Source: an uncultured virus (IMG/VR IMGVR_UViG_3300044858_003318) (taxonomy: Duplodnaviria; Heunggongvirae; Uroviricota; Caudoviricetes). Taken from it: a DNA stretch of 64,000 nt. This document shows, piece after piece, positions 1-64,000 of the stretch. Position numbers and translations under genes: made by a program. Position 1 is the stretch's first letter. Every line of letters begins with the position of its first letter. A model generated the notes under the pieces. The model was not told the DNA's origin. It was given only the letters and a program-made list of their open reading frames with translations, and searched no databases. The stretch lies in IMG/VR virus record IMGVR_UViG_3300044858_003318, one strand, 5' to 3'.

Positions 1-62
1 CAGGGAGATGCTGAGGGAGTCTTATTACTAGACACTGAATGCGATGCGATACCAGGTACTAC

Positions 63-311
63 TTAACCTATAACACACTGCCATATCGCGTCTCCCACTG
101 CCCACGCCATTACTCCGATTGTTATGCATCCTAGGATTACAGCTAACGCCATTATGCCTGTCAATGTGCGTAACACGTAACCCCATATCCACACATAGTC
201 TGGACGTTTTTCATCTAATATGTAACGTTCTGTGAGACATCCTATTAAATATACTGAGTACCATATAGCTATTATACTCGTTATTCCTATTACAGTCTTT
301 ATTACAATCAT
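63..311 (-). CDS. hypothetical membrane protein (2 TM)
   Basis: 82-aa ORF with two hydrophobic segments. Confidence 0.7.
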   Translation of the reverse strand: MIVIKTVIGITSIIAIWYSVYLIGCLTERYILDEKRPDYVWIWGYVLRTLTGIMALAVILGCITIGVMAWAVGDAIWQCVIG

Positions 312-469
312 TCTTACTATTATTTTTATTTAGAAGCTTATCCGTATACAGCTACATCTTCTAATTAGTCCAGGATCCGTTAAATCTTTTTAAGTATTAA
401 ACATCCAGTTGAGTCAAGTTTTGGTATTGCTCTGTCACATAAACCATCTTCCTATCATTCTATTCTGAT

Positions 470-841
470 TTAAAATTCCGGCTCTTCTGTACGTGCTAAT
501 TCTTCTGCTTTAATACGATCCTCTGCATATTCATACACTGCAAAGAAGTCAGCACGATCTTTTTGATCTAACTCCAATAGTCTTGCACCAACTGTGTTCA
601 AATCACAACATGCTTCATCGTCATCATAATGCAATGTAGCTACAGTGTAACATCCTTCTGGTCGATCGAATACCGTTTCTTGTATGGCAGTATTGTTAAG
701 TCGTAAAAACTCTCCATCGGATACCCAACCACCTTCTAAGTATTCAGCTAGCTTACCGTAATAATGATTAGGTTGCCATTTAACTATTTCATAACGTCCT
801 TGATCGAAACGGCATTCAATGTTGTTGATTCTTATTCTCAT
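470..841 (-). CDS. hypothetical phage protein
   Basis: 123-aa ORF, packed against upstream gene. Confidence 0.75.
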   Translation of the reverse strand: MRIRINNIECRFDQGRYEIVKWQPNHYYGKLAEYLEGGWVSDGEFLRLNNTAIQETVFDRPEGCYTVATLHYDDDEACCDLNTVGARLLELDQKDRADFFAVYEYAEDRIKAEELARTEEPEF

Positions 842-851
842 AACTCTCGTT

Positions 852-1100
852 TTATCGTTTTCGTTTATCTACTAGGAAAAATTCTTCGAACTCTGTTGGA
901 GTGAAATATGTTAACTCATCATCCAGATAGTCTGCATCAAACCGTACTCCATATCTGCCAGTCAGCTTAGTAATAGTTTGCAGTGTACCAAACATCACAT
1001 TGCGACTAGCGATAGCATCACCAATCTTAACATTTCCTGATTTTAAGTTAACTGGCTCGAACCCAGCTTCCAACATTTTCTTTATTGTCTGTTCTCTCAT
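852..1100 (-). CDS. hypothetical phage protein
   Basis: 82-aa ORF directly behind a class-I promoter. Confidence 0.75.
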   Translation of the reverse strand: MREQTIKKMLEAGFEPVNLKSGNVKIGDAIASRNVMFGTLQTITKLTGRYGVRFDADYLDDELTYFTPTEFEEFFLVDKRKR

Positions 1101-1120
1101 GACTCTTATTTTTTATACTT

Positions 1121-1152
1121 TAAATATAAGAATTATTTTGCAAACGTCCAAA
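1121..1152 (-). promoter_or_regulatory. class-I (early-type) promoter TTTGG-N17-CTTATATTTA
   Basis: recurs with fixed 17-nt spacing at >10 intergenic sites; resembles Bacteroidota TTTG/TAnnTTTG promoters. Confidence 0.7.
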
Positions 1153-1159
1153 TAACTGA

Positions 1160-1495
1160 TTAATTTAATTTGCGAAGCCGTACGGATATTCGTCCTTGAG
1201 ATCGTTTTGCGATACATCCGAATGCAGCATAACTCAAATCAATTCGATTGCTGGATTTTACTCCCATTCGGTCCGTAACTGTTACAGTGCATTTAACTGC
1301 AGTTGCTATGTTAGTTACTTCCAATATGGTGCCAAACTTTGCAAAGTTGTATGCGGCCGTTAGTGAATCTCGATGCATCCGCGTGCCTGATGCAGTGCGT
1401 CTTCCATGCATATCATACCAAGTAGCTATATGCGTTGATGTACTGGATGCTGTTAGTAATAGTGAGGCAATGCTGCCAAGTAATAGTGTTTTCAT
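1160..1495 (-). CDS. rlpA: RlpA-like double-psi beta-barrel (septal ring lytic transglycosylase family) protein with signal peptide
   Basis: ATWY...TASG...LTAA...FGTILEVTN...VTVTDR...IDLSYAAF motifs; start taken at MKTLLL. Confidence 0.85.
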   Translation of the reverse strand: MKTLLLGSIASLLLTASSTSTHIATWYDMHGRRTASGTRMHRDSLTAAYNFAKFGTILEVTNIATAVKCTVTVTDRMGVKSSNRIDLSYAAFGCIAKRSQGRISVRLRKLN

Positions 1496-1506
1496 TTCAT
1501 TTCCTT

Positions 1507-2100
1507 TTAATCCCAACAATCATCTAATCGTTGTTCTAATAACTTAAATAGCAGTCGTCGACATCTTTGCTGATTCTCATACGCAATACACATTGCTACA
1601 TGTTCTTTGTTAGTGATGTCAATTGAACTATTCGTGAGCCAGCGTATCTCGCCATTAACTACTCGTTTATACTGCCTAGGATATCGTTTAAAATACTCAT
1701 CTAAATCATTTCTGAGTACCGTAGATTCCATCGTGTACCATTTGCCTGTTTCATCAGTAGGAACAAATTCAAATTCAGAATCAATATATTCTAAATACTC
1801 AGTTTCATAAGCTCCATCCTGCATCAGCCAACACAATCTGGCACATGTTAATAATACTTCGGAAGTCCGTTGAGCTGACTCATGTCGGTCTCTGGATCCG
1901 ATTCCTGCAGCTTGTTGTTCCAATTTGAATTGCATTATGCGATATACATATGCTGCATCCCAATCGCGGTCCTTCCATATCACAGGCAACCATCGCCACA
2001 AATTACGTACTCCTTGTGCAAAGTCTTTGTGCCAATACTTGCCTTCGAATCGCCACCATAATGCAATTCGTTCCCACCATGTTGTGTTTCTTGCTTTCAT
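1507..2100 (-). CDS. hypothetical phage protein (W-rich, WKDRDWD motif)
   Basis: 197-aa ORF. Confidence 0.75.
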   Translation of the reverse strand: MKARNTTWWERIALWWRFEGKYWHKDFAQGVRNLWRWLPVIWKDRDWDAAYVYRIMQFKLEQQAAGIGSRDRHESAQRTSEVLLTCARLCWLMQDGAYETEYLEYIDSEFEFVPTDETGKWYTMESTVLRNDLDEYFKRYPRQYKRVVNGEIRWLTNSSIDITNKEHVAMCIAYENQQRCRRLLFKLLEQRLDDCWD

Positions 2101-2291
2101 TAGTCGTTTCGTTTAAACCATTTAGCGGATGCAACTGGATCTACTCGTGCTAACGGTTTCTTTGATACCTTTCCGGCGTCTTGTTGCATCCGTTGATATG
2201 CAGCACGTGCTTTCTCAGCAACCGAATCCTGATATGGCACATGTTCTTGCCGTTCATTATAAAAATTAAGATTAGGCCGGATCGCGCTCAT
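2100..2291 (-). CDS. hypothetical protein
   Basis: ORF overlapping both neighbours; start at MSAIRP. Confidence 0.55.
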   Translation of the reverse strand: MSAIRPNLNFYNERQEHVPYQDSVAEKARAAYQRMQQDAGKVSKKPLARVDPVASAKWFKRND

Positions 2292-2502
2292 TTTTAAAGA
2301 CTTTATCAAAGAATGATTCCCAATGCTTAAGTAATGGTCTAAAAACTAACCAGGAAAACGTAAGAGCCGGAATCCATATCCATATTTCAAACCAACTTGC
2401 TGATGCAGCAATTAGCAGTGTTATGTATCCGAGTCCAATTGCAATCCACGTGGATAATGAAACTACAAAATCTTTTAAAACTTTAACTACAATATTTTTC
2501 AT
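2272..2502 (-). CDS. hypothetical membrane protein
   Basis: 76 aa, two hydrophobic helices. Confidence 0.65.
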   Translation of the reverse strand: MKNIVVKVLKDFVVSLSTWIAIGLGYITLLIAASASWFEIWIWIPALTFSWLVFRPLLKHWESFFDKVFKNERDPA

Positions 2503-2504
2503 AA

Positions 2505-2864
2505 CTACTTGGTTAATAAATTTATTATTGAATAGTTTTTATCAAATTTATTCTTAATCAGATAAATGTATGTTATTCGTTCCGTTTCATCCATTACAAT
2601 CCAATAAGGATCTCCAGCATCATCTTTTCCTTTTGGTGTATCCATGTTTAAATCATATGAACCTAGAATTGATTCTAATTTAATTAAAACATTAACAGTT
2701 TCATCCTGGAAAAACATTTGATTCTCAAATCCTTTCCCATTTACTACGTACCAGAATCCTAGTGGCGTTTCTTTGGCATTTTTATCTACTGTTACTACAC
2801 CAATTTGTGCATTAGCTGATACTGTTGCGAGAGCTAATGCTATTGTTAACATGATTTTTTTCAT
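2505..2864 (-). CDS. secreted hypothetical protein
   Basis: signal peptide MKKIMLTIALALATVSANA-Q (Bacteroidota-type Gln after the cleavage site). Confidence 0.75.
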   Translation of the reverse strand: MKKIMLTIALALATVSANAQIGVVTVDKNAKETPLGFWYVVNGKGFENQMFFQDETVNVLIKLESILGSYDLNMDTPKGKDDAGDPYWIVMDETERITYIYLIKNKFDKNYSIINLLTK

Positions 2865-2884
2865 AATTTAATTGTTTTGATATG

Positions 2885-3163
2885 TTATTTATTTGAATTA
2901 CAATTTAAAGCAAATTCTTCGATTGATGCTGCGCCACATACGCACTTTCTAGTATTAGCATCAAACTTACAATTGGGACGACTCATTAATTTAGTTTGAA
3001 TCCATACATGTTGTTCCGATTCAATCGTATTAACTCGACCAGCTGGGTACACTGTACGTGCGATACGAAGTTTTGGTTTTTCATCTCTAGGCAATTTGCA
3101 AAGCATACCTAACCGACGAAGCAGCAATAAAGCTGATGTTTGTATGTTTCTTTTACGTTTCAT
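2885..3163 (-). CDS. hypothetical protein, Cys-rich C-terminus
   Basis: 92-aa ORF after class-I promoter at 3183-3211. Confidence 0.65.
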   Translation of the reverse strand: MKRKRNIQTSALLLLRRLGMLCKLPRDEKPKLRIARTVYPAGRVNTIESEQHVWIQTKLMSRPNCKFDANTRKCVCGAASIEEFALNCNSNK

Positions 3164-3233
3164 AACTCTTTTATTTACTTAAATAATAAGAAAAATAAAT
3201 ATAACAACCAACCGGAGAGGATTCTTTTCTTGT

Positions 3234-3578
3234 TTATCCTTTAAGTACTTCTTTGCTTGATTTAAGTGTGCCTGTTAGTTTAGCTTCTAACTTGTCAACT
3301 CGATGGTCGACATACTGTTGCACTTGATCGGTGTGGCGATGTGCTTCATCGATTCGATTATTGAGTCGATCATACTCACTACGTACGCCATTAGCTAACA
3401 CAGATTCCACCATGTTAATTTCGCGACTTAATTCTCGTTCGTCGTCTGTTAAACGTTGTTTTAACTGCATTAAGTCTGTTGACAATTTTACTGCCTTAAG
3501 CAAACCTACAACTGAAATGATAGCAATTGTCATCACTATAACTGTAAGTGCACCTACGGCCATTGATTCTAATATCAT
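3234..3578 (-). CDS. membrane-anchored coiled-coil protein
   Basis: N-terminal TM followed by heptad-rich helix. Confidence 0.7.
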   Translation of the reverse strand: MILESMAVGALTVIVMTIAIISVVGLLKAVKLSTDLMQLKQRLTDDERELSREINMVESVLANGVRSEYDRLNNRIDEAHRHTDQVQQYVDHRVDKLEAKLTGTLKSSKEVLKG

Positions 3579-3579
3579 G

Positions 3580-3924
3580 TTATTCTCCTATGTTAATAGA
3601 ATCCTCCCCGGTTGGTTGTGTTTCTTTGTTAGGCCAGTCGCTGAGTTTAAGTCCCCACATAAGACTAGTCCACATCATTTCTTTTTCTGCTTGTTTAGCA
3701 TATAATTTTAGGTTCTTTTGAAGATATTTCTTTCCCCAGCGTTTCCATTCGTCATGCTGAGCCTCAGTCATAGTCCATTGTGTGAACCAATCGTCTTTAC
3801 GATCCTTTACATCATCATAAGTAACAGCATGTCCTGCAATCTGAAACATTGCATTGATAATATCAATTACTGCATTGTCCCACTTTTCTTGTCGTGTTAA
3901 TCTCTTTGCCATATTATAAATCAA
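3580..3924 (-). CDS. hypothetical phage protein
   Basis: 114-aa ORF (start possibly at MAKRL). Confidence 0.7.
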   Translation of the reverse strand: MIYNMAKRLTRQEKWDNAVIDIINAMFQIAGHAVTYDDVKDRKDDWFTQWTMTEAQHDEWKRWGKKYLQKNLKLYAKQAEKEMMWTSLMWGLKLSDWPNKETQPTGEDSINIGE

Positions 3925-4123
3925 TTTGGTATGTTTCTACTACTTTCATCATTCCTAACCAAAATACTACATCATCTGCAGAAGGTAATGGATAGTTTGG
4001 TATAAATGTCTCAATAAACTGAGATCGATATCTGAAAGGTACCTTAAGCATTACTAAATCGTCTTCTTGCGTTAATGCCCAGATGTTTAAATCTTTTTTG
4101 CTAAGTCTTAATCGTCTTTTCAT
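3914..4123 (-). CDS. hypothetical protein
   Basis: 69-aa ORF in operon. Confidence 0.6.
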   Translation of the reverse strand: MKRRLRLSKKDLNIWALTQEDDLVMLKVPFRYRSQFIETFIPNYPLPSADDVVFWLGMMKVVETYQIDL

Positions 4124-4124
4124 T

Positions 4125-4397
4125 TTATTCTGATTTAAAGGTTTCTTTGTAGTGTTGTCCTAAGTCTTCTTGTTCCGCTTCAAAGTCTAACAATTTAGGC
4201 CTCATTGGTTCTTTATTTGCTACACCATCATCATAACCTTGAGCATAGCCATAAAACGTATCAAGTTTTCGTTGACTTTCTTCCATTTCTAAAGCAGTCT
4301 CAATTAAAACATGAAGTTTAGCATCACTTACAATTTCTGTGATGCTACCTCTTAACCCATCAATTAAATATTCTACTGCTGTTTGTTTCATAGCCAT
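4125..4397 (-). CDS. hypothetical phage protein (MKQTAVE-type small protein)
   Basis: N-terminus MKQTAVEYL, C-terminus HYKETFKSE. Confidence 0.7.
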   Translation of the reverse strand: MAMKQTAVEYLIDGLRGSITEIVSDAKLHVLIETALEMEESQRKLDTFYGYAQGYDDGVANKEPMRPKLLDFEAEQEDLGQHYKETFKSE

Positions 4398-5128
4398 GTT
4401 ATTTTATTTGTTATATTATCCCATTCAAACGTAAATGGTGCGTGAGCGTATTTGTATCTTTCATCTAATACCGATGCATTGAAGAAATGTGTATGACCAT
4501 CAAAATGGTAACCATAACTGCCATGTATATGTCCACACACATGAATCTTTGGTCGTATGGTATCTATTCGATGCCGAAGCATTTCACAACCTACACGAAC
4601 ACTTTGTCCTCCTGGAATATCCAAATGACCAAATGCTGGTCCATGTGTTACGAGTATGTCGGTATCTTCTGGTATTGCATTCCATCGTGATTGCATCTCT
4701 TCACCATTACGAGGTAAATTAAATGCCCAATTATGAAATTCAGGTTGCCATGGCGAACCATATAATTTAATAGATGCATCTTCATCGATGTTATATAAGG
4801 CCATGCCTTCATCTTGTAGATATTCTATTGTTTTATAATAACCTTTCAATAAACTACGAGCTTCATCTTCTGAGTCTTGCATCCACCTATCGTGATTACC
4901 CGCAATGAGTATTTTAGTATCATAATTATCAATTGCATCAAACCACTGAAAAAACATTACTGCTTCCATTGGATTGTAACCCGAAGACATAAAGTCACCT
5001 GCATGAATCAGTATATCACCACCGGGTAAATCTACGGGCTGATCAGCCTTGCGTAACGATGTTGTCGTTGTCAGCTGGGCATGCTTTGTATGCGTATCCG
5101 ATATCAATGTTACTCTATGCTTTCCCAT
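4388..5128 (-). CDS. calcineurin-like metallophosphoesterase
   Basis: SDTH, HAGD, GNHD, THGP, GHIH motifs. Confidence 0.9.
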   Translation of the reverse strand: MGKHRVTLISDTHTKHAQLTTTTSLRKADQPVDLPGGDILIHAGDFMSSGYNPMEAVMFFQWFDAIDNYDTKILIAGNHDRWMQDSEDEARSLLKGYYKTIEYLQDEGMALYNIDEDASIKLYGSPWQPEFHNWAFNLPRNGEEMQSRWNAIPEDTDILVTHGPAFGHLDIPGGQSVRVGCEMLRHRIDTIRPKIHVCGHIHGSYGYHFDGHTHFFNASVLDERYKYAHAPFTFEWDNITNKITWL

Positions 5129-5153
5129 ACCTTAATATAAGAATAATTCTTTA

Positions 5154-5501
5154 CTAATCCAAATCATCTAGTCCATCCATCAGAGTATTATCCCAATCTG
5201 ATAAGTCATCTTCATCATCAGGTTCGAATTCGCCATTCATGTATGCATTGTATAGTTCAAGTGAAGTATAGGTCGTTCCACTACCATCTGCTAGAACCCA
5301 ACAAGCAAATCCATCTTTGTCATAACTATTTGCCAAGTTATGCTTTAAAATCCAATCTGCAAATTCAATTGCTGAGGAACGTTTTGCCGAGTATATAGCT
5401 GCAGCATTATGCGCTCGTTTCACATCAGCGCGAGATCGTAACTCATTCCATTCGGTATCACTCATAGCATTAATGAGTATGTCTAAAGTTTCTTTATTCA
5501 T
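5154..5501 (-). CDS. hypothetical protein with acidic tail
   Basis: 115-aa ORF. Confidence 0.7.
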   Translation of the reverse strand: MNKETLDILINAMSDTEWNELRSRADVKRAHNAAAIYSAKRSSAIEFADWILKHNLANSYDKDGFACWVLADGSGTTYTSLELYNAYMNGEFEPDDEDDLSDWDNTLMDGLDDLD

Positions 5502-5694
5502 CTTCCATGTGAGTTTTTATAGCATCAAGTAACGTTTGTAAAGGAAAGCGGATTGGACCATATTCTTCATCTGAACAATCAAATTCAACCATATCGTCTT
5601 CTAATATTAAATATGATGATCTGCTATAAGCAGCATTACCTTTATATACTACTGTTTGTTTCATCTTCTTCATATAATCCTGAATCTTCATCAT
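5494..5694 (-). CDS. hypothetical protein
   Basis: short ORF in operon; start uncertain. Confidence 0.55.
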   Translation of the reverse strand: MMKIQDYMKKMKQTVVYKGNAAYSRSSYLILEDDMVEFDCSDEEYGPIRFPLQTLLDAIKTHMEDE

Positions 5695-5965
5695 CGCGCA
5701 TCATATCTTCTAGAGCCCGTTGCCATCGTGATCGAGAATTTAACATTGCAGTTCCCATTTGTTTTAATTCCTCAATATCCTTTTCTTCGGCATTAACTGC
5801 ATTATAACATTCGAACTGGGGCGAAGATACTCCCGGATCTGTCATACACAGTACATGATAGTCAGATAACTTTGCTTGTAGATCTTGTTGTATTTGTTCA
5901 AACTGTTCACTATTGCCTACTACTGCATGTAATGGAACTCTCCATATGAATATTGGTTTACTCAT
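5642..5965 (-). CDS. hypothetical protein
   Basis: start taken at MSKPIF, overlapping the upstream stop. Confidence 0.65.
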   Translation of the reverse strand: MSKPIFIWRVPLHAVVGNSEQFEQIQQDLQAKLSDYHVLCMTDPGVSSPQFECYNAVNAEEKDIEELKQMGTAMLNSRSRWQRALEDMMRDDEDSGLYEEDETNSSI

Positions 5966-6299
5966 TGTCTTTGATTTTAAAAAGTTCATATCTACTATTC
6001 TTCGTATCAAAACAAATATAATCTTCTCTTTGCTCTTGTATACCAGTAATAGACGTAGTTTGCCATGTAAAGAAATCATTGAATGGAGACATTAGCAATG
6101 ATCGGCCTAAATCTGGGTTGTCATGGCGTGCTTTAAATTTACCATTCTCATCAAACTCAAGCCACATTACCTCAGCAGATTGTCTAGTTAAACCATCTCT
6201 TTCTCTTACTAGTCTCCATTTAGGTGTTTCCGGTTTTGGTAACATTTCACTTAGATTATCTAGTGTTACTGGAATCTTTGTTTGTTTTAGTTTACTCAT
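5958..6299 (-). CDS. hypothetical phage protein
   Basis: 113-aa ORF. Confidence 0.7.
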   Translation of the reverse strand: MSKLKQTKIPVTLDNLSEMLPKPETPKWRLVRERDGLTRQSAEVMWLEFDENGKFKARHDNPDLGRSLLMSPFNDFFTWQTTSITGIQEQREDYICFDTKNSRYELFKIKDNE

Positions 6300-6302
6300 C
6301 GT

Positions 6303-6821
6303 TTATCTGTTTATTCCTAATTCTTTAAGAGTCTTAGGTGTGTAATTGACTTGTTCACATGATACACAAATGTATCGACGATCTATTCTTTTAAATATTG
6401 GAATGCCAAACAATGTGAAATCGCGTTCGACCATTTTCTCGTGAATGTGGCCGTGAATGTTATACTTTACTCGGTAATCCATTTCCATTGGGTGAACCGG
6501 ACAGTGAGATAAGAATATGCCTTTGTATTGCATCATACCGGCTACTGAATCAACGTGTTCAAGCAATTTTCGAGTGTGGCCTAATTTATCGTGGTTTCCG
6601 AGCACTACAAACTTGCGACCATTAAGACGATCCAATATATCATAGTTGGCCTTTTCCATTGTTACATCCCCTAAAATGTAGGTGATATCACGCTTATGTA
6701 CGGTATTGTTCCATTGAGACACAATGTATTCATCTTGTTCGGCAGCTGAAGCGAATCCTCTGTGCCGTGCCATGTTCTCATGTCCGAAGTGTAAATCTGC
6801 TATGAATCGTACCGTACTCAT
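6303..6821 (-). CDS. metallophosphoesterase (phage-type)
   Basis: ADLHFGH, LGD, GNHD, SHCP, HGHIH motifs; start at MSTVRF behind promoter at 6831-6859. Confidence 0.9.
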   Translation of the reverse strand: MSTVRFIADLHFGHENMARHRGFASAAEQDEYIVSQWNNTVHKRDITYILGDVTMEKANYDILDRLNGRKFVVLGNHDKLGHTRKLLEHVDSVAGMMQYKGIFLSHCPVHPMEMDYRVKYNIHGHIHEKMVERDFTLFGIPIFKRIDRRYICVSCEQVNYTPKTLKELGINR

Positions 6822-6848
6822 TTTTTCTATAATATAAGAAATAAACAT

Positions 6849-6893
6849 AAAAAACCCAAGCAGTTTCTGTTGATCAGACAGTCTTACTTGGGT
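6849..6893 (-). terminator. intrinsic terminator closing the RNA cluster
   Basis: acccaag/cttgggt stem followed by a T-run on the minus strand. Confidence 0.55.
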
Positions 6894-6935
6894 GCGATAG
6901 TTGGTTATATGAGATAAACTCAACTTCCCAATATC

Positions 6936-7073
6936 AAAAAAAGACCATCTGAGTGAGCAGATCTAACGGTATGCCTGATGGTACATGACCTGCAGAATAG
7001 AATCCACAGGGGAGCAAAAGACCTACCCTGGTACGCTCGATCGGGGACACCCCAGTCCAGAAGCGCGGTAGGT
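6936..7073 (-). ncRNA. putative structured ncRNA(s)
   Basis: GC-richer non-coding stretch; stems acctacc/ggtaggt (7021-27/7067-73), gggg/cccc, accatc/gatggt (6944-49/6977-82). Confidence 0.45.
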
Positions 7074-7081
7074 ACTATTTG

Positions 7082-7163
7082 TAGTCAGGATGAGACTCGA
7101 ACTCATAATGTGCAACCATTCTGCAGGGTAGGATACCGTTTTCCTATTACGCACTACCTGACT
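7082..7163 (-). tRNA. tRNA-like element / pseudo-tRNA (no canonical anticodon arm)
   Basis: acceptor AGTCAGG/CCTGACT, T-arm ATGAG-TTCGAGT-CTCAT; D and anticodon regions atypical. Confidence 0.6.
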
Positions 7164-7169
7164 AAATTT

Positions 7170-7322
7170 GGTAGAGGTTTGACACCAACGTATGATCACC
7201 CATACGTCTCGTTTCTTGTGTATTTGGCACTCTACCGTTGCAAGTTCATCTTACCTTGCGCCCCCATTCGTGGAATTATCCGACATCCCAATGAGTTTTA
7301 CCGTACTATCGGAGTCAGGTAA
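7170..7322 (-). ncRNA. putative structured ncRNA between the tRNAs
   Basis: stems ggtagag/ctctacc, acgtatg/catacgt, ttacct/aggtaa, tccgaca/tatcgga. Confidence 0.45.
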
Positions 7323-7328
7323 CCGCTG

Positions 7329-7400
7329 TAGTCGGTACGGGATTCGAACCCGTGTGACAAGAATGAAAATCTTGTATCCTAACCCCTAGATGAACCGACC
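7329..7400 (-). tRNA. tRNA-Glu(TTC)
   Basis: GGTCGGT/ACCGACT acceptor, CAAGA-TTTTCAT-TCTTG anticodon arm, GGTTCGAATCC T-loop; CCA not encoded. Confidence 0.93.
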
Positions 7401-7477
7401 AATTTGCAGGGTCACGCTATTAACCTGCTATGGAGTTACTAGCCACTCTTTGATGGCAATTTCCTTCCATCAGCGTT

Positions 7478-7636
7478 TTATATGCCTGTATACAATAAAA
7501 AGTCTCGATATAAACGTTTTTCTTCTTCTGTAAACATTACATCCTGACAGGCATCTAAACTTCCTTCATGCATCACATTGCCATTTGCTAAATCAATCAA
7601 TTGATACAATCCGGATTTTGATTCGATTATTTCCAT
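7478..7636 (-). CDS. hypothetical protein (52 aa, not in ORF track)
   Basis: MEIIESKSGLYQLID...LLYTGI behind class-I promoter at 7655-7685. Confidence 0.6.
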   Translation of the reverse strand: MEIIESKSGLYQLIDLANGNVMHEGSLDACQDVMFTEEEKRLYRDFLLYTGI

Positions 7637-7688
7637 CTTTTTATTTTTATACTATAAATATAAGAAATAAATCAATTGAATCCAACCT

Positions 7689-9893
7689 TTATCTGATAAT
7701 TGTTATGTGACCATAATCGTTGTAACGAGCATCATTAACTGCATCACCAAATGTTAATTTCCATATGTAGATGCCTTCGGATACATATCGACCATTATAA
7801 GTCCCATCCCATCCCGTTAACATGTCACGCGATTCCCATATTAATTCTCCCCAACGATTGTATATTTCAAGTTGGAAATCATATGCATCGAATCCTGCAG
7901 TAAATACCGGTTTCCATGTTTGGTTGAATTCGTCGCCATCTGGTGTAAAAGAGTTTGGCATATAGTAAATAGTTTCTGGACAATTGGCAATTGATATGGT
8001 TGTTTGTTCTGGTTCTGATACACATCCGTTAGACACATGCACGGCTGTTAATGTGTAAATTCCTTCTGTTTGCCAGGTGAATAATGGAGCATTTAATAGA
8101 ATAGTATCGTTTTGAAAATACCATTCGGTGGATCCTGGTACTGATGGTACTACCAAATACATGAAGGTTACGGAGTCTCCATCACATATTTGATAAAACT
8201 GATCCGATGTTATGTCTAAAATAACAGGTTTCTCATTCACTTGCACTGTGATGGTATCATCAAACACACAACCACTCTGCGTATATGTATAAACTACAGC
8301 ATTTGCAGCGGTATCAGCTATACCCGGACAGAATTCATCGATGTTAACTCCTGGTCCAGAATATACTCCATTGAGTGGTAATGCGGTTAATGGCACACAG
8401 TCTGAATCCGTACAGAAAGGTCCAATTTGGTCAATTTGTGGTTCTATGTTCAATACAAACAAATCAACTGACACTAGTGCACTTTCACAACCATTGGCAT
8501 CCGTTGCAATAACATTAACTGCATTTGAAACCAATCCTGCTGCAGTATTAGTCCAATCCACAACAACGGCTGTCGATCCTTGGCCAAAGGTTATGTTGCC
8601 CGAACTATTCCATGTATATGAAAATCCGGTGCCTAAATCGGCAACAGAATATATTTCAGCATTTGCTTGAAAACATGCGGTATCACTGAATACAATAGGT
8701 CCGACAATAATAGGTGGAGGATCTGTTAGTGTAACATTAGTAGTAACATCACATCCGGCAGCATCTTCAATTTCGACTGTGTACGTACCAGCACATAGGC
8801 CTGTGATAGTTGATGTTGTTTGTCCCGTAGTCCATGTATATGTATATCCTGGAGTTCCATTTAATGGTGTTACTGTGATCTCTCCATTGCAGTCTCCGAT
8901 ACAAACCGGATCCGACACAACTACATCTGGTGCTGATAAGTTAGGCGGACCTGGTTGTACAAACACAGTATCTGGTCCTAATCCTATAATTGCATTGCAA
9001 GAATTCCAACCGGTGTTGCATGCCGGATAAACTAGTTGGCAAGTATAATTTGCACCCGCTGCCGGTGGCGTAACAGTGATTGTGGTTCCTTGGCCTATAG
9101 GCACGGGATTGCCAACTAGATACCATGTAGGTACCGGCAATACAGCAGGACCAGCTGGCGTATATCTCCAAGCATCATTGTTTGCCGTCCACTGTGTTGA
9201 ATTACGTCCTGGTACTGTTACTGCTGCGGTACCTGTTTGATTATGTACTCCCTGCACTGCAGTTCCACCAGCCCATTGTAGACAGTTTGGTTTGCTTTGA
9301 ATATGATTTTCAATGACATTGGTTGACTCGTAAATTACAATATGAAATGTTCCTATAGTAGATGTGCACGAAAACATTGGCATATTTATCCAACTCACTA
9401 CCAGTTTGCGACATGGAGCTGTGCCCTGAACTTGATATCTGATCTGTCCTCCGATACCAGGATGCCAATCTTGCCATGGTCCCATAATGCAGTTCCTAGG
9501 AACATTTGCAGCTGCACTAGGAATTGGGGTGGATGTGAACGTAGTAGGCTGTGCTGCAGAGAATGAGATCCATCCATTAGATCCTACCCAAAACTGTGTA
9601 TATGTTTGTCCATAAAAACAAAATGTGAATCCTATATTGAATGGTCCTTGTTGAGAATCATCGGACATGGACAATTGAGTGCCCGTGTTGGTCTGTGCGG
9701 CATATTGAATATTTGTAACTCCATAATTAGTTGTAGAGTTAGGATTACTACCGGGTGTGCATTGCGAAAAATCTGCAGTTAATGTGGTTGAAGAAACCCC
9801 ACATGGTAATAACTGATCAGGACCTAGTGCCGGACAGTACTGAGTATATGCAGTGCCACATAACAACATCATGTATAGTAATAACCGTTTCAT
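7689..9893 (-). CDS. T9SS type-B (gliding-motility C-terminal domain) cargo protein with SprB/PKD-like repeats
   Basis: signal peptide; C-terminal YMPNSFTPDGDEFNQTW...IYNRWGELI...WDGTYNG...G.YIW...GHITIIR; SprB-like GT.GYTYTW...GLCAGTYTV.I.DAAGC repeat. Confidence 0.9.
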   Translation of the reverse strand: MKRLLLYMMLLCGTAYTQYCPALGPDQLLPCGVSSTTLTADFSQCTPGSNPNSTTNYGVTNIQYAAQTNTGTQLSMSDDSQQGPFNIGFTFCFYGQTYTQFWVGSNGWISFSAAQPTTFTSTPIPSAAANVPRNCIMGPWQDWHPGIGGQIRYQVQGTAPCRKLVVSWINMPMFSCTSTIGTFHIVIYESTNVIENHIQSKPNCLQWAGGTAVQGVHNQTGTAAVTVPGRNSTQWTANNDAWRYTPAGPAVLPVPTWYLVGNPVPIGQGTTITVTPPAAGANYTCQLVYPACNTGWNSCNAIIGLGPDTVFVQPGPPNLSAPDVVVSDPVCIGDCNGEITVTPLNGTPGYTYTWTTGQTTSTITGLCAGTYTVEIEDAAGCDVTTNVTLTDPPPIIVGPIVFSDTACFQANAEIYSVADLGTGFSYTWNSSGNITFGQGSTAVVVDWTNTAAGLVSNAVNVIATDANGCESALVSVDLFVLNIEPQIDQIGPFCTDSDCVPLTALPLNGVYSGPGVNIDEFCPGIADTAANAVVYTYTQSGCVFDDTITVQVNEKPVILDITSDQFYQICDGDSVTFMYLVVPSVPGSTEWYFQNDTILLNAPLFTWQTEGIYTLTAVHVSNGCVSEPEQTTISIANCPETIYYMPNSFTPDGDEFNQTWKPVFTAGFDAYDFQLEIYNRWGELIWESRDMLTGWDGTYNGRYVSEGIYIWKLTFGDAVNDARYNDYGHITIIR

Positions 9894-9895
9894 AG

Positions 9896-10111
9896 TTATT
9901 CAATTGGAGGGGTTGGCTTTGGCTCGTATGGAATCAAAGGAAGTTCTTTTACCCATAGAAATTCAGTAGTCACGCATTGGTCTATTTCTTCAACTGAGAT
10001 TATCCAATTGTCGTTAATGTCTTGAATAGGATTAAAATACGAATCCTCGTCATACATCTGACCTACTAATTCGTCTTTTTGTACTTCTGTTAATAGTGCT
10101 ACTTGTATCAT
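9896..10111 (-). CDS. small acidic protein, partner of the adjacent fibre-like gene
   Basis: 71 aa, overlaps the upstream stop. Confidence 0.7.
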   Translation of the reverse strand: MIQVALLTEVQKDELVGQMYDEDSYFNPIQDINDNWIISVEEIDQCVTTEFLWVKELPLIPYEPKPTPPIE

Positions 10112-11073
10112 ATGTTACGTCCTAATGTTGTTTGAAATGCTTGTACTGCTGTGTATAAGTTAGCTGCTTCTGTATCGGTTAATCCGTCACCTATTGAGGC
10201 AAAGGCGTATTGTCTATTAGAAAAATTGGAAGGTGGATTTACACCAATTTTATATGCACCTATAGGTAATGTTAAATCAAATCTAGCTCCATTGGCACCC
10301 GTATACGTACTTCCCAATTGTACATTATTTCTAAATAGCTTTAAACTTGTGCTTGTTTCTCTAGTTGAAACATACATACCAGTACTGTTTGGATTTGCAG
10401 TTACTATTCCGTTAAGATGTGCATAATTAAAAACGTTCCCAAGTGCCGATCTTAACAATAAAGCAGTTCTTGTAGATCCATTTTGTCCCCCCATTTCATA
10501 TGCTGAATTCGATGCACTATTTGTTCTAGAATATATTGATAAATGAAATGAATCATTTGTATTAAACACTGTATTTGGATTTAAGTATGTTTCTGCCCAA
10601 CCATTAACACCTCCAAATTGTACACCATTTGTTGAATGTGTAACTCCACCACTAAACAATAGTCTAAACGCTGCGTCAGTATCTAAAGGATTTTTCAAGT
10701 TCCATTTATGAGTTGATGCCGTGCCTCCAACAAAAGGATAAATGAAATTCATTTTAGTCCATATACCGTAACCCTTCAAGTCAACAACCAATTGATTGAC
10801 CGCACTCTGTTGTGTAGGGTCTGTTATTGCTGCTGATGTGATGAATGCCTGAGCGTCTGCATCTACAGAAGAATCGCCACCTGTACTATAAACGCTAGCA
10901 AACATTCTAGATGTTAGTTCAGCTTGAAGTATTTGTTGTTGTTTTTCTAACAATTGTTTTCGCATTCTTTGTTTACGTGTTTGTTGTACTTGTTGTTCAC
11001 GTAAGCGTTCTCGTTCGACTTGATTTTTAATCAAATCGACTCGGCTAAGATAGTTTTTATAATCATCATTCAT
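10108..11073 (-). CDS. putative virion protein with lectin/LamG-like beta-sandwich domain
   Basis: G/S/T/N-rich beta domain after a Q/R-rich helical N-terminus; class-II promoter 4 nt upstream. Confidence 0.55.
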   Translation of the reverse strand: MNDDYKNYLSRVDLIKNQVERERLREQQVQQTRKQRMRKQLLEKQQQILQAELTSRMFASVYSTGGDSSVDADAQAFITSAAITDPTQQSAVNQLVVDLKGYGIWTKMNFIYPFVGGTASTHKWNLKNPLDTDAAFRLLFSGGVTHSTNGVQFGGVNGWAETYLNPNTVFNTNDSFHLSIYSRTNSASNSAYEMGGQNGSTRTALLLRSALGNVFNYAHLNGIVTANPNSTGMYVSTRETSTSLKLFRNNVQLGSTYTGANGARFDLTLPIGAYKIGVNPPSNFSNRQYAFASIGDGLTDTEAANLYTAVQAFQTTLGRNI

Positions 11074-11077
11074 ATTA

Positions 11078-11085
11078 ATAAATAT
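11078..11085 (-). promoter_or_regulatory. class-II (late-type) promoter motif ATATTTAT
   Basis: same octamer upstream of about 10 operons. Confidence 0.6.
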
Positions 11086-11088
11086 TAA

Positions 11089-11490
11089 TTATTTAGATTC
11101 TACTAGTTTAGCAACTCTCGATCTCGCTTTTTCTCCTAACGGAATAGGATGTCCTTCTTCATCAATGTGTACAAATTTGATATGAGTCTTGAGTACAACA
11201 ACCTGATTTCCGGTATATACATTGTGCGCACGTGCTTCCATATACAAATTAATCGATGTATTTCCGATTGCCTGTGGATGACCGTATATCTTTAAGAGTT
11301 GCCCTTCACGAGCCGGCTTTTCGAAGTTACACTTATCAATTGATACTGTTACCATTCGGGGAGTATCACATAGTTGCATTGCATATCCAGCTGCAGATCC
11401 GTCAATCCATTTGAGTAAAGACCCGCCAAAGAGATTGCCATGAAATCCTAAATCAGATTTCTTAATTGGGTGAGTTGATATTAAGTCCAT
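11089..11490 (-). CDS. acyl-CoA thioesterase (hot-dog fold)
   Basis: HGNLFGGSLLKWID...MVTVSID...F.KP motif. Confidence 0.9.
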   Translation of the reverse strand: MDLISTHPIKKSDLGFHGNLFGGSLLKWIDGSAAGYAMQLCDTPRMVTVSIDKCNFEKPAREGQLLKIYGHPQAIGNTSINLYMEARAHNVYTGNQVVVLKTHIKFVHIDEEGHPIPLGEKARSRVAKLVESK

Positions 11491-11630
11491 TACTTTGTTC
11501 CAATAACTAATTCATACCGTAACCAACCTATGCAAAATTCATAGCTACCGTTCAACCATTTAGTATGGGTAATCTTTATGTAAGGCAACGGATATATTTG
11601 TCCTATTATTTGGTCTATGCTTATTTTCAT
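11490..11630 (-). CDS. hypothetical protein (46 aa, not in ORF track)
   Basis: fills the gap exactly; TAATG stop/start overlap. Confidence 0.55.
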   Translation of the reverse strand: MKISIDQIIGQIYPLPYIKITHTKWLNGSYEFCIGWLRYELVIGTK

Positions 11631-11632
11631 AA

Positions 11633-12823
11633 CTAATTACTTAATGGGGCAACAATTTTAGGATGTGATTGATAGTTTTCTACTTGAAAATCTGTTGGAT
11701 CTATATGGGTAAACAAAGATGTATCTTCACTTAACGCTTTATAGAACTCATCTGTTTTCATATGTTTTAAAACAGGCAGTGGGTATGGTTCTCTTGTTCG
11801 GGTTGGTATACCAGCTTTATCGTATTGTTCTTCTTTAGACCAATCCTTTATCATTCTAAATTCATATCCTCTATCTTCGAATATTCTATACCTTTCAGAT
11901 TCACTTAGTTCTCTACCAATCTGTTCTTTAGCTTGTTCAACGTGATTCAAATACAAATGTGTATCACCCAAGTTACCAATCAATTCATCAGGAATCATAT
12001 TAACTGCCTTAGCAATGATTTCTAATAACAATCCGTAAGATGCAATATTGAATGGTAAACCTAAAAATGTATCTACTGAACGTTGATTCCACATTAAAGA
12101 GATTGCTCTGGTTGGGATATTTAATTTTTCACATTGTTCTATCCAACCTTCTTCACTTTGGTTTCCTAAAAATGTATTTAATATTGGTAATACTTTTTTA
12201 GCAATAACTTTTCTTTCTTCTAAACTCAACTCTCTTGTATAAACTTGAAATCCATAATGACAAGGTGGAAGAGTCATTTGATCCAATTCTCCAACATTCC
12301 AAGCATTAACCATCAAACGTCTTGAGTCTGGATTGGTTTTAAGGTCACGGATTAGGTTTGAGATTTGGTCTATATCTTTCTTCCAATGTTCATATCGAGG
12401 AGCATCAGTATCATCTGTTTCCCAATTTCTCCATTGCCTACCATATACAGGCCCGAGCGACCCCCACTTTTTAGCAAACTCAGGATTAGTTTTTATAGCT
12501 TCAACGAACTCGTCTTTATCCATTTCAAAATTACCTTTGTAAGTGTTTAGGTAGTTTTTGAAAGCATCACCATCCCAAATATGGCAATCATTGTCAACAA
12601 GATATTTGATGTTAGTATCGCCACGTAGGAACCACAACAACTCTGTTGCTATAAGACGGAATGGCATCTTCTTGGTTGTAAGAAGTGGAAACCCATCTAA
12701 CATCTTGTGTCGAATCTGTCGGCCGAACACTGAAAGTGTGCCTCCATTTCTAGTTTCCTTTGTTACTCCGTTGTCTAGGATGTCTTGCAGTAGGTCTGTG
12801 TATTGTTTATCTAACGTGTTCAT
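11633..12823 (-). CDS. thyA: thymidylate synthase with two insertions
   Basis: FPLLTTKK, ELLWFL.G, LGPVYG.QWR, LPPCH, NQRSVDTFLGLPFNIASY, GDTHLY motifs. Confidence 0.97.
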   Translation of the reverse strand: MNTLDKQYTDLLQDILDNGVTKETRNGGTLSVFGRQIRHKMLDGFPLLTTKKMPFRLIATELLWFLRGDTNIKYLVDNDCHIWDGDAFKNYLNTYKGNFEMDKDEFVEAIKTNPEFAKKWGSLGPVYGRQWRNWETDDTDAPRYEHWKKDIDQISNLIRDLKTNPDSRRLMVNAWNVGELDQMTLPPCHYGFQVYTRELSLEERKVIAKKVLPILNTFLGNQSEEGWIEQCEKLNIPTRAISLMWNQRSVDTFLGLPFNIASYGLLLEIIAKAVNMIPDELIGNLGDTHLYLNHVEQAKEQIGRELSESERYRIFEDRGYEFRMIKDWSKEEQYDKAGIPTRTREPYPLPVLKHMKTDEFYKALSEDTSLFTHIDPTDFQVENYQSHPKIVAPLSN

Positions 12824-12824
12824 G

Positions 12825-12986
12825 TTAACACAAATTTTCCTCGTATGGTTTATTAATAATCTTTTTAAGTCGATTGATTTCAGCAATCACATCATCACCT
12901 AGTTCAATCTTGGACATCAGGGATAGGTCAATCATCTGAATATACAGTAACTCGATTAGAGCGTCTTTTGCTTGGTCTTTACTCAT
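12825..12986 (-). CDS. hypothetical protein (53 aa, not in ORF track)
   Basis: MSKDQAKDALIELLY..., fills the gap. Confidence 0.55.
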   Translation of the reverse strand: MSKDQAKDALIELLYIQMIDLSLMSKIELGDDVIAEINRLKKIINKPYEENLC

Positions 12987-13143
12987 ATTTGTTTAATCTT
13001 TTTTCAATAATAGATTCAAGCTCTGCTGTTATTTCATTTTCAACGTCATCATCCAATTGATCCCACCAATCATCAAATCCGTTTCTTTCATATAATGTAT
13101 CTAGGATTTCTAAAACACATTTTTTGATTTCTAATTTAGTCAT
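12979..13143 (-). CDS. hypothetical acidic protein (54 aa, not in ORF track)
   Basis: MTKLEIKKCVLEILD...GFDDWWDQLDDD, ATGA overlap with upstream gene. Confidence 0.6.
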   Translation of the reverse strand: MTKLEIKKCVLEILDTLYERNGFDDWWDQLDDDVENEITAELESIIEKRLNKYE

Positions 13144-13409
13144 CTTTGTTTGTATTTTCTAAACGTACGTTCGGTTACTTTGGTATGATATTGGTGAAAT
13201 ATGTTGTCCCATGGCCAATCCCAAAAAGCATCATAATAATCTGCATTATATTGCAACACGTGTTTTATTAATGATTCTGAGTTATAGTACTCACTAATAA
13301 AACCTCCGTGTAATAACATCCATTTGTCTACTACAACGCCACCGACATCTTGTTGAACGAATGTCCAACTACAATCTTTTCGTAATTTTTTTAGTAGTTT
13401 AGCTTTCAT
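13140..13409 (-). CDS. hypothetical protein
   Basis: MKAKLLKKLRK N-terminus. Confidence 0.7.
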   Translation of the reverse strand: MKAKLLKKLRKDCSWTFVQQDVGGVVVDKWMLLHGGFISEYYNSESLIKHVLQYNADYYDAFWDWPWDNIFHQYHTKVTERTFRKYKQR

Positions 13410-13657
13410 TCTTTAATCAAATGTTTTTCTAATTTGTTAATAAGTGACTGTACTTCCTCAAATTTCCAGAAACGGATCGGATGCTGTGTGTTGAATACAT
13501 CTACATACCATTGACCATCTTCTTCAATTTCATCACTTGCTGATGATATAAAGGACATTCCGTTTGTGATTTGATAAGAATAGTAGTGGTGGTCTCCATC
13601 CCAATCACAGTAGTCTTCTCTTTCAAATCCTAATAATTGTAATTCTCTTTCTGTCAT
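13406..13657 (-). CDS. hypothetical protein
   Basis: 83-aa ORF. Confidence 0.7.
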   Translation of the reverse strand: MTERELQLLGFEREDYCDWDGDHHYYSYQITNGMSFISSASDEIEEDGQWYVDVFNTQHPIRFWKFEEVQSLINKLEKHLIKE

Positions 13658-13673
13658 AACATATTATATGAAA

Positions 13674-13886
13674 TTATTCTATGATTTCAAAATCTACATC
13701 CGGGATAGTTTCACAAAACATGAAATGCGTTTGGGTTCGTAACACGTGATCTGCTCCTAACCACTTCATGTACGACTGCACATACTCCATGTTGGGTGGA
13801 TCATCGAATCCTTTTGCAAAATGATGAACAGGAGTCTGCCGCATAACTATGTACGCGGCTTCTCCATGTTTATATACTGGTGTCAT
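13674..13886 (-). CDS. hypothetical protein
   Basis: 70-aa ORF. Confidence 0.65.
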   Translation of the reverse strand: MTPVYKHGEAAYIVMRQTPVHHFAKGFDDPPNMEYVQSYMKWLGADHVLRTQTHFMFCETIPDVDFEIIE

Positions 13887-13903
13887 CTTTATTTACTTTT
13901 ATA

Positions 13904-14160
13904 TTAACCATTGTTAAAAGTGCGTAATCCAGCATCAAACCACTCATCATAGGCTAGCATTATAGCATCAGATATATCTAACTTAGGATTATGTTTCATA
14001 TGCTGCAATGCTAATGTAACTATTTGAGGAGTTACGCCGAAGTCATCGGCATCCCGTATAATACATTCTACAATAGCCAAAGACCGATGGATATCTTCCA
14101 CCGGCCTTTTACGCTTCTTGTTTGTAATCTTTTTGAGTTGTTCGAATAACCGCTGTTCCA

Positions 14161-14161
<1 letters not shown>
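13904..14161 (-). CDS. hypothetical protein
   Basis: 85-aa ORF coupled to the groEL stop. Confidence 0.65.
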
Positions 14162-15786
<1,625 letters not shown>

Positions 15787-15820
15787 TTATCCTTTTATAA
15801 CTTTATTTTAATATAAATAT

Positions 15821-17848
15821 TTACACAGCCATTTCCAAGAATTTTTGATTCAATGTTTTTGCAACATCTCTCATATCTTCTGGATTGATGAATTGGGCAT
15901 CGATGCCATACATTTTCTGAAAATTTTCTCGGGTATCTGCATATACATATCCAGAATAAATAAAATAACTTACAATGTTCATGCCTAATCCTCGGAAACC
16001 GTTAATAACACGTCGGGTGAATTGCACTCCGTTATAGTAACTGTCAGTGCCGGATATATCTGTAGGTTCACCATCTGAATAATTAAGGAATATCAATTCA
16101 TCTCCTTTTGCGTCCGATTTAAGATCTGACTCAATACTTTTGAAAGCAATGCCCTCCGGAGTACATCCAAATGTTGTTAAGTATTTGAAATAGCTTCGTA
16201 TCTTATTCATTTTGTCATGTGCCGAATCATATGCATAAACCGTAACACATTTTTCACGACCTCCTCCTATAGTATCAGTACCGCGGAAAGCAATTTGTAC
16301 TCGGATACCGGTTGTCATTGAAGCTGCTTGTGCGACTGCTACTGCACTTGTAATAGCTTGTTTGAACTTATCACCATTCATTGAACCAGATGCGTCAATT
16401 GAAATGTGTATGAAATAGTTCTTGTATCGATCAGTTACTACACGATGAAACACATTCACATTGTTATATCCCAATTGAGATATTAAACGCTTATCAATTT
16501 TACCAGCTGCTAATCTAGTTGACTTCAAACTCTTATCTGAGTTTCGGAGTTGCAACTTATTACCTAACTTCTTGCCTAACACAATGCCGGCATCGACTGC
16601 TTGTTGATGTTGGATAATCGTACGACTGCCCCAGTTACTTTCATTAAACACTCGCGTGCCCGAAACATACTCACTTGCATGTGATGCAAACAAACTAGGT
16701 AATGATTCTATGATTGCTGGAGTCAATTTTTTGACTACAATTGTTTCAACAGGACAACCAGTACCGCCAGCATCTGTATACACAACTCGCGTCTCAGTAC
16801 CAGATTCTTTAATCGCTTCTACGATGCCAGCATCCTTTTTAGTTAATCGACCTTTTTTAGCTACATCACCATCGAGAAAATCTTGTTGTGCTTGTATTGC
16901 TTTTTGCAACTTGTCAAGTTCTTTTAATGTTAAAGAAGAACCTTTATCTGAATCATCATTATCTTCTGTTAAGTCTTGTTCATCATCACTGACATCCGCT
17001 TCCATTTGCATACTATCACCGCCTGGATCATTGCCTTTTTGAACATCATCAAACACATTATTGGTTTCTTGTTCTGCATTAGCAGTAGCATCTCGAAGAA
17101 CACGATATACATCACACGCCAAATCTAGCGCATCCTCAGTCGATTTCAAACGATTAATATTTTTCAAATCAACAAGATTCCATATGCGTCGCAGTTCCTT
17201 TAAGGCATCTAACTGACGATTTGGATTAGTAAAATTGATAATATGAAACATGTAACTATCCATATCCTCAGCAACCTTTTCTCCAGTTTGCAATGCTTTA
17301 TCAATAATCTTATCATTGAAATACTTGTTATACATTGCTTCATAATACATACGATATCCTGGAGCATTTGTATATACTTTGTAATCAATGCGACGATCTT
17401 CAATCCAATTCAACAATGACTTGATATTAGAAAACTCGGCTTCGGTCATGTTCATATCCGGATCCAGGCCTTTAAGTCGAATTCGATTTGCAAATTTAGA
17501 ATTGGATAAACGAGTAGCACCTTCAAACAATGAAAAGTTAGTAAATGCAATGTGACTGCCTTCATGCAATGCTAATCCAACTGCCGGATCAAAATTCTTA
17601 TCCTCAAGTTTAGTGCCGATAACAACTCGCTTACCGTCTGTATAACTCTCTTCTCGGCTTTGAAATACAACTGGTATTTGCTGGCCAGTAACAATATTAA
17701 CAAAATTACCAATAGCTCTTTGAGCTGCAGCTAATTTAGTATAATCAACACGATTTTCTTCTCGGAAATTAACATCAAAGTCTGAGTCTAACCAGAAACT
17801 TGATGCGGTGGAATTTGCATAACCTTTAAACCCAAAATCTTTTTTCAT
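15821..17848 (-). CDS. vWA-domain protein with N-terminal HExxH metallopeptidase-like domain (CobT-like MoxR partner)
   Basis: LHEGSH...IEDRRI; MIDAS DASGSM, TPEG, SDGEP. Confidence 0.85.
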   Translation of the reverse strand: MKKDFGFKGYANSTASSFWLDSDFDVNFREENRVDYTKLAAAQRAIGNFVNIVTGQQIPVVFQSREESYTDGKRVVIGTKLEDKNFDPAVGLALHEGSHIAFTNFSLFEGATRLSNSKFANRIRLKGLDPDMNMTEAEFSNIKSLLNWIEDRRIDYKVYTNAPGYRMYYEAMYNKYFNDKIIDKALQTGEKVAEDMDSYMFHIINFTNPNRQLDALKELRRIWNLVDLKNINRLKSTEDALDLACDVYRVLRDATANAEQETNNVFDDVQKGNDPGGDSMQMEADVSDDEQDLTEDNDDSDKGSSLTLKELDKLQKAIQAQQDFLDGDVAKKGRLTKKDAGIVEAIKESGTETRVVYTDAGGTGCPVETIVVKKLTPAIIESLPSLFASHASEYVSGTRVFNESNWGSRTIIQHQQAVDAGIVLGKKLGNKLQLRNSDKSLKSTRLAAGKIDKRLISQLGYNNVNVFHRVVTDRYKNYFIHISIDASGSMNGDKFKQAITSAVAVAQAASMTTGIRVQIAFRGTDTIGGGREKCVTVYAYDSAHDKMNKIRSYFKYLTTFGCTPEGIAFKSIESDLKSDAKGDELIFLNYSDGEPTDISGTDSYYNGVQFTRRVINGFRGLGMNIVSYFIYSGYVYADTRENFQKMYGIDAQFINPEDMRDVAKTLNQKFLEMAV

Positions 17849-17910
17849 ATCTCAATTATTTTATACTATAAATATAAGAAATTATCCAGTACGATCCAAC
17901 CGTAAAGTTA

Positions 17911-17970
17911 AAAAAGAAACAGACTCCGCTGATTAACGAATGGGAGTTTTAGCCGTAACTGTTTCTTTTT
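17911..17970. terminator. long inverted repeat / terminator-like hairpin
   Basis: aaaaagaaacag ... ctgtttcttttt 12-bp stem with inner actcc/ggagt. Confidence 0.55.
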
Positions 17971-17988
17971 CGAGCTATGAAAAAGATC

Positions 17989-19128
17989 TTAGAATGGTAT
18001 GCTTTCAGACTCTCGATCTACCTCACCGGTGTTGAAAATGTCTTTCTCAGCAGTAGCCATATGTTTCTGTATAATCTGTTTAATAAATGTTCTTTCTGAA
18101 TCGGTTCCACCAGATGCATCAAAGAATGGGAGTATTGAAACCTCTGCTGCTTCTGCTAACGTGAATCCATCTGCCAACAACTCACATACACGAACTGTCA
18201 TACGAGTAGAAACCATTGTGGTTAGCTTACCGGTTTCAGATCTCCATTCTTTACGAGTTGTGTCGGCAATATCTGCTACCGCATGAATCAAATCAGCTGA
18301 CACTACATTGCCGTAACGTTTCATTAGCAATGCTTCTTCGCGTTCTAATGTCAAGATATCAACCTCAATAATTTCAAATCGATCCATTAATGCTCGGTCT
18401 AATACGCGTGTCGATGTATACTCCGTACCAATGTTTGCCGTTGCAATAAATGATACGCCTGGAGCTACCTGGATAGTTGGAGCATCGATATCTTCATCAA
18501 GTCGAAGGTAACGTTGACCTTCATCTAGTACTGTCATTAAGATATTCCATGCTTCGGGATGAGCTCGTGACAACTCATCCATTAATATAACTGCATTCTC
18601 AGTTTGAATTGCTTTCACAAATGCCGACTCATCAAATGTAGTTTGTCCATCTTTAAAGTGAGTGTTACCAATAAGAGTGGCACGAGGATCCTGCGTAGCT
18701 CCTAAATTGAAATAAAAGAAAGGTCGATCTGTTGCTTGAGGAAGAGCCTTTGCTGCCTGAGTCTTACCACATCCAGCTGGACCAACCATCATTATGTTTT
18801 TGCCACGAACTGCTGACCTTACAAGATACTTCCATTTAATGTCAGACATTTCCAAATCAGCTGGTTTGATATCTGCCGCACGTGTAATTAATGCCATGGC
18901 AGCATCCATTTCCGTTACCGGCTTAGGTTGTGGTGTTGCTGGCTCTGTTGGGATTTCAGATAAATCTACTTGCCGAGCTCGTGCAGTGTCCGGATCAAAT
19001 GCTAATGCTTTGCCGTTCTGCGCTGCTGCTTTAATCATACTGTCTCGGAACAATGCTGTAATATCATTGCCACTGTTTACTTCAAATACCCGACCATCTC
19101 GGATAATACCAAATGTTTTGCTTTTCAT
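17989..19128 (-). CDS. MoxR/CbbQ/CobS-type AAA+ ATPase
   Basis: Walker A GPAGCGKT, Walker B ILMDE, ATAN sensor, LDRALMDRF. Confidence 0.92.
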   Translation of the reverse strand: MKSKTFGIIRDGRVFEVNSGNDITALFRDSMIKAAAQNGKALAFDPDTARARQVDLSEIPTEPATPQPKPVTEMDAAMALITRAADIKPADLEMSDIKWKYLVRSAVRGKNIMMVGPAGCGKTQAAKALPQATDRPFFYFNLGATQDPRATLIGNTHFKDGQTTFDESAFVKAIQTENAVILMDELSRAHPEAWNILMTVLDEGQRYLRLDEDIDAPTIQVAPGVSFIATANIGTEYTSTRVLDRALMDRFEIIEVDILTLEREEALLMKRYGNVVSADLIHAVADIADTTRKEWRSETGKLTTMVSTRMTVRVCELLADGFTLAEAAEVSILPFFDASGGTDSERTFIKQIIQKHMATAEKDIFNTGEVDRESESIPF

Positions 19129-19213
19129 AACTCTTTATTTTTATACTTTAAATATAAGAATAATCCGTTACAATTCCAAATTATCTGATAACTTTTTTCA
19201 TGCTACTAGTAAT

Positions 19214-19366
19214 TTATTCATATGATTTAATTTTATGTTTATTCTTACGTGTATATATTTTTTTAGATTGTTCAGACCGTTCAACAAACCGACCATCAAA
19301 ATAGCCTTGTTGTCGTTGGGATTCGCGCGATGCTCCTAAATTAATCTTCAGAATCTGTTTGTTCAT
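19214..19366 (-). CDS. small basic hypothetical protein
   Basis: start at MNKQILK. Confidence 0.6.
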   Translation of the reverse strand: MNKQILKINLGASRESQRQQGYFDGRFVERSEQSKKIYTRKNKHKIKSYE

Positions 19367-19517
19367 AACGTGACATGGTTTGTTGAAATGCAGTTTCATA
19401 CAAAGCTACTCGATCATATGGAAATTCATGTTGTATTCGATCCACTGTTTCAAATACTTCTTCATGAATTCCATAAGCGTACGCTTCCATCAATATTTCT
19501 TCGATCTGATCTGCCAT
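19341..19517 (-). CDS. hypothetical protein (58 aa, not in ORF track)
   Basis: MADQIEEILMEAYAYG..., behind a class-I promoter. Confidence 0.6.
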   Translation of the reverse strand: MADQIEEILMEAYAYGIHEEVFETVDRIQHEFPYDRVALYETAFQQTMSRYEQTDSED

Positions 19518-19549
19518 TGTTATATCTTATATAAAAAAATTATTTCAAA

Positions 19550-20314
19550 TTACCAAGCACGGCAAGACCAATATCTTGCTTTCCATCTAGGTCCTGGAGT
19601 TTCACAGTTATGTCTTGCCCGGAAGCTTTTACGACGAGCCGGATTAGATTTTTTTATGCGCATTGTTTTCTGGCCAGCTCTCTTTGCTGAGGTACCGCCA
19701 TGGCCAAAGTTAACTTTAACTACATTGCCGTCTGCATTGCGAACATACACTTTAAACTTCTTAACATCGCCTCGCATTGGTTTACCCAATTTAACTGTGC
19801 GACCTTGATATTCTGCTTCGGTTAATACATTAAGTTTTCCGGATTTAATATCTTCTAACATTACAATTGCACATTCATTGCATACCGTCATTTCTTCCAT
19901 GGATTCCTTTGTTTTATTTCCCCAATTTTTTGCTCCGACATTGCGACACTTAGATAAAGCTAATGATCCATATGCCGATGGCCATGTGCCTCCGTTTCTA
20001 GTATATCTCGCTTTTACTTTGTGATAACAAGCATCTCGTTTTGCTTTCGTCTTTTCCTCTAAATTTATTTCTTCAGCTTTAGGAGTACGGTTACCCATAC
20101 CTACCTGTCTCTTTTGTCGTACTAATGATTCTTTTTCTTTTTTATCAAATGAGCTCCATGTTTTAGGAGTATCGTCGGATACTTTTTTACTAGGACGACA
20201 TTTTTTTACGCCTTTTGTTTTATCATTGCCACAAGGCCTACCGTGTTGATCAACCCATTTTTCTTTGACCCATCTACGCAAATCTTCATTTAGTAAATTA
20301 GTTAGTTTAATCAT
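19550..20314 (-). CDS. basic multi-module phage protein, probable internal head polyprotein
   Basis: MIKLTNLLNE leader; K/R-rich modules separated by NLEE/MEE/VLTE; ends ARRKSFRARHNC...RYWSCRAW. Confidence 0.7.
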   Translation of the reverse strand: MIKLTNLLNEDLRRWVKEKWVDQHGRPCGNDKTKGVKKCRPSKKVSDDTPKTWSSFDKKEKESLVRQKRQVGMGNRTPKAEEINLEEKTKAKRDACYHKVKARYTRNGGTWPSAYGSLALSKCRNVGAKNWGNKTKESMEEMTVCNECAIVMLEDIKSGKLNVLTEAEYQGRTVKLGKPMRGDVKKFKVYVRNADGNVVKVNFGHGGTSAKRAGQKTMRIKKSNPARRKSFRARHNCETPGPRWKARYWSCRAW

Positions 20315-21063
20315 TACAACTCCTGTCGTATTCCTAATTTAGGGAGATATGTTCTCCAGGTATCTATTATTTGTTGTTTTTCTTGTGCAGTAATAGTTCC
20401 ATTTGCAACCCATCGTCCCAAGTATTCATCAACTACTATTTTAAATGGTACTCGTTTCTTTTTAGCTTTGAGATACATTCCTTGTATCATTGCTGGGATT
20501 TCTTTTTTAAGTAAGAAATATTTCGCCGGGCGTTGATCACCAGTCTGTATTTTGGATCGTTGCGCCATGTCTGATGGCAAATATTTAGAATCAATTGTGT
20601 TCCATCCGGATTGTGTAGTATGCTCAATTTCATGACGCAATGTGTCTCGCAGTTCAATTGCAACTTCACTTAATACTTGAGGATATTCCGCTGGATCTAG
20701 TTCAAAGCGAATTTCAACCAATGGCATTTCATCTGCATTTTTACCTGTTGCGTTGTAAGCATCACCACCGATTCGGAAATCATTTAAACCTTCAACCCAT
20801 TGCACTTTAAGTGCTAGATAGAAATCTAATGGTATAGTAGCATTTTCTACTTCTTCAAAATAAATCTCTTTGAATACAGAATCATCATCGATATTAGGAA
20901 CTGATTCTCCGGATTTGAAGTATATCTTTTTTCCAGCAAACATACCTTTTGGATCTGTTACGGAAGAATAACTATCTTTTACTACCTTAAGCAATCTACG
21001 AGACAGTTCGGATACTATGCTATCGTAACGTCCTTCGATAATAAGAGCTTTCATTGATACCAT
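20314..21063 (-). CDS. HExxH putative metallopeptidase-like protein with leader motif
   Basis: LRHEIEH..Q motif; MVSMKALIIE leader. Confidence 0.6.
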   Translation of the reverse strand: MVSMKALIIEGRYDSIVSELSRRLLKVVKDSYSSVTDPKGMFAGKKIYFKSGESVPNIDDDSVFKEIYFEEVENATIPLDFYLALKVQWVEGLNDFRIGGDAYNATGKNADEMPLVEIRFELDPAEYPQVLSEVAIELRDTLRHEIEHTTQSGWNTIDSKYLPSDMAQRSKIQTGDQRPAKYFLLKKEIPAMIQGMYLKAKKKRVPFKIVVDEYLGRWVANGTITAQEKQQIIDTWRTYLPKLGIRQEL

Positions 21064-21074
21064 ATTAATAAATA

Positions 21075-21626
21075 TCAGCCTAGTGCATTATAGTTCCAAA
21101 ACATTTCCTTCTCTTTATTAAAAGGAGCACCTACCTGTTGATAATAACAATTCAAACAAAGCATTTGTAAATTTTCTATGCGATGATTGGTTTCATCACC
21201 ATCAATATGATCTAATAGCAACGGTACCGTATCATCAGTAACTCTTCGTTCTGCATATCCACAGCACTGGCATTCTTCTGCCATTATGTTCAATGCCAAC
21301 AACCGATTACGAAGCTTCCATGTTGGATAGTTTGGATACTTGCCTTCTAATATACCATCAATTGTATATCGACCTGCTGCTGCTCGTTGACTGTCTTTAG
21401 TAATACCATGTCCAGCTTGGTTTGTATGCATATCATACAAAGTTTTACCGGTTTCAGAATCCACATACATTTTAGCATATTTTTTGTATGTAGTGAATGA
21501 TATCTTTAAGAAACGAGCTGCTTCGGCATTTGATTTAGTATTAGCTATTGCATATCGAATATCAGACTCTGGCAAATCATATGCCGTACGTCCTTTTCCA
21601 TACACATACTTATACTGCTGAGACAT
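21075..21626 (-). CDS. HNH endonuclease-like protein with N-terminal HTH-like segment
   Basis: CQCC...DHIDGDETNHRIENLQMLCLNC. Confidence 0.8.
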   Translation of the reverse strand: MSQQYKYVYGKGRTAYDLPESDIRYAIANTKSNAEAARFLKISFTTYKKYAKMYVDSETGKTLYDMHTNQAGHGITKDSQRAAAGRYTIDGILEGKYPNYPTWKLRNRLLALNIMAEECQCCGYAERRVTDDTVPLLLDHIDGDETNHRIENLQMLCLNCYYQQVGAPFNKEKEMFWNYNALG

Positions 21627-21628
21627 AA

Positions 21629-22015
21629 TTAATATACTCCTTTTTTGCGGAGTTCGATAATAGCATGTTTAGGATGCATTTTACGTTCCCACATTTCTCG
21701 CATCTCCGTTTTTAATTTGCTTGTAAAATCTAAGAATGTAGATGGATACACACCGCTTCTTTGTTTAAGATCATCATACCATGTAGAATATGCTGAATAT
21801 TGTTCGTCAAAACGATCTGCATCTGTGCGCGTTTCCCAGTATTCAATTTGATCTTTAAGTGGCCATAATTCTAATGCAATGTTAGGATCTTTACGGCGTG
21901 CTGGAAGGATTGGATGATTCTTTTCTCGATTTGCATTTTTTGTGATGAATTTATCCATCAAATTTATTGAACGGTCCTTCGCCGATTCACCTGAGTATAC
22001 TGATCTTTTACCCAT
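21629..22015 (-). CDS. hypothetical protein
   Basis: 128-aa ORF. Confidence 0.7.
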   Translation of the reverse strand: MGKRSVYSGESAKDRSINLMDKFITKNANREKNHPILPARRKDPNIALELWPLKDQIEYWETRTDADRFDEQYSAYSTWYDDLKQRSGVYPSTFLDFTSKLKTEMREMWERKMHPKHAIIELRKKGVY

Positions 22016-22018
22016 AAC

Positions 22019-22195
22019 TTATTTTGTTTTTTCTGTTAATATAACTATTTTACGCCAAGCATCTTCTGCCTGGTAAATATATTTTTTAAATTCAATAATG
22101 TTTTGTTCTTTTCGGGCTGCTTCAGCTCGTTTCATATTTCTATGATATGTAGCATGCAGCATATTAATCCTAAATTTATACCACCATTTAATCAT
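22019..22195 (-). CDS. hypothetical protein (58 aa, not in ORF track)
   Basis: MIKWWYKFRIN..., ATGA overlap with upstream gene. Confidence 0.6.
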   Translation of the reverse strand: MIKWWYKFRINMLHATYHRNMKRAEAARKEQNIIEFKKYIYQAEDAWRKIVILTEKTK

Positions 22196-22458
22196 CGTTG
22201 TTTGTATTTTTCTAATGTAACATTTAAACCTTGAGAATATAGTTCTTCGAATGCCATTTCACAATCATCATAATTACTAACATACACTGAACATTGTTTT
22301 GTGTTATGCACTATATTCGCACATTGTACGGCTTGTAAATAATTATGGCTACATATATCCATTAAGCATCCGATCACATGTTCAAACGTGTTAATATCAT
22401 CATTATGCAATATTACTTGCCACTGACCTCGTTTAGTTGTTGATTGTTTTTTGGACAT
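22192..22458 (-). CDS. clpS: ClpS-like Clp protease adaptor
   Basis: VILHNDDINTFEHVI..L...A......VH motif. Confidence 0.85.
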   Translation of the reverse strand: MSKKQSTTKRGQWQVILHNDDINTFEHVIGCLMDICSHNYLQAVQCANIVHNTKQCSVYVSNYDDCEMAFEELYSQGLNVTLEKYKQR

Positions 22459-22627
22459 CTCTGATAATTGCACATTGTTCATAGAACTCATTTTTTGTTG
22501 CATAGTCTAAACATTGATTTAAAAATCGTTGCTTTCGATCTGTATCCCAGTGATCTGGCCATTCCCATGAATTAGTTTTCATATGGTTAATGGATGTAAT
22601 CAATAATTTATCTATAAAATTCTCCAT
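22433..22627 (-). CDS. small protein with UvrB/UvrC-like helical motif
   Basis: ATKNEFYEQCAIIRD. Confidence 0.6.
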   Translation of the reverse strand: MENFIDKLLITSINHMKTNSWEWPDHWDTDRKQRFLNQCLDYATKNEFYEQCAIIRDVQKTINN

Positions 22628-22668
22628 AACATATAATAAGTAAAATCAAATAATTATCCAATTATATA

Positions 22669-23553
22669 TTAGATATATTTAGCATTCTTATCAGTTGTTA
22701 CATTGTCATACCGAACATATCCAACTCCGGTAGTGTTGCCTACACCTGGTTGTAATTTAACCATATACCATGTTTGACCTTGGTCATCTTTTGAGATTTT
22801 CATGATTTTACCAACTGGATCCGGCCATGTTATTTTGGTTTGAAAATTGTGAATTAATCCGGTATTTACTTCTGGGGACGTACGAACATTTACATAGTCA
22901 GCTGATGTTCGTTTTCTAGGATATACCAGTTTACCTATCAATGATCCTGCCGCAGGATCTTTTGGCATACCTGAGCTCGTTGCAACAGATTTACTTTTAC
23001 TACCAGTTCCTTTTAGTTCAGAAGCATATTTACGAAATGCATCTGCATTAGATTTCATTCGTTTAACTACACCTTTAAATCGGCCTGGATTTAGATAATT
23101 CGGATGATTAAGATATTCATCTGCAACTCTATCCCATTTGCCCTGATTAATCATTTTGCGAGTTACTGGTCCTAGGTCACCTCGATAGATTGCATTTAAT
23201 ATTGCCGTTCGTACATATTTAGGATATGACGCAAATTTAGGAATCAACCTAGCTGCTTTTGCTTCATTGTCTGCAATGCCTTTTGCTAACAACTTTTCAG
23301 CTGCAGCTTTTGATATTTTCATCCCTGGTTTTAACGACGGATATACCGCTGCTGTTGTACCATATCCAATAGTTAGTGTACCAATTATCGTTGCCCCTGG
23401 TTTTGCTGGAACCCTAGGGTTAGCATCATCATATGCTAGATGGTTTCCATTAGCATCAGTTGGTCCAGGACCTTCCCATTGCTTAACCATTTCTTTGAAC
23501 TCATTGTCAAATGCTAGAGATGCTTCTGACAGTATAGATTTTAGATGTATCAT
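22669..23553 (-). CDS. lysozyme (GH24-like) with C-terminal SH3b-like domain and leader motif
   Basis: WEG...YDD...TIGYG catalytic pattern; YVNVRTSP...WY.V...GYV; MIHLKSILSE leader. Confidence 0.8.
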   Translation of the reverse strand: MIHLKSILSEASLAFDNEFKEMVKQWEGPGPTDANGNHLAYDDANPRVPAKPGATIIGTLTIGYGTTAAVYPSLKPGMKISKAAAEKLLAKGIADNEAKAARLIPKFASYPKYVRTAILNAIYRGDLGPVTRKMINQGKWDRVADEYLNHPNYLNPGRFKGVVKRMKSNADAFRKYASELKGTGSKSKSVATSSGMPKDPAAGSLIGKLVYPRKRTSADYVNVRTSPEVNTGLIHNFQTKITWPDPVGKIMKISKDDQGQTWYMVKLQPGVGNTTGVGYVRYDNVTTDKNAKYI

Positions 23554-23886
23554 TTACTTGCCTCGTTCTTCACGTATAATCAATTCACCTAGTACTTCTA
23601 ATCGACCTACTTCTCGTTGAAATTCAGTTTGAGTCATCGATGTAGATATTTTACTATAGGTTGCTTTAAATTCGCGTTTTGCAGCTTTTAAATCAAATTT
23701 ACCGGCCGCAGCTTTTTTATAATATGGAAGTTTAACTTTAAAGTGATGCCACGTTAATAATGCTAATCCGCCTTTGCTGTGAGCAGAATCCGCAATCTTT
23801 TTTGCTCCAGACTCTCTAGTGTCTGCGAAGTCTTCGAATGTATCTGGTTTAGATTTTTTTTCAAATAGTAAATTTATTAGTTTCAT
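23554..23886 (-). CDS. hypothetical protein with leader motif
   Basis: MKLINLLFE leader; class-II promoter 4 nt upstream. Confidence 0.7.
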   Translation of the reverse strand: MKLINLLFEKKSKPDTFEDFADTRESGAKKIADSAHSKGGLALLTWHHFKVKLPYYKKAAAGKFDLKAAKREFKATYSKISTSMTQTEFQREVGRLEVLGELIIREERGK

Positions 23887-23897
23887 ATTAATAAATA

Positions 23898-24566
23898 TTA
23901 CAATGTAGGAATCAGTTTATATGATTTTCTGCCAAATAATAACATGGATCTAAAATCTGCTTGTTGAAATGCATCTAAATTATTTTTAGACATATAATTG
24001 AATCGCATTACAGTAGGAACAATATGATTCCAATCTATATTTTGCAATACGTGTTCTACATAATCGATATCTGGCAACATTTCGTTAACATGTAAATAAT
24101 CCCATTCAATATGCACTACCGGATAAACTCTATCCTCAGTTATATAATCGATACATAAATCTAAACCGCATTTAAATTCTGCACTTAATACGCGTAATAA
24201 TTCCGGCCGACGTTTTGCATAACGTTTAATTTGTTCAGCAGCATCACCAACAATTGGGTGTCTGAATACAAATTGACTATGATCGAGAATTAAAGAAGAT
24301 TGTTCGGTTTGAGTGAACCATGGGAGTATTATTGCATGAGCTCCATTAGAAGCTTCTCCATCTTTATACCACGTGGTATCATGTTCTAACGAGACTCCAT
24401 TATGCTTATAATATTCTTGTTCAATTTCATTTAAATCAAAACCTTCATGATCTACATGACATGTATAATTCATTAATACATGTTCTGCTACATCTTCTGG
24501 TAATGGTTTTGAAATTTGAATGTCTCGATATGTGGGTCGTATTAATTCAAATTTTAAATCGTACAT
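23898..24566 (-). CDS. hypothetical protein
   Basis: 222-aa ORF. Confidence 0.75.
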   Translation of the reverse strand: MYDLKFELIRPTYRDIQISKPLPEDVAEHVLMNYTCHVDHEGFDLNEIEQEYYKHNGVSLEHDTTWYKDGEASNGAHAIILPWFTQTEQSSLILDHSQFVFRHPIVGDAAEQIKRYAKRRPELLRVLSAEFKCGLDLCIDYITEDRVYPVVHIEWDYLHVNEMLPDIDYVEHVLQNIDWNHIVPTVMRFNYMSKNNLDAFQQADFRSMLLFGRKSYKLIPTL

Positions 24567-24961
24567 TATAACTTTTTTATTATGTTTGAAAAATTGGTTT
24601 TTGAATTATTAAAATCTGAATCAGCATCATCAAACAATTTAGTATCGAATGAATTTTTTGTTTTTGTTATCAAACAAACTGTTGCGTCAAACTGTTCTAA
24701 TCCGTTTAGCAGATACACAATGCCAAAGTATGCATACGAATCGCAAACTTTTGCTACAAATTCTGCTTTTGAAAATATTAGTTTCAATGTTCCTAAATCA
24801 TCTATAGGTGCACTGAAAATATGTTCTTTGTTTTTTAATCCTAAATATGAAAATTTAGCAGATGTTTTCATTTGTTTTGAAAACTCTTTAAAAAATGGTT
24901 TTGCAAGTTGCATTGGATCAACAACATTGCTTTCATTTAATATATTTTTTAATTTCATCAT
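24566..24961 (-). CDS. hypothetical protein with leader motif
   Basis: MKLKNILNE leader. Confidence 0.7.
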   Translation of the reverse strand: MMKLKNILNESNVVDPMQLAKPFFKEFSKQMKTSAKFSYLGLKNKEHIFSAPIDDLGTLKLIFSKAEFVAKVCDSYAYFGIVYLLNGLEQFDATVCLITKTKNSFDTKLFDDADSDFNNSKTNFSNIIKKL

Positions 24962-25377
24962 TTAGTTAGATCCTTATCATCTAATGCACCTCCTGTTACC
25001 CAAGCAGTACAAGATCTTGTACCGGCACATTTAAAATGTAAAAAGTTACAATAACCTAAGTCAGCTTTCTCAATTGTAGCCATTGCATCGATATTTTTTT
25101 CTTTGCCTTCTATTCCTTTAGACATGCAATTCCACATTTTATCAGAAACATCAAATGCTGCACAATTTGCACATTTCATTGTTTTTGCAGTAGCTTCATC
25201 AATTTTCCAACGCTTTGCTGCATCTTTCCAATATGATCCAGGTTTATCTGGATTAGCAGGACCATAGTAATACTCATCTATTGCATGTTGACGATTTTTT
25301 AAATTAACATGAATATCTTGTGTTGCAACCGGACACCCGGTTTTTGCTTCGATTAATATGTGTTTAAGCTTCTGCAT
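24958..25377 (-). CDS. Cys-rich phage protein with leader motif
   Basis: MQKLKHILIE leader; CPVATQD...YGP.NP...CANC..F...GYC...HFKCA..RSC.AW. Confidence 0.75.
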   Translation of the reverse strand: MQKLKHILIEAKTGCPVATQDIHVNLKNRQHAIDEYYYGPANPDKPGSYWKDAAKRWKIDEATAKTMKCANCAAFDVSDKMWNCMSKGIEGKEKNIDAMATIEKADLGYCNFLHFKCAGTRSCTAWVTGGALDDKDLTK

Positions 25378-25829
25378 TATTTTTTATGTTTTGAAATTTC
25401 AATTGCTGCCAATTGTTTTAATGCAGCTTTTTTTGTTGGATGTGTACCTAAACGTTTACCACCTTTGCTTGGATATACTGCCCATCCATCATCTACACGT
25501 TGTATTTTTTCAGACATTACACTACGTAGATGATTTTTAAAATCTACTGGAACGAATTGTGGTTGTTGATTGTTATATGAATCGGATGTTGACATATTAT
25601 TCATCAAGAATCCTCCAACTTCTTCTACATCATCTTTAGATGTGGCAATATGATCTGCAGCCCAACCATGTCCATCTGATAGAATTTGGTCTACATGTGC
25701 CGGATCCAATTGTAACATCGAATCTACCATTTTTTTGATGGTTTTGAGATTTTGAAAAAACATGTAGTTGTCGATGTTGCTATGATCCATTTCAGAGTCA
25801 CACCCACATTCTGTTAATTGTTGCTTCAT
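25377..25829 (-). CDS. two-module phage protein (probable internal protein)
   Basis: MKQQLTE leader; second basic module after VMSE (GKRLGTHPTKKAALKQLAAIE). Confidence 0.7.
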   Translation of the reverse strand: MKQQLTECGCDSEMDHSNIDNYMFFQNLKTIKKMVDSMLQLDPAHVDQILSDGHGWAADHIATSKDDVEEVGGFLMNNMSTSDSYNNQQPQFVPVDFKNHLRSVMSEKIQRVDDGWAVYPSKGGKRLGTHPTKKAALKQLAAIEISKHKK

Positions 25830-25848
25830 GATATCCTTTGTGTATTAC

Positions 25849-26715
25849 TTATAATGTAGCTTGTTCGAGGTTATCAGCAGAATCATATGGAATACCTTCA
25901 CCATCTTCTATAGTTACATCCGGATACATTTTACAAATAACATTGATCAATGTATTCATCGTATTTAATCTGTCGTACTCAGTTGTTAACTTTGCTGTCT
26001 TAGTATAGTCTAATGCTGGCTGTATTGTACCAACTTGAAATTCTAATAGTCTGGTTATAACTGTTTTAAAGTTTCTAGGTTCATATGTCTCAGCGGTATC
26101 AATTTCTAGATCAATTTCGCCAACTAATTGCGTTTCGAATTGATTTTTAATTAAAAGATATGCGTCTTCTATCGTTTTGTATGTTCGACGTAAAGTTGCA
26201 AATTCGGTAACTTGATCTGCTATTGGTTGCAGAATAATAGCATCGGCTTGGTCATAGTAATCATATGGATCAAACGTTAAACCGAGTTCACCTTGTTTCC
26301 ATTTCACCGGTAGTTTAAAATTTCTAGTTAAACTACCATAGTTAGTCGTTTTTGGTATGTTAATTGTAACGCTTAACACACTAGAGTCTTTATATTTTGT
26401 TACGAATTTAAGTAATCTTGAATTAGACAACATACTAGTTAAATTAATAGTAATATATCCTGTTTCATCAATTAAAAATCTTGTAGTAAATAAGTTATCT
26501 GTAGTATCATCAATAATGTACCGGGATGGAAACATACTAGTCTCTCGATCCGCTTGATTTAGATCGGTTATTCGCAAAGAATTATCTGCAGTGGCTGCTT
26601 GGTCCGTTGAATTAATTGAATTAAGAGCTACGTCAAGTTGACCGGTAATACCAGATACCGTTATATTTTCCGATACATCGGGATCTGATTCGAATTTAAA
26701 ACTAATAGTATTCAC
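25849..26715 (-). CDS. hypothetical (possibly structural) protein
   Basis: 288-aa ORF, GTG start. Confidence 0.7.
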   Translation of the reverse strand: MNTISFKFESDPDVSENITVSGITGQLDVALNSINSTDQAATADNSLRITDLNQADRETSMFPSRYIIDDTTDNLFTTRFLIDETGYITINLTSMLSNSRLLKFVTKYKDSSVLSVTINIPKTTNYGSLTRNFKLPVKWKQGELGLTFDPYDYYDQADAIILQPIADQVTEFATLRRTYKTIEDAYLLIKNQFETQLVGEIDLEIDTAETYEPRNFKTVITRLLEFQVGTIQPALDYTKTAKLTTEYDRLNTMNTLINVICKMYPDVTIEDGEGIPYDSADNLEQATL

Positions 26716-26716
26716 A

Positions 26717-26884
26717 TTATCCTTTTGATACGATAGACCAAATCGTGCCAGTAAGTGTAATTACACCACCAACTATTTCTGTTACTACGGTTTCATCAAC
26801 TAATCCACGCATAACAAAGATACCTCCAACAAATGTTAAAGCATGACGAATAATTCCTAAGATTTGTTCTTTTGTAAGTTTCAT
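26717..26884 (-). CDS. small 2-TM putative holin-like protein (55 aa, not in ORF track)
   Basis: MKLTKEQILGIIRHALTFVGGIFV.RG...GGVITLTGTIWSIVSK. Confidence 0.7.
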   Translation of the reverse strand: MKLTKEQILGIIRHALTFVGGIFVMRGLVDETVVTEIVGGVITLTGTIWSIVSKG

Positions 26885-26910
26885 ATTTTCCTTTTTATAT
26901 AAATATTTGA

Positions 26911-27720
26911 TTATGTGCTTTTAATCACAACTGTAACATTAACGCCCCAAACGGCACTACTTGCACCAGTTTCTGTTAGTCTAATTGTAACTATTTCACC
27001 GCCATTAACTGCGGTACCTGGTTCAATTGCACCAGCCTCATATGCGTTACTTAAATCTAATTGTTTAATAGCAGTAATATTAGTACCATCGATAAATAAA
27101 TCAGTATCTACCGTAGCCGATCCGGTGGTTGATGCATAGGATGTGGCTGCAGCATATATAATATCACCGGCGAAAGGCGCTACTAATCCAATTTGATTTG
27201 GACCTACTGTGTTCGGTAGAGCTGCGAAGCCTCCGATATATGTTTCTCGTCCATTTACTGTATTTGTTACTTGTGAATGAAAAAATGTTAAAGTTATGTA
27301 TTCAGTACCAGATCCAATTGCATTTAATGCATAGGATGCTGTTGTAGCAAAAGATGCTGTCCCAGTAAGTGTACCCAAAAGCGATCCAGTAAATGAAGTT
27401 GCTCTTACAGGTGCATTAATTAATAACCCTAAATTCGAAAATGAAGAAGAAATAATCCCGTTCCGGTGGCGAATCTGAGTATCTAAACTATTATTAGTAG
27501 CATTTAATAAAACGATACCCGATGTTTCGGAAATAAAATATCCGTTTGTTCCTATTTGTAAATTAGTTATTCCAGCACTTCCTGTAAATGATCCAGTAAA
27601 TGATCCAGAAGCTATAATGCTATCGGTACCAACTCCACTTAATGCATCTATAGCTCGGGTTATGTGTTCTGCTTGAATAGTACCACCATTAGTAATACCT
27701 GTTTTATTTATTATTGCCAT
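26911..27720 (-). CDS. tail-fibre/spike-like virion protein
   Basis: SGSFTGSFTGS, FTGSLLGTLTGTASFATTASYA low-complexity repeats. Confidence 0.7.
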   Translation of the reverse strand: MAIINKTGITNGGTIQAEHITRAIDALSGVGTDSIIASGSFTGSFTGSAGITNLQIGTNGYFISETSGIVLLNATNNSLDTQIRHRNGIISSSFSNLGLLINAPVRATSFTGSLLGTLTGTASFATTASYALNAIGSGTEYITLTFFHSQVTNTVNGRETYIGGFAALPNTVGPNQIGLVAPFAGDIIYAAATSYASTTGSATVDTDLFIDGTNITAIKQLDLSNAYEAGAIEPGTAVNGGEIVTIRLTETGASSAVWGVNVTVVIKST

Positions 27721-27916
27721 TTCCTATATTCCTTTTTTTATACATTGGCCAATTTTTTGTTCGTTCATTCAACCATTCTCGTCGATCATCACACCCACAA
27801 TCTTCATCTAATAACTCAGCAATTCGTTTTGCAAGTTGATCTAATCCTGTAGCTGATGTTATCCGTTTAATATCATCACCTAAACCTCTACTACCATTTT
27901 GCATCGATTGCTCCAT
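27704..27916 (-). CDS. small conserved-type phage protein
   Basis: SRGLGDDI..IT.ATG...DCGC..R.E.LN. Confidence 0.7.
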   Translation of the reverse strand: MEQSMQNGSRGLGDDIKRITSATGLDQLAKRIAELLDEDCGCDDRREWLNERTKNWPMYKKRNIGNGNNK

Positions 27917-28982
27917 TTTGAATTGAGTTTTGTAATTGCATGATCATAGTTTGCCATTGTGCCGTATTTGGTATTTCAAATACTTGTGTGCCCGGATATT
28001 GATATTGTTGTCCCGGTTTCATTAAAATCATATGACCCGTGTCATCGATTCCTAAAACATCATATTCAACATGTTCCATTGTGATGCCTCCATATGGCGT
28101 AGGTATCATTGTGCATTTACCTGGATGTCTCCATTGCCCCATCGGATCGGTAACTGCTTGTGTCTGTGTTAACACAGAATCCCACCCGGTAGTGTCTAAC
28201 TTCTTTTTACCAGTTACATGCATTATCAATGATTCAGTAACATCTGCATGTTTATTTTCTTGAATTATATCCATAACCTCTTGTTTAACAATGTTTTCTA
28301 TAGATAACCTACCTATAGATATCGTTTGCTCTAATCTGTTTAAACGTTCGATATATCCTTTATTACGTAGATGTTTAAATGCCATGTTTTCTACAGAATA
28401 TTCACCATTAGCATCTAAACCAGACTGTCGTAATTTTCTTAATTTATTTTTAATTTTATTAATTTTCTTTATAGCAGTTGGATCTGTTTCTTTAATTGAA
28501 TCGATTTCATATTCATATGGTTTTGCTTTTTGTTCAATAGCATCATCATCAATCGATATAGTATCAGCCGTTGGTTTATGCAGCCATTTATTTTTTAACA
28601 CAGAAAACACACCAACCGTTGAATGTAGGTTCTCATTCGAGTCTTGTGCATATAACTCAATATCCATTCCTTTATATTTTAACGGATATTTTAAATTCCA
28701 TACACTCTTTTTTGCATGCATATAATTACTTACTAGATGCATGTTATCGTTAACCTGTAAATAATTTATAACAACATGTAAATCGATATCGCTAAATTTA
28801 GTCCAATTATAGTTTGCACTACTTCCAATTAATATAATATCTAATACCGGAGCATCTGTTTCTAGAAATTTATAGAATGATCTCGCAATTTTCAATAAAC
28901 CTAATCGCAATTTAGGATGTAACTCGGTACCATTCCAAAGTTTTGGATTTAGTGTAGACTGAGTTTCATATTCATTAATCAT
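27891..28982 (-). CDS. Pol-beta-superfamily nucleotidyltransferase with extra C-terminal domain
   Basis: IGSSANYNWTKFSDIDLH (GS...DxD) plus IELY acidic strand. Confidence 0.8.
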   Translation of the reverse strand: MINEYETQSTLNPKLWNGTELHPKLRLGLLKIARSFYKFLETDAPVLDIILIGSSANYNWTKFSDIDLHVVINYLQVNDNMHLVSNYMHAKKSVWNLKYPLKYKGMDIELYAQDSNENLHSTVGVFSVLKNKWLHKPTADTISIDDDAIEQKAKPYEYEIDSIKETDPTAIKKINKIKNKLRKLRQSGLDANGEYSVENMAFKHLRNKGYIERLNRLEQTISIGRLSIENIVKQEVMDIIQENKHADVTESLIMHVTGKKKLDTTGWDSVLTQTQAVTDPMGQWRHPGKCTMIPTPYGGITMEHVEYDVLGIDDTGHMILMKPGQQYQYPGTQVFEIPNTAQWQTMIMQLQNSIQNGAIDAKW

Positions 28983-30757
28983 TCGATATCCAATTCGCGT
29001 TTTAATGTAAGTATCTCTTCTTCCGAATATCCCTTTTCACGCAGTGTTGCTAATCGATCAGTGGTTTGTCCAGATGCATTTTTAAAATCGATTTTTATTT
29101 GAGATCCAACCGTACTAATAGTACTCGGTTCATCGACAGTCGCAGATTGGTCTGCATTACCAACTGATCCGATTCCTAACCCAGCTGCAACTCCAGTTAC
29201 AGCAGCTACTGGTTGCTCTACATATGTTTTTAAGTAGTTATTATATACCATATACAACGCCGGCATGATAACTCCTTGTGGATTATCTTCTGTGTCCCAT
29301 CCAATTTTTTCTGCGAAATCTTCTAATTCATTGTATACAATATCAACGTTCTTTGGATTTGACAATCGATATGAATCTAATTTAATTATTTTAGAAAACA
29401 TTTCAGGCATTCCCGCAGTAGCTACTGCCCCAGGTCGAAATATGTTAGATGCTTGTGAAAATGTATTTTCAACATATGTTTTATACAATTTATTATCAGT
29501 GGATGTTCTGGCAATATAATCTGATATCTTTTTCCATTTTAATGGATCGGTCTGTTTAACATTATCCATCCAATCTCTAATTTGAGAAAAAGATTTTACT
29601 TGAAGCCACGGAGGTATTCCAAATGATGCCGCTTCCGCAGCTGAATACTTTTTATTGCTTTTAAATATAAGTGCAGTTTTATCTGGACTATTTATTAGTT
29701 GCTTTGCCCATCGAACATCCATCGCATCCTTAAGCAATTTTAATTCTCTTGTACCTACTCCATATTTTTTTAAGATATTTTTAGCAGTGCTATATACACC
29801 AACAGATCCAATAGTTAACACTTTATTTAAAACATTACCACCAGTTTTAGCAGCTTTTGATGCTTTAGCTGCCGCAACAACTTTTGATGCAAAAGATTGT
29901 CTAATAGGCCTAGTTACTGTGTTGTTTAATGAACCAATAACTCGATCTATTTGTCTGTCAACCCCAGGTCCGAAGTATTTCTTTCCCTTTAAAAGAATGT
30001 TAGCCACAGCATCGCCTTTATCAGCTACTAGTTTTAAATGAGACTTGCTAAGTTTACCAGACGCAACTGCTTCTTGATAAAATTTAGTTAACTGTGTAAT
30101 ACTACTGCTAGATCCACCTGCAGCTTGTTTCCAAATTTTAGATGCCGAACTCATTCCGCCTAAAGTTTGTATAGCACCTTTAAAACCTAATTTTATACCA
30201 GATCCTACAACTGGTATGATTGCAACTAAAGATAAAGTACCTTCTAAATATTTACCTCTAGAAAAATATATTATAGCATTAACAGCATCTATTATATCAC
30301 CATATCCTGGAATCAATCCAAGCCAATCCATTGCAGTTTGAATAGTATCAATGGTAGATGGAGCTTTGTCGCGAGCTTGTTTTGCTGTAATTGCTTGTTG
30401 TTTTTGTTTGCTTTGTTTCTGTTTTCTTAACGACGAAACTTTAATTACTTCTAATTCGTTGCCATCAACTGATAATTTAGGTGTACCGCCGGTTTCTGAA
30501 TAGTTCCACGTTGTTTCGGTGTTTGATGATTGAATATATGCAGTACCATCACTAAATAATTGTACCATGCCTATTTCAGGATCATCAAATGAATATGTTC
30601 TTAACCCAGAAAAGTTTCCTGGTGTTTCACCAGACGATCGAAATAGTTGATCAACTTTAGTCCATTTGGGTGAAGTTTGTTCTTGTATTAGTTGTTCCGT
30701 AAGAACAGATTCAACTTCTTCCTGTATAATTGTATTTATTACTTTAAATTTTGACAT
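28979..30757 (-). CDS. large putative virion protein with pre-toxin-TG-like helical segment
   Basis: DWLGLIPGYGDIIDAVNAIIY..G.Y....LSLVAIIPVVG; N-terminal IIQE/VLTE/LIQE sites. Confidence 0.6.
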   Translation of the reverse strand: MSKFKVINTIIQEEVESVLTEQLIQEQTSPKWTKVDQLFRSSGETPGNFSGLRTYSFDDPEIGMVQLFSDGTAYIQSSNTETTWNYSETGGTPKLSVDGNELEVIKVSSLRKQKQSKQKQQAITAKQARDKAPSTIDTIQTAMDWLGLIPGYGDIIDAVNAIIYFSRGKYLEGTLSLVAIIPVVGSGIKLGFKGAIQTLGGMSSASKIWKQAAGGSSSSITQLTKFYQEAVASGKLSKSHLKLVADKGDAVANILLKGKKYFGPGVDRQIDRVIGSLNNTVTRPIRQSFASKVVAAAKASKAAKTGGNVLNKVLTIGSVGVYSTAKNILKKYGVGTRELKLLKDAMDVRWAKQLINSPDKTALIFKSNKKYSAAEAASFGIPPWLQVKSFSQIRDWMDNVKQTDPLKWKKISDYIARTSTDNKLYKTYVENTFSQASNIFRPGAVATAGMPEMFSKIIKLDSYRLSNPKNVDIVYNELEDFAEKIGWDTEDNPQGVIMPALYMVYNNYLKTYVEQPVAAVTGVAAGLGIGSVGNADQSATVDEPSTISTVGSQIKIDFKNASGQTTDRLATLREKGYSEEEILTLKRELDIE

Positions 30758-30782
30758 GATACATCGTATTTATTAATAAATA

Positions 30783-31133
30783 TCACGTTTTCCAAAAGAG
30801 CTGTACTAATATTAGTGCAAATGCTAATAATAAAGATATTGCAGTTTTTGCATTAATTGCCTCATCACGAAAAATATATGTCATTAGTGTGAATATGAAT
30901 ATACCAGCACAAAATGAAATAAAACGTCCGGGCCAAAATAACCCACCGAATCCATACACAACATAACTAGTTGCTTCCATAAACAACCACGTGATAGGAA
31001 CTCCTAGTAACATTAAAGCCCATCGCCATTCTTTTGCCCATGGCCAAATTAATGGACCATTAACTTGTATCCAAACTATAATTTGACCTAAAATAAATAG
31101 TAAAAATGATAATAGTATGTAACGATAATTCAT
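30783..31133 (-). CDS. 4-TM membrane protein (DMT/SMR-like size)
   Basis: 116 aa, four hydrophobic helices. Confidence 0.7.
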   Translation of the reverse strand: MNYRYILLSFLLFILGQIIVWIQVNGPLIWPWAKEWRWALMLLGVPITWLFMEATSYVVYGFGGLFWPGRFISFCAGIFIFTLMTYIFRDEAINAKTAISLLLAFALILVQLFWKT

Positions 31134-31185
31134 ATACTATAATATGAACTTATTACATGTATTCAAAATTATATTAATACGATTA

Positions 31186-31602
31186 TTATCGTTCGCCTTT
31201 ATGTGTATCAAATTTATCTAGAATTTGATTCAAAAGGTTTGCTTGAATGAATCCAGCCATGGATGCATTTTTTAATGCACTTAATAATTCAAAAACAATA
31301 AATGGCACCAATATTGTTTCACTTAACCAACCGGTGCCAGGAAATCCTTTTTCCACTAGCAATAACACTGTTAAAATTACAATCCATGTTACTGTGGTTC
31401 GCAATACTTTTAGTGCTTTAAATGTTTGGAAGCCTTCTCGTTTAACGCCAGCAACTATTCCAAAAAACCCGTCGAACAATACCACAGCAATTAATGCCAA
31501 ATATTGTTCGACGTGATCTAAGGTTAGATTGTAAAAATATGTACTAATAAATGTCATGGTTGTTGTTAGTACAAGTGATATTGCTAATGGGATTGATTTC
31601 AT
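31186..31602 (-). CDS. phage holin family protein
   Basis: 3-4 TM; D.FFG...G.K; ELLSALKNA...G motif; translationally coupled to the endolysin. Confidence 0.75.
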   Translation of the reverse strand: MKSIPLAISLVLTTTMTFISTYFYNLTLDHVEQYLALIAVVLFDGFFGIVAGVKREGFQTFKALKVLRTTVTWIVILTVLLLVEKGFPGTGWLSETILVPFIVFELLSALKNASMAGFIQANLLNQILDKFDTHKGER

Positions 31603-32420
31603 TATTTTATATCATTGGATTCAATTAATGTGTATGAAAATTTATTTCCGTTTGCTGCACGAGCTATACGACAAATTGCCATAAACTCTTCGAAGTCTTT
31701 AGAACGTTTAAATACTTGGCATCCTTCTGACCAATTCTCTACAAATGTTGAGTCTGCACCAGCTTTATGAATATTGATTCCAAATACACCTTCTTGAATT
31801 TTATTTTCATCATATGTCATATCCTTGTTCGGATCACGGAATACTTTAACTGCTTTATTTTGTCCTAAGGCTTCATATTTCCCAGCATGTAATCGCATAA
31901 TATGAGAATCAATATATTGTCCTTCTACTAATCGTGCTACACCCGCTTTGTTTCCATATTTCATAACGCCCTTTGTTCCAGGATCTGTTGTTGCTGGCCA
32001 GCAATGGAATTTTTCTTCACCACCAACTGTGTAAGATAATGTGATATGGTCGTCAAACAAATTTGTTACTTTGTGACCTGTGTCGGAATTTCGAGCTCCT
32101 ACAATGTTTAATAGATAATCTTTACCTTCAAACCATTTGTATCCTTTTGCAATAACTGCATTCTTAACTTGCTCTAATGTATATTTAGGAGCAGCAGTTG
32201 TTTTAGAAGCTGGTTTTGCTGCAGTTTTTGATTCTACAACTATTCCCATTTTAGCTAATGTAGCAGGTCCTACTACTCCATCTGCTTTTAAACCATTCTT
32301 AGTTTGCCAAGCTTTTACTGCTTCTTCTGTCTTAGGGCCAAAGTTTCCTACTGGATCTACACCTAATACTACTTGAATTTTCTTTACAACTTCGTTGTTG
32401 TCACCTCTTTTAAGTACCAT
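31602..32420 (-). CDS. endolysin: peptidoglycan-binding domain + L,D-transpeptidase-like catalytic domain
   Basis: G.FGPKTE.AVK.WQ..NGL.ADGVVGPAT; TTDPG...GINIH...WSEGCQV. Confidence 0.85.
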   Translation of the reverse strand: MVLKRGDNNEVVKKIQVVLGVDPVGNFGPKTEEAVKAWQTKNGLKADGVVGPATLAKMGIVVESKTAAKPASKTTAAPKYTLEQVKNAVIAKGYKWFEGKDYLLNIVGARNSDTGHKVTNLFDDHITLSYTVGGEEKFHCWPATTDPGTKGVMKYGNKAGVARLVEGQYIDSHIMRLHAGKYEALGQNKAVKVFRDPNKDMTYDENKIQEGVFGINIHKAGADSTFVENWSEGCQVFKRSKDFEEFMAICRIARAANGNKFSYTLIESNDIK

Positions 32421-32456
32421 AATTAACTCTTTTTTTTTTTGTTATTACTATGTTTT

Positions 32457-33572
32457 TTATTTTTTTTCTTTACTGCCTTCTTGTGTAGCATACTTGATAC
32501 CCATGATTGTACCAACTATTGAAAAGGCATTTGTTAATAATACACTAAACATATTACTCCATGTAGAGCCTATTATTTGTGTGTCTTGGTTTGTTATAAT
32601 AGCCATCCAGTATAATGTTGTTGTTACAACTCCTACTCCTACTATAACAGCTAATGCAACTTTAACAATTATTTTTATTAGCTCACTTTGGCTTTTTTTC
32701 ATCATGACATCTAAGTCATTTAGTGCTGCATCTTTTTCTATCTCAATTGCATTCTTAAGCTTTTGTGAGTTATCAAGTTCTACCTGTAAATTTGTTGTTA
32801 AGTCGTCGATTTTCTTCTTATTGTTTACAGCCTCAGTGACATCGGTTGCAATTTTAACTACATCAGTGATATTTCCTTTACTGTCTAAAACAGGATTGTA
32901 AGATGCTTGTAAATAAACAGTAGATCCATCTACTTTTCTTCTTTCAAATATTCCATCAAAATACTTACCTTTTCTTAAACTATCCCAAAACTTAGTATAG
33001 TCATCAGATTTAGAATACTCATAGCTAACAAAAATGCTGTGATGTTTTCCAATGACTTTAGCTTTTTCATTAGCTTTATAACCCATGGTTTCTAAGAATA
33101 TAGAATTTGCATCTGTTATAAATCCATCAATGTTAAAACTAATAAGAGCTGTACTTCTGTTGATGGCATCTATCTGTTTCTTGCTATTGACAATTGCACT
33201 AATGTCAGTAGCAACTTTCATTATCTTGGTAATCTTGTTGTCTTCATCAAAAATAGGGTTATAAGTTGCTTGAAGATTGATAAGACTTCCATCTTTTCTT
33301 CGTCTTTCAAACTCACCTTGATAATACTTACCACTTCTTAAGATATCCCAAAACTTTTCATACTCATATGACTTTGCGTAATCTTCACATACAAACATGC
33401 TATGGTGTTTACCGATAAGATCTTCGTGTTTACCTATACCATAACCCATTGCTTCCAAAAAAATGTCATTAACGCCTAATATGATACCATTAAGATCGAA
33501 ATAAATAAGAGCATTACTCCTATTAATTGCTTCTATCCTGCTTAATAACTCTTCTTTTGATAGGTTTTTCAT
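32457..33572 (-). CDS. tandem PAS-PAS sensor fused to coiled coil and two C-terminal TM helices
   Basis: two copies of AINRS.ALI.F..G.I...N.IFLE.MGY...IGKHHS.FV...FW..LR.G.Y..G.FERR..DGS...LQA.YNP...K.ATD. Confidence 0.88.
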   Translation of the reverse strand: MKNLSKEELLSRIEAINRSNALIYFDLNGIILGVNDIFLEAMGYGIGKHEDLIGKHHSMFVCEDYAKSYEYEKFWDILRSGKYYQGEFERRRKDGSLINLQATYNPIFDEDNKITKIMKVATDISAIVNSKKQIDAINRSTALISFNIDGFITDANSIFLETMGYKANEKAKVIGKHHSIFVSYEYSKSDDYTKFWDSLRKGKYFDGIFERRKVDGSTVYLQASYNPVLDSKGNITDVVKIATDVTEAVNNKKKIDDLTTNLQVELDNSQKLKNAIEIEKDAALNDLDVMMKKSQSELIKIIVKVALAVIVGVGVVTTTLYWMAIITNQDTQIIGSTWSNMFSVLLTNAFSIVGTIMGIKYATQEGSKEKK

Positions 33573-33625
33573 TCGAATATTCTTTCAGTTTTACGTCAAA
33601 ATTAAATTTGATAGTGACAACTAAA

Positions 33626-33886
33626 TTAACCTAGTTCTTCTTCGTTATTATTTTGATTGTTGTTATTTTTACCTGCAAATTTTTCTAAACCTGCAATACC
33701 CAAACTACCTAAAGTAACAATAACAAATGAATTGTAAATGTATTCGTTAAGTTTCAACTCATTACCAAAGTAACCAGTTACTAAATCAACTATCATTGCC
33801 AATGTCATTACTGCGAAAGACATAAATCCAATGATTGTTTTTTCATTGTAATCGTTTGAGTTTTTAAAAATTTCATTAAACCTCAT
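33626..33886 (-). CDS. small 2-TM holin-like membrane protein
   Basis: 86 aa, 2 TM, polar tail; first gene after class-II promoter at 33948-33955. Confidence 0.6.
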   Translation of the reverse strand: MRFNEIFKNSNDYNEKTIIGFMSFAVMTLAMIVDLVTGYFGNELKLNEYIYNSFVIVTLGSLGIAGLEKFAGKNNNNQNNNEEELG

Positions 33887-33958
33887 AGCATTTCCTTGTT
33901 TTTATTTGTTTAAAACAATAACCTATTCAATTTAAAGTAACTTTTTAATAAATATGTA

Positions 33959-35101
33959 TTAGATTATATTAATAAGATTTTTTTCGTATGTTTCTAATGA
34001 ATATACAGATATTTTGAGATTGCCTAATTGAAAGTCACCAATTTCACCTGAATCCTGTATAATAGATGCTAATTGTTGAATATACATGAAATCCTGGTTT
34101 GTTAATTGTAGTTTATCAAATTCTACTACAATATCATTTTCACCATGCGGATCATTGTAGCCGGTATGAAGTACTCGTTTTGTTAGATCGAATTTAGTAT
34201 TCGGTTGTTCTCGATCAATGTAATGAGTTGTTATAACCTGCATATTATCTTCAATATATATTCTATCACACCACGGTTCTAATAGTTCTAATACATCTGA
34301 TGTGCAATTTTTTACTATGAATGCAATGTTATATTTTGGAGCTTCGGATCTACTTCCCCATTTTCTAACGTAGTTTCGATTGGATGTCAATTCTATTTGT
34401 TGAGTTCTGGTTTGATATTCTTCTGAAAATCTAGATGTCTTACTTACAAAATGATAACATATCGCATCCAATGCCGTAAAACATTTCATTCCTAACATTT
34501 TCCAACGACAAATTAAATCATCATCTTCACAAAACATTGGATTGAATAAATTATCCATACCTCCAATTTCTAACAACTTGATTCTAGGCATACACATAAA
34601 AAACGTAATACCAGATTCGGTTTTATCAGCATATTGTTTTTGTTTGATTTGTACAAACTCATATAAAGCATCTTTATCGAACGCCTCTATAGATGTACCT
34701 AAATCATATATCAATTTACCAGGACGTTCATGATCTGCGAATATAGGCGGCTCTATTGTGGTATATGACACTATATTTTCAGAGTTTACATGTTTTTCTA
34801 AATTTTCAATGAATCCCGGGGCTAAAACGATATCGTTATGCAAATATGCTACATAATCTTTAGTTGCTAATTCAGCAGCTTTATTAAACGTATCGGAAAA
34901 TGTTTTAGATTCATCCGAATAAAAATACTTAACATTATTATCCGTTAATGTTTCTAACCATTCGTGAGTCCCATCTGTTGATCCGTAACTTACAAAACAT
35001 AATTCTGTATCTGGATAAAGTTCTCGAGTTGTTTCATAAAAATGTTTGTTGTAGTCTAAATTATTCTTTAATCCTACTAATAATGATATGTTATTTTTCA
35101 T
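33959..35101 (-). CDS. glycosyltransferase family 2
   Basis: GSTDGT, LHND, CEDDD, HFVS motifs. Confidence 0.88.
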   Translation of the reverse strand: MKNNISLLVGLKNNLDYNKHFYETTRELYPDTELCFVSYGSTDGTHEWLETLTDNNVKYFYSDESKTFSDTFNKAAELATKDYVAYLHNDIVLAPGFIENLEKHVNSENIVSYTTIEPPIFADHERPGKLIYDLGTSIEAFDKDALYEFVQIKQKQYADKTESGITFFMCMPRIKLLEIGGMDNLFNPMFCEDDDLICRWKMLGMKCFTALDAICYHFVSKTSRFSEEYQTRTQQIELTSNRNYVRKWGSRSEAPKYNIAFIVKNCTSDVLELLEPWCDRIYIEDNMQVITTHYIDREQPNTKFDLTKRVLHTGYNDPHGENDIVVEFDKLQLTNQDFMYIQQLASIIQDSGEIGDFQLGNLKISVYSLETYEKNLINII

Positions 35102-35997
35102 AATTCTTGTATTCTTTTTTGTATGTAAAAATCAATATTTTGATTAAAATTAGTTCGTTGTTCTGATACATCAGTCTTAACGATATTATTTCTATAATAA
35201 CTAGAAAATTCTTTTCCAACTAACGGTCCGGTTCCATATTCAAATATAATTTGATTATCTAGTCGATATTGTTGAAAATCATATCCATGTTGTTTGGCAA
35301 TTGTACTAACTACAAGTCCATAATAATCCCATCCTCCATACCCAACCCAATCTTCTTGAACTGGTGCTAATTTTTCGTAATATGATTTACTATATAAATC
35401 GAACCATCCTGCCCATTTTTCTTGATTAATTGGTGTTAATTTAACCGGATCTGATGTTGTTTTAATAAAATAATCTACATCAAATATATCGGTGGTGTGT
35501 TCCCAACCATAATGCGGGCCAATTGCAAATTTGGGATGCGTTAATATTTCCCAACTTTCATCCCACATTCTACATATTTGCGGAGTAATTACGAAATATT
35601 CATTTTTTATTGTAGTCGCCGCTTGTATGATATATTCTAATAAATGTTCATGAAAATACATATCTGGACAAATTGTTATATAATAATCTACCGTTTCATG
35701 CATAGCAGATTTTTGTAAATCCAAATGTCCGTATAAAATATCTCCTTCAATAATTTTTGGATTATGAATATAATCATTCAATAAAATAGAAATATTTTCA
35801 TACTTTTGTATAAAAAAATCTTTTGGAAGTTTTGTTTGTTCCCAATCGATTAGTTTGTCAGATAAATTTAAAACGGAATCAATAATTATTGTATGTTCAT
35901 TTGATAAAAAATACTTAGATTTTTTTAATTGTATAAATGAAAGTAATGCATAGTCAATTTCCCATGGCATTATATGATACATTATTTTTATATTCAT
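35098..35997 (-). CDS. putative GT-A fold glycosyltransferase
   Basis: ICPD DxD-like motif, GYGGWD; cluster context. Confidence 0.55.
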   Translation of the reverse strand: MNIKIMYHIMPWEIDYALLSFIQLKKSKYFLSNEHTIIIDSVLNLSDKLIDWEQTKLPKDFFIQKYENISILLNDYIHNPKIIEGDILYGHLDLQKSAMHETVDYYITICPDMYFHEHLLEYIIQAATTIKNEYFVITPQICRMWDESWEILTHPKFAIGPHYGWEHTTDIFDVDYFIKTTSDPVKLTPINQEKWAGWFDLYSKSYYEKLAPVQEDWVGYGGWDYYGLVVSTIAKQHGYDFQQYRLDNQIIFEYGTGPLVGKEFSSYYRNNIVKTDVSEQRTNFNQNIDFYIQKRIQEL

Positions 35998-36764
35998 AGC
36001 ATTTCTTTTAACTTATTATACGTTTCTTCTATTCCGCGTTTTAATCCAATAAAATTTACATCTAAAGGATAATATTGACCTACATAGCCAGATATATTAT
36101 TTCCTACTGATATCGGAACTTCATATGTATCTAAAGTATTAATAATTTTAGCAATATTATAAAGATATAATTTCAGACCTGAATATATACAATCTAAAGT
36201 TTTTGGTAAATTATTATTATTAATATAATATTCTATTAAAGTAACCAAATCTTTCATATAAATAAAATCCATTAATTTATTTTCGTATATTTGGATCGTT
36301 TCTTTGTTAATATAACGTTTAATATTTGATTTAATAAATCTGGTATCTAATTCATTTTCATCGAACACTCCAAATATTCTTAAATTATAAAAATTTGGTT
36401 TATCGTTAATCGATTGACTAATAATAAATTTGCTTAAACCGTACGGAGTCGAATGAGTTAGTTCAGCACCAGATCCTAAATTTATAAATTTATTATAATT
36501 AGTTTGGTGATTTAAAAGATTATAGTATAATTTTATATTTTGATCTATAATTGAACTGTCTTCTAGTTTGTTTCTGTGACCGCCAACGATTGCAGTATGA
36601 ATTACTACATCAAAATATTTTCCGGAAAACCAATTATTTGTAGCTATCGAATCGGTTAAATCGAAATCATCTCTTCCAATGCAAGTAACCTCATATTTAG
36701 AATGTAAATATGAATACAAACTTCGTCCTATGTAACCATTTTTACCTGTAATTAATATTTTCAT
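35994..36764 (-). CDS. NAD-dependent epimerase/reductase (YerF-like position)
   Basis: TGKNGYIG, GSGAE, YGLSK. Confidence 0.85.
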   Translation of the reverse strand: MKILITGKNGYIGRSLYSYLHSKYEVTCIGRDDFDLTDSIATNNWFSGKYFDVVIHTAIVGGHRNKLEDSSIIDQNIKLYYNLLNHQTNYNKFINLGSGAELTHSTPYGLSKFIISQSINDKPNFYNLRIFGVFDENELDTRFIKSNIKRYINKETIQIYENKLMDFIYMKDLVTLIEYYINNNNLPKTLDCIYSGLKLYLYNIAKIINTLDTYEVPISVGNNISGYVGQYYPLDVNFIGLKRGIEETYNKLKEML

Positions 36765-37759
36765 TTATTCTTCAGCTTTTGTGCTACTTCTAAAATAAGA
36801 TCTTCTTGTCCTGCAACTAATTTTCTATTTCCTAACTCAAAAATAAGAGATGAATATTCAATTCCATATAATTTAGATGCTTTAATTATCGGCTTCTCAA
36901 ATCCGGAAAATAATTTTGTTAATCCAGTTAAAACATTAATGGGCGTGGATACGGGATGTGTTGGAACTAAATAATCCATTACACGATCTGCTTCTTTAAT
37001 CGTTTCTTCAAAACTAATTCCGGTAGAAAAATTACTACGTTCAAACACAGGTAATAATAATTCTAAAGGTGCATTACCAGCTCCAGCCCCAAATCCTCGA
37101 ATACACGCATCAATCAATTCAGCTCCATTTTCGGCAGCTACTAATGAATTAGCTACAGCACATCCTAAATTATTATGCGCATGAAACCCAACTTTAATAT
37201 TTAATTGTGATTTTAACAAACTAATACGTTCTTTTACGTCAGCAGGTAAATAAGTGCCTGTCGAATCCATAATGATAACAGCTTGGGCGCCATATTCTTC
37301 CATGATCTTAGCTTGTTCTGCTAACTCAGCTGGTGTGATTAAAGCAGACATCATTAATACCCCATATACCGTTTTACCGGTCTTTGCTAAATATTCTATG
37401 TGGGATTTTGATAAAGTTGCTTCAGTACAATGTGTTGCGACACGAAATACATCGACTCCATAATCGATAGCTAACATTGCGTCATCAATAGTAGATAAGC
37501 CTGGAATCGTATGAACTCCTAATTTTGATGATTTAAGATTTTTTCTAGCAATAGTTAACATTTCTTTGTCGGTATTAGGAGATTTTCCTATCAATAACGA
37601 CGATGCTGCTAAACCATTACCGTGCCCTACTTCTACAACAGGTATTCCAGCTTTATCCGCAAATTGACAATATCTTTCGATGCTGTCTAAACTAATAGTA
37701 TGCTTAACGCTATGATTTCCGTCTCTAAGACTAGAATCCGTAATGATTATATTTTTCAT
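36761..37759 (-). CDS. dmpG: 4-hydroxy-2-oxovalerate aldolase
   Basis: D.SLRDGNH, EVGHG.GL, ATHCTEA, GFHAHNNLG, GAGAGN, VAGQED. Confidence 0.93.
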   Translation of the reverse strand: MKNIIITDSSLRDGNHSVKHTISLDSIERYCQFADKAGIPVVEVGHGNGLAASSLLIGKSPNTDKEMLTIARKNLKSSKLGVHTIPGLSTIDDAMLAIDYGVDVFRVATHCTEATLSKSHIEYLAKTGKTVYGVLMMSALITPAELAEQAKIMEEYGAQAVIIMDSTGTYLPADVKERISLLKSQLNIKVGFHAHNNLGCAVANSLVAAENGAELIDACIRGFGAGAGNAPLELLLPVFERSNFSTGISFEETIKEADRVMDYLVPTHPVSTPINVLTGLTKLFSGFEKPIIKASKLYGIEYSSLIFELGNRKLVAGQEDLILEVAQKLKNK

Positions 37760-37761
37760 AG

Positions 37762-38619
37762 TTAATGTTTTAATTTTTCTGTAATCTTAATTGCCGCACA
37801 GTTAATAATATCTAAGTTACCGGCATATTCTGGCAGATACTCTCCAGTTCCCTTTACCCTAATACTTAATACAACTACTCCGTTTTCATTTAGTGTAGGC
37901 GGTAATACTAGTTCGTAATATGGTATATAAGTTTTTAATTCTTCTATTTTTTCTGCAATCTTTTCTGTTAAATTATTAAAATCAATTTCTTTAGTTTTAA
38001 TAAAAATAGTAGTTTGCATATCAACGCATGGTTCTGCGGGATTCAAATTAAGAATAACTTTAGTTTTTCTACATCCGGTGAACTTAGTTATTGCATTTTT
38101 TGTAGTTTTAATGTAATTGTCAACATTGATTCTCGTAGCCATTCCGGCACTTTTAGATGCAATTTGAGACACAATTTCTACGTATTCTAATCCTTTACAA
38201 TGTTTTGATATTAAATGTAACATTGGCATTGATGCTTGTCCCCCACACGTAATCATGTTAACATTATCATCCGTTAATATAATATCTCCATTAACATCAG
38301 GTACGCACATATCCCCAACTTTTGCTGGAGTTAAATCAATTACTTTGATTCCTTGTTCTTTAAAGATTTTAGCATGTTCTTTAGCATCTGTAGCATTAGT
38401 ACAATCATATACCACTTCGCAACAATTAGGATTATTTTTGAAATAATCAATTCCTTGATCTGATATTTTAATTCCTTTTGATTTAGCAATACTCATCGTG
38501 CCAGAATCCAATCTTCTTCCTACGAATGCTACTACATCAATAAAGTCAGTTTTAATTGACTTTAACATGAGATCGGTACCGATATTACCTGTACCTAAAA
38601 TTGCTACTTTTATTTTCAT
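37762..38619 (-). CDS. dmpF: acetaldehyde dehydrogenase (acylating)
   Basis: GTGNIGTDL, DLTPA, NMITCGGQA, YLP.YAGNLDI. Confidence 0.93.
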   Translation of the reverse strand: MKIKVAILGTGNIGTDLMLKSIKTDFIDVVAFVGRRLDSGTMSIAKSKGIKISDQGIDYFKNNPNCCEVVYDCTNATDAKEHAKIFKEQGIKVIDLTPAKVGDMCVPDVNGDIILTDDNVNMITCGGQASMPMLHLISKHCKGLEYVEIVSQIASKSAGMATRINVDNYIKTTKNAITKFTGCRKTKVILNLNPAEPCVDMQTTIFIKTKEIDFNNLTEKIAEKIEELKTYIPYYELVLPPTLNENGVVVLSIRVKGTGEYLPEYAGNLDIINCAAIKITEKLKH

Positions 38620-40367
38620 CTCGTTATACTATTACTTCGTTCATTAATTCCGGAAACCATCGCCGCTTTAATATCTTCTAAAGGCAACAATGGCGACATT
38701 TCTTCTAGTAATCCAGCTTGAATTGTATTGTCATTATTTTTGATACCTTTTACTTTAGGTATAAATTCTTGATTCGGATCCATAAATACTTCTAAAATAC
38801 TTTGATTGGTAGCTGCTAAAAAATCATCAACATTATCTAATGTATAATAATCATATCCAAATGCATCTGCTACTTTTTTATATTCTGGAAGTTCTACGCC
38901 TGTTGATTTATCAACGCAAGTTTTCGTTCCACCAAATAACATGTTTTGCGTATGCTTGATCATTAAGTAGCCATCATTGTTAAAGATAACAATTTTAACT
39001 GGCAAATTATGAGTTTTAATTGTTTGAAGTTCTTGTAAATTCATCATCATACCTCCATCACAATTCAAACATAATACTGACTTATTACCAAATCCAGCGC
39101 CAACCGCCGCGGCAAGACCATATCCCATTTCGCCTAAACCTAATGATGTAAACATCTTTTGATTTGGTTTGATATTAAATCCATAAAAGCCACTTAATAA
39201 AGCAGTTCCCATGTCCGTAACAATTGTATAGTTATCGGGTACTTTGTTTGAGAACCAATCTATAAATGTATATGAATTAGTAGGATCAACTAAATGTTCA
39301 GGCATTACTCTAGGATATTTGTTTCGAATGTTATCGCAATATAATTTCCAATCCGTAGTGTCTACTTTAATTAAATCAACTGAAATTAAATCATATAAGA
39401 TGTTTCCGATATCTTCATTAATTGGTAATCCATCAAATTTATTTGTTTCTGTTGAGTCTATATCAATATGAACTATTGTTGCATTAGGTGCAAAATCTTT
39501 TCTAGAATATCCTGTTTGTAATAGAGATAATCTACTTCCCATTACAATTAATAAATCGCAATTTTGTACTATAAAATTGGATGAACGTTGTCCTTGAACA
39601 CCTGAACGACCGTAGTTATTTGAATGAGTTTCTTCAAGTAAATCTACTGCTGACCAAGTTAATATTGTGGGTAAATTATGTTGCTCAATAAATTGTTTAA
39701 ATAATTTTTCTGATTGAGATAATTTAACTCCATGTCCTCCAATTACAACTGGTCTTTTACTTTGGTTAAGTAAATCTATTAAGTCTAATGTTTTTGGACT
39801 TAACATTGGAGTGTTTAATTTTTTAAATGGGGTGATAGGTTGTTCTTCAACCATTTGTCCTTGAATATCAAATGGTATTTCTAAAAATACAGGACCTGGT
39901 CTATTGATTTGTGTTGTTTCAAATGCCTTTTCAAATGTTTCGTATACATTTTCTTTAGTGATTCGAACAGACATTTTTGTATGTTTTGAAAATGTATCTA
40001 CTGAATCATATCCTTGAATACCGTACATTCTCATATCTGAATATTCATTAATATAATATGATTGTTCTTGTCCCGATATAATAATTCCAGGAATTGAATC
40101 TGCCCAATTGGATAAAATACCAGTAAATGAATTCGAAGATCCTCCGCCGGCTGTAACTAGTGATGCAGCCAGTTTTCCAGTAGATCTATAATATGCTCCC
40201 ATTGCCATAACGGCAGCTTGTTCATGATGTACAGCGATTAATTTAATATTAGATTTGTTATTTATGGAATTGTATATATGAGAATTAGCAGACCCGATAA
40301 TACCAAATACAACTTCGATATTATTCTTTTCTAAAAATTCTGCTATAACATCACTAACTTTTACCAT
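38616..40367 (-). CDS. ThDP-dependent carboligase (YerE/acetolactate-synthase-like)
   Basis: HHEQAA.MA, MGYGL, CDGGMMMNLQEL...NNDGY ThDP motif. Confidence 0.9.
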   Translation of the reverse strand: MVKVSDVIAEFLEKNNIEVVFGIIGSANSHIYNSINNKSNIKLIAVHHEQAAVMAMGAYYRSTGKLAASLVTAGGGSSNSFTGILSNWADSIPGIIISGQEQSYYINEYSDMRMYGIQGYDSVDTFSKHTKMSVRITKENVYETFEKAFETTQINRPGPVFLEIPFDIQGQMVEEQPITPFKKLNTPMLSPKTLDLIDLLNQSKRPVVIGGHGVKLSQSEKLFKQFIEQHNLPTILTWSAVDLLEETHSNNYGRSGVQGQRSSNFIVQNCDLLIVMGSRLSLLQTGYSRKDFAPNATIVHIDIDSTETNKFDGLPINEDIGNILYDLISVDLIKVDTTDWKLYCDNIRNKYPRVMPEHLVDPTNSYTFIDWFSNKVPDNYTIVTDMGTALLSGFYGFNIKPNQKMFTSLGLGEMGYGLAAAVGAGFGNKSVLCLNCDGGMMMNLQELQTIKTHNLPVKIVIFNNDGYLMIKHTQNMLFGGTKTCVDKSTGVELPEYKKVADAFGYDYYTLDNVDDFLAATNQSILEVFMDPNQEFIPKVKGIKNNDNTIQAGLLEEMSPLLPLEDIKAAMVSGINERSNSITR

Positions 40368-41311
40368 ATAAATTTATTTCTATAATATTTTACAATTTCT
40401 TTTAACTCAACATCAAATTGTTTCCTCGGTTCCCAGCCTAGAGATCTTAGTTTAGAATCATTTAATGAATATCTAACATCCATACCTGGCCTATTATATG
40501 ATAAATCAATATATTTTTCAATATCATTTATATCAATATTATTTATAATAAGAAGTTTTTTAACAGTTTCCAAGTTGCTTTGTTCAAACCCACCACATAT
40601 ATTAAAAATTTCATTTTCGACGCCAGATTCTATGATTGTAATTATAGAATTTGCAGTATCTTGTGCATGTAGCCAATTTCTAACGGGAGTACCACCATTA
40701 TGTAATGGTATTTTTTTTCCCAATGTTAATAATTTGCACGCTTTAGGAATTAGTTTTTCTACATACTGACCAATGCCGTAATTATTTGTAGGACGAACAA
40801 TTACATACGGTACATTATGAGTACGTTGCCAAGCTAATATTAACATATCGGCTGCAGCTTTTGTTGCTGAATAAGGATTAGAAGGTTTTAATAGATGTTC
40901 TTCTGTATGTTCGCCAGATTCAATATCTCCATATACTTCGTCTGTACTAAAATGTAATAATATTGGTTTTTTAGAATGTTCCCCTCGATGATTCTTTATA
41001 AGTTCTAATAAATTATGAACACCATCGATATTTGATTTAATGAATTCAGAACTGCTAACAATTGAATTTCCAACATGTGTTTCTGCTGCAGTATTAATCA
41101 CATAATCACAATCATATAAAAATTTTAAATCATTGATATCGCAATGCACAAAAGAAAAATTTGGATATATTTTAAATTCATTTAATACATCTTTATTTGC
41201 AGCATATGTAATTTTATCAACGCCTTTAACATACCAACCTTTTTCTAAACACGTACGTGTCACATAGGATCCTATAAATCCTAAACATCCGGTCACATAA
41301 ACTACTTTCAT
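40361..41311 (-). CDS. rfbB: dTDP-glucose 4,6-dehydratase-like SDR
   Basis: GFIGS, AAETHV, STDEVYG, PSNPYSATK, NNYG..Q..EKLIP. Confidence 0.85.
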   Translation of the reverse strand: MKVVYVTGCLGFIGSYVTRTCLEKGWYVKGVDKITYAANKDVLNEFKIYPNFSFVHCDINDLKFLYDCDYVINTAAETHVGNSIVSSSEFIKSNIDGVHNLLELIKNHRGEHSKKPILLHFSTDEVYGDIESGEHTEEHLLKPSNPYSATKAAADMLILAWQRTHNVPYVIVRPTNNYGIGQYVEKLIPKACKLLTLGKKIPLHNGGTPVRNWLHAQDTANSIITIIESGVENEIFNICGGFEQSNLETVKKLLIINNIDINDIEKYIDLSYNRPGMDVRYSLNDSKLRSLGWEPRKQFDVELKEIVKYYRNKFIW

Positions 41312-42141
41312 ACAAATCTTTCTTTACATCGTTCTACAAACTTATTAACTTGTTTAATCATATCTTCTTCAGCTATTTCAATTTCTTTATATAACAATGG
41401 CAATGTTTCTATTGCTCTGTCGATATCGGTTTCGCCGAAAGCTACCCCATATGGATTAAACCTAGATCCCATTAACCATTCTTCTTTTGTTTTTGTTCCG
41501 TCTGGGATTACTATACTTATACAACCACACATTGCTGCTTGTATAGATAAAAAAGTATAATTATCATAACAATAAAATTTTTTAGTTGCATTAAATATAC
41601 TTGATATATTTGATAAATTTCCAGCATCATGAAATTTAATTTCAATCGAGTCAGCTGGGTGTACTAATGATTTTGGATTTCCTTTTCGTATAGAATAGCA
41701 ACTTCCGTTTCTAGATACATTTTTATTTTGAAATATATTCGAATGAAATTCTGTTATCATTAATTGATTTTCGCGCGATCCTAATTCGTCAGTATAATAA
41801 TAATCCATATACCAATATATTAAATCCGTATCTGAATATGTATTATAATCTGTTTGATTTGCTGGGCCTAATATCCATCTTACCACATTTTTTGAATTCA
41901 ATGGATTATAATGAATTCCTTCCGGATATATTACAATTGCATCAGAAATGTTATCAAATATTTCTTGAGTTATTAACGGCGTATTGTAATCGGAACATAC
42001 ATTAAATGTATCTCGTACATGGATTGGCATTAAATAACAAGGATAACCAATTTGGTTTAGTAAATGACATAATTTATGCATTACTTTGATTCCGCCAACA
42101 CCCGGATCATAATCATATGTGTAAATTACAAAAGGTTTCAT
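41308..42141 (-). CDS. putative glycosyltransferase (WavQ-like)
   Basis: GGIKVMHKLCH, IYPE, VVRW, QAAMCGC. Confidence 0.6.
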   Translation of the reverse strand: MKPFVIYTYDYDPGVGGIKVMHKLCHLLNQIGYPCYLMPIHVRDTFNVCSDYNTPLITQEIFDNISDAIVIYPEGIHYNPLNSKNVVRWILGPANQTDYNTYSDTDLIYWYMDYYYTDELGSRENQLMITEFHSNIFQNKNVSRNGSCYSIRKGNPKSLVHPADSIEIKFHDAGNLSNISSIFNATKKFYCYDNYTFLSIQAAMCGCISIVIPDGTKTKEEWLMGSRFNPYGVAFGETDIDRAIETLPLLYKEIEIAEEDMIKQVNKFVERCKERFV

Positions 42142-42884
42142 ACTAAATTGTGCGTATTTTCATTTAAAAACCAATAAACATTATCAGAATATCGTTCTTC
42201 TCCAATACAATGCATAAAATCTATTTGATTTGGTAATTCAATAATTCTTTTTTTGTCTAATGCATGTCCTATAGCGGCTGGGGCTGATAAATTTGCGATT
42301 AACATGTTACATGAATTAATAGAAGTAAACCATTCATCTAAAGTTGTTACCTTGTAAAATTCAACTAAATGTTTATACGGAAATTCATTATAATCATTAA
42401 TGGTAGACGAAATAAATAATACGTTGTCTTTACCATAATGATCAATTAATTGTTCATATGGAAAATCTGGATTACGCATTACATTAGCTTTACGTTGTAT
42501 TAATATTTTGTTTTGTAAAATGGTATCGAGTTTATTATACGTTAACCATTTATAGTCGCCATTTATCGTAAATTTAAACATGTTTTGATAAATATTTGAC
42601 CAACACGTTTGATATAATAGTTCTGAGTCAATATATCGTCCTAAATCAATATATTCCGCCGGAACTTCATGTTTAACGTAATTATCATATATTCCGAAAC
42701 TTTTAATATATGGCTGTTGCATAATTATATCATACAACTCTTGATATGTATTTTCAATTCCAAATTCCCATCCTATGTCGTACATGTATAAATCAGCCGG
42801 CTCATTATGAAGTTCGCATAAATTTTTTACAGCAAATAATGAATGAACAAAATCACCTAATTTGCCTCCCATTAAAAACTTCAT
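42138..42884 (-). CDS. putative GT9-like glycosyltransferase
   Basis: GKLGD N-terminus; IANLSAPAAIGHAL. Confidence 0.55.
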   Translation of the reverse strand: MKFLMGGKLGDFVHSLFAVKNLCELHNEPADLYMYDIGWEFGIENTYQELYDIIMQQPYIKSFGIYDNYVKHEVPAEYIDLGRYIDSELLYQTCWSNIYQNMFKFTINGDYKWLTYNKLDTILQNKILIQRKANVMRNPDFPYEQLIDHYGKDNVLFISSTINDYNEFPYKHLVEFYKVTTLDEWFTSINSCNMLIANLSAPAAIGHALDKKRIIELPNQIDFMHCIGEERYSDNVYWFLNENTHNLV

Positions 42885-43231
42885 AATTTTATCTCAGTAT
42901 ATTCAGTTTCGAAAAATTTTTCTTGTATTGCTATTTTTTTTAAATACCGGTCGTAATTTGCTTTAGCAGTTATAGTAGATAATTCAGATTCATGTGCTCT
43001 GTCGACTAATTCAAACACTAATGCATTGGTATTTCGTAACATTTCATATTCGATGCTAGTTTTTATTTGATTAAATTTATCGATTCCTATTTGATTTATT
43101 ATTTCATCACTTAATAACTGATATGAAGTGTTTAATTTTTTATTGACAATGCCGGTACTGTTTTCTAATTTTACTTCATAAATTGATAGTAAATCAAATA
43201 CATACGATTCATCTAAACTAATCTTTAACAT
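42881..43231 (-). CDS. helical hypothetical protein common in glycan clusters
   Basis: D.LSI.EVK...N.DR...K..I...E.K. Confidence 0.6.
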   Translation of the reverse strand: MLKISLDESYVFDLLSIYEVKLENSTGIVNKKLNTSYQLLSDEIINQIGIDKFNQIKTSIEYEMLRNTNALVFELVDRAHESELSTITAKANYDRYLKKIAIQEKFFETEYTEIKL

Positions 43232-43237
43232 ATAACG

Positions 43238-43858
43238 TTATTTATTTTTAATATTTTCTATAATATGAAGTCCAGTGCATTTTTCAAAGTAATTATTCGA
43301 TATAAATTCATTTGAAAAATATTTTGGATTAATCCACCAATCTTCGAAGTAATTAGTATCATCCCATAATCCTAAACTACCATTTGGTGCTTTAACATCG
43401 TCGCATAATCGAATATATCCTTTTGATGATAAAATATCATATGATTTTGTTTTAGACTCATTGCCGCCAGCATAAAAATCATGTTCAAATGTCATTATTT
43501 TAAATTCATACGAATCAAATGGAAAATTTTCTAATCCAACGATTGATGTTGGATCGATATCTAATGATATGTAATCAATTACGGTTGGCACTTCATAAAA
43601 ATTAAAAATATCTCGTAATTCCGTTTGAGGTATAAGAACAGTTAATACATCCGAATTTATACTTACATTACGACGATTTGTTGCTGATGCTGGGTCTCCG
43701 TCAATACATACGCCTTTCCAACCAGCTTCTTCTAGAAGCAATGTATTACTATTGATTCCAGTGTGATCAAATCCGGCGCCAATATCTACAAAAAACCCGG
43801 CGTTCCCAATAAGTTTTAGTGCAAATTGATCTTGGTATACTTGTGAATATGTTTTCAT
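43238..43858 (-). CDS. FkbM-like SAM methyltransferase
   Basis: YSQ..QD, FFVDIGA, SNT.LLE..GWKG, IDYISLD, EHD, EDWW. Confidence 0.8.
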   Translation of the reverse strand: MKTYSQVYQDQFALKLIGNAGFFVDIGAGFDHTGINSNTLLLEEAGWKGVCIDGDPASATNRRNVSINSDVLTVLIPQTELRDIFNFYEVPTVIDYISLDIDPTSIVGLENFPFDSYEFKIMTFEHDFYAGGNESKTKSYDILSSKGYIRLCDDVKAPNGSLGLWDDTNYFEDWWINPKYFSNEFISNNYFEKCTGLHIIENIKNK

Positions 43859-44775
43859 GCTGTTACGAATTCTATTAAACGTTTAAATGTATCAATTAAA
43901 TTTTCCTGAGACCATTCTTTCCGCAATTTTTCTACATAGTTAGTTGTTTTATTAAATTCTAATATTTCTGGTAATGTATGTAATGCCATATCTATATTAG
44001 GATCGTACACCGGATTAAACATACCTACATTGGTAATTGCTAATGGCGTATTAGTAGATATTACATAATCAGGAACTCCAGAAATGTCGCGGCCATATCG
44101 ATATGCAAATGCCATTAAATCATTGTTATAACAAAAATCTAAAATTTCTTCATTTGAAAGAAACTCAGTAGTAATATTTAATTTAATTCCAGGTTTTAAC
44201 AGTACCGATCTCATTCTTTCAATATCTGCATTTTGACCGATACCGTCATTATCGCCATAATATGCTCTAGTAATATGAATATTAATTTGTGCATTTTCAA
44301 ATTGATCGTTTACTAATTTTACTAAGTCATCAAAACCTTTACGTTCTCCAGCAAACCCAAATGAGCCAATATGTACAACATCGTGTTTTGGTTTAGGTTT
44401 ACTAAGATCGTATTTATATAATGGTCTCGTAAAACCATTTTTTAATGGATCTTGATCAATATAATAATCAAACGTAGCAGTATGAAAATCTGGCGTATGC
44501 ATTATTGTTACTGTATTTAAATCCGGAAAATTATTTTTTACATGTTGAAGAAGTCCATGATTTAACCAACCATATGGCCCAGTAGGACCACCTTCAATCC
44601 AATTAAACAACAATACGTTAACTTGAGATAAATTTAACTGATTAAAATCTTGCAACGTTTCTATTTCAAAATACTCAATATCCAAATCGCAATGTTGCAG
44701 GGTATCCCAGATACGTAACCCGTATTGATACACCCCGCAATTTTTTTGTTTACTATTTATGTAGTATATTTTCAT
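43855..44775 (-). CDS. putative GT-B glycosyltransferase
   Basis: CGVYQYG, GSFGF...KGF, ISG..D. Confidence 0.65.
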   Translation of the reverse strand: MKIYYINSKQKNCGVYQYGLRIWDTLQHCDLDIEYFEIETLQDFNQLNLSQVNVLLFNWIEGGPTGPYGWLNHGLLQHVKNNFPDLNTVTIMHTPDFHTATFDYYIDQDPLKNGFTRPLYKYDLSKPKPKHDVVHIGSFGFAGERKGFDDLVKLVNDQFENAQINIHITRAYYGDNDGIGQNADIERMRSVLLKPGIKLNITTEFLSNEEILDFCYNNDLMAFAYRYGRDISGVPDYVISTNTPLAITNVGMFNPVYDPNIDMALHTLPEILEFNKTTNYVEKLRKEWSQENLIDTFKRLIEFVTA

Positions 44776-46007
44776 TATTTTCCAATTATCTCAAACTTAG
44801 GACATGGAACGATAAATTTACCACCATTTGACAAATATTCATCTTCTCTTTGTACAAATTCAGATATAAAATGCCACGGAAGTACTAACATATAATCTGG
44901 CTTCATTGCTCTAACTTCTTCTTCCGATAAAATAGGAATATTAGTTCCAATTGTTTTTAATCCAAATTTATATGGGGAACGTTCTGCAATTGCATCTATC
45001 ATTGTATGATCCAATCCAAACCATTGTAATAATGTATTTCCTTTTGTCGATGCGCCATATCCGCAAATTACTTTACCTTTAGCTTTTTCTTGTTTAATAA
45101 AGTTTACGGTTTGTTCTTTAAGTTCTTCAATATCCGACTGAAACTTTTTCCATATATTTAAATCATTCATATTATAGAATGTAGTTTCATATTCTAGTAA
45201 CGAATCTACTCTAAATTTACATACATCTCTTAATGGACTAGTACCAAATGATGTAACGTCAGCTGTTTCTTTTTGTACATAAACTCGGAAACTACCTCCA
45301 TTAACATCATTTAAACTGCAGTCGACTATTTTTAATCCGTGACTCTCAAATAATTTTTTAAATGAACCAATTGAATGATAATATGCGTGTTCGTGACAAA
45401 TATTATCAAATGCCAATTGTTTAATCATTAATGGAGTATATGACAATTGTAATACCCATATTCCATTATCATCTAATATTTTACAAACATCATTAATAAA
45501 AGGATGCGGATCTAATAGATCGTAAAACATAGCAATCGTCGTTATAACTTTGACTTTTTTATCGCCATACCCCGTACGTTGATATGCGTCGTAACTAAAA
45601 TAATCTTGTACAATCGTAGCTACTTTAGATGATTCGTTAACAAAAGTATCATCTGCAGGATCGATACCTATTTTACTATAAGTATCAGGTACTTGCTTTA
45701 ATAAAGTTCCATCATTACATGCAATATCTAACCATATGTCACCTGATTGATGTTTTACTCGAGATGTTATTTCATCTACAATGTTTCCTAATTCTTTAGT
45801 CATAGTAGCATTAATTCCGGAACGATACCAATACTTACCCCACATCGTTTCATTTGGTGGCATTCCCGTTAATCTAGCAGCGCCAATTTCAGTGTTTAAT
45901 ACTAAATCTAAACTATATTTTTCTCGGCCGGTATAGTCGGATTCTGATTTAATAAAATCCGAAACATAATGTTCGCCTAAATTTACAACTTTGATGTTAT
46001 TTTCCAT
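44775..46007 (-). CDS. NDP-sugar C-methyltransferase
   Basis: DIACNDGTLL, FDNICHEH, NGGSFR, GYGASTKGNTLL, LPWHF. Confidence 0.88.
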   Translation of the reverse strand: MENNIKVVNLGEHYVSDFIKSESDYTGREKYSLDLVLNTEIGAARLTGMPPNETMWGKYWYRSGINATMTKELGNIVDEITSRVKHQSGDIWLDIACNDGTLLKQVPDTYSKIGIDPADDTFVNESSKVATIVQDYFSYDAYQRTGYGDKKVKVITTIAMFYDLLDPHPFINDVCKILDDNGIWVLQLSYTPLMIKQLAFDNICHEHAYYHSIGSFKKLFESHGLKIVDCSLNDVNGGSFRVYVQKETADVTSFGTSPLRDVCKFRVDSLLEYETTFYNMNDLNIWKKFQSDIEELKEQTVNFIKQEKAKGKVICGYGASTKGNTLLQWFGLDHTMIDAIAERSPYKFGLKTIGTNIPILSEEEVRAMKPDYMLVLPWHFISEFVQREDEYLSNGGKFIVPCPKFEIIGK

Positions 46008-46011
46008 ATAT

Positions 46012-46989
46012 TTACTTTATATTATTTTTTAATAAATTAATATCATTAGTTACCATTATATTAACCATTTGTTCCAAACTGGTTTTAGGTTCCCATCCTA
46101 ATTTTTCTTTTGCTTTTGATGCATCGCCTAATAAACACATCGGATCTACTGGACGTAATAATTTACTGTCAAATTTAACAAATTTACTCCAATTATCAAT
46201 TCCAATACACGCAAATGAATAATCTAAAAATTCTTTAATTGAATATGTTTTACCAGTTGCTAAAACAAAATCTTCCGGAGTATCTTGTTGAAGCATCATC
46301 CACATTCCTTCTACGTAATCAGGCGCATATCCCCAATCTCTTTTAGATTCGATATTTCCTAATGTTATATGATCTGCTAATCCTAAATGTATACGAGCAA
46401 CTCCATCAGTAATTTTTCGTGTTACAAATTCTACACCCCTACGTTCTGATTCATGATTGAATAAAATTCCATTTACTGCAAACATACCATAACTTTCTCG
46501 ATAGTTTTTAGTAATCCAATACGCATATAATTTTGCTACACCGTATGGCGAACATGGATGAAAATCTGTTAATTCATTAGCAGTTCCACCTTTTTTACCA
46601 AACATTTCAGATGACGATGCTTGATAAAATTTAGTGTTTTTATTTCCATATTCGCGAATAGCTTCTAAAACGCGTAATGCACCTAAACCGGTTATATCTG
46701 AAGTTTGTTCCGGTGTTCCCCAACTTTCTCCAGCAAAGGATTGTGCTCCTAAATTATAAACTTCATGCGGTTCGCTATCTTTAACTGCGCGAACTAATGA
46801 ATTTTGATCCGATAAATCTCCTTTCAACATATGAATTTGATCGGATACTTTGAATAAATTCGGAGTATATGGTGTACTTTTTCTTCGTTCTAATCCAAAT
46901 ACTTCATAATCTTTTGATAATAAAAATTCGGCTAAATGAGATCCATCCATCCCGCCGATACCTGTAATTAATGCTCGTTTCTTTTTCAT
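46012..46989 (-). CDS. gmd: GDP-mannose 4,6-dehydratase
   Basis: ALITGI.G.DGS.LAE, YQASSSEMFG, SPYGVAK, NHESERRG..FVTRKI, RDWG. Confidence 0.95.
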   Translation of the reverse strand: MKKKRALITGIGGMDGSHLAEFLLSKDYEVFGLERRKSTPYTPNLFKVSDQIHMLKGDLSDQNSLVRAVKDSEPHEVYNLGAQSFAGESWGTPEQTSDITGLGALRVLEAIREYGNKNTKFYQASSSEMFGKKGGTANELTDFHPCSPYGVAKLYAYWITKNYRESYGMFAVNGILFNHESERRGVEFVTRKITDGVARIHLGLADHITLGNIESKRDWGYAPDYVEGMWMMLQQDTPEDFVLATGKTYSIKEFLDYSFACIGIDNWSKFVKFDSKLLRPVDPMCLLGDASKAKEKLGWEPKTSLEQMVNIMVTNDINLLKNNIK

Positions 46990-48374
46990 TATTTATTCTT
47001 AAAATTAAAATTAAAAAATTTATCTACAATTGTTTTAATATATGCAATTTGTTCTTCTGTAATAACTGGACTACAACCTAAAAAGAATGTATCGGTTGTA
47101 ACTTTTCTGGCTATTGGAAAATCATTGATTACTTGTTCAGGATCCATTAATCCTTGATATGCTGGCTGTAACATAATATTACCAGCAAAATATGGCCGTG
47201 TTTGTATTTTGTGTGATTCTAAAAATTGACAAAATTCGGCTCTCGTAAATCCAGCACCATCTTTTACCGTTAATGCTACAGCAAACCAATCTGGATCTGC
47301 GTGTTCTGTTGCTTTTGGTAAATAAAAGAATTGTTCATATGATTTAAAAATATCAACAATTAATGCGTGATTTTTTCTTCGAATTTGACCTATTTCTTCT
47401 AATTTTTGCATTTGCACAAATGCCATAGCAGCTTGCATTTCTATTGGTTTTAAATTATAACCAATTTCTTCGTAAACATATTTATGGTCAAATACGTCAT
47501 TTGGCAGAGCTGGTAACCAATTATTAAATCGTTGATTACACATTCCGCATTCTAACTGATTTTGTTTTCCTACACAATAACAGCCTCGACCCCAATCTCT
47601 AAAACTTCTTAAAATTCGCTCCGTTTCTAAATCATTACATGCAACAAAACCGCCTTCACCCATAGTAATATGATGTGCTGGATAAAATGAACAACTGGCC
47701 ATTTTGCCATATGTTCCTAATGGCTGATCTTTGTATTTTGAACCTAATGCATCGCAGCAATCTTCTAATAAAATTAAATTGTATTTTTCAACCAATTCCA
47801 TTAAACGATCCATATTAGGAGGATTTCCTAAAACATGTGCAAATGTTATAACTTTAATATCCGGATCTTCTTTTAATTTTTGTTCTACTTGATCTAAATT
47901 TAAATTTAAAGATTCTAATTCAATATCCACAAATACCGGAGTAAATCCTAACTGCAAAATAGGATTAATTGTTGTAGGAAATCCAGCAATTGGAGTTAAT
48001 ACTTTAGTTCCTTTTGGCAAATTCATACCTCGTTTTGAGGTTAATGCTGCTAACATTAATAAATTTGCACTAGATCCACTGTTCGTTAAAATTCCTAATT
48101 TTTTACCTAACCGTTTAGGAAATCTGGATTCGAAACGTATACCTTCTTGTCCTAAAACTAACCATCCTCCTAGTAATGTTTTAACTGCTGCTATATATTC
48201 TTTTTCATCAAAATAATTTCCAGCATATTGAACTAAATCTTTACCAGCTTCCCATGTTTTAGATGATTCTTTATGTTTGATGAACTTTTCTACTAGATTT
48301 AAAATATCTTCTACTTTTAAATCTTTAGAATCTATGAATTCTCGTTCTAAATCAGTGTACGTTTTATTAATCAT
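46989..48374 (-). CDS. rfbH: NDP-4-keto-6-deoxyhexose 3-dehydratase (E1/DdhC)
   Basis: NSGSSANL, SFYPAHHITMGEGG (His replaces the Schiff-base Lys), RDWGR.CYC...C Fe-S motif, DHKY. Confidence 0.93.
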   Translation of the reverse strand: MINKTYTDLEREFIDSKDLKVEDILNLVEKFIKHKESSKTWEAGKDLVQYAGNYFDEKEYIAAVKTLLGGWLVLGQEGIRFESRFPKRLGKKLGILTNSGSSANLLMLAALTSKRGMNLPKGTKVLTPIAGFPTTINPILQLGFTPVFVDIELESLNLNLDQVEQKLKEDPDIKVITFAHVLGNPPNMDRLMELVEKYNLILLEDCCDALGSKYKDQPLGTYGKMASCSFYPAHHITMGEGGFVACNDLETERILRSFRDWGRGCYCVGKQNQLECGMCNQRFNNWLPALPNDVFDHKYVYEEIGYNLKPIEMQAAMAFVQMQKLEEIGQIRRKNHALIVDIFKSYEQFFYLPKATEHADPDWFAVALTVKDGAGFTRAEFCQFLESHKIQTRPYFAGNIMLQPAYQGLMDPEQVINDFPIARKVTTDTFFLGCSPVITEEQIAYIKTIVDKFFNFNFKNK

Positions 48375-49018
48375 AATGTATTGTAAAAATTATTTTGTTT
48401 TTCTTGTCGGTCAATTGTTTTTGGGTGATATAAAGCAAAATATTCTACATCTGGTAGAATAGTATATGTTTTGAACCCATCCAACCGCTCATGTACTTTA
48501 TTTATCCATTTAATTTCAGGTACATTTCTCCAAATACGCCATTGAAAATCAGGCCAATTAACCCAACCTTTTTCGTTTACTTTCCAGCCCCATTGTTGAA
48601 TATGTTCAGGTGTTAAACCCTCAACTGTGTTTACTCGTGGTACTAAGAAAATATCCATTTCAGGATTTAATTCTAAAAGCTCATGTAAATGTTTAATTAA
48701 ATCCTCTGATGGGTATTCATCAGCATCAATTTGGAAGATATAATCTCCGGTACATTGTTGGGTTAAATGATTTTTAAATGCTGAGAAATCGCTATTTAAT
48801 GGGTTAAATATAACTCGGCAATGCCCTTGTTCATTATGTTTCATGATATACTGCCAAACTAATTTTTTAGCTTCTGACATACTATTAAGATCAGCTACAG
48901 ACAAATCCATTTGAATAACGATTTCGTCATGAGGTTGTTTATGTTCTAACAAAAACGCTAACAATCGTTGAATTTCTATAAATTCATCACAAACGGTTAC
49001 AGCATAACTTATTTTCAT
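48371..49018 (-). CDS. glycosyltransferase family 2
   Basis: IDADE, WPDFQ.R, KVHE. Confidence 0.85.
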   Translation of the reverse strand: MKISYAVTVCDEFIEIQRLLAFLLEHKQPHDEIVIQMDLSVADLNSMSEAKKLVWQYIMKHNEQGHCRVIFNPLNSDFSAFKNHLTQQCTGDYIFQIDADEYPSEDLIKHLHELLELNPEMDIFLVPRVNTVEGLTPEHIQQWGWKVNEKGWVNWPDFQWRIWRNVPEIKWINKVHERLDGFKTYTILPDVEYFALYHPKTIDRQEKQNNFYNTL

Positions 49019-49041
49019 AATATATAATACGTTATTTTAAA

Positions 49042-50307
49042 TTATTCTCCAACCTTTTGTAACTTAGGCAATTCTATCTTTTTTAGCTGCGGTAACTTAA
49101 GTTCTACTGGCTTTGGTATCTTTGCTACCATTTCTTCTATGTGCTGTAATACGTTCTTATAGATATCTGATACAGCAGTTTTAGTAAATGTGCTATTAAC
49201 AAAGTATCTTTGTCGTTTTGCTAAATCACACCATTTCTTGTAGTTTTTACGAACATCCTGCAACATCTTGCCGGCGTATGTATAATCAGGAGTAAACCAT
49301 TTTGCATCTCCAATTAAAAATGGATTTTGTGCAGATGCATGAATTGGTGTTAATCCGCCTGGCAATTCACATATAAAATCTTTTTTCAAGAAATCAGCTT
49401 GTCCAGAATAATGCGGTGCTATAATAGGTTTACCGGTTGTAGAAAATTCTAATAATGGTCGACCAAATCCTTCAGATTTAGTAAATGTTACCATTGCTTT
49501 TACTTTGCTATGATTATACAATGCATTCATTTCAGCATCTGTCAACTCACCATGCAATACATATACATTTGGAAGTTTTGCGTTACCGAACATATCTCGT
49601 ATCTGTAATACTTTGGATTCAATATCCATTCGATCCATTATACTATAAGTAGCCCCACTCGTTTTTAATATTAAGGCCGGCATATCTTTTGTATTTTTGA
49701 ATGTATTGAAAAAACAATGCACAAGTCCAGAAATATTTTTTCGATCCTCACCGATTTGTCCTTGCAACCAATGACCAACTGATAAATACGCCCAAGACTC
49801 TTTAATGTCATCCAATGCAGGTACTGATGCTACAACATCTTTATTATTATAAACCGTCTCAACAAAATATTCTGGAATTACCTCTATTTTAACAGTTAAT
49901 GGTTTGTTATGCTTTTTAGAAGTTTCAATAAACACTGTTTTAGTAAATTCACTCGGAACAATAATTAATTGCATGGCATTTAATTTATCAATCCAATCCT
50001 CCGGGCAAATATCTCCTTCGGTTCCTGCAGTTACTCCGATATTGTATTTACCTACTGGTTGTAATTCATTAGGAACAGAAATTTGAATCCATATGTCAGG
50101 TTGCTGTGTTAGTGGCAACGGAATGATTCTTCGTTGCAAATCAGGTACCAATGGATATGACATTGGAGTCGCTCCCCATGGCAATGATACTAATTTTACA
50201 TCCCATTCATCTGATTTTTGTTCTATAATATTCGTGATAATTTCACGTGCATGATGTCCATAACCACTTTGTGTTGCTACTGGTGATGCTATAACTACGT
50301 TTCTCAT
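49042..50307 (-). CDS. glycosyltransferase family 4
   Basis: SGYG, DRKN, EGFGRPLLE. Confidence 0.88.
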   Translation of the reverse strand: MRNVVIASPVATQSGYGHHAREIITNIIEQKSDEWDVKLVSLPWGATPMSYPLVPDLQRRIIPLPLTQQPDIWIQISVPNELQPVGKYNIGVTAGTEGDICPEDWIDKLNAMQLIIVPSEFTKTVFIETSKKHNKPLTVKIEVIPEYFVETVYNNKDVVASVPALDDIKESWAYLSVGHWLQGQIGEDRKNISGLVHCFFNTFKNTKDMPALILKTSGATYSIMDRMDIESKVLQIRDMFGNAKLPNVYVLHGELTDAEMNALYNHSKVKAMVTFTKSEGFGRPLLEFSTTGKPIIAPHYSGQADFLKKDFICELPGGLTPIHASAQNPFLIGDAKWFTPDYTYAGKMLQDVRKNYKKWCDLAKRQRYFVNSTFTKTAVSDIYKNVLQHIEEMVAKIPKPVELKLPQLKKIELPKLQKVGE

Positions 50308-51797
50308 TATGCTACTATTCCTGTTTGTTTATATTCTGTTGGCTGTACTTGGTGTAATGTGTATGAAGGTCTTGGTTGTTTATATGCGGTAAACAAATAA
50401 CGATACATATCAATCATTTTATTACCCATTTGCTCTGCCGTTAATCCGTTTTCTAAAGCCCATTGTCTTCCTGCTAATCCTCTCGTGTCTCTTTCTAATT
50501 TAGACATTTGATACCAATACATGATTGCGTCTGAAACATCTTCAAATTGAGCTCTATCATCAAAAATATATGGTGTTGCTGGTGATCCTTGCAATGAACG
50601 GTTGGTTGGAAATACTGGTTTTACCCAAGATCCATGTTTTTTATATTTACCGGTGTGATTTGTAGAAAACTCTCCGTTAAAACAAATCCATTCGCCATTT
50701 TCATCTACGAACCCACATTGATCTTGCAATCCGCCAGTTACGTTGTTAATAATCGGGATTCCAGCTAATATTGCTTCGGTTGAACTTAGACCCCAACCTT
50801 CATTAGAACCAATATTTACCACTACATCTGCAACATTATACATTGCGTTTAGATCCGTTCCAGATAATTTTTGTTCTGAAAAAATAATTTTACATTGCGG
50901 GGCAAGTACTTTTGCTACTGCACGTAAATCGGTTCCATTTTCGTCGATTGGTTGCGTATGCATTAGTAATGCAACTTTAGATCGTTTATCTTCTGGTAGT
51001 TGATCTGTAAAGTGTTTGAATGCTAATATTACATCACCTGGCTGTTTTCTTCGGATGTTTCGGTTATTCCAAAATACTACAAAGTCTACATCATTTTGTT
51101 TTTTAATTCTTTCAAACATTGTTGCGTATGCTGGATTTGTAGCTTCTAATGGTTTGAACGTGTTATGATTTAATCCGTGAGGCACGAAACCGGTGATTGC
51201 ATCATTCCATTTAATATCTGCAGGTACTGAATCTCCGTTGTCGTAATCTACAACACCAAATCCGTTCTGTTTAAGCACTTCTTTATGGATATTATCAGAC
51301 TGTTTGCTAATTCCCATAATCATATCACAACTACCGTAATATGGGGCATTCCACATTGGATATGGTAAATCATCCCAAATTGAATAATAGGTAATAGGAA
51401 TACCAAAGGTTGTTTTGATTTCATGTTCGATCGCATACAACCAAGTCCAATAACGAGGATCGGTGAAATGAAGAATAGCATCAGGCTTTTCTTGATTTAG
51501 TACCGCAAATAAAATATTTCGGTCGCCATATCCATTATATGGTATCAATTTAACTGATGCATCTTCTACCCCAGTTTCTTGGGCAATTTCTGCAGACAAA
51601 TCAAATGCCTTGCCAGCATCCGGATGATTGATTGCAGCTCCAATTTGAACCCAATCAAATTCTTTAACTGTGCTGAAAATAATTTCTTTGCTAATTGTTC
51701 CAATACCGGATGGTAAACGAAAATCATCTGCTAACAATAAAATTTTCTTTTTTGCTGGCTTGTTTGGATCAATTTTTTTTAACTTTGGTAACTCCAT
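50307..51797 (-). CDS. glycosyltransferase family 4
   Basis: NRNIRRK, EGWGLSSTEA. Confidence 0.88.
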   Translation of the reverse strand: MELPKLKKIDPNKPAKKKILLLADDFRLPSGIGTISKEIIFSTVKEFDWVQIGAAINHPDAGKAFDLSAEIAQETGVEDASVKLIPYNGYGDRNILFAVLNQEKPDAILHFTDPRYWTWLYAIEHEIKTTFGIPITYYSIWDDLPYPMWNAPYYGSCDMIMGISKQSDNIHKEVLKQNGFGVVDYDNGDSVPADIKWNDAITGFVPHGLNHNTFKPLEATNPAYATMFERIKKQNDVDFVVFWNNRNIRRKQPGDVILAFKHFTDQLPEDKRSKVALLMHTQPIDENGTDLRAVAKVLAPQCKIIFSEQKLSGTDLNAMYNVADVVVNIGSNEGWGLSSTEAILAGIPIINNVTGGLQDQCGFVDENGEWICFNGEFSTNHTGKYKKHGSWVKPVFPTNRSLQGSPATPYIFDDRAQFEDVSDAIMYWYQMSKLERDTRGLAGRQWALENGLTAEQMGNKMIDMYRYLFTAYKQPRPSYTLHQVQPTEYKQTGIVA

Positions 51798-51830
51798 TTA
51801 TTATTCCTTATAACTTTATTATAAATATTA

Positions 51831-52235
51831 CTAACCTAAAATAACCACTGGTTTATTCAACTTGTTCACATTAGTATATGCTGTTTGTAATACCGGGTCT
51901 AATTGTGATTCATTAGTCATAATCATCATGTAATCACATTGTTGTGCAATTAGTTTCATGCGATGATGTAATTGTGAAAAATGATATTTTTTACCATAAT
52001 ATGATTCTGGCATTGCTGAATATAAATTATATCCAGAAAATGATGGATTGAATTCCTGATAATTCATTCCGAATTCTAATGCAAATTTTCTTACAAAATA
52101 ATTAGCACCTTCATTCCCACCAGCTCCAATAATAATCAGATCATCTGGAAATTTACGTTTTAACATTTGCAATGTTTCCTGAACTTTGCGTTTATTTTGC
52201 CAACCTGTATTTCCGATTAATGCTACTTTTGCCAT
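51831..52235 (-). CDS. SLOG/YspA-like nucleotide-binding protein
   Basis: KVALIG...IIGAGG.EGA...KFALE pattern. Confidence 0.55.
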   Translation of the reverse strand: MAKVALIGNTGWQNKRKVQETLQMLKRKFPDDLIIIGAGGNEGANYFVRKFALEFGMNYQEFNPSFSGYNLYSAMPESYYGKKYHFSQLHHRMKLIAQQCDYMMIMTNESQLDPVLQTAYTNVNKLNKPVVILG

Positions 52236-52236
52236 A

Positions 52237-52446
52237 TTATTTTTCATATGAAAATTTAACACTCTTTGGCATATGATTATATGCTATTCGTAATCCAGTT
52301 TCTAATAGTTGTCGGTTACTTTTACTATTAGGTCCAGTTTCATCAGTTAGTAAAACATATTCCATAACTTCCCATCCTACAAATGGGGCTCGCTTTTGTA
52401 TTTCAAATCGATATACATATGCATGTTTATGTTTATATTGAATCAT
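52237..52446 (-). CDS. hypothetical protein
   Basis: 69-aa ORF in operon. Confidence 0.6.
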   Translation of the reverse strand: MIQYKHKHAYVYRFEIQKRAPFVGWEVMEYVLLTDETGPNSKSNRQLLETGLRIAYNHMPKSVKFSYEK

Positions 52447-52458
52447 ACTATATTATAG

Positions 52459-53415
52459 TTATTTTTCGGCACGAATCCTATTTTCTTTAGGACAATTCAT
52501 ATAATCTGTTTTGAATGGACAATACTTGCAATTTTTATCACCCTTTCCAGAAATGGCCATATATGGTTTATCTGCAAGTTTATTTCCTTCAGAATCGAAA
52601 CAATGTTCTACAAATGCATCAATTTGACGTTGAACTTTGCGTTGTGTTACCGTGCCGGAGCTAGGTTTAAATAATTGTATGCGTTTTTGTGGAAACATTG
52701 ACTCTTCAATCATTTTGCGTTTCACAATAAAAAACTCAACTACAATATTTTCTTTCGGGACACCAAATTGCTCGGAAAATTTATTTTTATATAATACGAG
52801 TTGGGCTGCTTTTAAAGGATCTGATTTTTGATATTTGTTCCAACCGCCACGACTTGTTTTAATATCATATACATGTATAGTATTAGTTGGAATATGGCGT
52901 ATAACCAAATCAATAAATCCAAATAAATAAACCGATGGATTACTAGGCGATGCCGGGGTACATAACTCTATTTCAATGCCTACCAATTCCCAATCTTTAG
53001 TAGAAAAATACTGTTTGCGTCGTTTCTTGAACCATTCCAAAATAGCAACACCATCTTCTAAATATTCTGCTAACTGCAATGGATTGGAAAAGTGTGATCC
53101 GGTATCAGTTACATTGCGTTGATATTCTTCTCGCAGTTTGTTAGTTAGTATACTTCGCAAATCTAACGCATCTGCTTGTTTAACCGATTTGGTATACATA
53201 ACTTCAATATAATACTGCATTGTCTCGTGGAATGCCGTACCAAAACATGTATCGATTGAAGCCTGGAATGGAGCCAATCCATCTATATAAGCAAGTTTCC
53301 AGGATAACGGACACCGTTCATACATGTACCATTGTGAATATGATATTCTACGAGGAACTGTGTCAGCATCGCGTAATGATAGCTTATAGACAGGATTAAT
53401 ATAACCATTTTTCAT
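52459..53415 (-). CDS. PD-(D/E)XK nuclease (RecB/Cas4-like)
   Basis: ISYSQ...CP, GTAFH, GFIDLV, DIKTS, QL.LY, CKYCPF..C. Confidence 0.9.
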   Translation of the reverse strand: MKNGYINPVYKLSLRDADTVPRRISYSQWYMYERCPLSWKLAYIDGLAPFQASIDTCFGTAFHETMQYYIEVMYTKSVKQADALDLRSILTNKLREEYQRNVTDTGSHFSNPLQLAEYLEDGVAILEWFKKRRKQYFSTKDWELVGIEIELCTPASPSNPSVYLFGFIDLVIRHIPTNTIHVYDIKTSRGGWNKYQKSDPLKAAQLVLYKNKFSEQFGVPKENIVVEFFIVKRKMIEESMFPQKRIQLFKPSSGTVTQRKVQRQIDAFVEHCFDSEGNKLADKPYMAISGKGDKNCKYCPFKTDYMNCPKENRIRAEK

Positions 53416-53459
53416 ACATTAAATATAAGAAAAAATATAATAGGAAACAACCGGACAGT

Positions 53460-53485
53460 AAAAAAGTGCAGCAATAATGCTGCAC
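53460..53485 (-). terminator. intrinsic terminator
   Basis: GTGCAGCA-ttat-TGCTGCAC followed by T6. Confidence 0.8.
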
Positions 53486-53488
53486 CAC

Positions 53489-53569
53489 TTATAAATAAAA
53501 TACCATAAAATAAAAAAAACCCACTCTTTTTGTTGATTCTAATAATTGTCTAAATCTATTTAGTTCCAT
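53489..53569 (-). pseudogene. possible truncated gene remnant MELNRFRQLLEST
   Basis: leader-like LLE start running into a GAGTGGG-T8 half-terminator. Confidence 0.35.
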
Positions 53570-53578
53570 AGTTTTTAT

Positions 53579-54016
53579 TTAAAAAATAAATGTACCAACC
53601 TCTTGTTCATTCTCGTCTTTAATTGAGATACCTGGTTTTTGTTGCCCTGGAGCGTTAACACCCGTTGAAACAGTTTCACCATAAACCCAATTATATTTAC
53701 CACCTTTAGTTCCTCTCCCACCAAAATTTTTTGTGGTGAAGTTTGGTTGCCACTGAGTTTCATAATCTGTTATTTGAACTCCATCAACATCTGTTGGGAA
53801 CCCGTAATCGTCAAAAGTAATTTGACCTTGTTTTTTATTAGTAAAATAATTTTTATCAAAATTAATGGTCTCTTGCTCCATTAAATAATGATTTGCAATT
53901 TTATTGAGTCGTATAGCATCTTGTTGTGCATTATATGCTTTATCTTCATCTTCGTTTAAATTCTTAGTTTTAAAACGACGCATATTTTCTGCTAGAATAT
54001 TTTTTAGTTTTATCAT
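53579..54016 (-). CDS. cassette protein with MIKLKNILAENMRRFKTKNLNE leader
   Basis: leader shared with 60985-61371. Confidence 0.8.
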   Translation of the reverse strand: MIKLKNILAENMRRFKTKNLNEDEDKAYNAQQDAIRLNKIANHYLMEQETINFDKNYFTNKKQGQITFDDYGFPTDVDGVQITDYETQWQPNFTTKNFGGRGTKGGKYNWVYGETVSTGVNAPGQQKPGISIKDENEQEVGTFIF

Positions 54017-54059
54017 ATATTTCCTAATTTTAATATAAATATAATCAAAAAAAAAAATA

Positions 54060-54305
54060 CTATTTTGTTAAATCCAAAGAACATCCAATAACATTTATTT
54101 TTGGAGTATGTGTATGTTGTTGTTCTGTTAAATAGATATCAATTAAATCTTTAGTCTTATTTAAATCTTCGGTAAATGATCCTTTGTAACGACAACGTAC
54201 GATTCGTTTAATAATATCAAATTCATAGCTATTAAGTTCCCAATCTTCTGCGAATTTATACAGGCTATCTTTACCTCGGTAATGTGATTGCGTGTTTACA
54301 CTCAT
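54060..54305 (-). CDS. DUF3310-like (T7 gp1.7-like) small protein
   Basis: SHY...IIK.I.R...KG...EDL.K. Confidence 0.6.
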   Translation of the reverse strand: MSVNTQSHYRGKDSLYKFAEDWELNSYEFDIIKRIVRCRYKGSFTEDLNKTKDLIDIYLTEQQHTHTPKINVIGCSLDLTK

Positions 54306-54754
54306 TTTCTAACTCCTTTCATCATGTTTTTTACTTCTTTCTCCGAATATCCATATAAATTTAGCAGACGAGTGCAACTAGTTTGATCCATCAAATCCAC
54401 GTAATCAGTTGCTTCAGAACGACTTACTTTGTAGTGCTCTGCAACTTGAGAGATTAGTTTATCGGAAAATTTATCTTCTTTTTTACCTTTAATGTATTTA
54501 GCAAATGCCTTGTTATGCGGTAATAGTTCGTAATAAAGACGATATGTTTCTTGTGGCCGTAATAACCCTATTGTGTATGTCTGTAACTCATTAATAACCT
54601 CAACTAAATCTTGTCGCATAGAAAGCCAACGATTAACAATATATGGAGAAAATGCCTTTTGATCAGTTTCACTCCATTTATTCCATGCTTTCTTTTTGCT
54701 TGTTACGCCTTCGATAAAATCAAAGATAGTTGCACCCTTTTTTTCTTCTGCCAT
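54302..54754 (-). CDS. putative clamp-loader small subunit (gp62-like)
   Basis: FSPYIVNRWLSM...N....KYIK...YKVS..EA.DY; adjacent to RFC. Confidence 0.7.
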   Translation of the reverse strand: MAEEKKGATIFDFIEGVTSKKKAWNKWSETDQKAFSPYIVNRWLSMRQDLVEVINELQTYTIGLLRPQETYRLYYELLPHNKAFAKYIKGKKEDKFSDKLISQVAEHYKVSRSEATDYVDLMDQTSCTRLLNLYGYSEKEVKNMMKGVRK

Positions 54755-54967
54755 TTATAGTTTATATTTAGTTCGCCATTGTTTTTCGAAATTTGGACCA
54801 ATACCCATTTCTAGTATAACTGCTGTATCTGGTATTCCGGGAATTTTACGTTCTAACACATCATCAATACTTTTATTGCGCAATGTTTTCATTTTGGTTT
54901 TAGCATTGCTCCGAGCTGATGTTTTAAAAACAATTGTTACATCGTCTTTATAGTATGGGCTAGACAT
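54755..54967 (-). CDS. hypothetical protein
   Basis: 70-aa ORF in operon. Confidence 0.65.
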   Translation of the reverse strand: MSSPYYKDDVTIVFKTSARSNAKTKMKTLRNKSIDDVLERKIPGIPDTAVILEMGIGPNFEKQWRTKYKL

Positions 54968-55185
54968 TATTTTTTCAGTTTAATGGGTTGAAACACTTCT
55001 GGAATAGACCCGCAATCATCACATCGAAACACAGGAACCGGAACCATTGTATCTTTATCCCCACCTGTTAGAAATTTTGATACTTTGTTAATTGCCATTA
55101 CTTGACGAAAATACATTCCATCACATTCTTTGCATTGAATTGGCTGCATATCGTTTGGGCCAATATTAACATTTAATTTACTCAT
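54967..55185 (-). CDS. zinc-ribbon protein
   Basis: CKEC...CDDC; start at MSKLNV. Confidence 0.7.
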   Translation of the reverse strand: MSKLNVNIGPNDMQPIQCKECDGMYFRQVMAINKVSKFLTGGDKDTMVPVPVFRCDDCGSIPEVFQPIKLKK

Positions 55186-56108
55186 ATTTCTCCTAATATA
55201 TTTACAAACATGGACATTATGTTGATTTCTTTGTCTACAACAGATGCATCTTTGTATTGAGCTTCTGCAATAATTAAAATGCATGGAGCTACATGTCCAT
55301 GAGCGAATTCATCTAAATTGTCATATAGAAATGTGTATAGTGCCGTAAAATCTCTTACTTTGCTATCTGCAATAATTTGACGTATTTTAGTGAATGCACC
55401 TTTCTTGTCTGCAGAATTGCGTAATACATCTAATATTTCTGTCATGTAATTTGCTTGTATAGCACTTGCTTTATCTAGTTGCAATGTGTTATTAACAACT
55501 GATGCTTGTGCTGCATTAATTGCACGACGAATATCTGGATATGATGCATTAATTATTGCAGCAACATCTTTAATATCAAACTCAATTTGCTTTTCTTCTA
55601 ATACTTGCACAAGCCGCTTTGCTACATCTGTTTTATTCGGAGGAGTAATTGCAAATGTTTGACAACGAGATTGTATTGGATCAATAATCTTTTCTACATA
55701 ATTACATGTAAGAATAAAACGGGTTGTTTTACTATATGTTTCCATTAAATTACGTAATGCTGCTTGAGCATTTGGTGTCAAATAATCAGCCTCATCCAAT
55801 ATAATGATTTTCCATCGTCGAAATCCTACTGTCGATGCATAACGTTTAATCTTATCCCGTACAGCATCTACTGAGTTTTCATCGGATGCATTTATATACA
55901 TAACATCGGCATCCACACTACCGGCAATGATTTTTGCCAACGTGGTCTTCCCAGTACCCGCGGTACCATAGAATAATAAGTGAGGAACATCACCATTATT
56001 AATAAAGATGCGTACTTTTTCAATGATATGTTCATTACCTATATATCCTTCTAATGTGTCGGGACGAAATGATTCGACCCAAAGTGTATTTTCTTGTGTA
56101 TTAAACAT
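55182..56108 (-). CDS. clamp loader, RFC small-subunit/gp44-like AAA+
   Basis: WVE.FRP, GTAGTGKT, INASDE, DEAD, SRC motif. Confidence 0.95.
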   Translation of the reverse strand: MFNTQENTLWVESFRPDTLEGYIGNEHIIEKVRIFINNGDVPHLLFYGTAGTGKTTLAKIIAGSVDADVMYINASDENSVDAVRDKIKRYASTVGFRRWKIIILDEADYLTPNAQAALRNLMETYSKTTRFILTCNYVEKIIDPIQSRCQTFAITPPNKTDVAKRLVQVLEEKQIEFDIKDVAAIINASYPDIRRAINAAQASVVNNTLQLDKASAIQANYMTEILDVLRNSADKKGAFTKIRQIIADSKVRDFTALYTFLYDNLDEFAHGHVAPCILIIAEAQYKDASVVDKEINIMSMFVNILGEI

Positions 56109-56115
56109 AATATAA

Positions 56116-56544
56116 TTATTTTCCTCCGGTAGAACCGAATCCTTTTTCTCCTCGTTTAGTTCCAGTTAATCCAGCTACCGGTAACCATTGTATCTGTTCT
56201 ACTTTGCATAAAACCATTTGTGCTATTCGGTCGCCTGGATTGAATATAATAGAGTGCGGACCATGATTAATCAAAATAACTTTTATTTCTCCCCGATAAT
56301 CTGAATCAATCGTGCCCGGTGAATTTAACACAGTAATTCCATGTTTTAGTGCCAATCCACTTCTTGGTCTTATTTGCAATTCATAACCTTGCGGAACTTC
56401 TACAAATAATCCAGTTTCAACTAAACATCTGCCGCCTGAGTCAATTGCGACTTCATTAATACATCGGATATCTAAACCAGCACTACCCGGAGTTTCGTAT
56501 GCAGGTAGTGCATTATTTGACTGATTTACTACAGATACTATCAT
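56116..56544 (-). CDS. dut: trimeric dUTPase
   Basis: SAGLD, RPRSGLA, GTIDSDYRGE, RIAQ, RG.KGFGSTG. Confidence 0.97.
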   Translation of the reverse strand: MIVSVVNQSNNALPAYETPGSAGLDIRCINEVAIDSGGRCLVETGLFVEVPQGYELQIRPRSGLALKHGITVLNSPGTIDSDYRGEIKVILINHGPHSIIFNPGDRIAQMVLCKVEQIQWLPVAGLTGTKRGEKGFGSTGGK

Positions 56545-56546
56545 AA

Positions 56547-57257
56547 TTAATTTTGCAATTGTACTAACCAATAAGATGATTCAAAATCAGTTCCGGTAAA
56601 ATCAATTCTTGCTAATCCTTCTGGTGAAATATGAAGTTTACCAGAATCACCTTTATTTGCGATAAGAATTTCTTTTAATTTATCTGCTGAAAAACAGATA
56701 GGTTCCATATTAGTAATATTAGTAGGACCAACTTCAAATGAAATGTTATCTGCATTAATAGTGGTATAGTTAATAATAAATTTTATACTACCATTTACAA
56801 CTTGTACTGCAAAATTCTTAGCATCTGGCAATGCATTTTTTGCTTTAATAAATTTACTAATAAATTCATCATCAACATCGATTGAAACCTGATAATCTGG
56901 TTCTGCATTAATTGTTGGTACTGCTGGAATTACAGTGGTATCTGCTAACATGAAGGTTAACTTTGTGGTACCTTCTGAAATTTTCATTGCATAGTTTTTA
57001 CCTGCAGATTCTTGCACGTCAATATTAATTTTTTCTCCTACGGCACTAAGCATTTTTGTCAATGCACCGGTATGATTAATACCTAACGATCCATTCATAA
57101 ATGGTGTAGTTTTCCATTGAATTTTACCTACTACGGTTTGATCTTGATCGATTAGATTACAACCTACACCGGTAGAATTTTCATTAAGAATAACCGCTTC
57201 ACAATTTCCTGCTAAATAGTAGCGATTAATAAATGATTGTAATTTACTTTTTTCCAT
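56547..57257 (-). CDS. putative DNA sliding clamp
   Basis: 236-aa alpha/beta protein next to the clamp loader; called on size and context. Confidence 0.65.
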   Translation of the reverse strand: MEKSKLQSFINRYYLAGNCEAVILNENSTGVGCNLIDQDQTVVGKIQWKTTPFMNGSLGINHTGALTKMLSAVGEKINIDVQESAGKNYAMKISEGTTKLTFMLADTTVIPAVPTINAEPDYQVSIDVDDEFISKFIKAKNALPDAKNFAVQVVNGSIKFIINYTTINADNISFEVGPTNITNMEPICFSADKLKEILIANKGDSGKLHISPEGLARIDFTGTDFESSYWLVQLQN

Positions 57258-57266
57258 GTTTACCTT

Positions 57267-58517
57267 TTAAAATTTAAAGAATTCTGCGAACTTATTTGCA
57301 TCGGTAGTTGATATAGAATCCCCTCCGAATTTTTTATATGTTTTTTTGTATTTTGCATATACATGCATTGCATTTTCTGGATCTGCAAACATATCATGTA
57401 ATGATAATATCACATTAAACAAATCCGTTGGAATAGCTGTTTCTAACAATTCAACATGACTATCAACCATTTTGTCAATATCCTTTGCAATATTCACATA
57501 CAAATGTGTATTATGCACAACCATTCTTGGCATACCTTCTTGTGAATATCGATCCAATCCATCTGTAGTCAGCCCGCCTAAATATTCATACGTAAAATCT
57601 TTACATGCTGGACAATCCATACTACACGGTACATGTTTTGTCTTATCGATATCTACCGAATCTTTACCTTGCTTAATATGTGTCTTTCTACGATATTCAG
57701 CATTCTTAGGGAAATACAATTCTGTAAATGTCTGTGTCTTATAATTACCTGAGTGAAGATATGTTCCATATACTGGATACTGACCCGGTGACGATGAATC
57801 TGTCGATAATTGCACACGACCATTAGTTAAGTCATTAAGTAACTTTTGTAATGTGGATAGAATAAAGAAATCTGATATTTTTGAAATACCTAACAAGTGA
57901 ATATATTGAACATGAGGCTTTTCAAATTCTCTTTCTTGCAACATTAATGCAATAACATACATAAAATCAACTAATCGCTTTGGACCTCCAATACACCATC
58001 CGTTAAAGTCAAAGTCTTTAAATTTATGATACCATGTGTTATATTCTTCGTTATATGTACCCTGAATTACATTTAAGAATTTTGTCTTGCCTGATTGATG
58101 TTTTTCAAACCATTTAAAGTTATCAAAAGAAATATCCATCGAATCTTGAAAACGATTTTCAAATGTAACTCGAGGTGGAATATCTAAGTTAGCTGCTACA
58201 TCGCTGTTAGCTTCTAACCAATGAAATATTTTTTCTCGAAGTGTGCTATCCCATTTCAATGCACCAGTAGCAATCTGGAATCCTCCTGAATCTCCAAATA
58301 CTAATACATCATCATCTAGACCAATCTGTTGACGAAAATCCATTTTCTTGTAATGGTGACCTGCTGTAATCAAAAAATATGGATGCCTCCATTCTTCTGG
58401 ATAATCTTTCCCGAAAAATCGCATAGTGGTACCATCTTCAAACTTAGCATCCTTTTTGAATGCTGATACCATTGATCCTGCTGATAATGAAGGATAGTAA
58501 ATAAACTTTTTACTCAT
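57267..58517 (-). CDS. dpdA: TGT-fold transglycosylase, probable DNA 7-deazaguanine insertase
   Basis: DSGGFQ, LDIP, VIQG, IGG, HLLG, DSS, C...C..C plus HN Zn site. Confidence 0.8.
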   Translation of the reverse strand: MSKKFIYYPSLSAGSMVSAFKKDAKFEDGTTMRFFGKDYPEEWRHPYFLITAGHHYKKMDFRQQIGLDDDVLVFGDSGGFQIATGALKWDSTLREKIFHWLEANSDVAANLDIPPRVTFENRFQDSMDISFDNFKWFEKHQSGKTKFLNVIQGTYNEEYNTWYHKFKDFDFNGWCIGGPKRLVDFMYVIALMLQEREFEKPHVQYIHLLGISKISDFFILSTLQKLLNDLTNGRVQLSTDSSSPGQYPVYGTYLHSGNYKTQTFTELYFPKNAEYRRKTHIKQGKDSVDIDKTKHVPCSMDCPACKDFTYEYLGGLTTDGLDRYSQEGMPRMVVHNTHLYVNIAKDIDKMVDSHVELLETAIPTDLFNVILSLHDMFADPENAMHVYAKYKKTYKKFGGDSISTTDANKFAEFFKF

Positions 58518-59677
58518 TATTTTCCTTGTATTAAATGTTTACAATATGCTGTTTCATGCCATATATTATGTTCTTGAGTTATATCATTAACCATAATATA
58601 AGCTTCTAACTGCCGACCTAAGTCAGAAATATCAACTATATTGTAATGTGTTCTTTGTGTTTCAATTGTATGCTGTAATAATCGTAATGCACTCGTAACA
58701 TCAAATGCTTTGTATAAACGATCATAATCTATAAATTCAGGGAAAGATCTGAAATTAGGATATACAATATCAGCACCAAATGCCGTTGCTTCAATAACTG
58801 TCCAAGACACGTAATCTTGTAATGCTGAATTGAACTGAATTTTACATGTAGCTAATTCAGTGTAATATTCTTCTTTTGACAATCCACTTAACAATTTAAA
58901 ACGAGGTTGACGTTTAGCTAATGCTTTCATTGCATCAATTACATCAGGAAGCATCGATCTAAATTCTTTACCAGATGTAGTTACATGCCATTCCCATATA
59001 GTATGTTGTTCTAAAAACTGTTCTGCAACATCTAACATGAAAAACGGATTCTTTTCTTTGTCTAAACGAGATGAATATACTACTACATTTTTCTTTCGTT
59101 CAGATATATTTGGTAATTTTGCTAATGTAGCTTGTTTATGAATTGGTAATGAAACTACATGAATTGGTGCAGTGAATCCAGCTGCTCGAAGTTGTTCTCT
59201 ATGAATAGTGCTACCGACAAAGATGCCAGACATTCGTTTATCTAATCCTAATTCATAATTACGCATCCACTTTGCCATTGGATATGTAAAATCATATTCA
59301 TCAACAGATTGTGCATGAAGCATTGCATACACTTTAACTTCAATGCCATATAAATCCAATGCATACCAAATTGCATCTAAACCAGGAGTCCAATAATCTT
59401 GCAAAAAGATAATATCTCCAGATTTAACTTCATCATTATAAATTCGTTGAAGAAAATTTTGACATTGTGTCAAACTAAATTTACCTCTACCAATAGCATC
59501 TAATACTGCACCAACTTTAATTTGCTGATCAGGATCAAATTCGCCTTCAATATCTATAAAGTTTAATTTTCCAGCTTTTACATATGGTTCGAATGTGGCT
59601 GGCATCCATTCTTTTGAAAGCTGATATGTGTATCGAGCTTTAAGTGGTTCTAAACCGAAATAAAATAAATTCCTCAT
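58517..59677 (-). CDS. GT-B glycosyltransferase
   Basis: SSRLDKEKNP, EATAFG, YP..RSFPE; TAATG-coupled to the dpdA-like gene. Confidence 0.8.
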   Translation of the reverse strand: MRNLFYFGLEPLKARYTYQLSKEWMPATFEPYVKAGKLNFIDIEGEFDPDQQIKVGAVLDAIGRGKFSLTQCQNFLQRIYNDEVKSGDIIFLQDYWTPGLDAIWYALDLYGIEVKVYAMLHAQSVDEYDFTYPMAKWMRNYELGLDKRMSGIFVGSTIHREQLRAAGFTAPIHVVSLPIHKQATLAKLPNISERKKNVVVYSSRLDKEKNPFFMLDVAEQFLEQHTIWEWHVTTSGKEFRSMLPDVIDAMKALAKRQPRFKLLSGLSKEEYYTELATCKIQFNSALQDYVSWTVIEATAFGADIVYPNFRSFPEFIDYDRLYKAFDVTSALRLLQHTIETQRTHYNIVDISDLGRQLEAYIMVNDITQEHNIWHETAYCKHLIQGK

Positions 59678-59715
59678 TATAACTTATAATAATAAATTTT
59701 TTAAAACTATCCAAG

Positions 59716-60069
59716 TTAATCACGCTCAATTATAGCGCCGTTTTCCCAATCTTCCCAAACTTCTACTTTGTATAGTTCTGGAAATTGATCTAATAACCAT
59801 TCGCCAATTGCTTCACATGACATTGGTCCGAATTCTAACACATTGGCAAAGCCTTTTTCGAAGCTCAATTGTAATGTTCTTTTTATTTCACGATTCAATA
59901 AAATAAATTCTTTGTCGCGATCTGTATGTGTTACTGTTGCATAACAACGAAACCCGAACATATGACGATGTCTATCTGATAAAAATGCTACTGGTGGAAA
60001 TATGTCTTTTGCTGCAGGCCAACAATGAAACCCTTCCATACTAAATGTTACTACTACGCTGTACTTCAT
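59716..60069 (-). CDS. dpdL: T-fold QueD paralogue (DpdL-like)
   Basis: LSDRHRHMF = LxxxHRHxF, SCE.I, VEV.ED.ENGA. Confidence 0.7.
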   Translation of the reverse strand: MKYSVVVTFSMEGFHCWPAAKDIFPPVAFLSDRHRHMFGFRCYATVTHTDRDKEFILLNREIKRTLQLSFEKGFANVLEFGPMSCEAIGEWLLDQFPELYKVEVWEDWENGAIIERD

Positions 60070-60457
60070 CTGCTATTTGTTTTTTAAATTTAGTGGTTGA
60101 CCATCCATGGTCTCTGTTTATGTAATGAATATCGATACCTAATTCCTTACCAGTAAAATCTTTTCCAATATAATCATCGCCTAAAAACCGTACATCTGGA
60201 TCGATTCCTTTAAGGAATTCATATAGTATTTCTTCGGTAGAATATGCTATAACTTCATCAATCATTTCTAATGAATACAACATTTCTTTTCGGTCATCTA
60301 AAGATAATATTGGTTTCATTTTCTCTGGGCGTTCTAAACTAGGATCTTCATGTAATAATACTATTAACCAAGTACAATGTTTTTTACATTCTTTAAACAT
60401 TTTAATGTAACCTGGATGCATTACATCAAAATTACCTGCTATAACTCCTAATTTCAT
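60041..60457 (-). CDS. cytidylyltransferase (TagD-like)
   Basis: GNFDVMHPGY, GDDY, R.HGWSTT. Confidence 0.85.
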   Translation of the reverse strand: MKLGVIAGNFDVMHPGYIKMFKECKKHCTWLIVLLHEDPSLERPEKMKPILSLDDRKEMLYSLEMIDEVIAYSTEEILYEFLKGIDPDVRFLGDDYIGKDFTGKELGIDIHYINRDHGWSTTKFKKQIADEVQRSSNI

Positions 60458-60891
60458 AGTTCTTCATCAAATTTATAGTTATCAGGCTGAATTTCCATCA
60501 TATTGCACTTAGTAATCTGGTGCACACGATACCAACCAGCATCAATACTCAATGTATCGGTGTCTTTTAGCAGTTGTACTGCATCATCTTGTATACGATA
60601 AATAATGTGGCATCGATTAACAAGATCCACAGGAATGTTCTTTAAAGTGTCTTTAGCAGCTTCAATGGTTATAGCACAATTAGTTGTATCTAAAATATGC
60701 CGGATAATTGAAAGATATTGTGCATTATCTTCAATTTGTCGCATATATTCTATAGTAAAATAATAATGTGGATATTCTGTATATGATTTTACTTCTAGTT
60801 TATTGTTAACTAACTCTCTAACAAAGAATGTCATAATATCCGAATACCGACCTTCTACTTCGCGGCCGCGCCATTGCTTTTTTCCGTACAT
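60454..60891 (-). CDS. hypothetical protein, first gene of the modification operon
   Basis: W.GREVEGR....T.FV; class-I promoter at 60903-60932. Confidence 0.7.
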   Translation of the reverse strand: MYGKKQWRGREVEGRYSDIMTFFVRELVNNKLEVKSYTEYPHYYFTIEYMRQIEDNAQYLSIIRHILDTTNCAITIEAAKDTLKNIPVDLVNRCHIIYRIQDDAVQLLKDTDTLSIDAGWYRVHQITKCNMMEIQPDNYKFDEEL

Positions 60892-60944
60892 ATTTTTCTT
60901 TTATTATATGTAATAATATTAAAATAACCAAATGTTTTAACAGT

Positions 60945-60970
60945 AAAAAAGTGCAACGTTTAAATTGCAC
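60945..60970 (-). terminator. intrinsic terminator
   Basis: GTGCAA-N8-TTGCAC followed by T6; shares 16 nt with the terminator at 53460. Confidence 0.75.
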
Positions 60971-60984
60971 TTAAAATATTTAGT

Positions 60985-61371
60985 TTAACTTAACGGAGTA
61001 GAATCGTCTTCATTTTCTGGATCTACATACAATCCTAATTGTCGACCTAATGCTTTCATAATTTCAATTCCAGTTGCATCATCTATAGTAGAATCTATCG
61101 ATTTCATATATTTAAGAATTTCATCTGGATCTGTATCTTTTATAATCATGCTTTGTATGTTTAATACCATACGAGCTTGTTCTCGCTCTTTTGCACTTTT
61201 TCCAGAAAATACTTTTGCATATGTTGCAACTGCAGCTGCCAAAAGTCCTCCAGCTCCTATTGCCATTTTAGAAGCTGGAAATAAAATCCCAGGATGTTCT
61301 TCATTTAAATTTTTAGTTTTAAACCGACGCATATTTTCTGCTAGCAAATCTGTTAGTTTAATATTTGACAT
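60985..61371 (-). CDS. cassette protein with IKLTDLLAENMRRFKTKNLNE leader and hydrophobic segment
   Basis: leader shared with 53579-54016. Confidence 0.8.
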   Translation of the reverse strand: MSNIKLTDLLAENMRRFKTKNLNEEHPGILFPASKMAIGAGGLLAAAVATYAKVFSGKSAKEREQARMVLNIQSMIIKDTDPDEILKYMKSIDSTIDDATGIEIMKALGRQLGLYVDPENEDDSTPLS

Positions 61372-61419
61372 TAGTATCCTTTAACATAATTTTAATATAA
61401 ATATATGCAAAAAAAAAAA

Positions 61420-63930
61420 TCATTTACCAAAGCTAAAAAACTTTGCCGCATTATTATTTTCTGGCAATACGCCCCACGTCATTGCTGCATAGAAATCATC
61501 TAGTTTGCCTTTTAATTCGCGTTCAAACTGCTTGTTACGATCAATGTACATTGCAACAAAATCTACAATCTCCGTAGGATCCTGGTAACCTTTAAGTGCC
61601 ATGGTATCAAATCCATATGGATTATTTCGAAGATATGCCCATTTCACTTTATCACCATCTTTGATAGAAACTACATCAGTTGTTAATGTTGTTAACATGT
61701 CATTGTAATTAATTGCTGATTTAACATGAGCTGGCGAACCAGATAAATATCCACTAAAAGGTTTACGTTTCTTAGTATATTTAGATATTTCTTTAACACC
61801 TGAATTCTTCATTACACTTGTTAATTCTGCATTATTCAATGAATCTTTGAATTTTAAAATCATTTCAGATGTAGCTTGTTTGCTGTTTTGTTTCAAAATA
61901 TACCATAATGTTTCTTTCATTATAGTTTTAAACTCATCTGGGAATGATGATCTAACTACATCTAATCCTTTAATATCCATTTTGTTAGTAGGTTTACCTT
62001 CTTTAAAGATAACCCACTGTGCATATCTTTTCTTAGCAATCCATAAACCAGATTTTGCAACATATTCTTGTTTAATTGTGAACCGATGCGAATCTGTATT
62101 TAAAAATACTTTTGCATACTGGTTGTACATTGTGTTTACTTTAAGTTGTACTTCAGATGCAATTTCATTGGTTTTTTCAATCATGAATTGTTCGTCTGTT
62201 TCATCGAATCCAGGATAACGATGCTGTATGAGCGGTAAACTAGAAACAAATGTTGAATCTGTGTCAGTATAAAATGCAAACTCAGCTTGTTGACCGGATG
62301 CATTAATAAAGTTTGAATGTCCAATTTCTTTTTGGTAATGATTATTAATAACTTTTGCTGAAAATTTAATAATACTTTGTCCAGTTGCTGTAATAGCACC
62401 AGCATTATCTAAATCGTGGAATCGAAACGTTTTAAGTCCTAATACTCCATAAAATGAATTAAGCAATACTTTTTGTGTTAACTGCATTGCATCATAAAAC
62501 TTATAATCATCACTACCTACTTCATATTCATCACGCTTATCTTTAAATTCTACCCGCTCATCAAACCATTTTGCTAGAATTGTTGGTAAAAATCCTTTTA
62601 TATCGGTTCGATACACCGTTCCATTGCTAGCAACTGTATATTTATTATCGGTTAACCATTGTTTAACATCTGTAATCGTTTTGTTTCCAATTTGTACCGA
62701 TACCGGATCAGTTTTTAATAAACATGTTTCATCCCAATTAGCAATAACTCCGATCTTTGTTTCTGGAGATATGTTTAAACTCATAATGATACTCGGATAC
62801 AGAGATGTTAAATCCAAGTCATATATCCATTTATACAATCCAGGCACCGGTGCCATTACATATGCACCTGCCAACACATCAGCTGCAGTTTCTTCTTCAA
62901 TAAAACGGAATTGTTTATTTGGAGCTACATATCCATTACGTTTTAAATCTACTATAGCAGCACCATCTAGATATTTAGATGCATAATAAACATCTTCATA
63001 TGGTACATGTCCTTTATGACATATAGTCCGTGCTAAGTTTATGAACTGTAACTTTTCATCTAATTCATAAACCAAATCGGTATCTGTCATGTTGTAAAAA
63101 GCAAACTTGTGAATATCTTGTGTAAAAAGAACATCTAAATCACCTTCATATTCAACTTTACCTCGACCCAATTCTAGTTTTGCAACAGTATCTAATCGAT
63201 AATTTGGTAATTCGCTGTATGTAAAGTTTTTATATAGTTTCAAATAATCTAAACTAGAAACACCAAATATTTTCCATTTTTCCTTTTTTGGATTATAATC
63301 TACAATTCCAGCCGGACTTAATTTTTTGATGGCATTTACACCTAATACCTTTTTAGCACGACCCAATAAATATGGAATATCATATCCATCAGTGTTCCAT
63401 CCTGTAATTACAGTTGGTTGTACAGCCGCAAATATGTTTATAAATCTGGTTAAAAGATCTCTTTCGTCTCGAAATATTTCTAAAACATAACCATCGCCTT
63501 GTATTTCACGTTCTTTTATGCGATTCAGTTCGTCTAATATAAGTACTCGTCTATCATTACCAATTTTATCATAATATGCAATTGATGTTATAGCCGTGCG
63601 CGTATCATGTATAGTACTATATCCATTTTCATCTTTTGCTGTTTCAATATCAAAGAAAAAATCGCGATGTCCTTTTGATACTAAATCTGATTCATAGTAT
63701 AAATCTATCAGGGTTCGGACTTCTTCATTTAGATCAGATTCGTATGAAGCAGGATTATCTTTATGATTTCCTGGTATCTGTTTTAATGTAGTGCCGTCTA
63801 ATGATACATATGTTCCTGCAGAGTCTGGTAAATATGCATATGGTTTAAATGGAAATTTTTGATGTCCTAATTCATCATCCCACACGTGCATAGTACCGGA
63901 TTTTCTGTCATATGAAATATTTTGATACAT
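61420..63930 (-). CDS. family B DNA polymerase with 3'-5' exonuclease
   Basis: FDIET, GWN..GYD, DLTSLYPS, K..LNS.YG, YTDTDS, KKRYA. Confidence 0.97.
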   Translation of the reverse strand: MYQNISYDRKSGTMHVWDDELGHQKFPFKPYAYLPDSAGTYVSLDGTTLKQIPGNHKDNPASYESDLNEEVRTLIDLYYESDLVSKGHRDFFFDIETAKDENGYSTIHDTRTAITSIAYYDKIGNDRRVLILDELNRIKEREIQGDGYVLEIFRDERDLLTRFINIFAAVQPTVITGWNTDGYDIPYLLGRAKKVLGVNAIKKLSPAGIVDYNPKKEKWKIFGVSSLDYLKLYKNFTYSELPNYRLDTVAKLELGRGKVEYEGDLDVLFTQDIHKFAFYNMTDTDLVYELDEKLQFINLARTICHKGHVPYEDVYYASKYLDGAAIVDLKRNGYVAPNKQFRFIEEETAADVLAGAYVMAPVPGLYKWIYDLDLTSLYPSIIMSLNISPETKIGVIANWDETCLLKTDPVSVQIGNKTITDVKQWLTDNKYTVASNGTVYRTDIKGFLPTILAKWFDERVEFKDKRDEYEVGSDDYKFYDAMQLTQKVLLNSFYGVLGLKTFRFHDLDNAGAITATGQSIIKFSAKVINNHYQKEIGHSNFINASGQQAEFAFYTDTDSTFVSSLPLIQHRYPGFDETDEQFMIEKTNEIASEVQLKVNTMYNQYAKVFLNTDSHRFTIKQEYVAKSGLWIAKKRYAQWVIFKEGKPTNKMDIKGLDVVRSSFPDEFKTIMKETLWYILKQNSKQATSEMILKFKDSLNNAELTSVMKNSGVKEISKYTKKRKPFSGYLSGSPAHVKSAINYNDMLTTLTTDVVSIKDGDKVKWAYLRNNPYGFDTMALKGYQDPTEIVDFVAMYIDRNKQFERELKGKLDDFYAAMTWGVLPENNNAAKFFSFGK

Positions 63931-64000
63931 TTACTTTGTAATTTCTTTATTGTGTAATATACGAATAATTCCGTATAAATTAATTGATATGATGACAAAA
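63931..64000 (-). CDS. 3' end of an upstream gene (partial)
   Basis: open frame ...IISINLYGIIRILHNKEITK* abutting the polymerase start. Confidence 0.45.
   Translation of the reverse strand, partial: FVIISINLYGIIRILHNKEITK

Follow-up and report, generated by a model that had tools for sequence, protein, structure and literature searches.

The window, a stretch of 64,000 nucleotides from an uncultured virus of the Caudoviricetes, carries on its minus strand an open reading frame at 32457-33572, which starts with ATG and encodes a protein of 371 aa. The gene and its parts were assigned as follows.

32457..33572, minus strand: whole gene, composed of PAS-PAS, a coiled-coil linker and a two-helix membrane hairpin (ORF list, Pfam, AF2 model, dN/dS)
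33198..33536, minus strand: PAS domain 1, about aa 13-125 (best PAS_3 stretch 33-120, PAS_9 26-125; strands and helices of the PAS fold in the model)
32826..33176, minus strand: PAS domain 2, about aa 133-249 (PAS_4 142-249; 54% identical to PAS1)
32682..32825, minus strand: coiled-coil linker, aa 250-297 (first part of the continuous helix 251-327)
32592..32681, minus strand: transmembrane helix 1 (TM1), aa 298-327 (hydropathy peak of 2.63 at 298-316; helix continuous with the linker)
32487..32591, minus strand: short outer loop DTQIIGSTWSN and transmembrane helix 2 (TM2), aa 328-362 (hydropathy 341-359)
32457..32486, minus strand: short charged C-terminal tail, aa 363-371, and stop codon (sequence)

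A Pfam search of the 371-aa protein detected two PAS stretches (PAS_3, E 3.1e-25; PAS_9, 8.1e-21; PAS, 4.1e-14; PAS_4, 3.9e-10). At E ≤ 0.01 only PAS families were obtained, and no HATPase, MCPsignal or GGDEF domain was present. PAS1 and PAS2 share 62 of 114 residues (54%, BLASTP E 4e-48), and PAS1 terminates in a D-I-S/T junction motif. The linker ends with the juxtamembrane motif NDLDvmmKKsQsELI. Hydropathy analysis displayed TM-like segments at 298-316 and 341-359, and in the AF2 model a single helix (251-327) comprises both the linker and TM1, followed by a turn and a second helix (331-365). TM2 contains GxxxG as well as small and polar residues, and the C-terminus behind it is short and basic. 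Domain search, internal PAS identity, hydropathy and structure model thus bear out the architecture proposed in a first-pass annotation, namely two near-duplicate PAS domains, a coiled coil and two C-terminal TM helices; the Pfam search at E ≤ 0.01 likewise confirmed that a kinase, MCP or GGDEF output domain is absent.

The PAS-hairpin ORF is a genuine gene, since full-length homologues of 367-379 aa are 86-92% identical (at least 120 among the matches listed) and the dN/dS of the whole gene against 38 relatives is 0.081. Furthermore, 209 relatives in viral contigs were confirmed by tblastn, and the record closest to the window phage (G001) holds a 100% identical copy. A chance ORF, a pseudogene or an assembly chimera is refuted by these relatives, by the dN/dS and by the identical copy; nothing was found in favour of such an origin. 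Among cultured phages, no near-DNA match to the 10-kb region around the gene was detected, and the protein matched three records in its PAS parts only. The best of these, MT836939.1, resembles a bacterial contig rich in GC that encodes a 675-aa PAS-PAS-MCP.

The gene is embedded in a group of small membrane protein and lysis genes.

33626..33886, minus strand: g86, an 86-aa small membrane protein with a charged C-terminus (TM-like segment 18-36 by hydropathy)
31602..32420, minus strand: endolysin with PG_binding_1 and a phrog_3000 C-terminal domain (PG_binding_1 E 1e-13, phrog_3000 1.3e-31, several endolysin PHROGs)
31186..31602, minus strand: holin of the Phage_holin_4_1 family (E 3.9e-7, 30.6 bits versus a cut-off of 22.2; phrog_199 holin)
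30783..31133, minus strand: g116, a multi-TM protein (hydropathy; neighbourhood in relatives)

All genes of this cassette lie on the minus strand and either overlap or are separated by 36-72 nt. Coordinates, Pfam and PHROG assignments agree with the earlier placement of the gene between a small membrane gene and an endolysin-holin pair. The product of 33626-33886 had been described as a small 2-TM protein. It is an 86-aa membrane protein, but hydropathy revealed one clear TM-like segment and a plausible second helix below threshold. No Pfam or PHROG family was found for g86, which is a candidate holin or partner of the PAS-hairpin protein. The suggested control by one class-II promoter was not confirmed. 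A recurring upstream motif occurs in the window exactly at 54027-54043 and 61389-61405 and with one mismatch at 15805-15821, but upstream of 33886 it was not found even with up to 3 mismatches allowed. A scan for sigma-70-type promoters gave 17 sites, below the 30.4 obtained with shuffled sequences; Bacteroidota-type promoters are outside the scope of this tool. In two metatranscriptome libraries, only contigs of 42-202 nt covered parts of the cassette, and these show neither transcription nor an operon as DNA carry-over is possible.

The sensor part of the protein belongs to the PAS superfamily (PAS_3, 88.7 bits versus a cut-off of 25.6; TIGR00229, E 6.7e-29), and a Foldseek search with the model returned tandem-PAS matches from E 1.3e-16. 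The closest solved PAS domains were those of MmoS, Aer and NifL (2gj3), with E values between 6.5e-10 and 6.5e-4; the best chain for PAS1 was MmoS 3ewk (E 6.5e-10), and PAS2 matched the Aer PAS 8dik (E 7e-7). The closest long relatives of the pair are bacterial multi-PAS MCPs and GGDEF/EAL proteins with 39-47% identity, and identity to the PAS domains of phage kinases is 30-44%. BdlA-type receptors are tandem-PAS chemoreceptors, and an origin of the PAS pair from this or another MCP-type protein, as proposed earlier, is reasonable in view of these relatives. The JGI name of the PAS-hairpin homologues, 'methyl-accepting chemotaxis protein', is due to the PAS pair alone, because the signalling domain PF00015 that marks the MCP class (BdlA/Aer type) was not found in the 371-aa protein (Pfam, E ≤ 0.01). 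Neither were DHp/HisKA and HATPase_c of sensor histidine kinases, which are present in a separate kinase of relatives. When aligned with the flavin PAS chains of Aer, NifL and MmoS, the Trp of the FW motif is retained. The NSG-type flavin motif of the NifL and MmoS PAS domains was not evident in either PAS domain in the alignment to the solved chains, and neither were other motifs of flavin contact. Redox or a flavin as the signal may serve as a lead only.

Not the PAS pair but the hairpin is the key part of the protein, and it defines an uncharacterised virus-only family. With the hairpin alone as query, 99 representatives were obtained at E ≤ 0.001 and 72 at E ≤ 1e-10; most are 140-260 aa long and match at their C-terminus. 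All elements of this family are present in the C-terminal part of the window protein, from the juxtamembrane motif through TM1 and the conserved loop to TM2. Canonical members begin with a domain of approx. 75 aa (N-domain), from which a long stalk leads to the hairpin. Other members carry PAS-PAS, a single PAS (P0252, P0243), GAF (P0249) or a C2H2-like finger (P0241) on the same hairpin. A profile calculated from 27 canonical members gave a single match in G001 (E 4.1e-46, profile positions 63-193). Homologues of the tail without PAS, which the first-pass annotation had asked for, account for 134 of the 204 distinct proteins, all of the canonical form. Apparent PAS-less tails among the close relatives (1921 matches to shorter proteins) were rejected: the 13 inspected were shortened gene calls, 11 of them keeping the end of PAS2 and 2 beginning in the linker. 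A canonical member or a receiver had no match among cultured phages. Flavobacterium phage vB_FspM_immuto possesses an endolysin and an annotated holin 59.7% identical to that of the window and no member of the hairpin family; the hairpin module is therefore accessory.

Searches for a known counterpart of the hairpin returned little. A profile search against PDB gave nothing below E 0.14, Foldseek against PDB no hit at E ≤ 0.001, BFVD one uncharacterised family member only and the ESM Atlas viral hypothetical clusters only; comparison with NCBIfam and PADLOC gave nothing meaningful. The 371-aa protein matched phrog_1544 weakly (E 0.0011) and none of the holin families in Pfam. Two of the 27 family members touched Phage_holin_3_6 (E 0.061), and hhalign indicated that hairpin and neighbouring holin family are unrelated (probability 1.6%). 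Hence, the description of the tail as holin-like is not supported in terms of descent. Among the features of the holin class, TM helices, a charged C-terminus and the position in the cassette are present, whereas small size is absent. At 371 aa, the PAS-hairpin protein is far larger than typical holins. The idea of a sensor-gated holin or antiholin accordingly survives in part: a sensor without classical output in a genuine lysis cassette was found, holin descent was not. The literature search yielded no published description of the hairpin family, and neither a fusion of PAS with a holin nor a phage module of kinase, receiver and lysis genes was encountered, in line with the initial statement that no described example of the architecture is known. 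A term search of the accessible part of PMC7029224 gave no occurrence of kinase, two-component or holin.

Comparison of the neighbourhoods of 310 loci, representing 204 distinct tail proteins, revealed how the hairpin may be controlled. Within 5 kb of the canonical forms, a receiver was present for 129 and a kinase for 123 of the 134 distinct proteins, and the gene order is phage histidine kinase and stand-alone receiver, then the hairpin gene. In contrast, neither kinase nor receiver accompanied any of the 67 fused forms (57 PAS-PAS, 7 PAS and 3 GAF) within the same distance. The result was the same for loci flanked by 4 kb or more in each direction (canonical: 71/72 with receiver, 70/72 with kinase; fused: 0/32) and for the PAS-PAS loci, where both genes were missing in all 80. 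G001, which is 95% complete, contains one member of the hairpin family only and neither a receiver nor a kinase core. The DD, D, S and K residues of the receiver are invariant in 54 distinct sequences and the H, N, G1 and G2 boxes of the kinase are conserved in 61, so that the canonical relay looks active. The phage kinases sense through PAS and, in some cases, GAF, the same domains that are fused to the hairpin elsewhere. As the fused sensor forms lack kinase and receiver, the window gene most plausibly condenses a phage sensor relay into one piece, and its tail appears to be the output module of a widespread kinase-receiver-hairpin relay. This role as relay output is the strongest evidence for signal control of the hairpin protein.

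The distance between N-domain and juxtamembrane motif in canonical members ranges from 21 to 85 aa and equals 4 modulo 7 in 91 of 95 cases. From the D-I/V-T/S motif of PAS to the start of the tail profile, 41 aa were counted in 163 of 169 distinct fused proteins, and an independent single-PAS form has a distance of 34 aa. The stalk lengths thus vary by whole heptads and are phase-locked. In the model of a canonical protein, a single helix extends from residue 37 to 185 into TM1 (pLDDT 91.6).

Purifying selection acts most strongly on loop and TM2. Against 38 relatives, the dN/dS was 0.104 for TM1 and 0.014 for loop and TM2, which are nearly invariant across the representatives and the most conserved part of the family. 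Since this value compares with 0.081 for the whole gene, the hairpin would be more than a mere anchor. If it were only an anchor, the PAS pair could act as a membrane-tethered decoy or binder copied from a bacterial PAS-MCP, which soaks up a metabolite or disturbs host signalling. The identity of 39-47% between the PAS pair and multi-PAS proteins of bacteria (MCPs and GGDEF/EAL proteins) and the chemotaxis name of the JGI homologues would fit such a decoy, but the hairpin is the best conserved element, 134 of the 204 proteins have no PAS at all and the linker is phase-locked, which makes this explanation very improbable.

The conservation of TM2 raises another possibility, that the hairpin itself is the hole-former. 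Coiled-coil-driven oligomers would then build a pore gated by the sensor, acting as a second holin or viroporin, and depolarisation of the membrane, not antiholin-like binding to a holin, would trigger the cassette holin; holins fire upon loss of the membrane potential. An almost invariant TM2 with small and polar residues and GxxxG, a long stalk helix running straight into TM1, the short conserved outer loop, the basic C-terminus and the location of the gene in the lysis cassette are all compatible with a pore. We nevertheless regard it as rather unlikely, given that the protein is similar to no holin family and atypical in size and that phages with the same holin do without the hairpin family.

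The homologues are not located at random positions. When at least 4 kb of flanking sequence was available on each side, a g86-type gene or a holin or endolysin of the window type was found within 4 kb of 29 of the 32 fused and 49 of the 72 canonical forms. At 74 of 80 PAS-PAS loci, g86, an endolysin or a holin lay no farther than 4 kb away, and 25 gene orders were distinguished. The g86 family is the neighbour found most regularly with sensor-fused forms, occurring within 300 nt of 43/57 PAS-PAS, 6/7 PAS and 2/3 GAF forms. Distant fused forms adjoin non-homologous endolysins of the GH19 (L168, L275, L169, L116) or M15 type (L282, L108), so that three unrelated endolysin types occur next to sensor-fused forms in total. 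One of five sampled fused loci (L131) displayed no endolysin. These locus counts do not represent independent events because related phages share synteny by descent.

The canonical loci are less uniform. With full flanks, 23 of 72 had none of the three marker genes, and of a sample of 8 such loci one contained another endolysin, while the hairpin genes of the rest resided among replication, nucleotide/metabolic or unknown genes. A signal-controlled membrane effector outside lysis, e.g. in superinfection exclusion, in control of host respiration, transport or motility, or in membrane remodelling, would account for these marker-less loci and for the 7 of 8 sampled ones in other surroundings; it would adjoin lysis genes only through clustering of phage membrane-protein genes, and the extreme conservation of loop and TM2 would also suit a conserved host target. 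However, the fused forms occur together with g86-type genes and with three unrelated types of endolysin, in many different arrangements, which is hard to account for without a role in lysis, and we consider an effector of this kind unlikely.

Taken together, we favour a function of the PAS-hairpin protein as a signal-gated regulator of lysis timing, with a probability of roughly 0.55. The gene belongs to a T4-like phage of approx. 160 kb, whose closest cultured relative, judged by the holin, is a Flavobacterium myophage. The gene would encode a one-piece, membrane-anchored signal transducer. Two cytoplasmic PAS domains would sense a signal within the infected cell, and the 41-residue coiled-coil linker with its fixed heptad phase would transmit it as a continuous helix into the two-helix membrane hairpin, the putative output. 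Canonical members would be driven by the phage histidine kinase and the stand-alone receiver, while in the window form the sensor is fused directly and kinase and receiver are lacking. Small membrane proteins, holins and endolysins accompany the gene, and for this reason the output most likely controls when lysis occurs; the output may restrain or trigger a holin (g86-type or Phage_holin_4_1) or alter membrane permeability itself. The nature of the signal, the identity of the partner and the direction in which lysis time shifts are inferred here. A predicted complex of the hairpin (aa 270-371) with the Phage_holin_4_1 holin, modelled without controls, scored 0.00, which is evidence neither way. 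In a broader sense, the hairpin might represent a new class of signalling output, a phage-only, coiled-coil-driven membrane pore or holin switch which conformational signals of cytoplasmic sensors open or close, the sensors being either the kinase-receiver relay of the phage or fused PAS/GAF domains; this is a possibility that we consider doubtful.

The timing of lysis determines burst size and phage fitness, and the well-studied example of its control by a sensed condition is lysis inhibition in ICP1 and the T-even phages, where superinfection is perceived in the periplasm. If our reading is true, many large environmental phages read the host interior via PAS/GAF or a private two-component system and pass the signal straight into the membrane. 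This would add a regulatory layer to phage ecology and bear on when blooms of Flavobacteria-type hosts are lysed. Relay and fusion would form a 'Rosetta stone' pair for studying the transfer of coiled-coil signals into membrane helices, and synthetic biology would gain a small building block for sensor-gated lysis or permeabilisation. Should the hairpin indeed be a new output class, hundreds of large aquatic phages would gauge the redox or energy state of the host and choose the moment of lysis, in the one-piece form with the entire decision circuit in one 371-aa protein.

The nearest system is the canonical relay itself (e.g. L077 4216-6623), which has the same juxtamembrane motif, TM1, loop, TM2 and continuous stalk helix. 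In close relatives it is surrounded by g86, endolysin, holin and g116 as in the window, with g116 directly downstream of the canonical hairpin gene in L071, L077, L078 and L079. The window protein differs in that PAS-PAS replaces the N-domain of approx. 75 aa, the stalk is shorter and the genome is devoid of kinase and receiver. With Aer (8dik), MmoS (3ewk) and NifL (2gj3) it has in common the PAS subtype, the tandem-PAS fold and the D-I-T-type junction into a coiled coil. Unlike these PAS-MCP and flavin sensors, it contains no MCP signalling domain, HAMP or kinase, and its output is a phage-only hairpin. VqmA-Phi of vibriophage VP882 is a soluble PAS DNA-binding transcription factor in a lysogeny-lysis switch. 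It resembles the window protein as a phage-encoded PAS sensor for a host-kill decision, whereas the latter is a membrane protein without DNA-binding domain. CorA-type channels consist of a cytoplasmic domain, a long stalk helix into TM1, a conserved outer loop, TM2 and a basic C-terminus. The likeness is architectural only, as the hairpin has no sequence or fold match to CorA and no GMN motif in the loop.

Functionally, lysis inhibition in T4 by holin T and antiholin RI (PMC11413866) and in ICP1 by TeaA/ArrA (PMC7182436) resembles the role proposed for the window protein, as far as the accessible parts of these articles extend: in each case an accessory membrane protein of a large lytic myophage ties lysis time to a sensed condition. 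According to the same parts, RI is periplasmic, reads superinfection and binds the periplasmic domain of the holin, in contrast to the window family with its cytoplasmic PAS/GAF or phospho-relay input. RI and the window protein are not related in sequence. In staphylococci, the two-component system LytSR acts with the holin- and antiholin-like membrane proteins LrgAB/CidAB and is linked to membrane state (PMC4830213, accessible part). LytR, however, is a DNA-binding transcription regulator in a bacterium, whereas the phage receiver has no output domain and must therefore act on a protein, and the window form dispenses with the relay.

The minus-strand ORF at 32457-33572 encodes 371 residues, in which Pfam detected two PAS stretches (PAS_3, E 3.1e-25) and, at E <= 0.01, no domain other than PAS. 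Pfam thereby ruled out an MCP, a kinase or a GGDEF protein, and the absence of such output domains reported in the first-pass annotation was confirmed. The two PAS domains have 62 of 114 residues in common, and hydropathy indicates two TM-like segments (298-316 and 341-359). An AlphaFold2 model (mean pLDDT 64.1; 75-84 in the tail blocks) contains two PAS folds, a single unbroken helix comprising linker and TM1 (251-327), a three-residue turn and a further helix (331-365). These results substantiate the proposed arrangement of tandem near-duplicate PAS domains, coiled coil and two TM helices. Foldseek searches with the model matched tandem-PAS structures only. The PAS pair is 39-47% identical to PAS domains of bacterial multi-PAS MCPs and GGDEF/EAL proteins and, judged from sequence, is of their subtype. 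Among solved structures, MmoS, Aer and NifL come closest to it; these bind FAD, and flavin or redox as the signal is a lead only. P0243 (251 aa), a form with a single PAS domain, is PAS1-like in its N-terminal and PAS2-like in its C-terminal half, as if derived from recombination between both repeats; PAS copy number thus varies in nature. The 8.2-kb record L002 (MT836939.1), filed as 'Bacteriophage sp.', has the look of bacterial or plasmid DNA and not of phage DNA: it is GC-rich, and its products are a 675-aa PAS-PAS-MCP, a resolvase-like fragment and a GGDEF/EAL protein.

The genes around the PAS-hairpin gene are closely packed on one strand. ORFs, Pfam and PHROG matches corroborated its placement between a small membrane protein gene and an endolysin-holin pair:

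33626-33886, minus strand: g86, 86-aa membrane protein, upstream of the PAS-hairpin gene
Downstream, minus strand: endolysin (PG_binding_1 and phrog_3000)
Downstream, minus strand: Phage_holin_4_1 holin
Downstream, minus strand: g116, 116-aa multi-TM protein

A single class-II promoter had been assumed upstream of this cassette, which could not be confirmed. Two AT-rich motifs recur upstream of genes, TATATTTATATTAAAAT preceded by a T-run and TTCTTATATTTAAAGTATAAAA; both resemble classes of phage promoters, and neither was seen upstream of the lysis cassette. They were located as follows:

54027-54043, minus strand: AT-rich upstream motif
61389-61405, minus strand: AT-rich upstream motif
15805-15821, minus strand: AT-rich upstream motif
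Upstream of the starts at 19128, 17848 and 1100: AT-rich upstream motifs

A metatranscriptome check of the cassette gave negligible RNA evidence. Distant from it lies the gene of a second lysin-like protein of 294 aa (22669-23553, minus strand), possibly virion-associated, with a phrog_7 endolysin domain (E 1e-10).

A search with the last 124 residues by themselves matched 99 cluster representatives at E <= 0.001, mostly of 140-260 aa and matched at the C-terminus. Homologues of the tail without PAS exist; these canonical members bear an N-domain and a stalk. Their build was derived from 37 representatives read and 27 aligned: a conserved N-domain of ~75 aa, a coiled coil of variable length, the juxtamembrane motif DLDxLQKKtQfELIg, TM1, a short loop (DTxIIGsTWSN), a nearly invariant TM2 with GxxxG (FGILLTNsFSIIGTIMGVKYA) and a short charged end. 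Other inputs on the hairpin are GAF (P0249), a single PAS (P0252, P0243) and a C2H2-like finger (P0241). Pfam, NCBIfam and PADLOC give the family no identity, and PHROG gives only a weak match (phrog_1544, function unknown). It has no PDB relatives by sequence or fold and no member found among cultured phages; in the ESM Atlas it falls in viral hypothetical clusters. The earlier description of the tail as holin-like did not hold at the level of family, as no holin family was matched and kinship with the adjacent Phage_holin_4_1 holin was ruled out.

In a model of a canonical protein (pLDDT 91.6), a small helical N-domain is followed by a helix (37-185) continuous into TM1, a turn and TM2. N-domain and juxtamembrane motif are 21 to 85 residues apart, a spacing that equals 4 mod 7 in 91 of 95 proteins. 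In fused forms, the PAS D-I/V-T/S junction lies 41 residues from the tail profile in 163 of 169 distinct proteins and 34 residues from it in one independent single-PAS form; five distances of 162 residues are artefacts of a motif pattern that skipped the second PAS. Insertions and deletions by whole heptads leave input and membrane helices in the same angular phase, as expected if a signal travels through the coiled coil. The same rule is known from PAS-kinase linkers. Among 38 ungapped relatives (74-94% identity), dN/dS was 0.081 for the whole gene, 0.08-0.09 for the PAS domains, 0.104 for TM1 and 0.014 for loop and TM2, the most constrained part, which argues against a plain anchor.

Canonical members are accompanied by a phage histidine kinase and a stand-alone receiver, as in the following locus:

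L077: glycosyltransferase, g86-like, endolysin, holin, 66-aa membrane protein, 428-aa TM-PAS histidine kinase, 145-aa receiver without output domain, canonical hairpin protein, g116-like

In 80 canonical loci kept of 571 confirmed stretches, a receiver was present within 4 kb in 79, the exception having just 58 nt upstream, and a kinase core in 74. Across 54 distinct receiver sequences the acidic pair, phospho-acceptor Asp, Ser and Lys do not vary, and 61 kinase sequences conserve the H, N, G1 and G2 boxes. The kinases fall into size classes of ~300 aa without and ~415 aa with PAS; some loci also have GAF nearby. The kinase sensor part is far more variable than the receiver (32-92% versus 77-98% identity to L077; L004-L083, L167-L316). 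The trio also occurs on jumbo/megaphage-sized contigs of 294-430 kb (L206, L215, L178), among replication or unknown genes and not beside a recognisable endolysin.

Neither receiver nor kinase core was found in 80 PAS-PAS loci kept of 209 confirmed. The prediction was set beforehand that other sensor fusions would lack them too, and GAF- and PAS-tail loci were added to check it. When all 310 loci were scored with local profiles, a receiver lay within 5 kb for 129 and a kinase for 123 of 134 distinct canonical proteins, whereas none was detected within that distance for the PAS-PAS (57), PAS (7) and GAF (3) proteins. With at least 4 kb on either side, the counts were 71/72 (receiver) and 70/72 (kinase) for canonical and 0/32 for fused forms. 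The nearest phage record (G001; 159,977 bp, 95% complete), which carries a 100% identical copy of the PAS-hairpin gene, contains a single hairpin family member and neither receiver nor kinase core. This distribution indicates, with a probability of about 0.8, that the 371-aa protein is the one-piece counterpart of the three-gene relay, a fused sensor-output version. Replacement of the relay by a fused sensor marks the hairpin as a signal-controlled output.

Linkage to lysis genes is strong for fused and moderate for canonical forms, all neighbourhood counts being inflated by shared descent. It was kept in related phages: g86, endolysin or holin lay within 4 kb in 74 of 80 PAS-PAS loci, which display 25 different local gene orders, and with full flanks a window-type holin/endolysin or g86-family gene lay within 4 kb in 29/32 fused and 49/72 canonical loci. 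More distant fused forms adjoin endolysins of unrelated families:

L168: GAF-tail, g86-like, 80-aa TM protein, GH19 endolysin
L282: g86-like, PAS-tail, M15 endolysin

From 44 full-flank loci without window-type lysis genes, 13 were sampled. Another endolysin lay within ~1.5 kb in four of five fused loci (L275, L169, L116, L108; none in L131) and nearby in just one of eight canonical loci (L188). A g86 profile match was found within 300 nt in 43/57 PAS-PAS, 6/7 PAS, 2/3 GAF and 15/134 canonical cases. Members of the g86 family (window 33626-33886, minus strand; L168 8072-8314; L282 6774-7004; L077 2627-2860) are small membrane proteins without Pfam or PHROG identity that have a C-terminal EKF/IxGK motif and a charged tail in common. 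As the family adjoins hairpin gene and endolysin in phages whose endolysins are of three different types, g86 may be the real holin or a partner of the hairpin.

Every long ORF of the window is on the minus strand. The best cultured match of its family-B DNA polymerase is Microcystis phage Mel-JY01 (44.5%). The window holin shares 59.7% identity with the one annotated in the 160-kb Flavobacterium phage vB_FspM_immuto, which makes a Bacteroidota host likely. Immuto has this holin type and an endolysin and lacks a hairpin family member; the hairpin module thus counts as accessory, which is what one would expect of a timing regulator. Genes for GroES and GroEL are likewise found close to the lysis genes of immuto. 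Identity between GroEL of the window (14161-15780, minus strand; phrog_5725, E 6e-178) and its counterparts in Bacteroides phages and bacteria reaches 62-63%. The 417-aa thymidylate synthase ORF (11633-12886, minus strand) aligns to positions 20-307 of a 335-position profile, and a second PHROG hits it in two stretches; this suggests an insertion of ~100 aa, perhaps an intein or inserted domain. An HNH endonuclease is encoded at 21075-21626. Immediately upstream of the lysis cassette lies an 18-kb sugar block, very large for a phage (33959-51797, minus strand; glycosyltransferases, nucleotide-sugar epimerases, an aminotransferase and related genes).

We slightly favour lysis timing as the output of the 371-aa protein; membership in any holin family was ruled out by the lack of a match. 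A cytoplasmic signal would alter the PAS pair, the phase-locked coiled coil would pass the change on to the hairpin, and the hairpin in turn would shift lysis timing. The hairpin might act on a holin, with g86 as prime and the Phage_holin_4_1 holin as second candidate, or change membrane permeability directly.

A description of phage PAS-hairpin or kinase-receiver-lysis modules was not found in the literature searched, in line with the initial view that the architecture had no described example. The nearest functional analogues are the lysis inhibition systems T4 RI/T and ICP1 ArrA/TeaA (PMC11413866, PMC7182436). Neither these nor LytSR with LrgAB/CidAB have sequence, topology or a cytoplasmic sensor in common with the 371-aa protein; LytSR with LrgAB/CidAB appears nearest to it in logic (PMC4830213).

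Follow-up and report, generated by a model that had tools for sequence, protein, structure and literature searches.

Linkage of a glycosyltransferase gene to long DpdA-like and DpdL-type genes in phages points to a possible sugar-bearing 7-deazaguanine in DNA

The closest described counterpart of the locus presented here is that of the Cellulophaga phage phiST, which makes 2′-deoxy-7-deazaguanosine (dDG) and, like phage immuto, replaces all of its G (Cui et al. 2023, PMC10516641). DpdL, a QueD paralogue in which the signature LxxxHRHxF replaces the CxxxHGH of QueD, was proposed in that paper to decarboxylate 7-carboxy-7-deazaguanine (CDG); heterologous tests of the proposal failed. Among them, expression of DpdL and DpdA of phage ACP17 in E. 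coli gave no dDG, for which the authors suggested that other enzymes are perhaps needed, and the glycosyltransferase (GT) encoded between these two proteins is absent from the cloned genes listed there. The DpdA and DpdL genes of ACP17 and PA5oct appear in sheet DS1 of the same paper, the main text of which contains no instance of ‘glycosyl’ and the searched supplement parts of which contain no instance of YP_009609724. Both phages have the GT annotated as a hypothetical protein. PA5oct DNA resists enzymes whose recognition sequences contain G. No genome is known, or was seen in the literature searched, to contain a glycosylated purine analogue.

The window analysed here is a 64,000-nucleotide stretch of DNA from an uncultured virus (IMGVR_UViG_3300044858_003318). 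The carrier of the module is a freshwater T4-like phage. A preliminary description of this DNA had placed five tightly packed genes between the DNA polymerase and the sliding clamp; the five ORFs are present on the minus strand as described, with the correction that a further ORF of 128 aa lies beside the polymerase gene. The features of the region are as follows.

55182-56108: clamp loader, AAA/RFC-like (Pfam), after the dUTPase
56116-56571: dUTPase (E 2.3e-32), beyond the clamp
56547..57257, minus strand: putative sliding clamp, downstream neighbour (position, assignment in the preliminary description and conserved synteny; no Pfam match)
57267..58517, minus strand: TGT-fold enzyme, a long DpdA-like transglycosylase, 416 aa (Pfam TGT PF01702)
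58517..59677, minus strand: GT-B/GT4-type glycosyltransferase, 386 aa (Glycos_transf_1 and fold of the AlphaFold model)
59716..60069, minus strand: DpdL-type T-fold protein (QueD paralogue), 117 aa (LSDRHRHMF and identity to phiST DpdL)
60041..60457, minus strand: TagD/RfaE-II-like nucleotidyltransferase, 138 aa (CTP_transf_like)
60454..60891, minus strand: conserved 145-aa protein, function unassigned (module-associated within the T4-like clade)
60985-61371: sixth ORF, 128 aa, between PolB and the 145-aa gene
61420..63930, minus strand: family B DNA polymerase, upstream neighbour (DNA_pol_B, E 5.2e-40)

The reported overlap of the GT stop codon with the TGT start codon can be read directly at the junction, ...AAA TAATG AGT, where the two genes have one base in common.

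The earlier assignment of the T-fold protein to the DpdL-type QueD paralogues was borne out: its LSDRHRHMF segment fits LxxxHRHxF, it is 41.5% identical over 117 aa to phiST CGPG_00067 (DpdL), and the genome encodes a separate canonical QueD. It also matches phrog_17812 (E 2.7e-24), and residues H34-R35-H36, F38, C85, E86 and E106 are invariant among 21 sequences. The preliminary description had further noted that folE, queD and queE are absent from the window, which is true inside its limits, but this absence is an edge artefact, because the window stops too early. All three genes were found in G001, a sequence of the same genome that is 99.996-100% identical over two aligned stretches to the window minus 5,443 bases, at a distance of 0.8-3.3 kb beyond position 64000 of the window, directly upstream of thioredoxin, GroES and PolB. 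FolE (Pfam, 1.9e-44) and the canonical QueD/PTPS (4e-13; G001 104885-105349) are accompanied by a radical-SAM protein whose top five NCBIfam matches are all QueE models (best 9.5e-15), each under its curated cut-off. QueC gave no match in a six-frame search of G001, while the identical search matched 14 of 14 control genomes, nor did Pfam scanning reveal it in 190 ORFs of G001 (98 + 82 + 10 window ORFs) or among 15 further ORFs (eight in or beside the 5.4-kb stretch missing from G001, two window ORFs and five across segment borders). PreQ0 is therefore not made by the phage, and the presence of FolE, QueD and QueE together with the absence of QueC makes the gene set that of the DpdL type known from phiST.

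The TGT-fold enzyme matches PF01702 (E 3.3e-7, 30.1 bits against a cut-off of 26.3) over residues 103-180 only and falls below the cut-off of TIGR00449 (29.2 against 47.6 bits). D76 (GDSGGFQ), D112 (LD.P) and D240, presumably the TGT catalytic residues, are invariant in an alignment of 19 sequences and argue for a protein that is probably an active base-exchange enzyme. A Cys cluster, CSMDCPAC, a candidate for the zinc-binding Cys/His cluster of the TGT superfamily, is shared by the window protein with its close clade only, being missing from relatives at ~50% identity and from distant ones. A profile search found no match to solved TGT or DpdA chains, and similarity to the DpdA3 proteins of phiST (hhalign E 2.2e-4, probability 45%) and immuto (probability 2.6%) is weak. 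The suggested DpdA-like identity is nevertheless upheld by homology to PA5oct QCG76197.1 (BLASTP 1e-18) and ACP17 YP_009609723.1 (gp123; 9e-7), which sheet DS1 of Cui et al. 2023 (PMC10516641) classes as DpdA3 and DpdA2, respectively.

The GT matches Glycos_transf_1 with a score (22.4 bits, E 9.7e-5) under the Pfam cut-off of 26.4, although a PF00534 match is precomputed for most of the listed relatives at 72-76% identity. Its AlphaFold model (pLDDT 92, pTM 0.90) has the two-Rossmann GT-B fold and is most similar to sucrose-phosphate synthase (Z 26.2), BshA (25.8) and PimA (24.1), while Foldseek places MshA (E 5e-13) and BshA at the top. R204, K209 and E296, presumably the GT4 donor-binding residues of the C-terminal domain, are invariant among 32 sequences; together with the confident model, they make the enzyme look catalytically competent. 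Two properties count against its acting on a base: the score under the curated cut-off, and the resemblance of its model above all to generic GT4 enzymes. The family is large in aquatic viromes, with at least 7,309 protein clusters at E <= 1e-5 among 8,000 candidates scored.

Conservation of the GT beside dpdA, which had been put forward as a check, was examined in 80 viral loci picked by GT similarity. Adjacency is strongly kept: a TGT-like gene occurs together with the GT in 70 of the 80 (54 of the 61 with at least 1.5 kb of downstream sequence), and DpdL is present in 57. Where both ORFs are complete (51 loci), the GT directly precedes the TGT-like gene by overlap or within 30 nt in 33 and by 31-250 nt in 12; in six distant-clade loci, the TGT-like gene is upstream with a gap of more than 250 nt. 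Three contigs without DpdL near the GT were followed further; two encode it elsewhere and the third is a fragment estimated to be 32% complete. Because most of the 80 loci belong to one T4-like lineage, these figures are inflated relative to the number of independent events, and the independence of the linkage rests on a few distant clades. Among phage records with a GT match, 18 of 23 also have DpdL. The order is TGT-GT-DpdL in PA5oct, TGT-GT-DpdL-QueE in ACP17 and GT2-TGT-DpdL-GT in BUCT-ZZ01, and GT and DpdL are close or adjacent in Phosso, BCSR5, X1 and BUDD. In phages that encode DpdL but lack the GT, a short DpdA3 is found instead, as in phiST and three of four further loci inspected.

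The other two genes are less constant. The nucleotidyltransferase matches CTP_transf_like (Pfam E 4.2e-13, 50.1 bits against a cut-off of 21) and phrog_7878 (E 2e-34), but its best NCBIfam models, RfaE domain II (TIGR02199, 65.7 bits against 181.5) and TagD (TIGR01518, 58.7 against 165.4), are both far under their equivalog cut-offs. It occurs in only 14 of the 80 loci, to which the genome-contig loci L103 and L106 can be added; relatives are found in 126 phage records, mostly of Streptomyces, Synechococcus and Vibrio phages. The HxGH position reads HPGY in the window protein and all 14 close relatives (15/15), while all three distant-clade copies have HAGH. The cytidylyltransferase that the preliminary description counted as a module member is thus better regarded as an optional extra, and the CDP-activated donor ascribed to it finds no specific support as a CDP-polyol. 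The broader idea of sugar-nucleotide supply near the GT fared better, as such enzymes adjoin the GT in distant relatives: in L101 an NAD epimerase/dehydratase gene overlaps the GT stop and is followed by a DegT fragment, L087 has an epimerase/dehydratase flanking the GT, and PA5oct has part of such a gene; in BUCT-ZZ01 the module includes a second GT. The 145-aa protein, present in 53 of the 80 loci, has 22 invariant columns among 20 sequences and no match in Pfam, PHROGs, NCBIfam or PADLOC; its model (pLDDT 89) gave only weak fold matches, to QueE (Z 5.9, 5.6 and 5.2) and STAS (Z 5.6).

Like phiST (FolE, QueD, QueE, DpdL, DpdA3; PMC10516641), the window phage thus combines precursor genes and an LxxxHRHxF DpdL with a lack of QueC, and in both the module adjoins replication genes. 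Only phiST has the short, 259-aa DpdA3, CGPG_00066 and, beside DpdL, a MazG-like (dNTPase-like) gene, with no match to the GT; only the window has the 416-aa DpdA-like protein, the GT, the 145-aa protein and the nucleotidyltransferase. The same triad is found in PA5oct (EST35_0316-0318) and ACP17 (gp123-125), near QueE and DNA polymerase, at identities of 22-33% and in an order that differs from the DpdL-GT-TGT of the window; the PA5oct module adds a phosphoribosyltransferase and the epimerase fragment. The isolate nearest by major capsid protein (57.5% identity) also swaps G for deazaguanine (Cui et al. 2023, PMC10516641) but differs in having a short DpdA3, QueC, QueF, a formyltransferase, a phosphoribosyltransferase and a family A polymerase, with no match to DpdL or to the module’s GT. 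An unrelated annotated glycosyltransferase lies ~14 kb from the DpdA of this isolate. What is new relative to the known DpdL-type gene set is therefore the linked GT.

Together with FolE, QueD and QueE, the five genes very probably constitute a 7-deazaguanine DNA modification module, in which they would provide the insertion and tailoring half of a pathway from guanine to a 7-deazaguanine derivative in virion DNA. FolE, QueD and QueE, identified by sequence, would lead to CDG, which the DpdL-type protein would convert to 7-deazaguanine; the long DpdA-like enzyme would then exchange guanine in DNA for this base, both steps following the published proposal for phiST. The GT4 enzyme, translationally coupled to the DpdA-like gene, may move a sugar from an NDP-sugar to the deazaguanine, as suggested by the conserved linkage. 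The nucleotidyltransferase, as a dispensable accessory, might increase the amount of activated donor available, and the 145-aa protein would be a further, clade-specific component. Sugar transfer might take place on the free base before insertion, for which the nearest precedents with small acceptors are the tetrahydrobiopterin (BH4) glucosyltransferase and HuiG of huimycin biosynthesis, proposed from gene-cluster deletions and structure to place GlcNAc on the 2-amino group of a free 7-deazapurine (PMC7439116). HuiG, whose family carries the GT4-type domain PF13439, resembles the window GT in being encoded with FolE, QueD and QueE homologues; it differs in belonging to the secondary metabolism of an actinomycete, in having an acceptor derived from preQ0 and in the lack of a transglycosylase. 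Alternatively, the sugar may be added on DNA after insertion, as by the T4 alpha- and beta-glucosyltransferases, which are likewise phage GT-B enzymes decorating a non-canonical base but differ in acceptor (5-hydroxymethylcytosine) and show no detected sequence similarity to the window GT, the model of which matches DNA-bound T4 alpha-GT at rank 35 (Z 19.4 over 320 residues). Extension of the DpdA/DpdL pathway by glycosylation best explains the whole, at roughly even chances. That the base in DNA carries a sugar falls a little short of that, and the specific combination of GT4, long DpdA-type transglycosylase and DpdL yielding a sugar-bearing 7-deazaguanine in phage DNA is proposed more tentatively still.

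It is possible, though on balance unlikely, that the phage makes plain dDG and that the GT assists the long DpdA without glycosylating anything, or glycosylates some other target, for example a protein, a different base or a host polysaccharide. In phiST, these precursor genes and DpdL yield dDG without a GT, and DpdL therefore does not need one; the acceptor atom is doubtful, because unsubstituted 7-deazaguanine has no C7 hydroxyl and offers no obvious O-acceptor; and the genome contains a large sugar cluster as well as four or more further GT genes. The long DpdA, being unlike the short DpdA3, might simply require a partner. Nevertheless, adjacency of the GT to the DpdA-like gene outlasts changes of gene order in distant phages, the invariant donor-binding residues speak against a dead scaffold, sugar-nucleotide enzymes adjoin the GT in other clades, and ACP17 DpdA and DpdL, with no GT among the listed cloned genes, gave no dDG.

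The remaining alternatives change the target or the route. Modification of host tRNA by the TGT-fold enzyme and GT, as in queuosine and its eukaryotic glycosylated forms, is improbable. The best Pfam and NCBIfam models for the enzyme are those of tRNA-guanine transglycosylase, and queuosine in animal tRNA is glycosylated by a GT4-type enzyme; however, the genes lie among those for DNA replication (PolB, clamp, dUTPase, clamp loader), the only phage tRNA gene is Glu-UUC, with no GUN anticodon, relatives of the enzyme are listed as DpdA in the supplement cited above, and the restriction resistance of PA5oct DNA is G-specific. This gene context suggests that DNA rather than tRNA would be the substrate. 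Incorporation of a deazaguanine nucleotide by the polymerase, with the TGT-like and GT proteins as accessories, would accommodate the phosphoribosyltransferase genes in the modules of PA5oct, BUCT-ZZ01, L087 and immuto_2-6A, the MazG-like dNTPase gene beside phiST DpdL and the replacement of all G reported for phiST and immuto, but this route is very improbable: Pribosyltran had no match among the 190 G001 ORFs at E <= 1e-4 or the 15 further ORFs at E <= 1e-3, and the invariant Asp motifs favor base exchange by the TGT-like protein itself. Least probable is a pterin or deazapurine glycoside made by FolE, the PTPS-type enzyme, the T-fold protein and the GT and never placed in nucleic acid. HuiG is proposed to make a free deazapurine N-glycoside (PMC7439116), and the GT model matches tetrahydrobiopterin glucosyltransferases (5zer, Z 22.1; 9v0l, Foldseek rank 49), but no better than it matches many other GT4 enzymes; QueE commits the pathway to CDG, and the most constant neighbor of the GT is a base-exchange enzyme.

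If DpdA/DpdL-dependent insertion is indeed extended by glycosylation, the G modification of PA5oct and the failed reconstitution with ACP17 genes would share one explanation, and the sugar-bearing base would be undescribed in the literature searched. For the phage, the expected benefit would be DNA shielded from restriction and other DNA-targeting defences.

The region between PolB and the sliding clamp is very probably a 7-deazaguanine DNA-modification module. All five ORFs claimed in the preliminary description were recovered with the same boundaries, on the minus strand:

57267-58517, minus strand: TGT-fold (DpdA-like) protein, 416 aa; Pfam TGT 30.1 bits against a cut-off of 26.3, over residues 103-180 only
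58517-59677, minus strand: glycosyltransferase (GT), 386 aa; Glycos_transf_1 score slightly below cut-off; GT-B model
59716-60069, minus strand: DpdL-type T-fold protein; motif LSDRHRHMF
60041-60457, minus strand: nucleotidyltransferase; CTP_transf_like 4.2e-13
60454-60891, minus strand: 145-aa ORF; no Pfam, PHROGs, NCBIfam or PADLOC match

The GT stop codon and the TGT-like start codon have one base in common (TAATG), and an additional 128-aa ORF (60985-61371) lies between the 145-aa gene and PolB. By blastn, the 3.6-kb region had zero matches among 50,697 phage records; of the five module proteins, the TGT-like protein, the GT and the 145-aa protein lack a PHROGs family, and none is matched by PADLOC. 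The products of 60985-61371 and 53579-54016 are otherwise unlike small proteins with a common N-terminal LAENMRRFKTKNLNE motif, and in relatives of the former (the 128-aa protein) conservation is limited to the N-terminal stretch with LAENMRRFKTKNLNE; this shared stretch could serve as a signal for targeting or packaging.

The assignment of the T-fold protein as DpdL-like held. It is 41.5% identical to CGPG_00067 of Cellulophaga phage phiST, the protein named DpdL by Cui et al. 2023 (PMC10516641), and in an alignment of 21 DpdL-type sequences the H-R-H-x-F core of its LSDRHRHMF motif is invariant, as are other His, Glu and Cys positions. The TGT-fold protein has invariant GDSGGFQ and LD.P motifs and an invariant D240, while its Cys cluster is conserved within the close clade only. 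Its BLASTP relatives include QCG76197.1 of phage PA5oct (1e-18) and YP_009609723.1 of ACP17 (9e-7), listed as DpdA3 and DpdA2, respectively, in sheet DS1 of Cui et al. 2023. Judging from hhalign comparisons with the short DpdA3 of phiST (E 2.2e-4, probability 45%) and of phage immuto_2-6A (E 0.017, probability 2.6%), its relation to these enzymes is only remote, such that it belongs to a distinct long DpdA-like form (~395-540 aa). A TGT-like family profile retrieved only chance antibody matches from PDB sequences (E > 0.6).

The reported absence of folE, queD and queE is correct for the window but not for the genome, in which all three lie 0.8-3.3 kb past position 64000. The IMG/VR genome record of the same phage (G001; 159,977 bp, an estimated ~95% complete) aligns, reverse-complemented, with the window in two stretches, which are 99.996% and 100% identical to it. 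Its precursor stretch (104179-106713) encodes FolE (Pfam 1.9e-44; NCBIfam FolE 2.9e-43), QueD/PTPS (4e-13), two small ORFs and then a radical-SAM protein whose five best NCBIfam matches are all QueE models (best 9.5e-15), none reaching the curated cut-off; only thioredoxin, GroES and one small ORF separate this stretch from PolB. A six-frame search for QueC, which matched 14/14 control genomes, found none in G001; the window segment missing from G001 (6075-11517; 5,443 bases) has no QueC either, and no QueF was seen in the genome. The phage is in this respect like phiST, for which Cui et al. 2023 describe a gene set of FolE, QueD, QueE, DpdL and DpdA without QueC, and DNA in which every G is replaced by 2'-deoxy-7-deazaguanosine (dDG): FolE, QueD, QueE, DpdL and a DpdA-like enzyme are present in both, and QueC is missing from both. 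We infer the reaction of DpdL, and DNA as the substrate.

Pfam scans of 190 G001 ORFs (98 + 82 + 10 as window ORFs), plus 15 further ORFs, identified a T4-like myovirus (gp23, gp20, gp25, sheath, S21, GroES/GroEL), and near-identical DNA is present in lake-water metagenomes. The type IX secretion C-terminal domain of one encoded protein points to a Bacteroidota host. The 5.4-kb island at 6075-11517 carries tRNA-Glu(UUC) (7328-7400, minus strand), a 734-aa protein (7689-9893, minus strand) with SprB repeat, PKD and CHU_C type IX secretion C-terminal domains, whose gene has a GC content of 0.42 versus ~0.33 elsewhere, and a 4HBT thioesterase (11089-11490, minus strand); it is a strain-variable region that seems to derive from a Bacteroidota host. 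A 417-aa thymidylate-synthase homologue, far above the usual length, is encoded at G001 159,609-160,862 (L009:18609-19862), which corresponds to window 11633-12886, and immuto_2-6A has a similar ThyA of 423 aa; the window homologue could be a plain ThyA with insertions or an enzyme of the hydroxymethylase type. G001 also encodes ribosomal protein S21, GroES, GroEL, ClpS and a sigma-70-type factor, at positions recorded as an unpaired set on pieces of G001 (L005:7068-7310, L007:7035-7334, L009:15715-17334, L009:8992-9303 and L002:10012-10752).

The GT is confidently modelled as a GT-B enzyme (pLDDT 92, pTM 0.90), and the solved structures closest to it belong to retaining transferases of the GT4 type (Foldseek, MshA, E 5e-13; VIA, Z 26.2 for sucrose-phosphate synthase, 25.8 for BshA and 24.1 for PimA). 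Viral contigs scanned with the GT alignment yielded 553 confirmed relatives, the best 80 of which were taken for counts, and conservation of the GT beside dpdA was borne out. A TGT-like gene is present in 70 of these 80 loci (54/61 with at least 1.5 kb of downstream flank), DpdL in 57 (47/63 with at least 1.5 kb of upstream flank), the 145-aa protein in 53 (45/63 with the same upstream flank) and the nucleotidyltransferase in 14 (13/63, likewise). In the loci with two complete ORFs, the TGT-like gene follows the GT immediately (by overlap or with a gap of up to 30 nt) in 33/51 and after 31-250 nt in 12/51; the other 6/51, from the distant clade, have the reverse order and a larger gap. An apparently DpdL-less sub-clade carries DpdL elsewhere on the contig in 2/3 cases tested, the third being a fragment (~32% complete).

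Because one lineage dominates the 80 loci, the independence of this linkage rests on distant phages. The gene order is TGT-GT-DpdL in PA5oct, followed by an epimerase fragment, a phosphoribosyltransferase and QueE; in ACP17 it is QueD, FolE, x, TGT-GT-DpdL-QueE; and in BUCT-ZZ01 it is QueE, a gene annotated xanthine-guanine phosphoribosyltransferase, QueD, FolE, a second GT, TGT-like, DpdL and GT. In Phosso, BCSR5, X1 and BUDD the GT and DpdL are near each other or adjacent. DpdL is also present in 18/23 phage records with a GT match, and the GT is missing from 11/29 records with DpdL. In the GT-less records inspected, a short DpdA3 stands beside DpdL in phiST and 3/4 further loci, so that two architectures exist, DpdL with short DpdA3 and DpdL with long DpdA and GT. 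The GT family occurs in great abundance: among 8,000 candidates scored, E <= 1e-5 was reached by at least 7,309 protein clusters. The prokaryote genome collection contributed 13 loci with GT relatives, on contigs binned into MAGs; nothing in them indicated that the GT has a cellular setting, since most carry phage module genes themselves (PolB 7/13, DpdL 11/13). The GT is probably a functional part of the deazaguanine module, and its linkage is the element that is new relative to the known DpdA/DpdL system.

In distant clades, sugar-nucleotide enzymes flank the GT: in viral locus L101 the GT stop is overlapped by an NAD epimerase/dehydratase gene, after which comes a DegT fragment, and in L087 an epimerase/dehydratase and a phosphoribosyltransferase lie near the GT. 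The window itself contains a nucleotide-sugar synthesis cluster of ~17 kb (about 34000-51800; G001 119.7-137.5 kb) with a 496-aa GT4 (GT4-conflict match), a GT1, two GT2s, a DegT aminotransferase, a 4,6-dehydratase, a sugar C-methyltransferase, a TPP-dependent enzyme, epimerases, and an acetaldehyde dehydrogenase with an HMGL aldolase, a gene set that suggests a branched or deoxy sugar as its likely product. That this cluster necessarily feeds the module GT was rejected, because immuto_2-6A has a gene annotated glycosyltransferase at the position where the window's cluster starts, after a PD-(D/E)XK nuclease, yet its DNA contains dA, dC, dT and fdPreQ1 only (Cui et al. 2023).

The nucleotidyltransferase is an optional part of the module. 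It scores far below the TagD and RfaE-II equivalogs, and a CDP-glycerol or CDP-polyol role found no support; of the original interpretation, the DpdA/DpdL core and the GT linkage stand, and the polyol idea does not. The nucleotidyltransferase has relatives in 126 phage records, most of them of Streptomyces, Synechococcus and Vibrio phages. Recurrence within the module, at differing positions, in the distant viral locus L086 and the genome-contig loci L103 and L106 makes a loose functional tie, e.g. donor supply, plausible; the HxGH motif is HPGY in 15/15 sequences of the window clade and HAGH in the distant-module copies. The 145-aa protein has 22 invariant columns in its alignment and a model of pLDDT 89. 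Its fold matches in VIA are all weak (QueE, Z 5.9, 5.6 and 5.2; STAS, Z 5.6), and those to QueE fall below the level implying more than a common arrangement; the ESM Atlas gave no usable match and Foldseek nothing at E <= 0.001. The hhalign probability was 0.1% with DpdL and 0.7% with phage QueE, the latter placing EGR..T.FVR over EGS..PTI.VR. A cluster-less QueE-like half-barrel is no more than a lead. Longer fused forms were sought as well, and the one candidate, a 509-aa protein from a 2.3-kb contig, covered only 68% of the query and had no Pfam match.

To our knowledge, known 7-deazaguanine DNA modifications carry small C7 groups or nothing. The C7 groups are cyano, amido, aminomethyl, methyl- or formyl-aminomethyl, and carboxy. 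A glycosylated deazaguanine in DNA is a tentative expectation for the present module, close to evenly balanced; the acceptor would be the free base or DNA, at N2 or another atom, with a putative sugar donor. Full-text searches that combined deazaguanine with glycosyltransferase, glycosylated, glucosyl or hexose turned up no description of such a base in DNA, and a search for DpdL in phage context gave only Cui et al. 2023 among the matches listed. A precedent is HuiG of huimycin biosynthesis (PMC7439116): on the basis of its product's structure and of gene-cluster deletions, this enzyme is proposed to link GlcNAc to the 2-amino group of a 7-deazapurine in free form. A 2026 preprint assigned the GT4-type domain PF13439 to glycosyltransferases of the HuiG family. 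The main rival, plain dDG with the GT in another role, is less likely; it agrees with the phiST-like gene set, and the conserved GT linkage speaks for the sugar. 'Glycosyl' does not occur in the main text of Cui et al. 2023. In the part of its supplement searched, the ACP17 GT (YP_009609724) is absent and is not among the ACP17 genes listed as cloned; ACP17 DpdA (gp123) and DpdL (gp125) gave no product in E. coli. The PA5oct study, in the passages covered, inferred a modified G without mass spectrometry for that phage. A complex prediction for the TGT-like protein and the GT (score 0.00) counts neither way.

Less weight falls on three minor alternatives. A free glycoside as product would likewise have HuiG as its precedent; set against it is the DpdA-like enzyme beside the GT. 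Small phosphoribosyltransferase genes inside the deazaguanine modules of PA5oct (L010), BUCT-ZZ01 (L013), L087 and immuto_2-6A (L095) may point to a pathway branch at the nucleotide level, and none was found in the genome of the window phage. As for tRNA targeting, 20-25% identity and partial profile matches are too low for a reliable tree of DpdA versus tRNA TGT, and the BLASTP relatives are listed as DpdA.

A sugar on 7-deazaguanine, if confirmed, would constitute a new class of DNA hypermodification, a new enzyme activity of use in DNA labelling, and a new target or shield with respect to restriction enzymes, CRISPR, END-type nucleases and DNA glycosylases. The proposed system is open to testing in culturable phages. 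Even without the sugar, the division between long DpdA with GT and short DpdA3 without GT would help to delimit the DpdA subfamilies more sharply.
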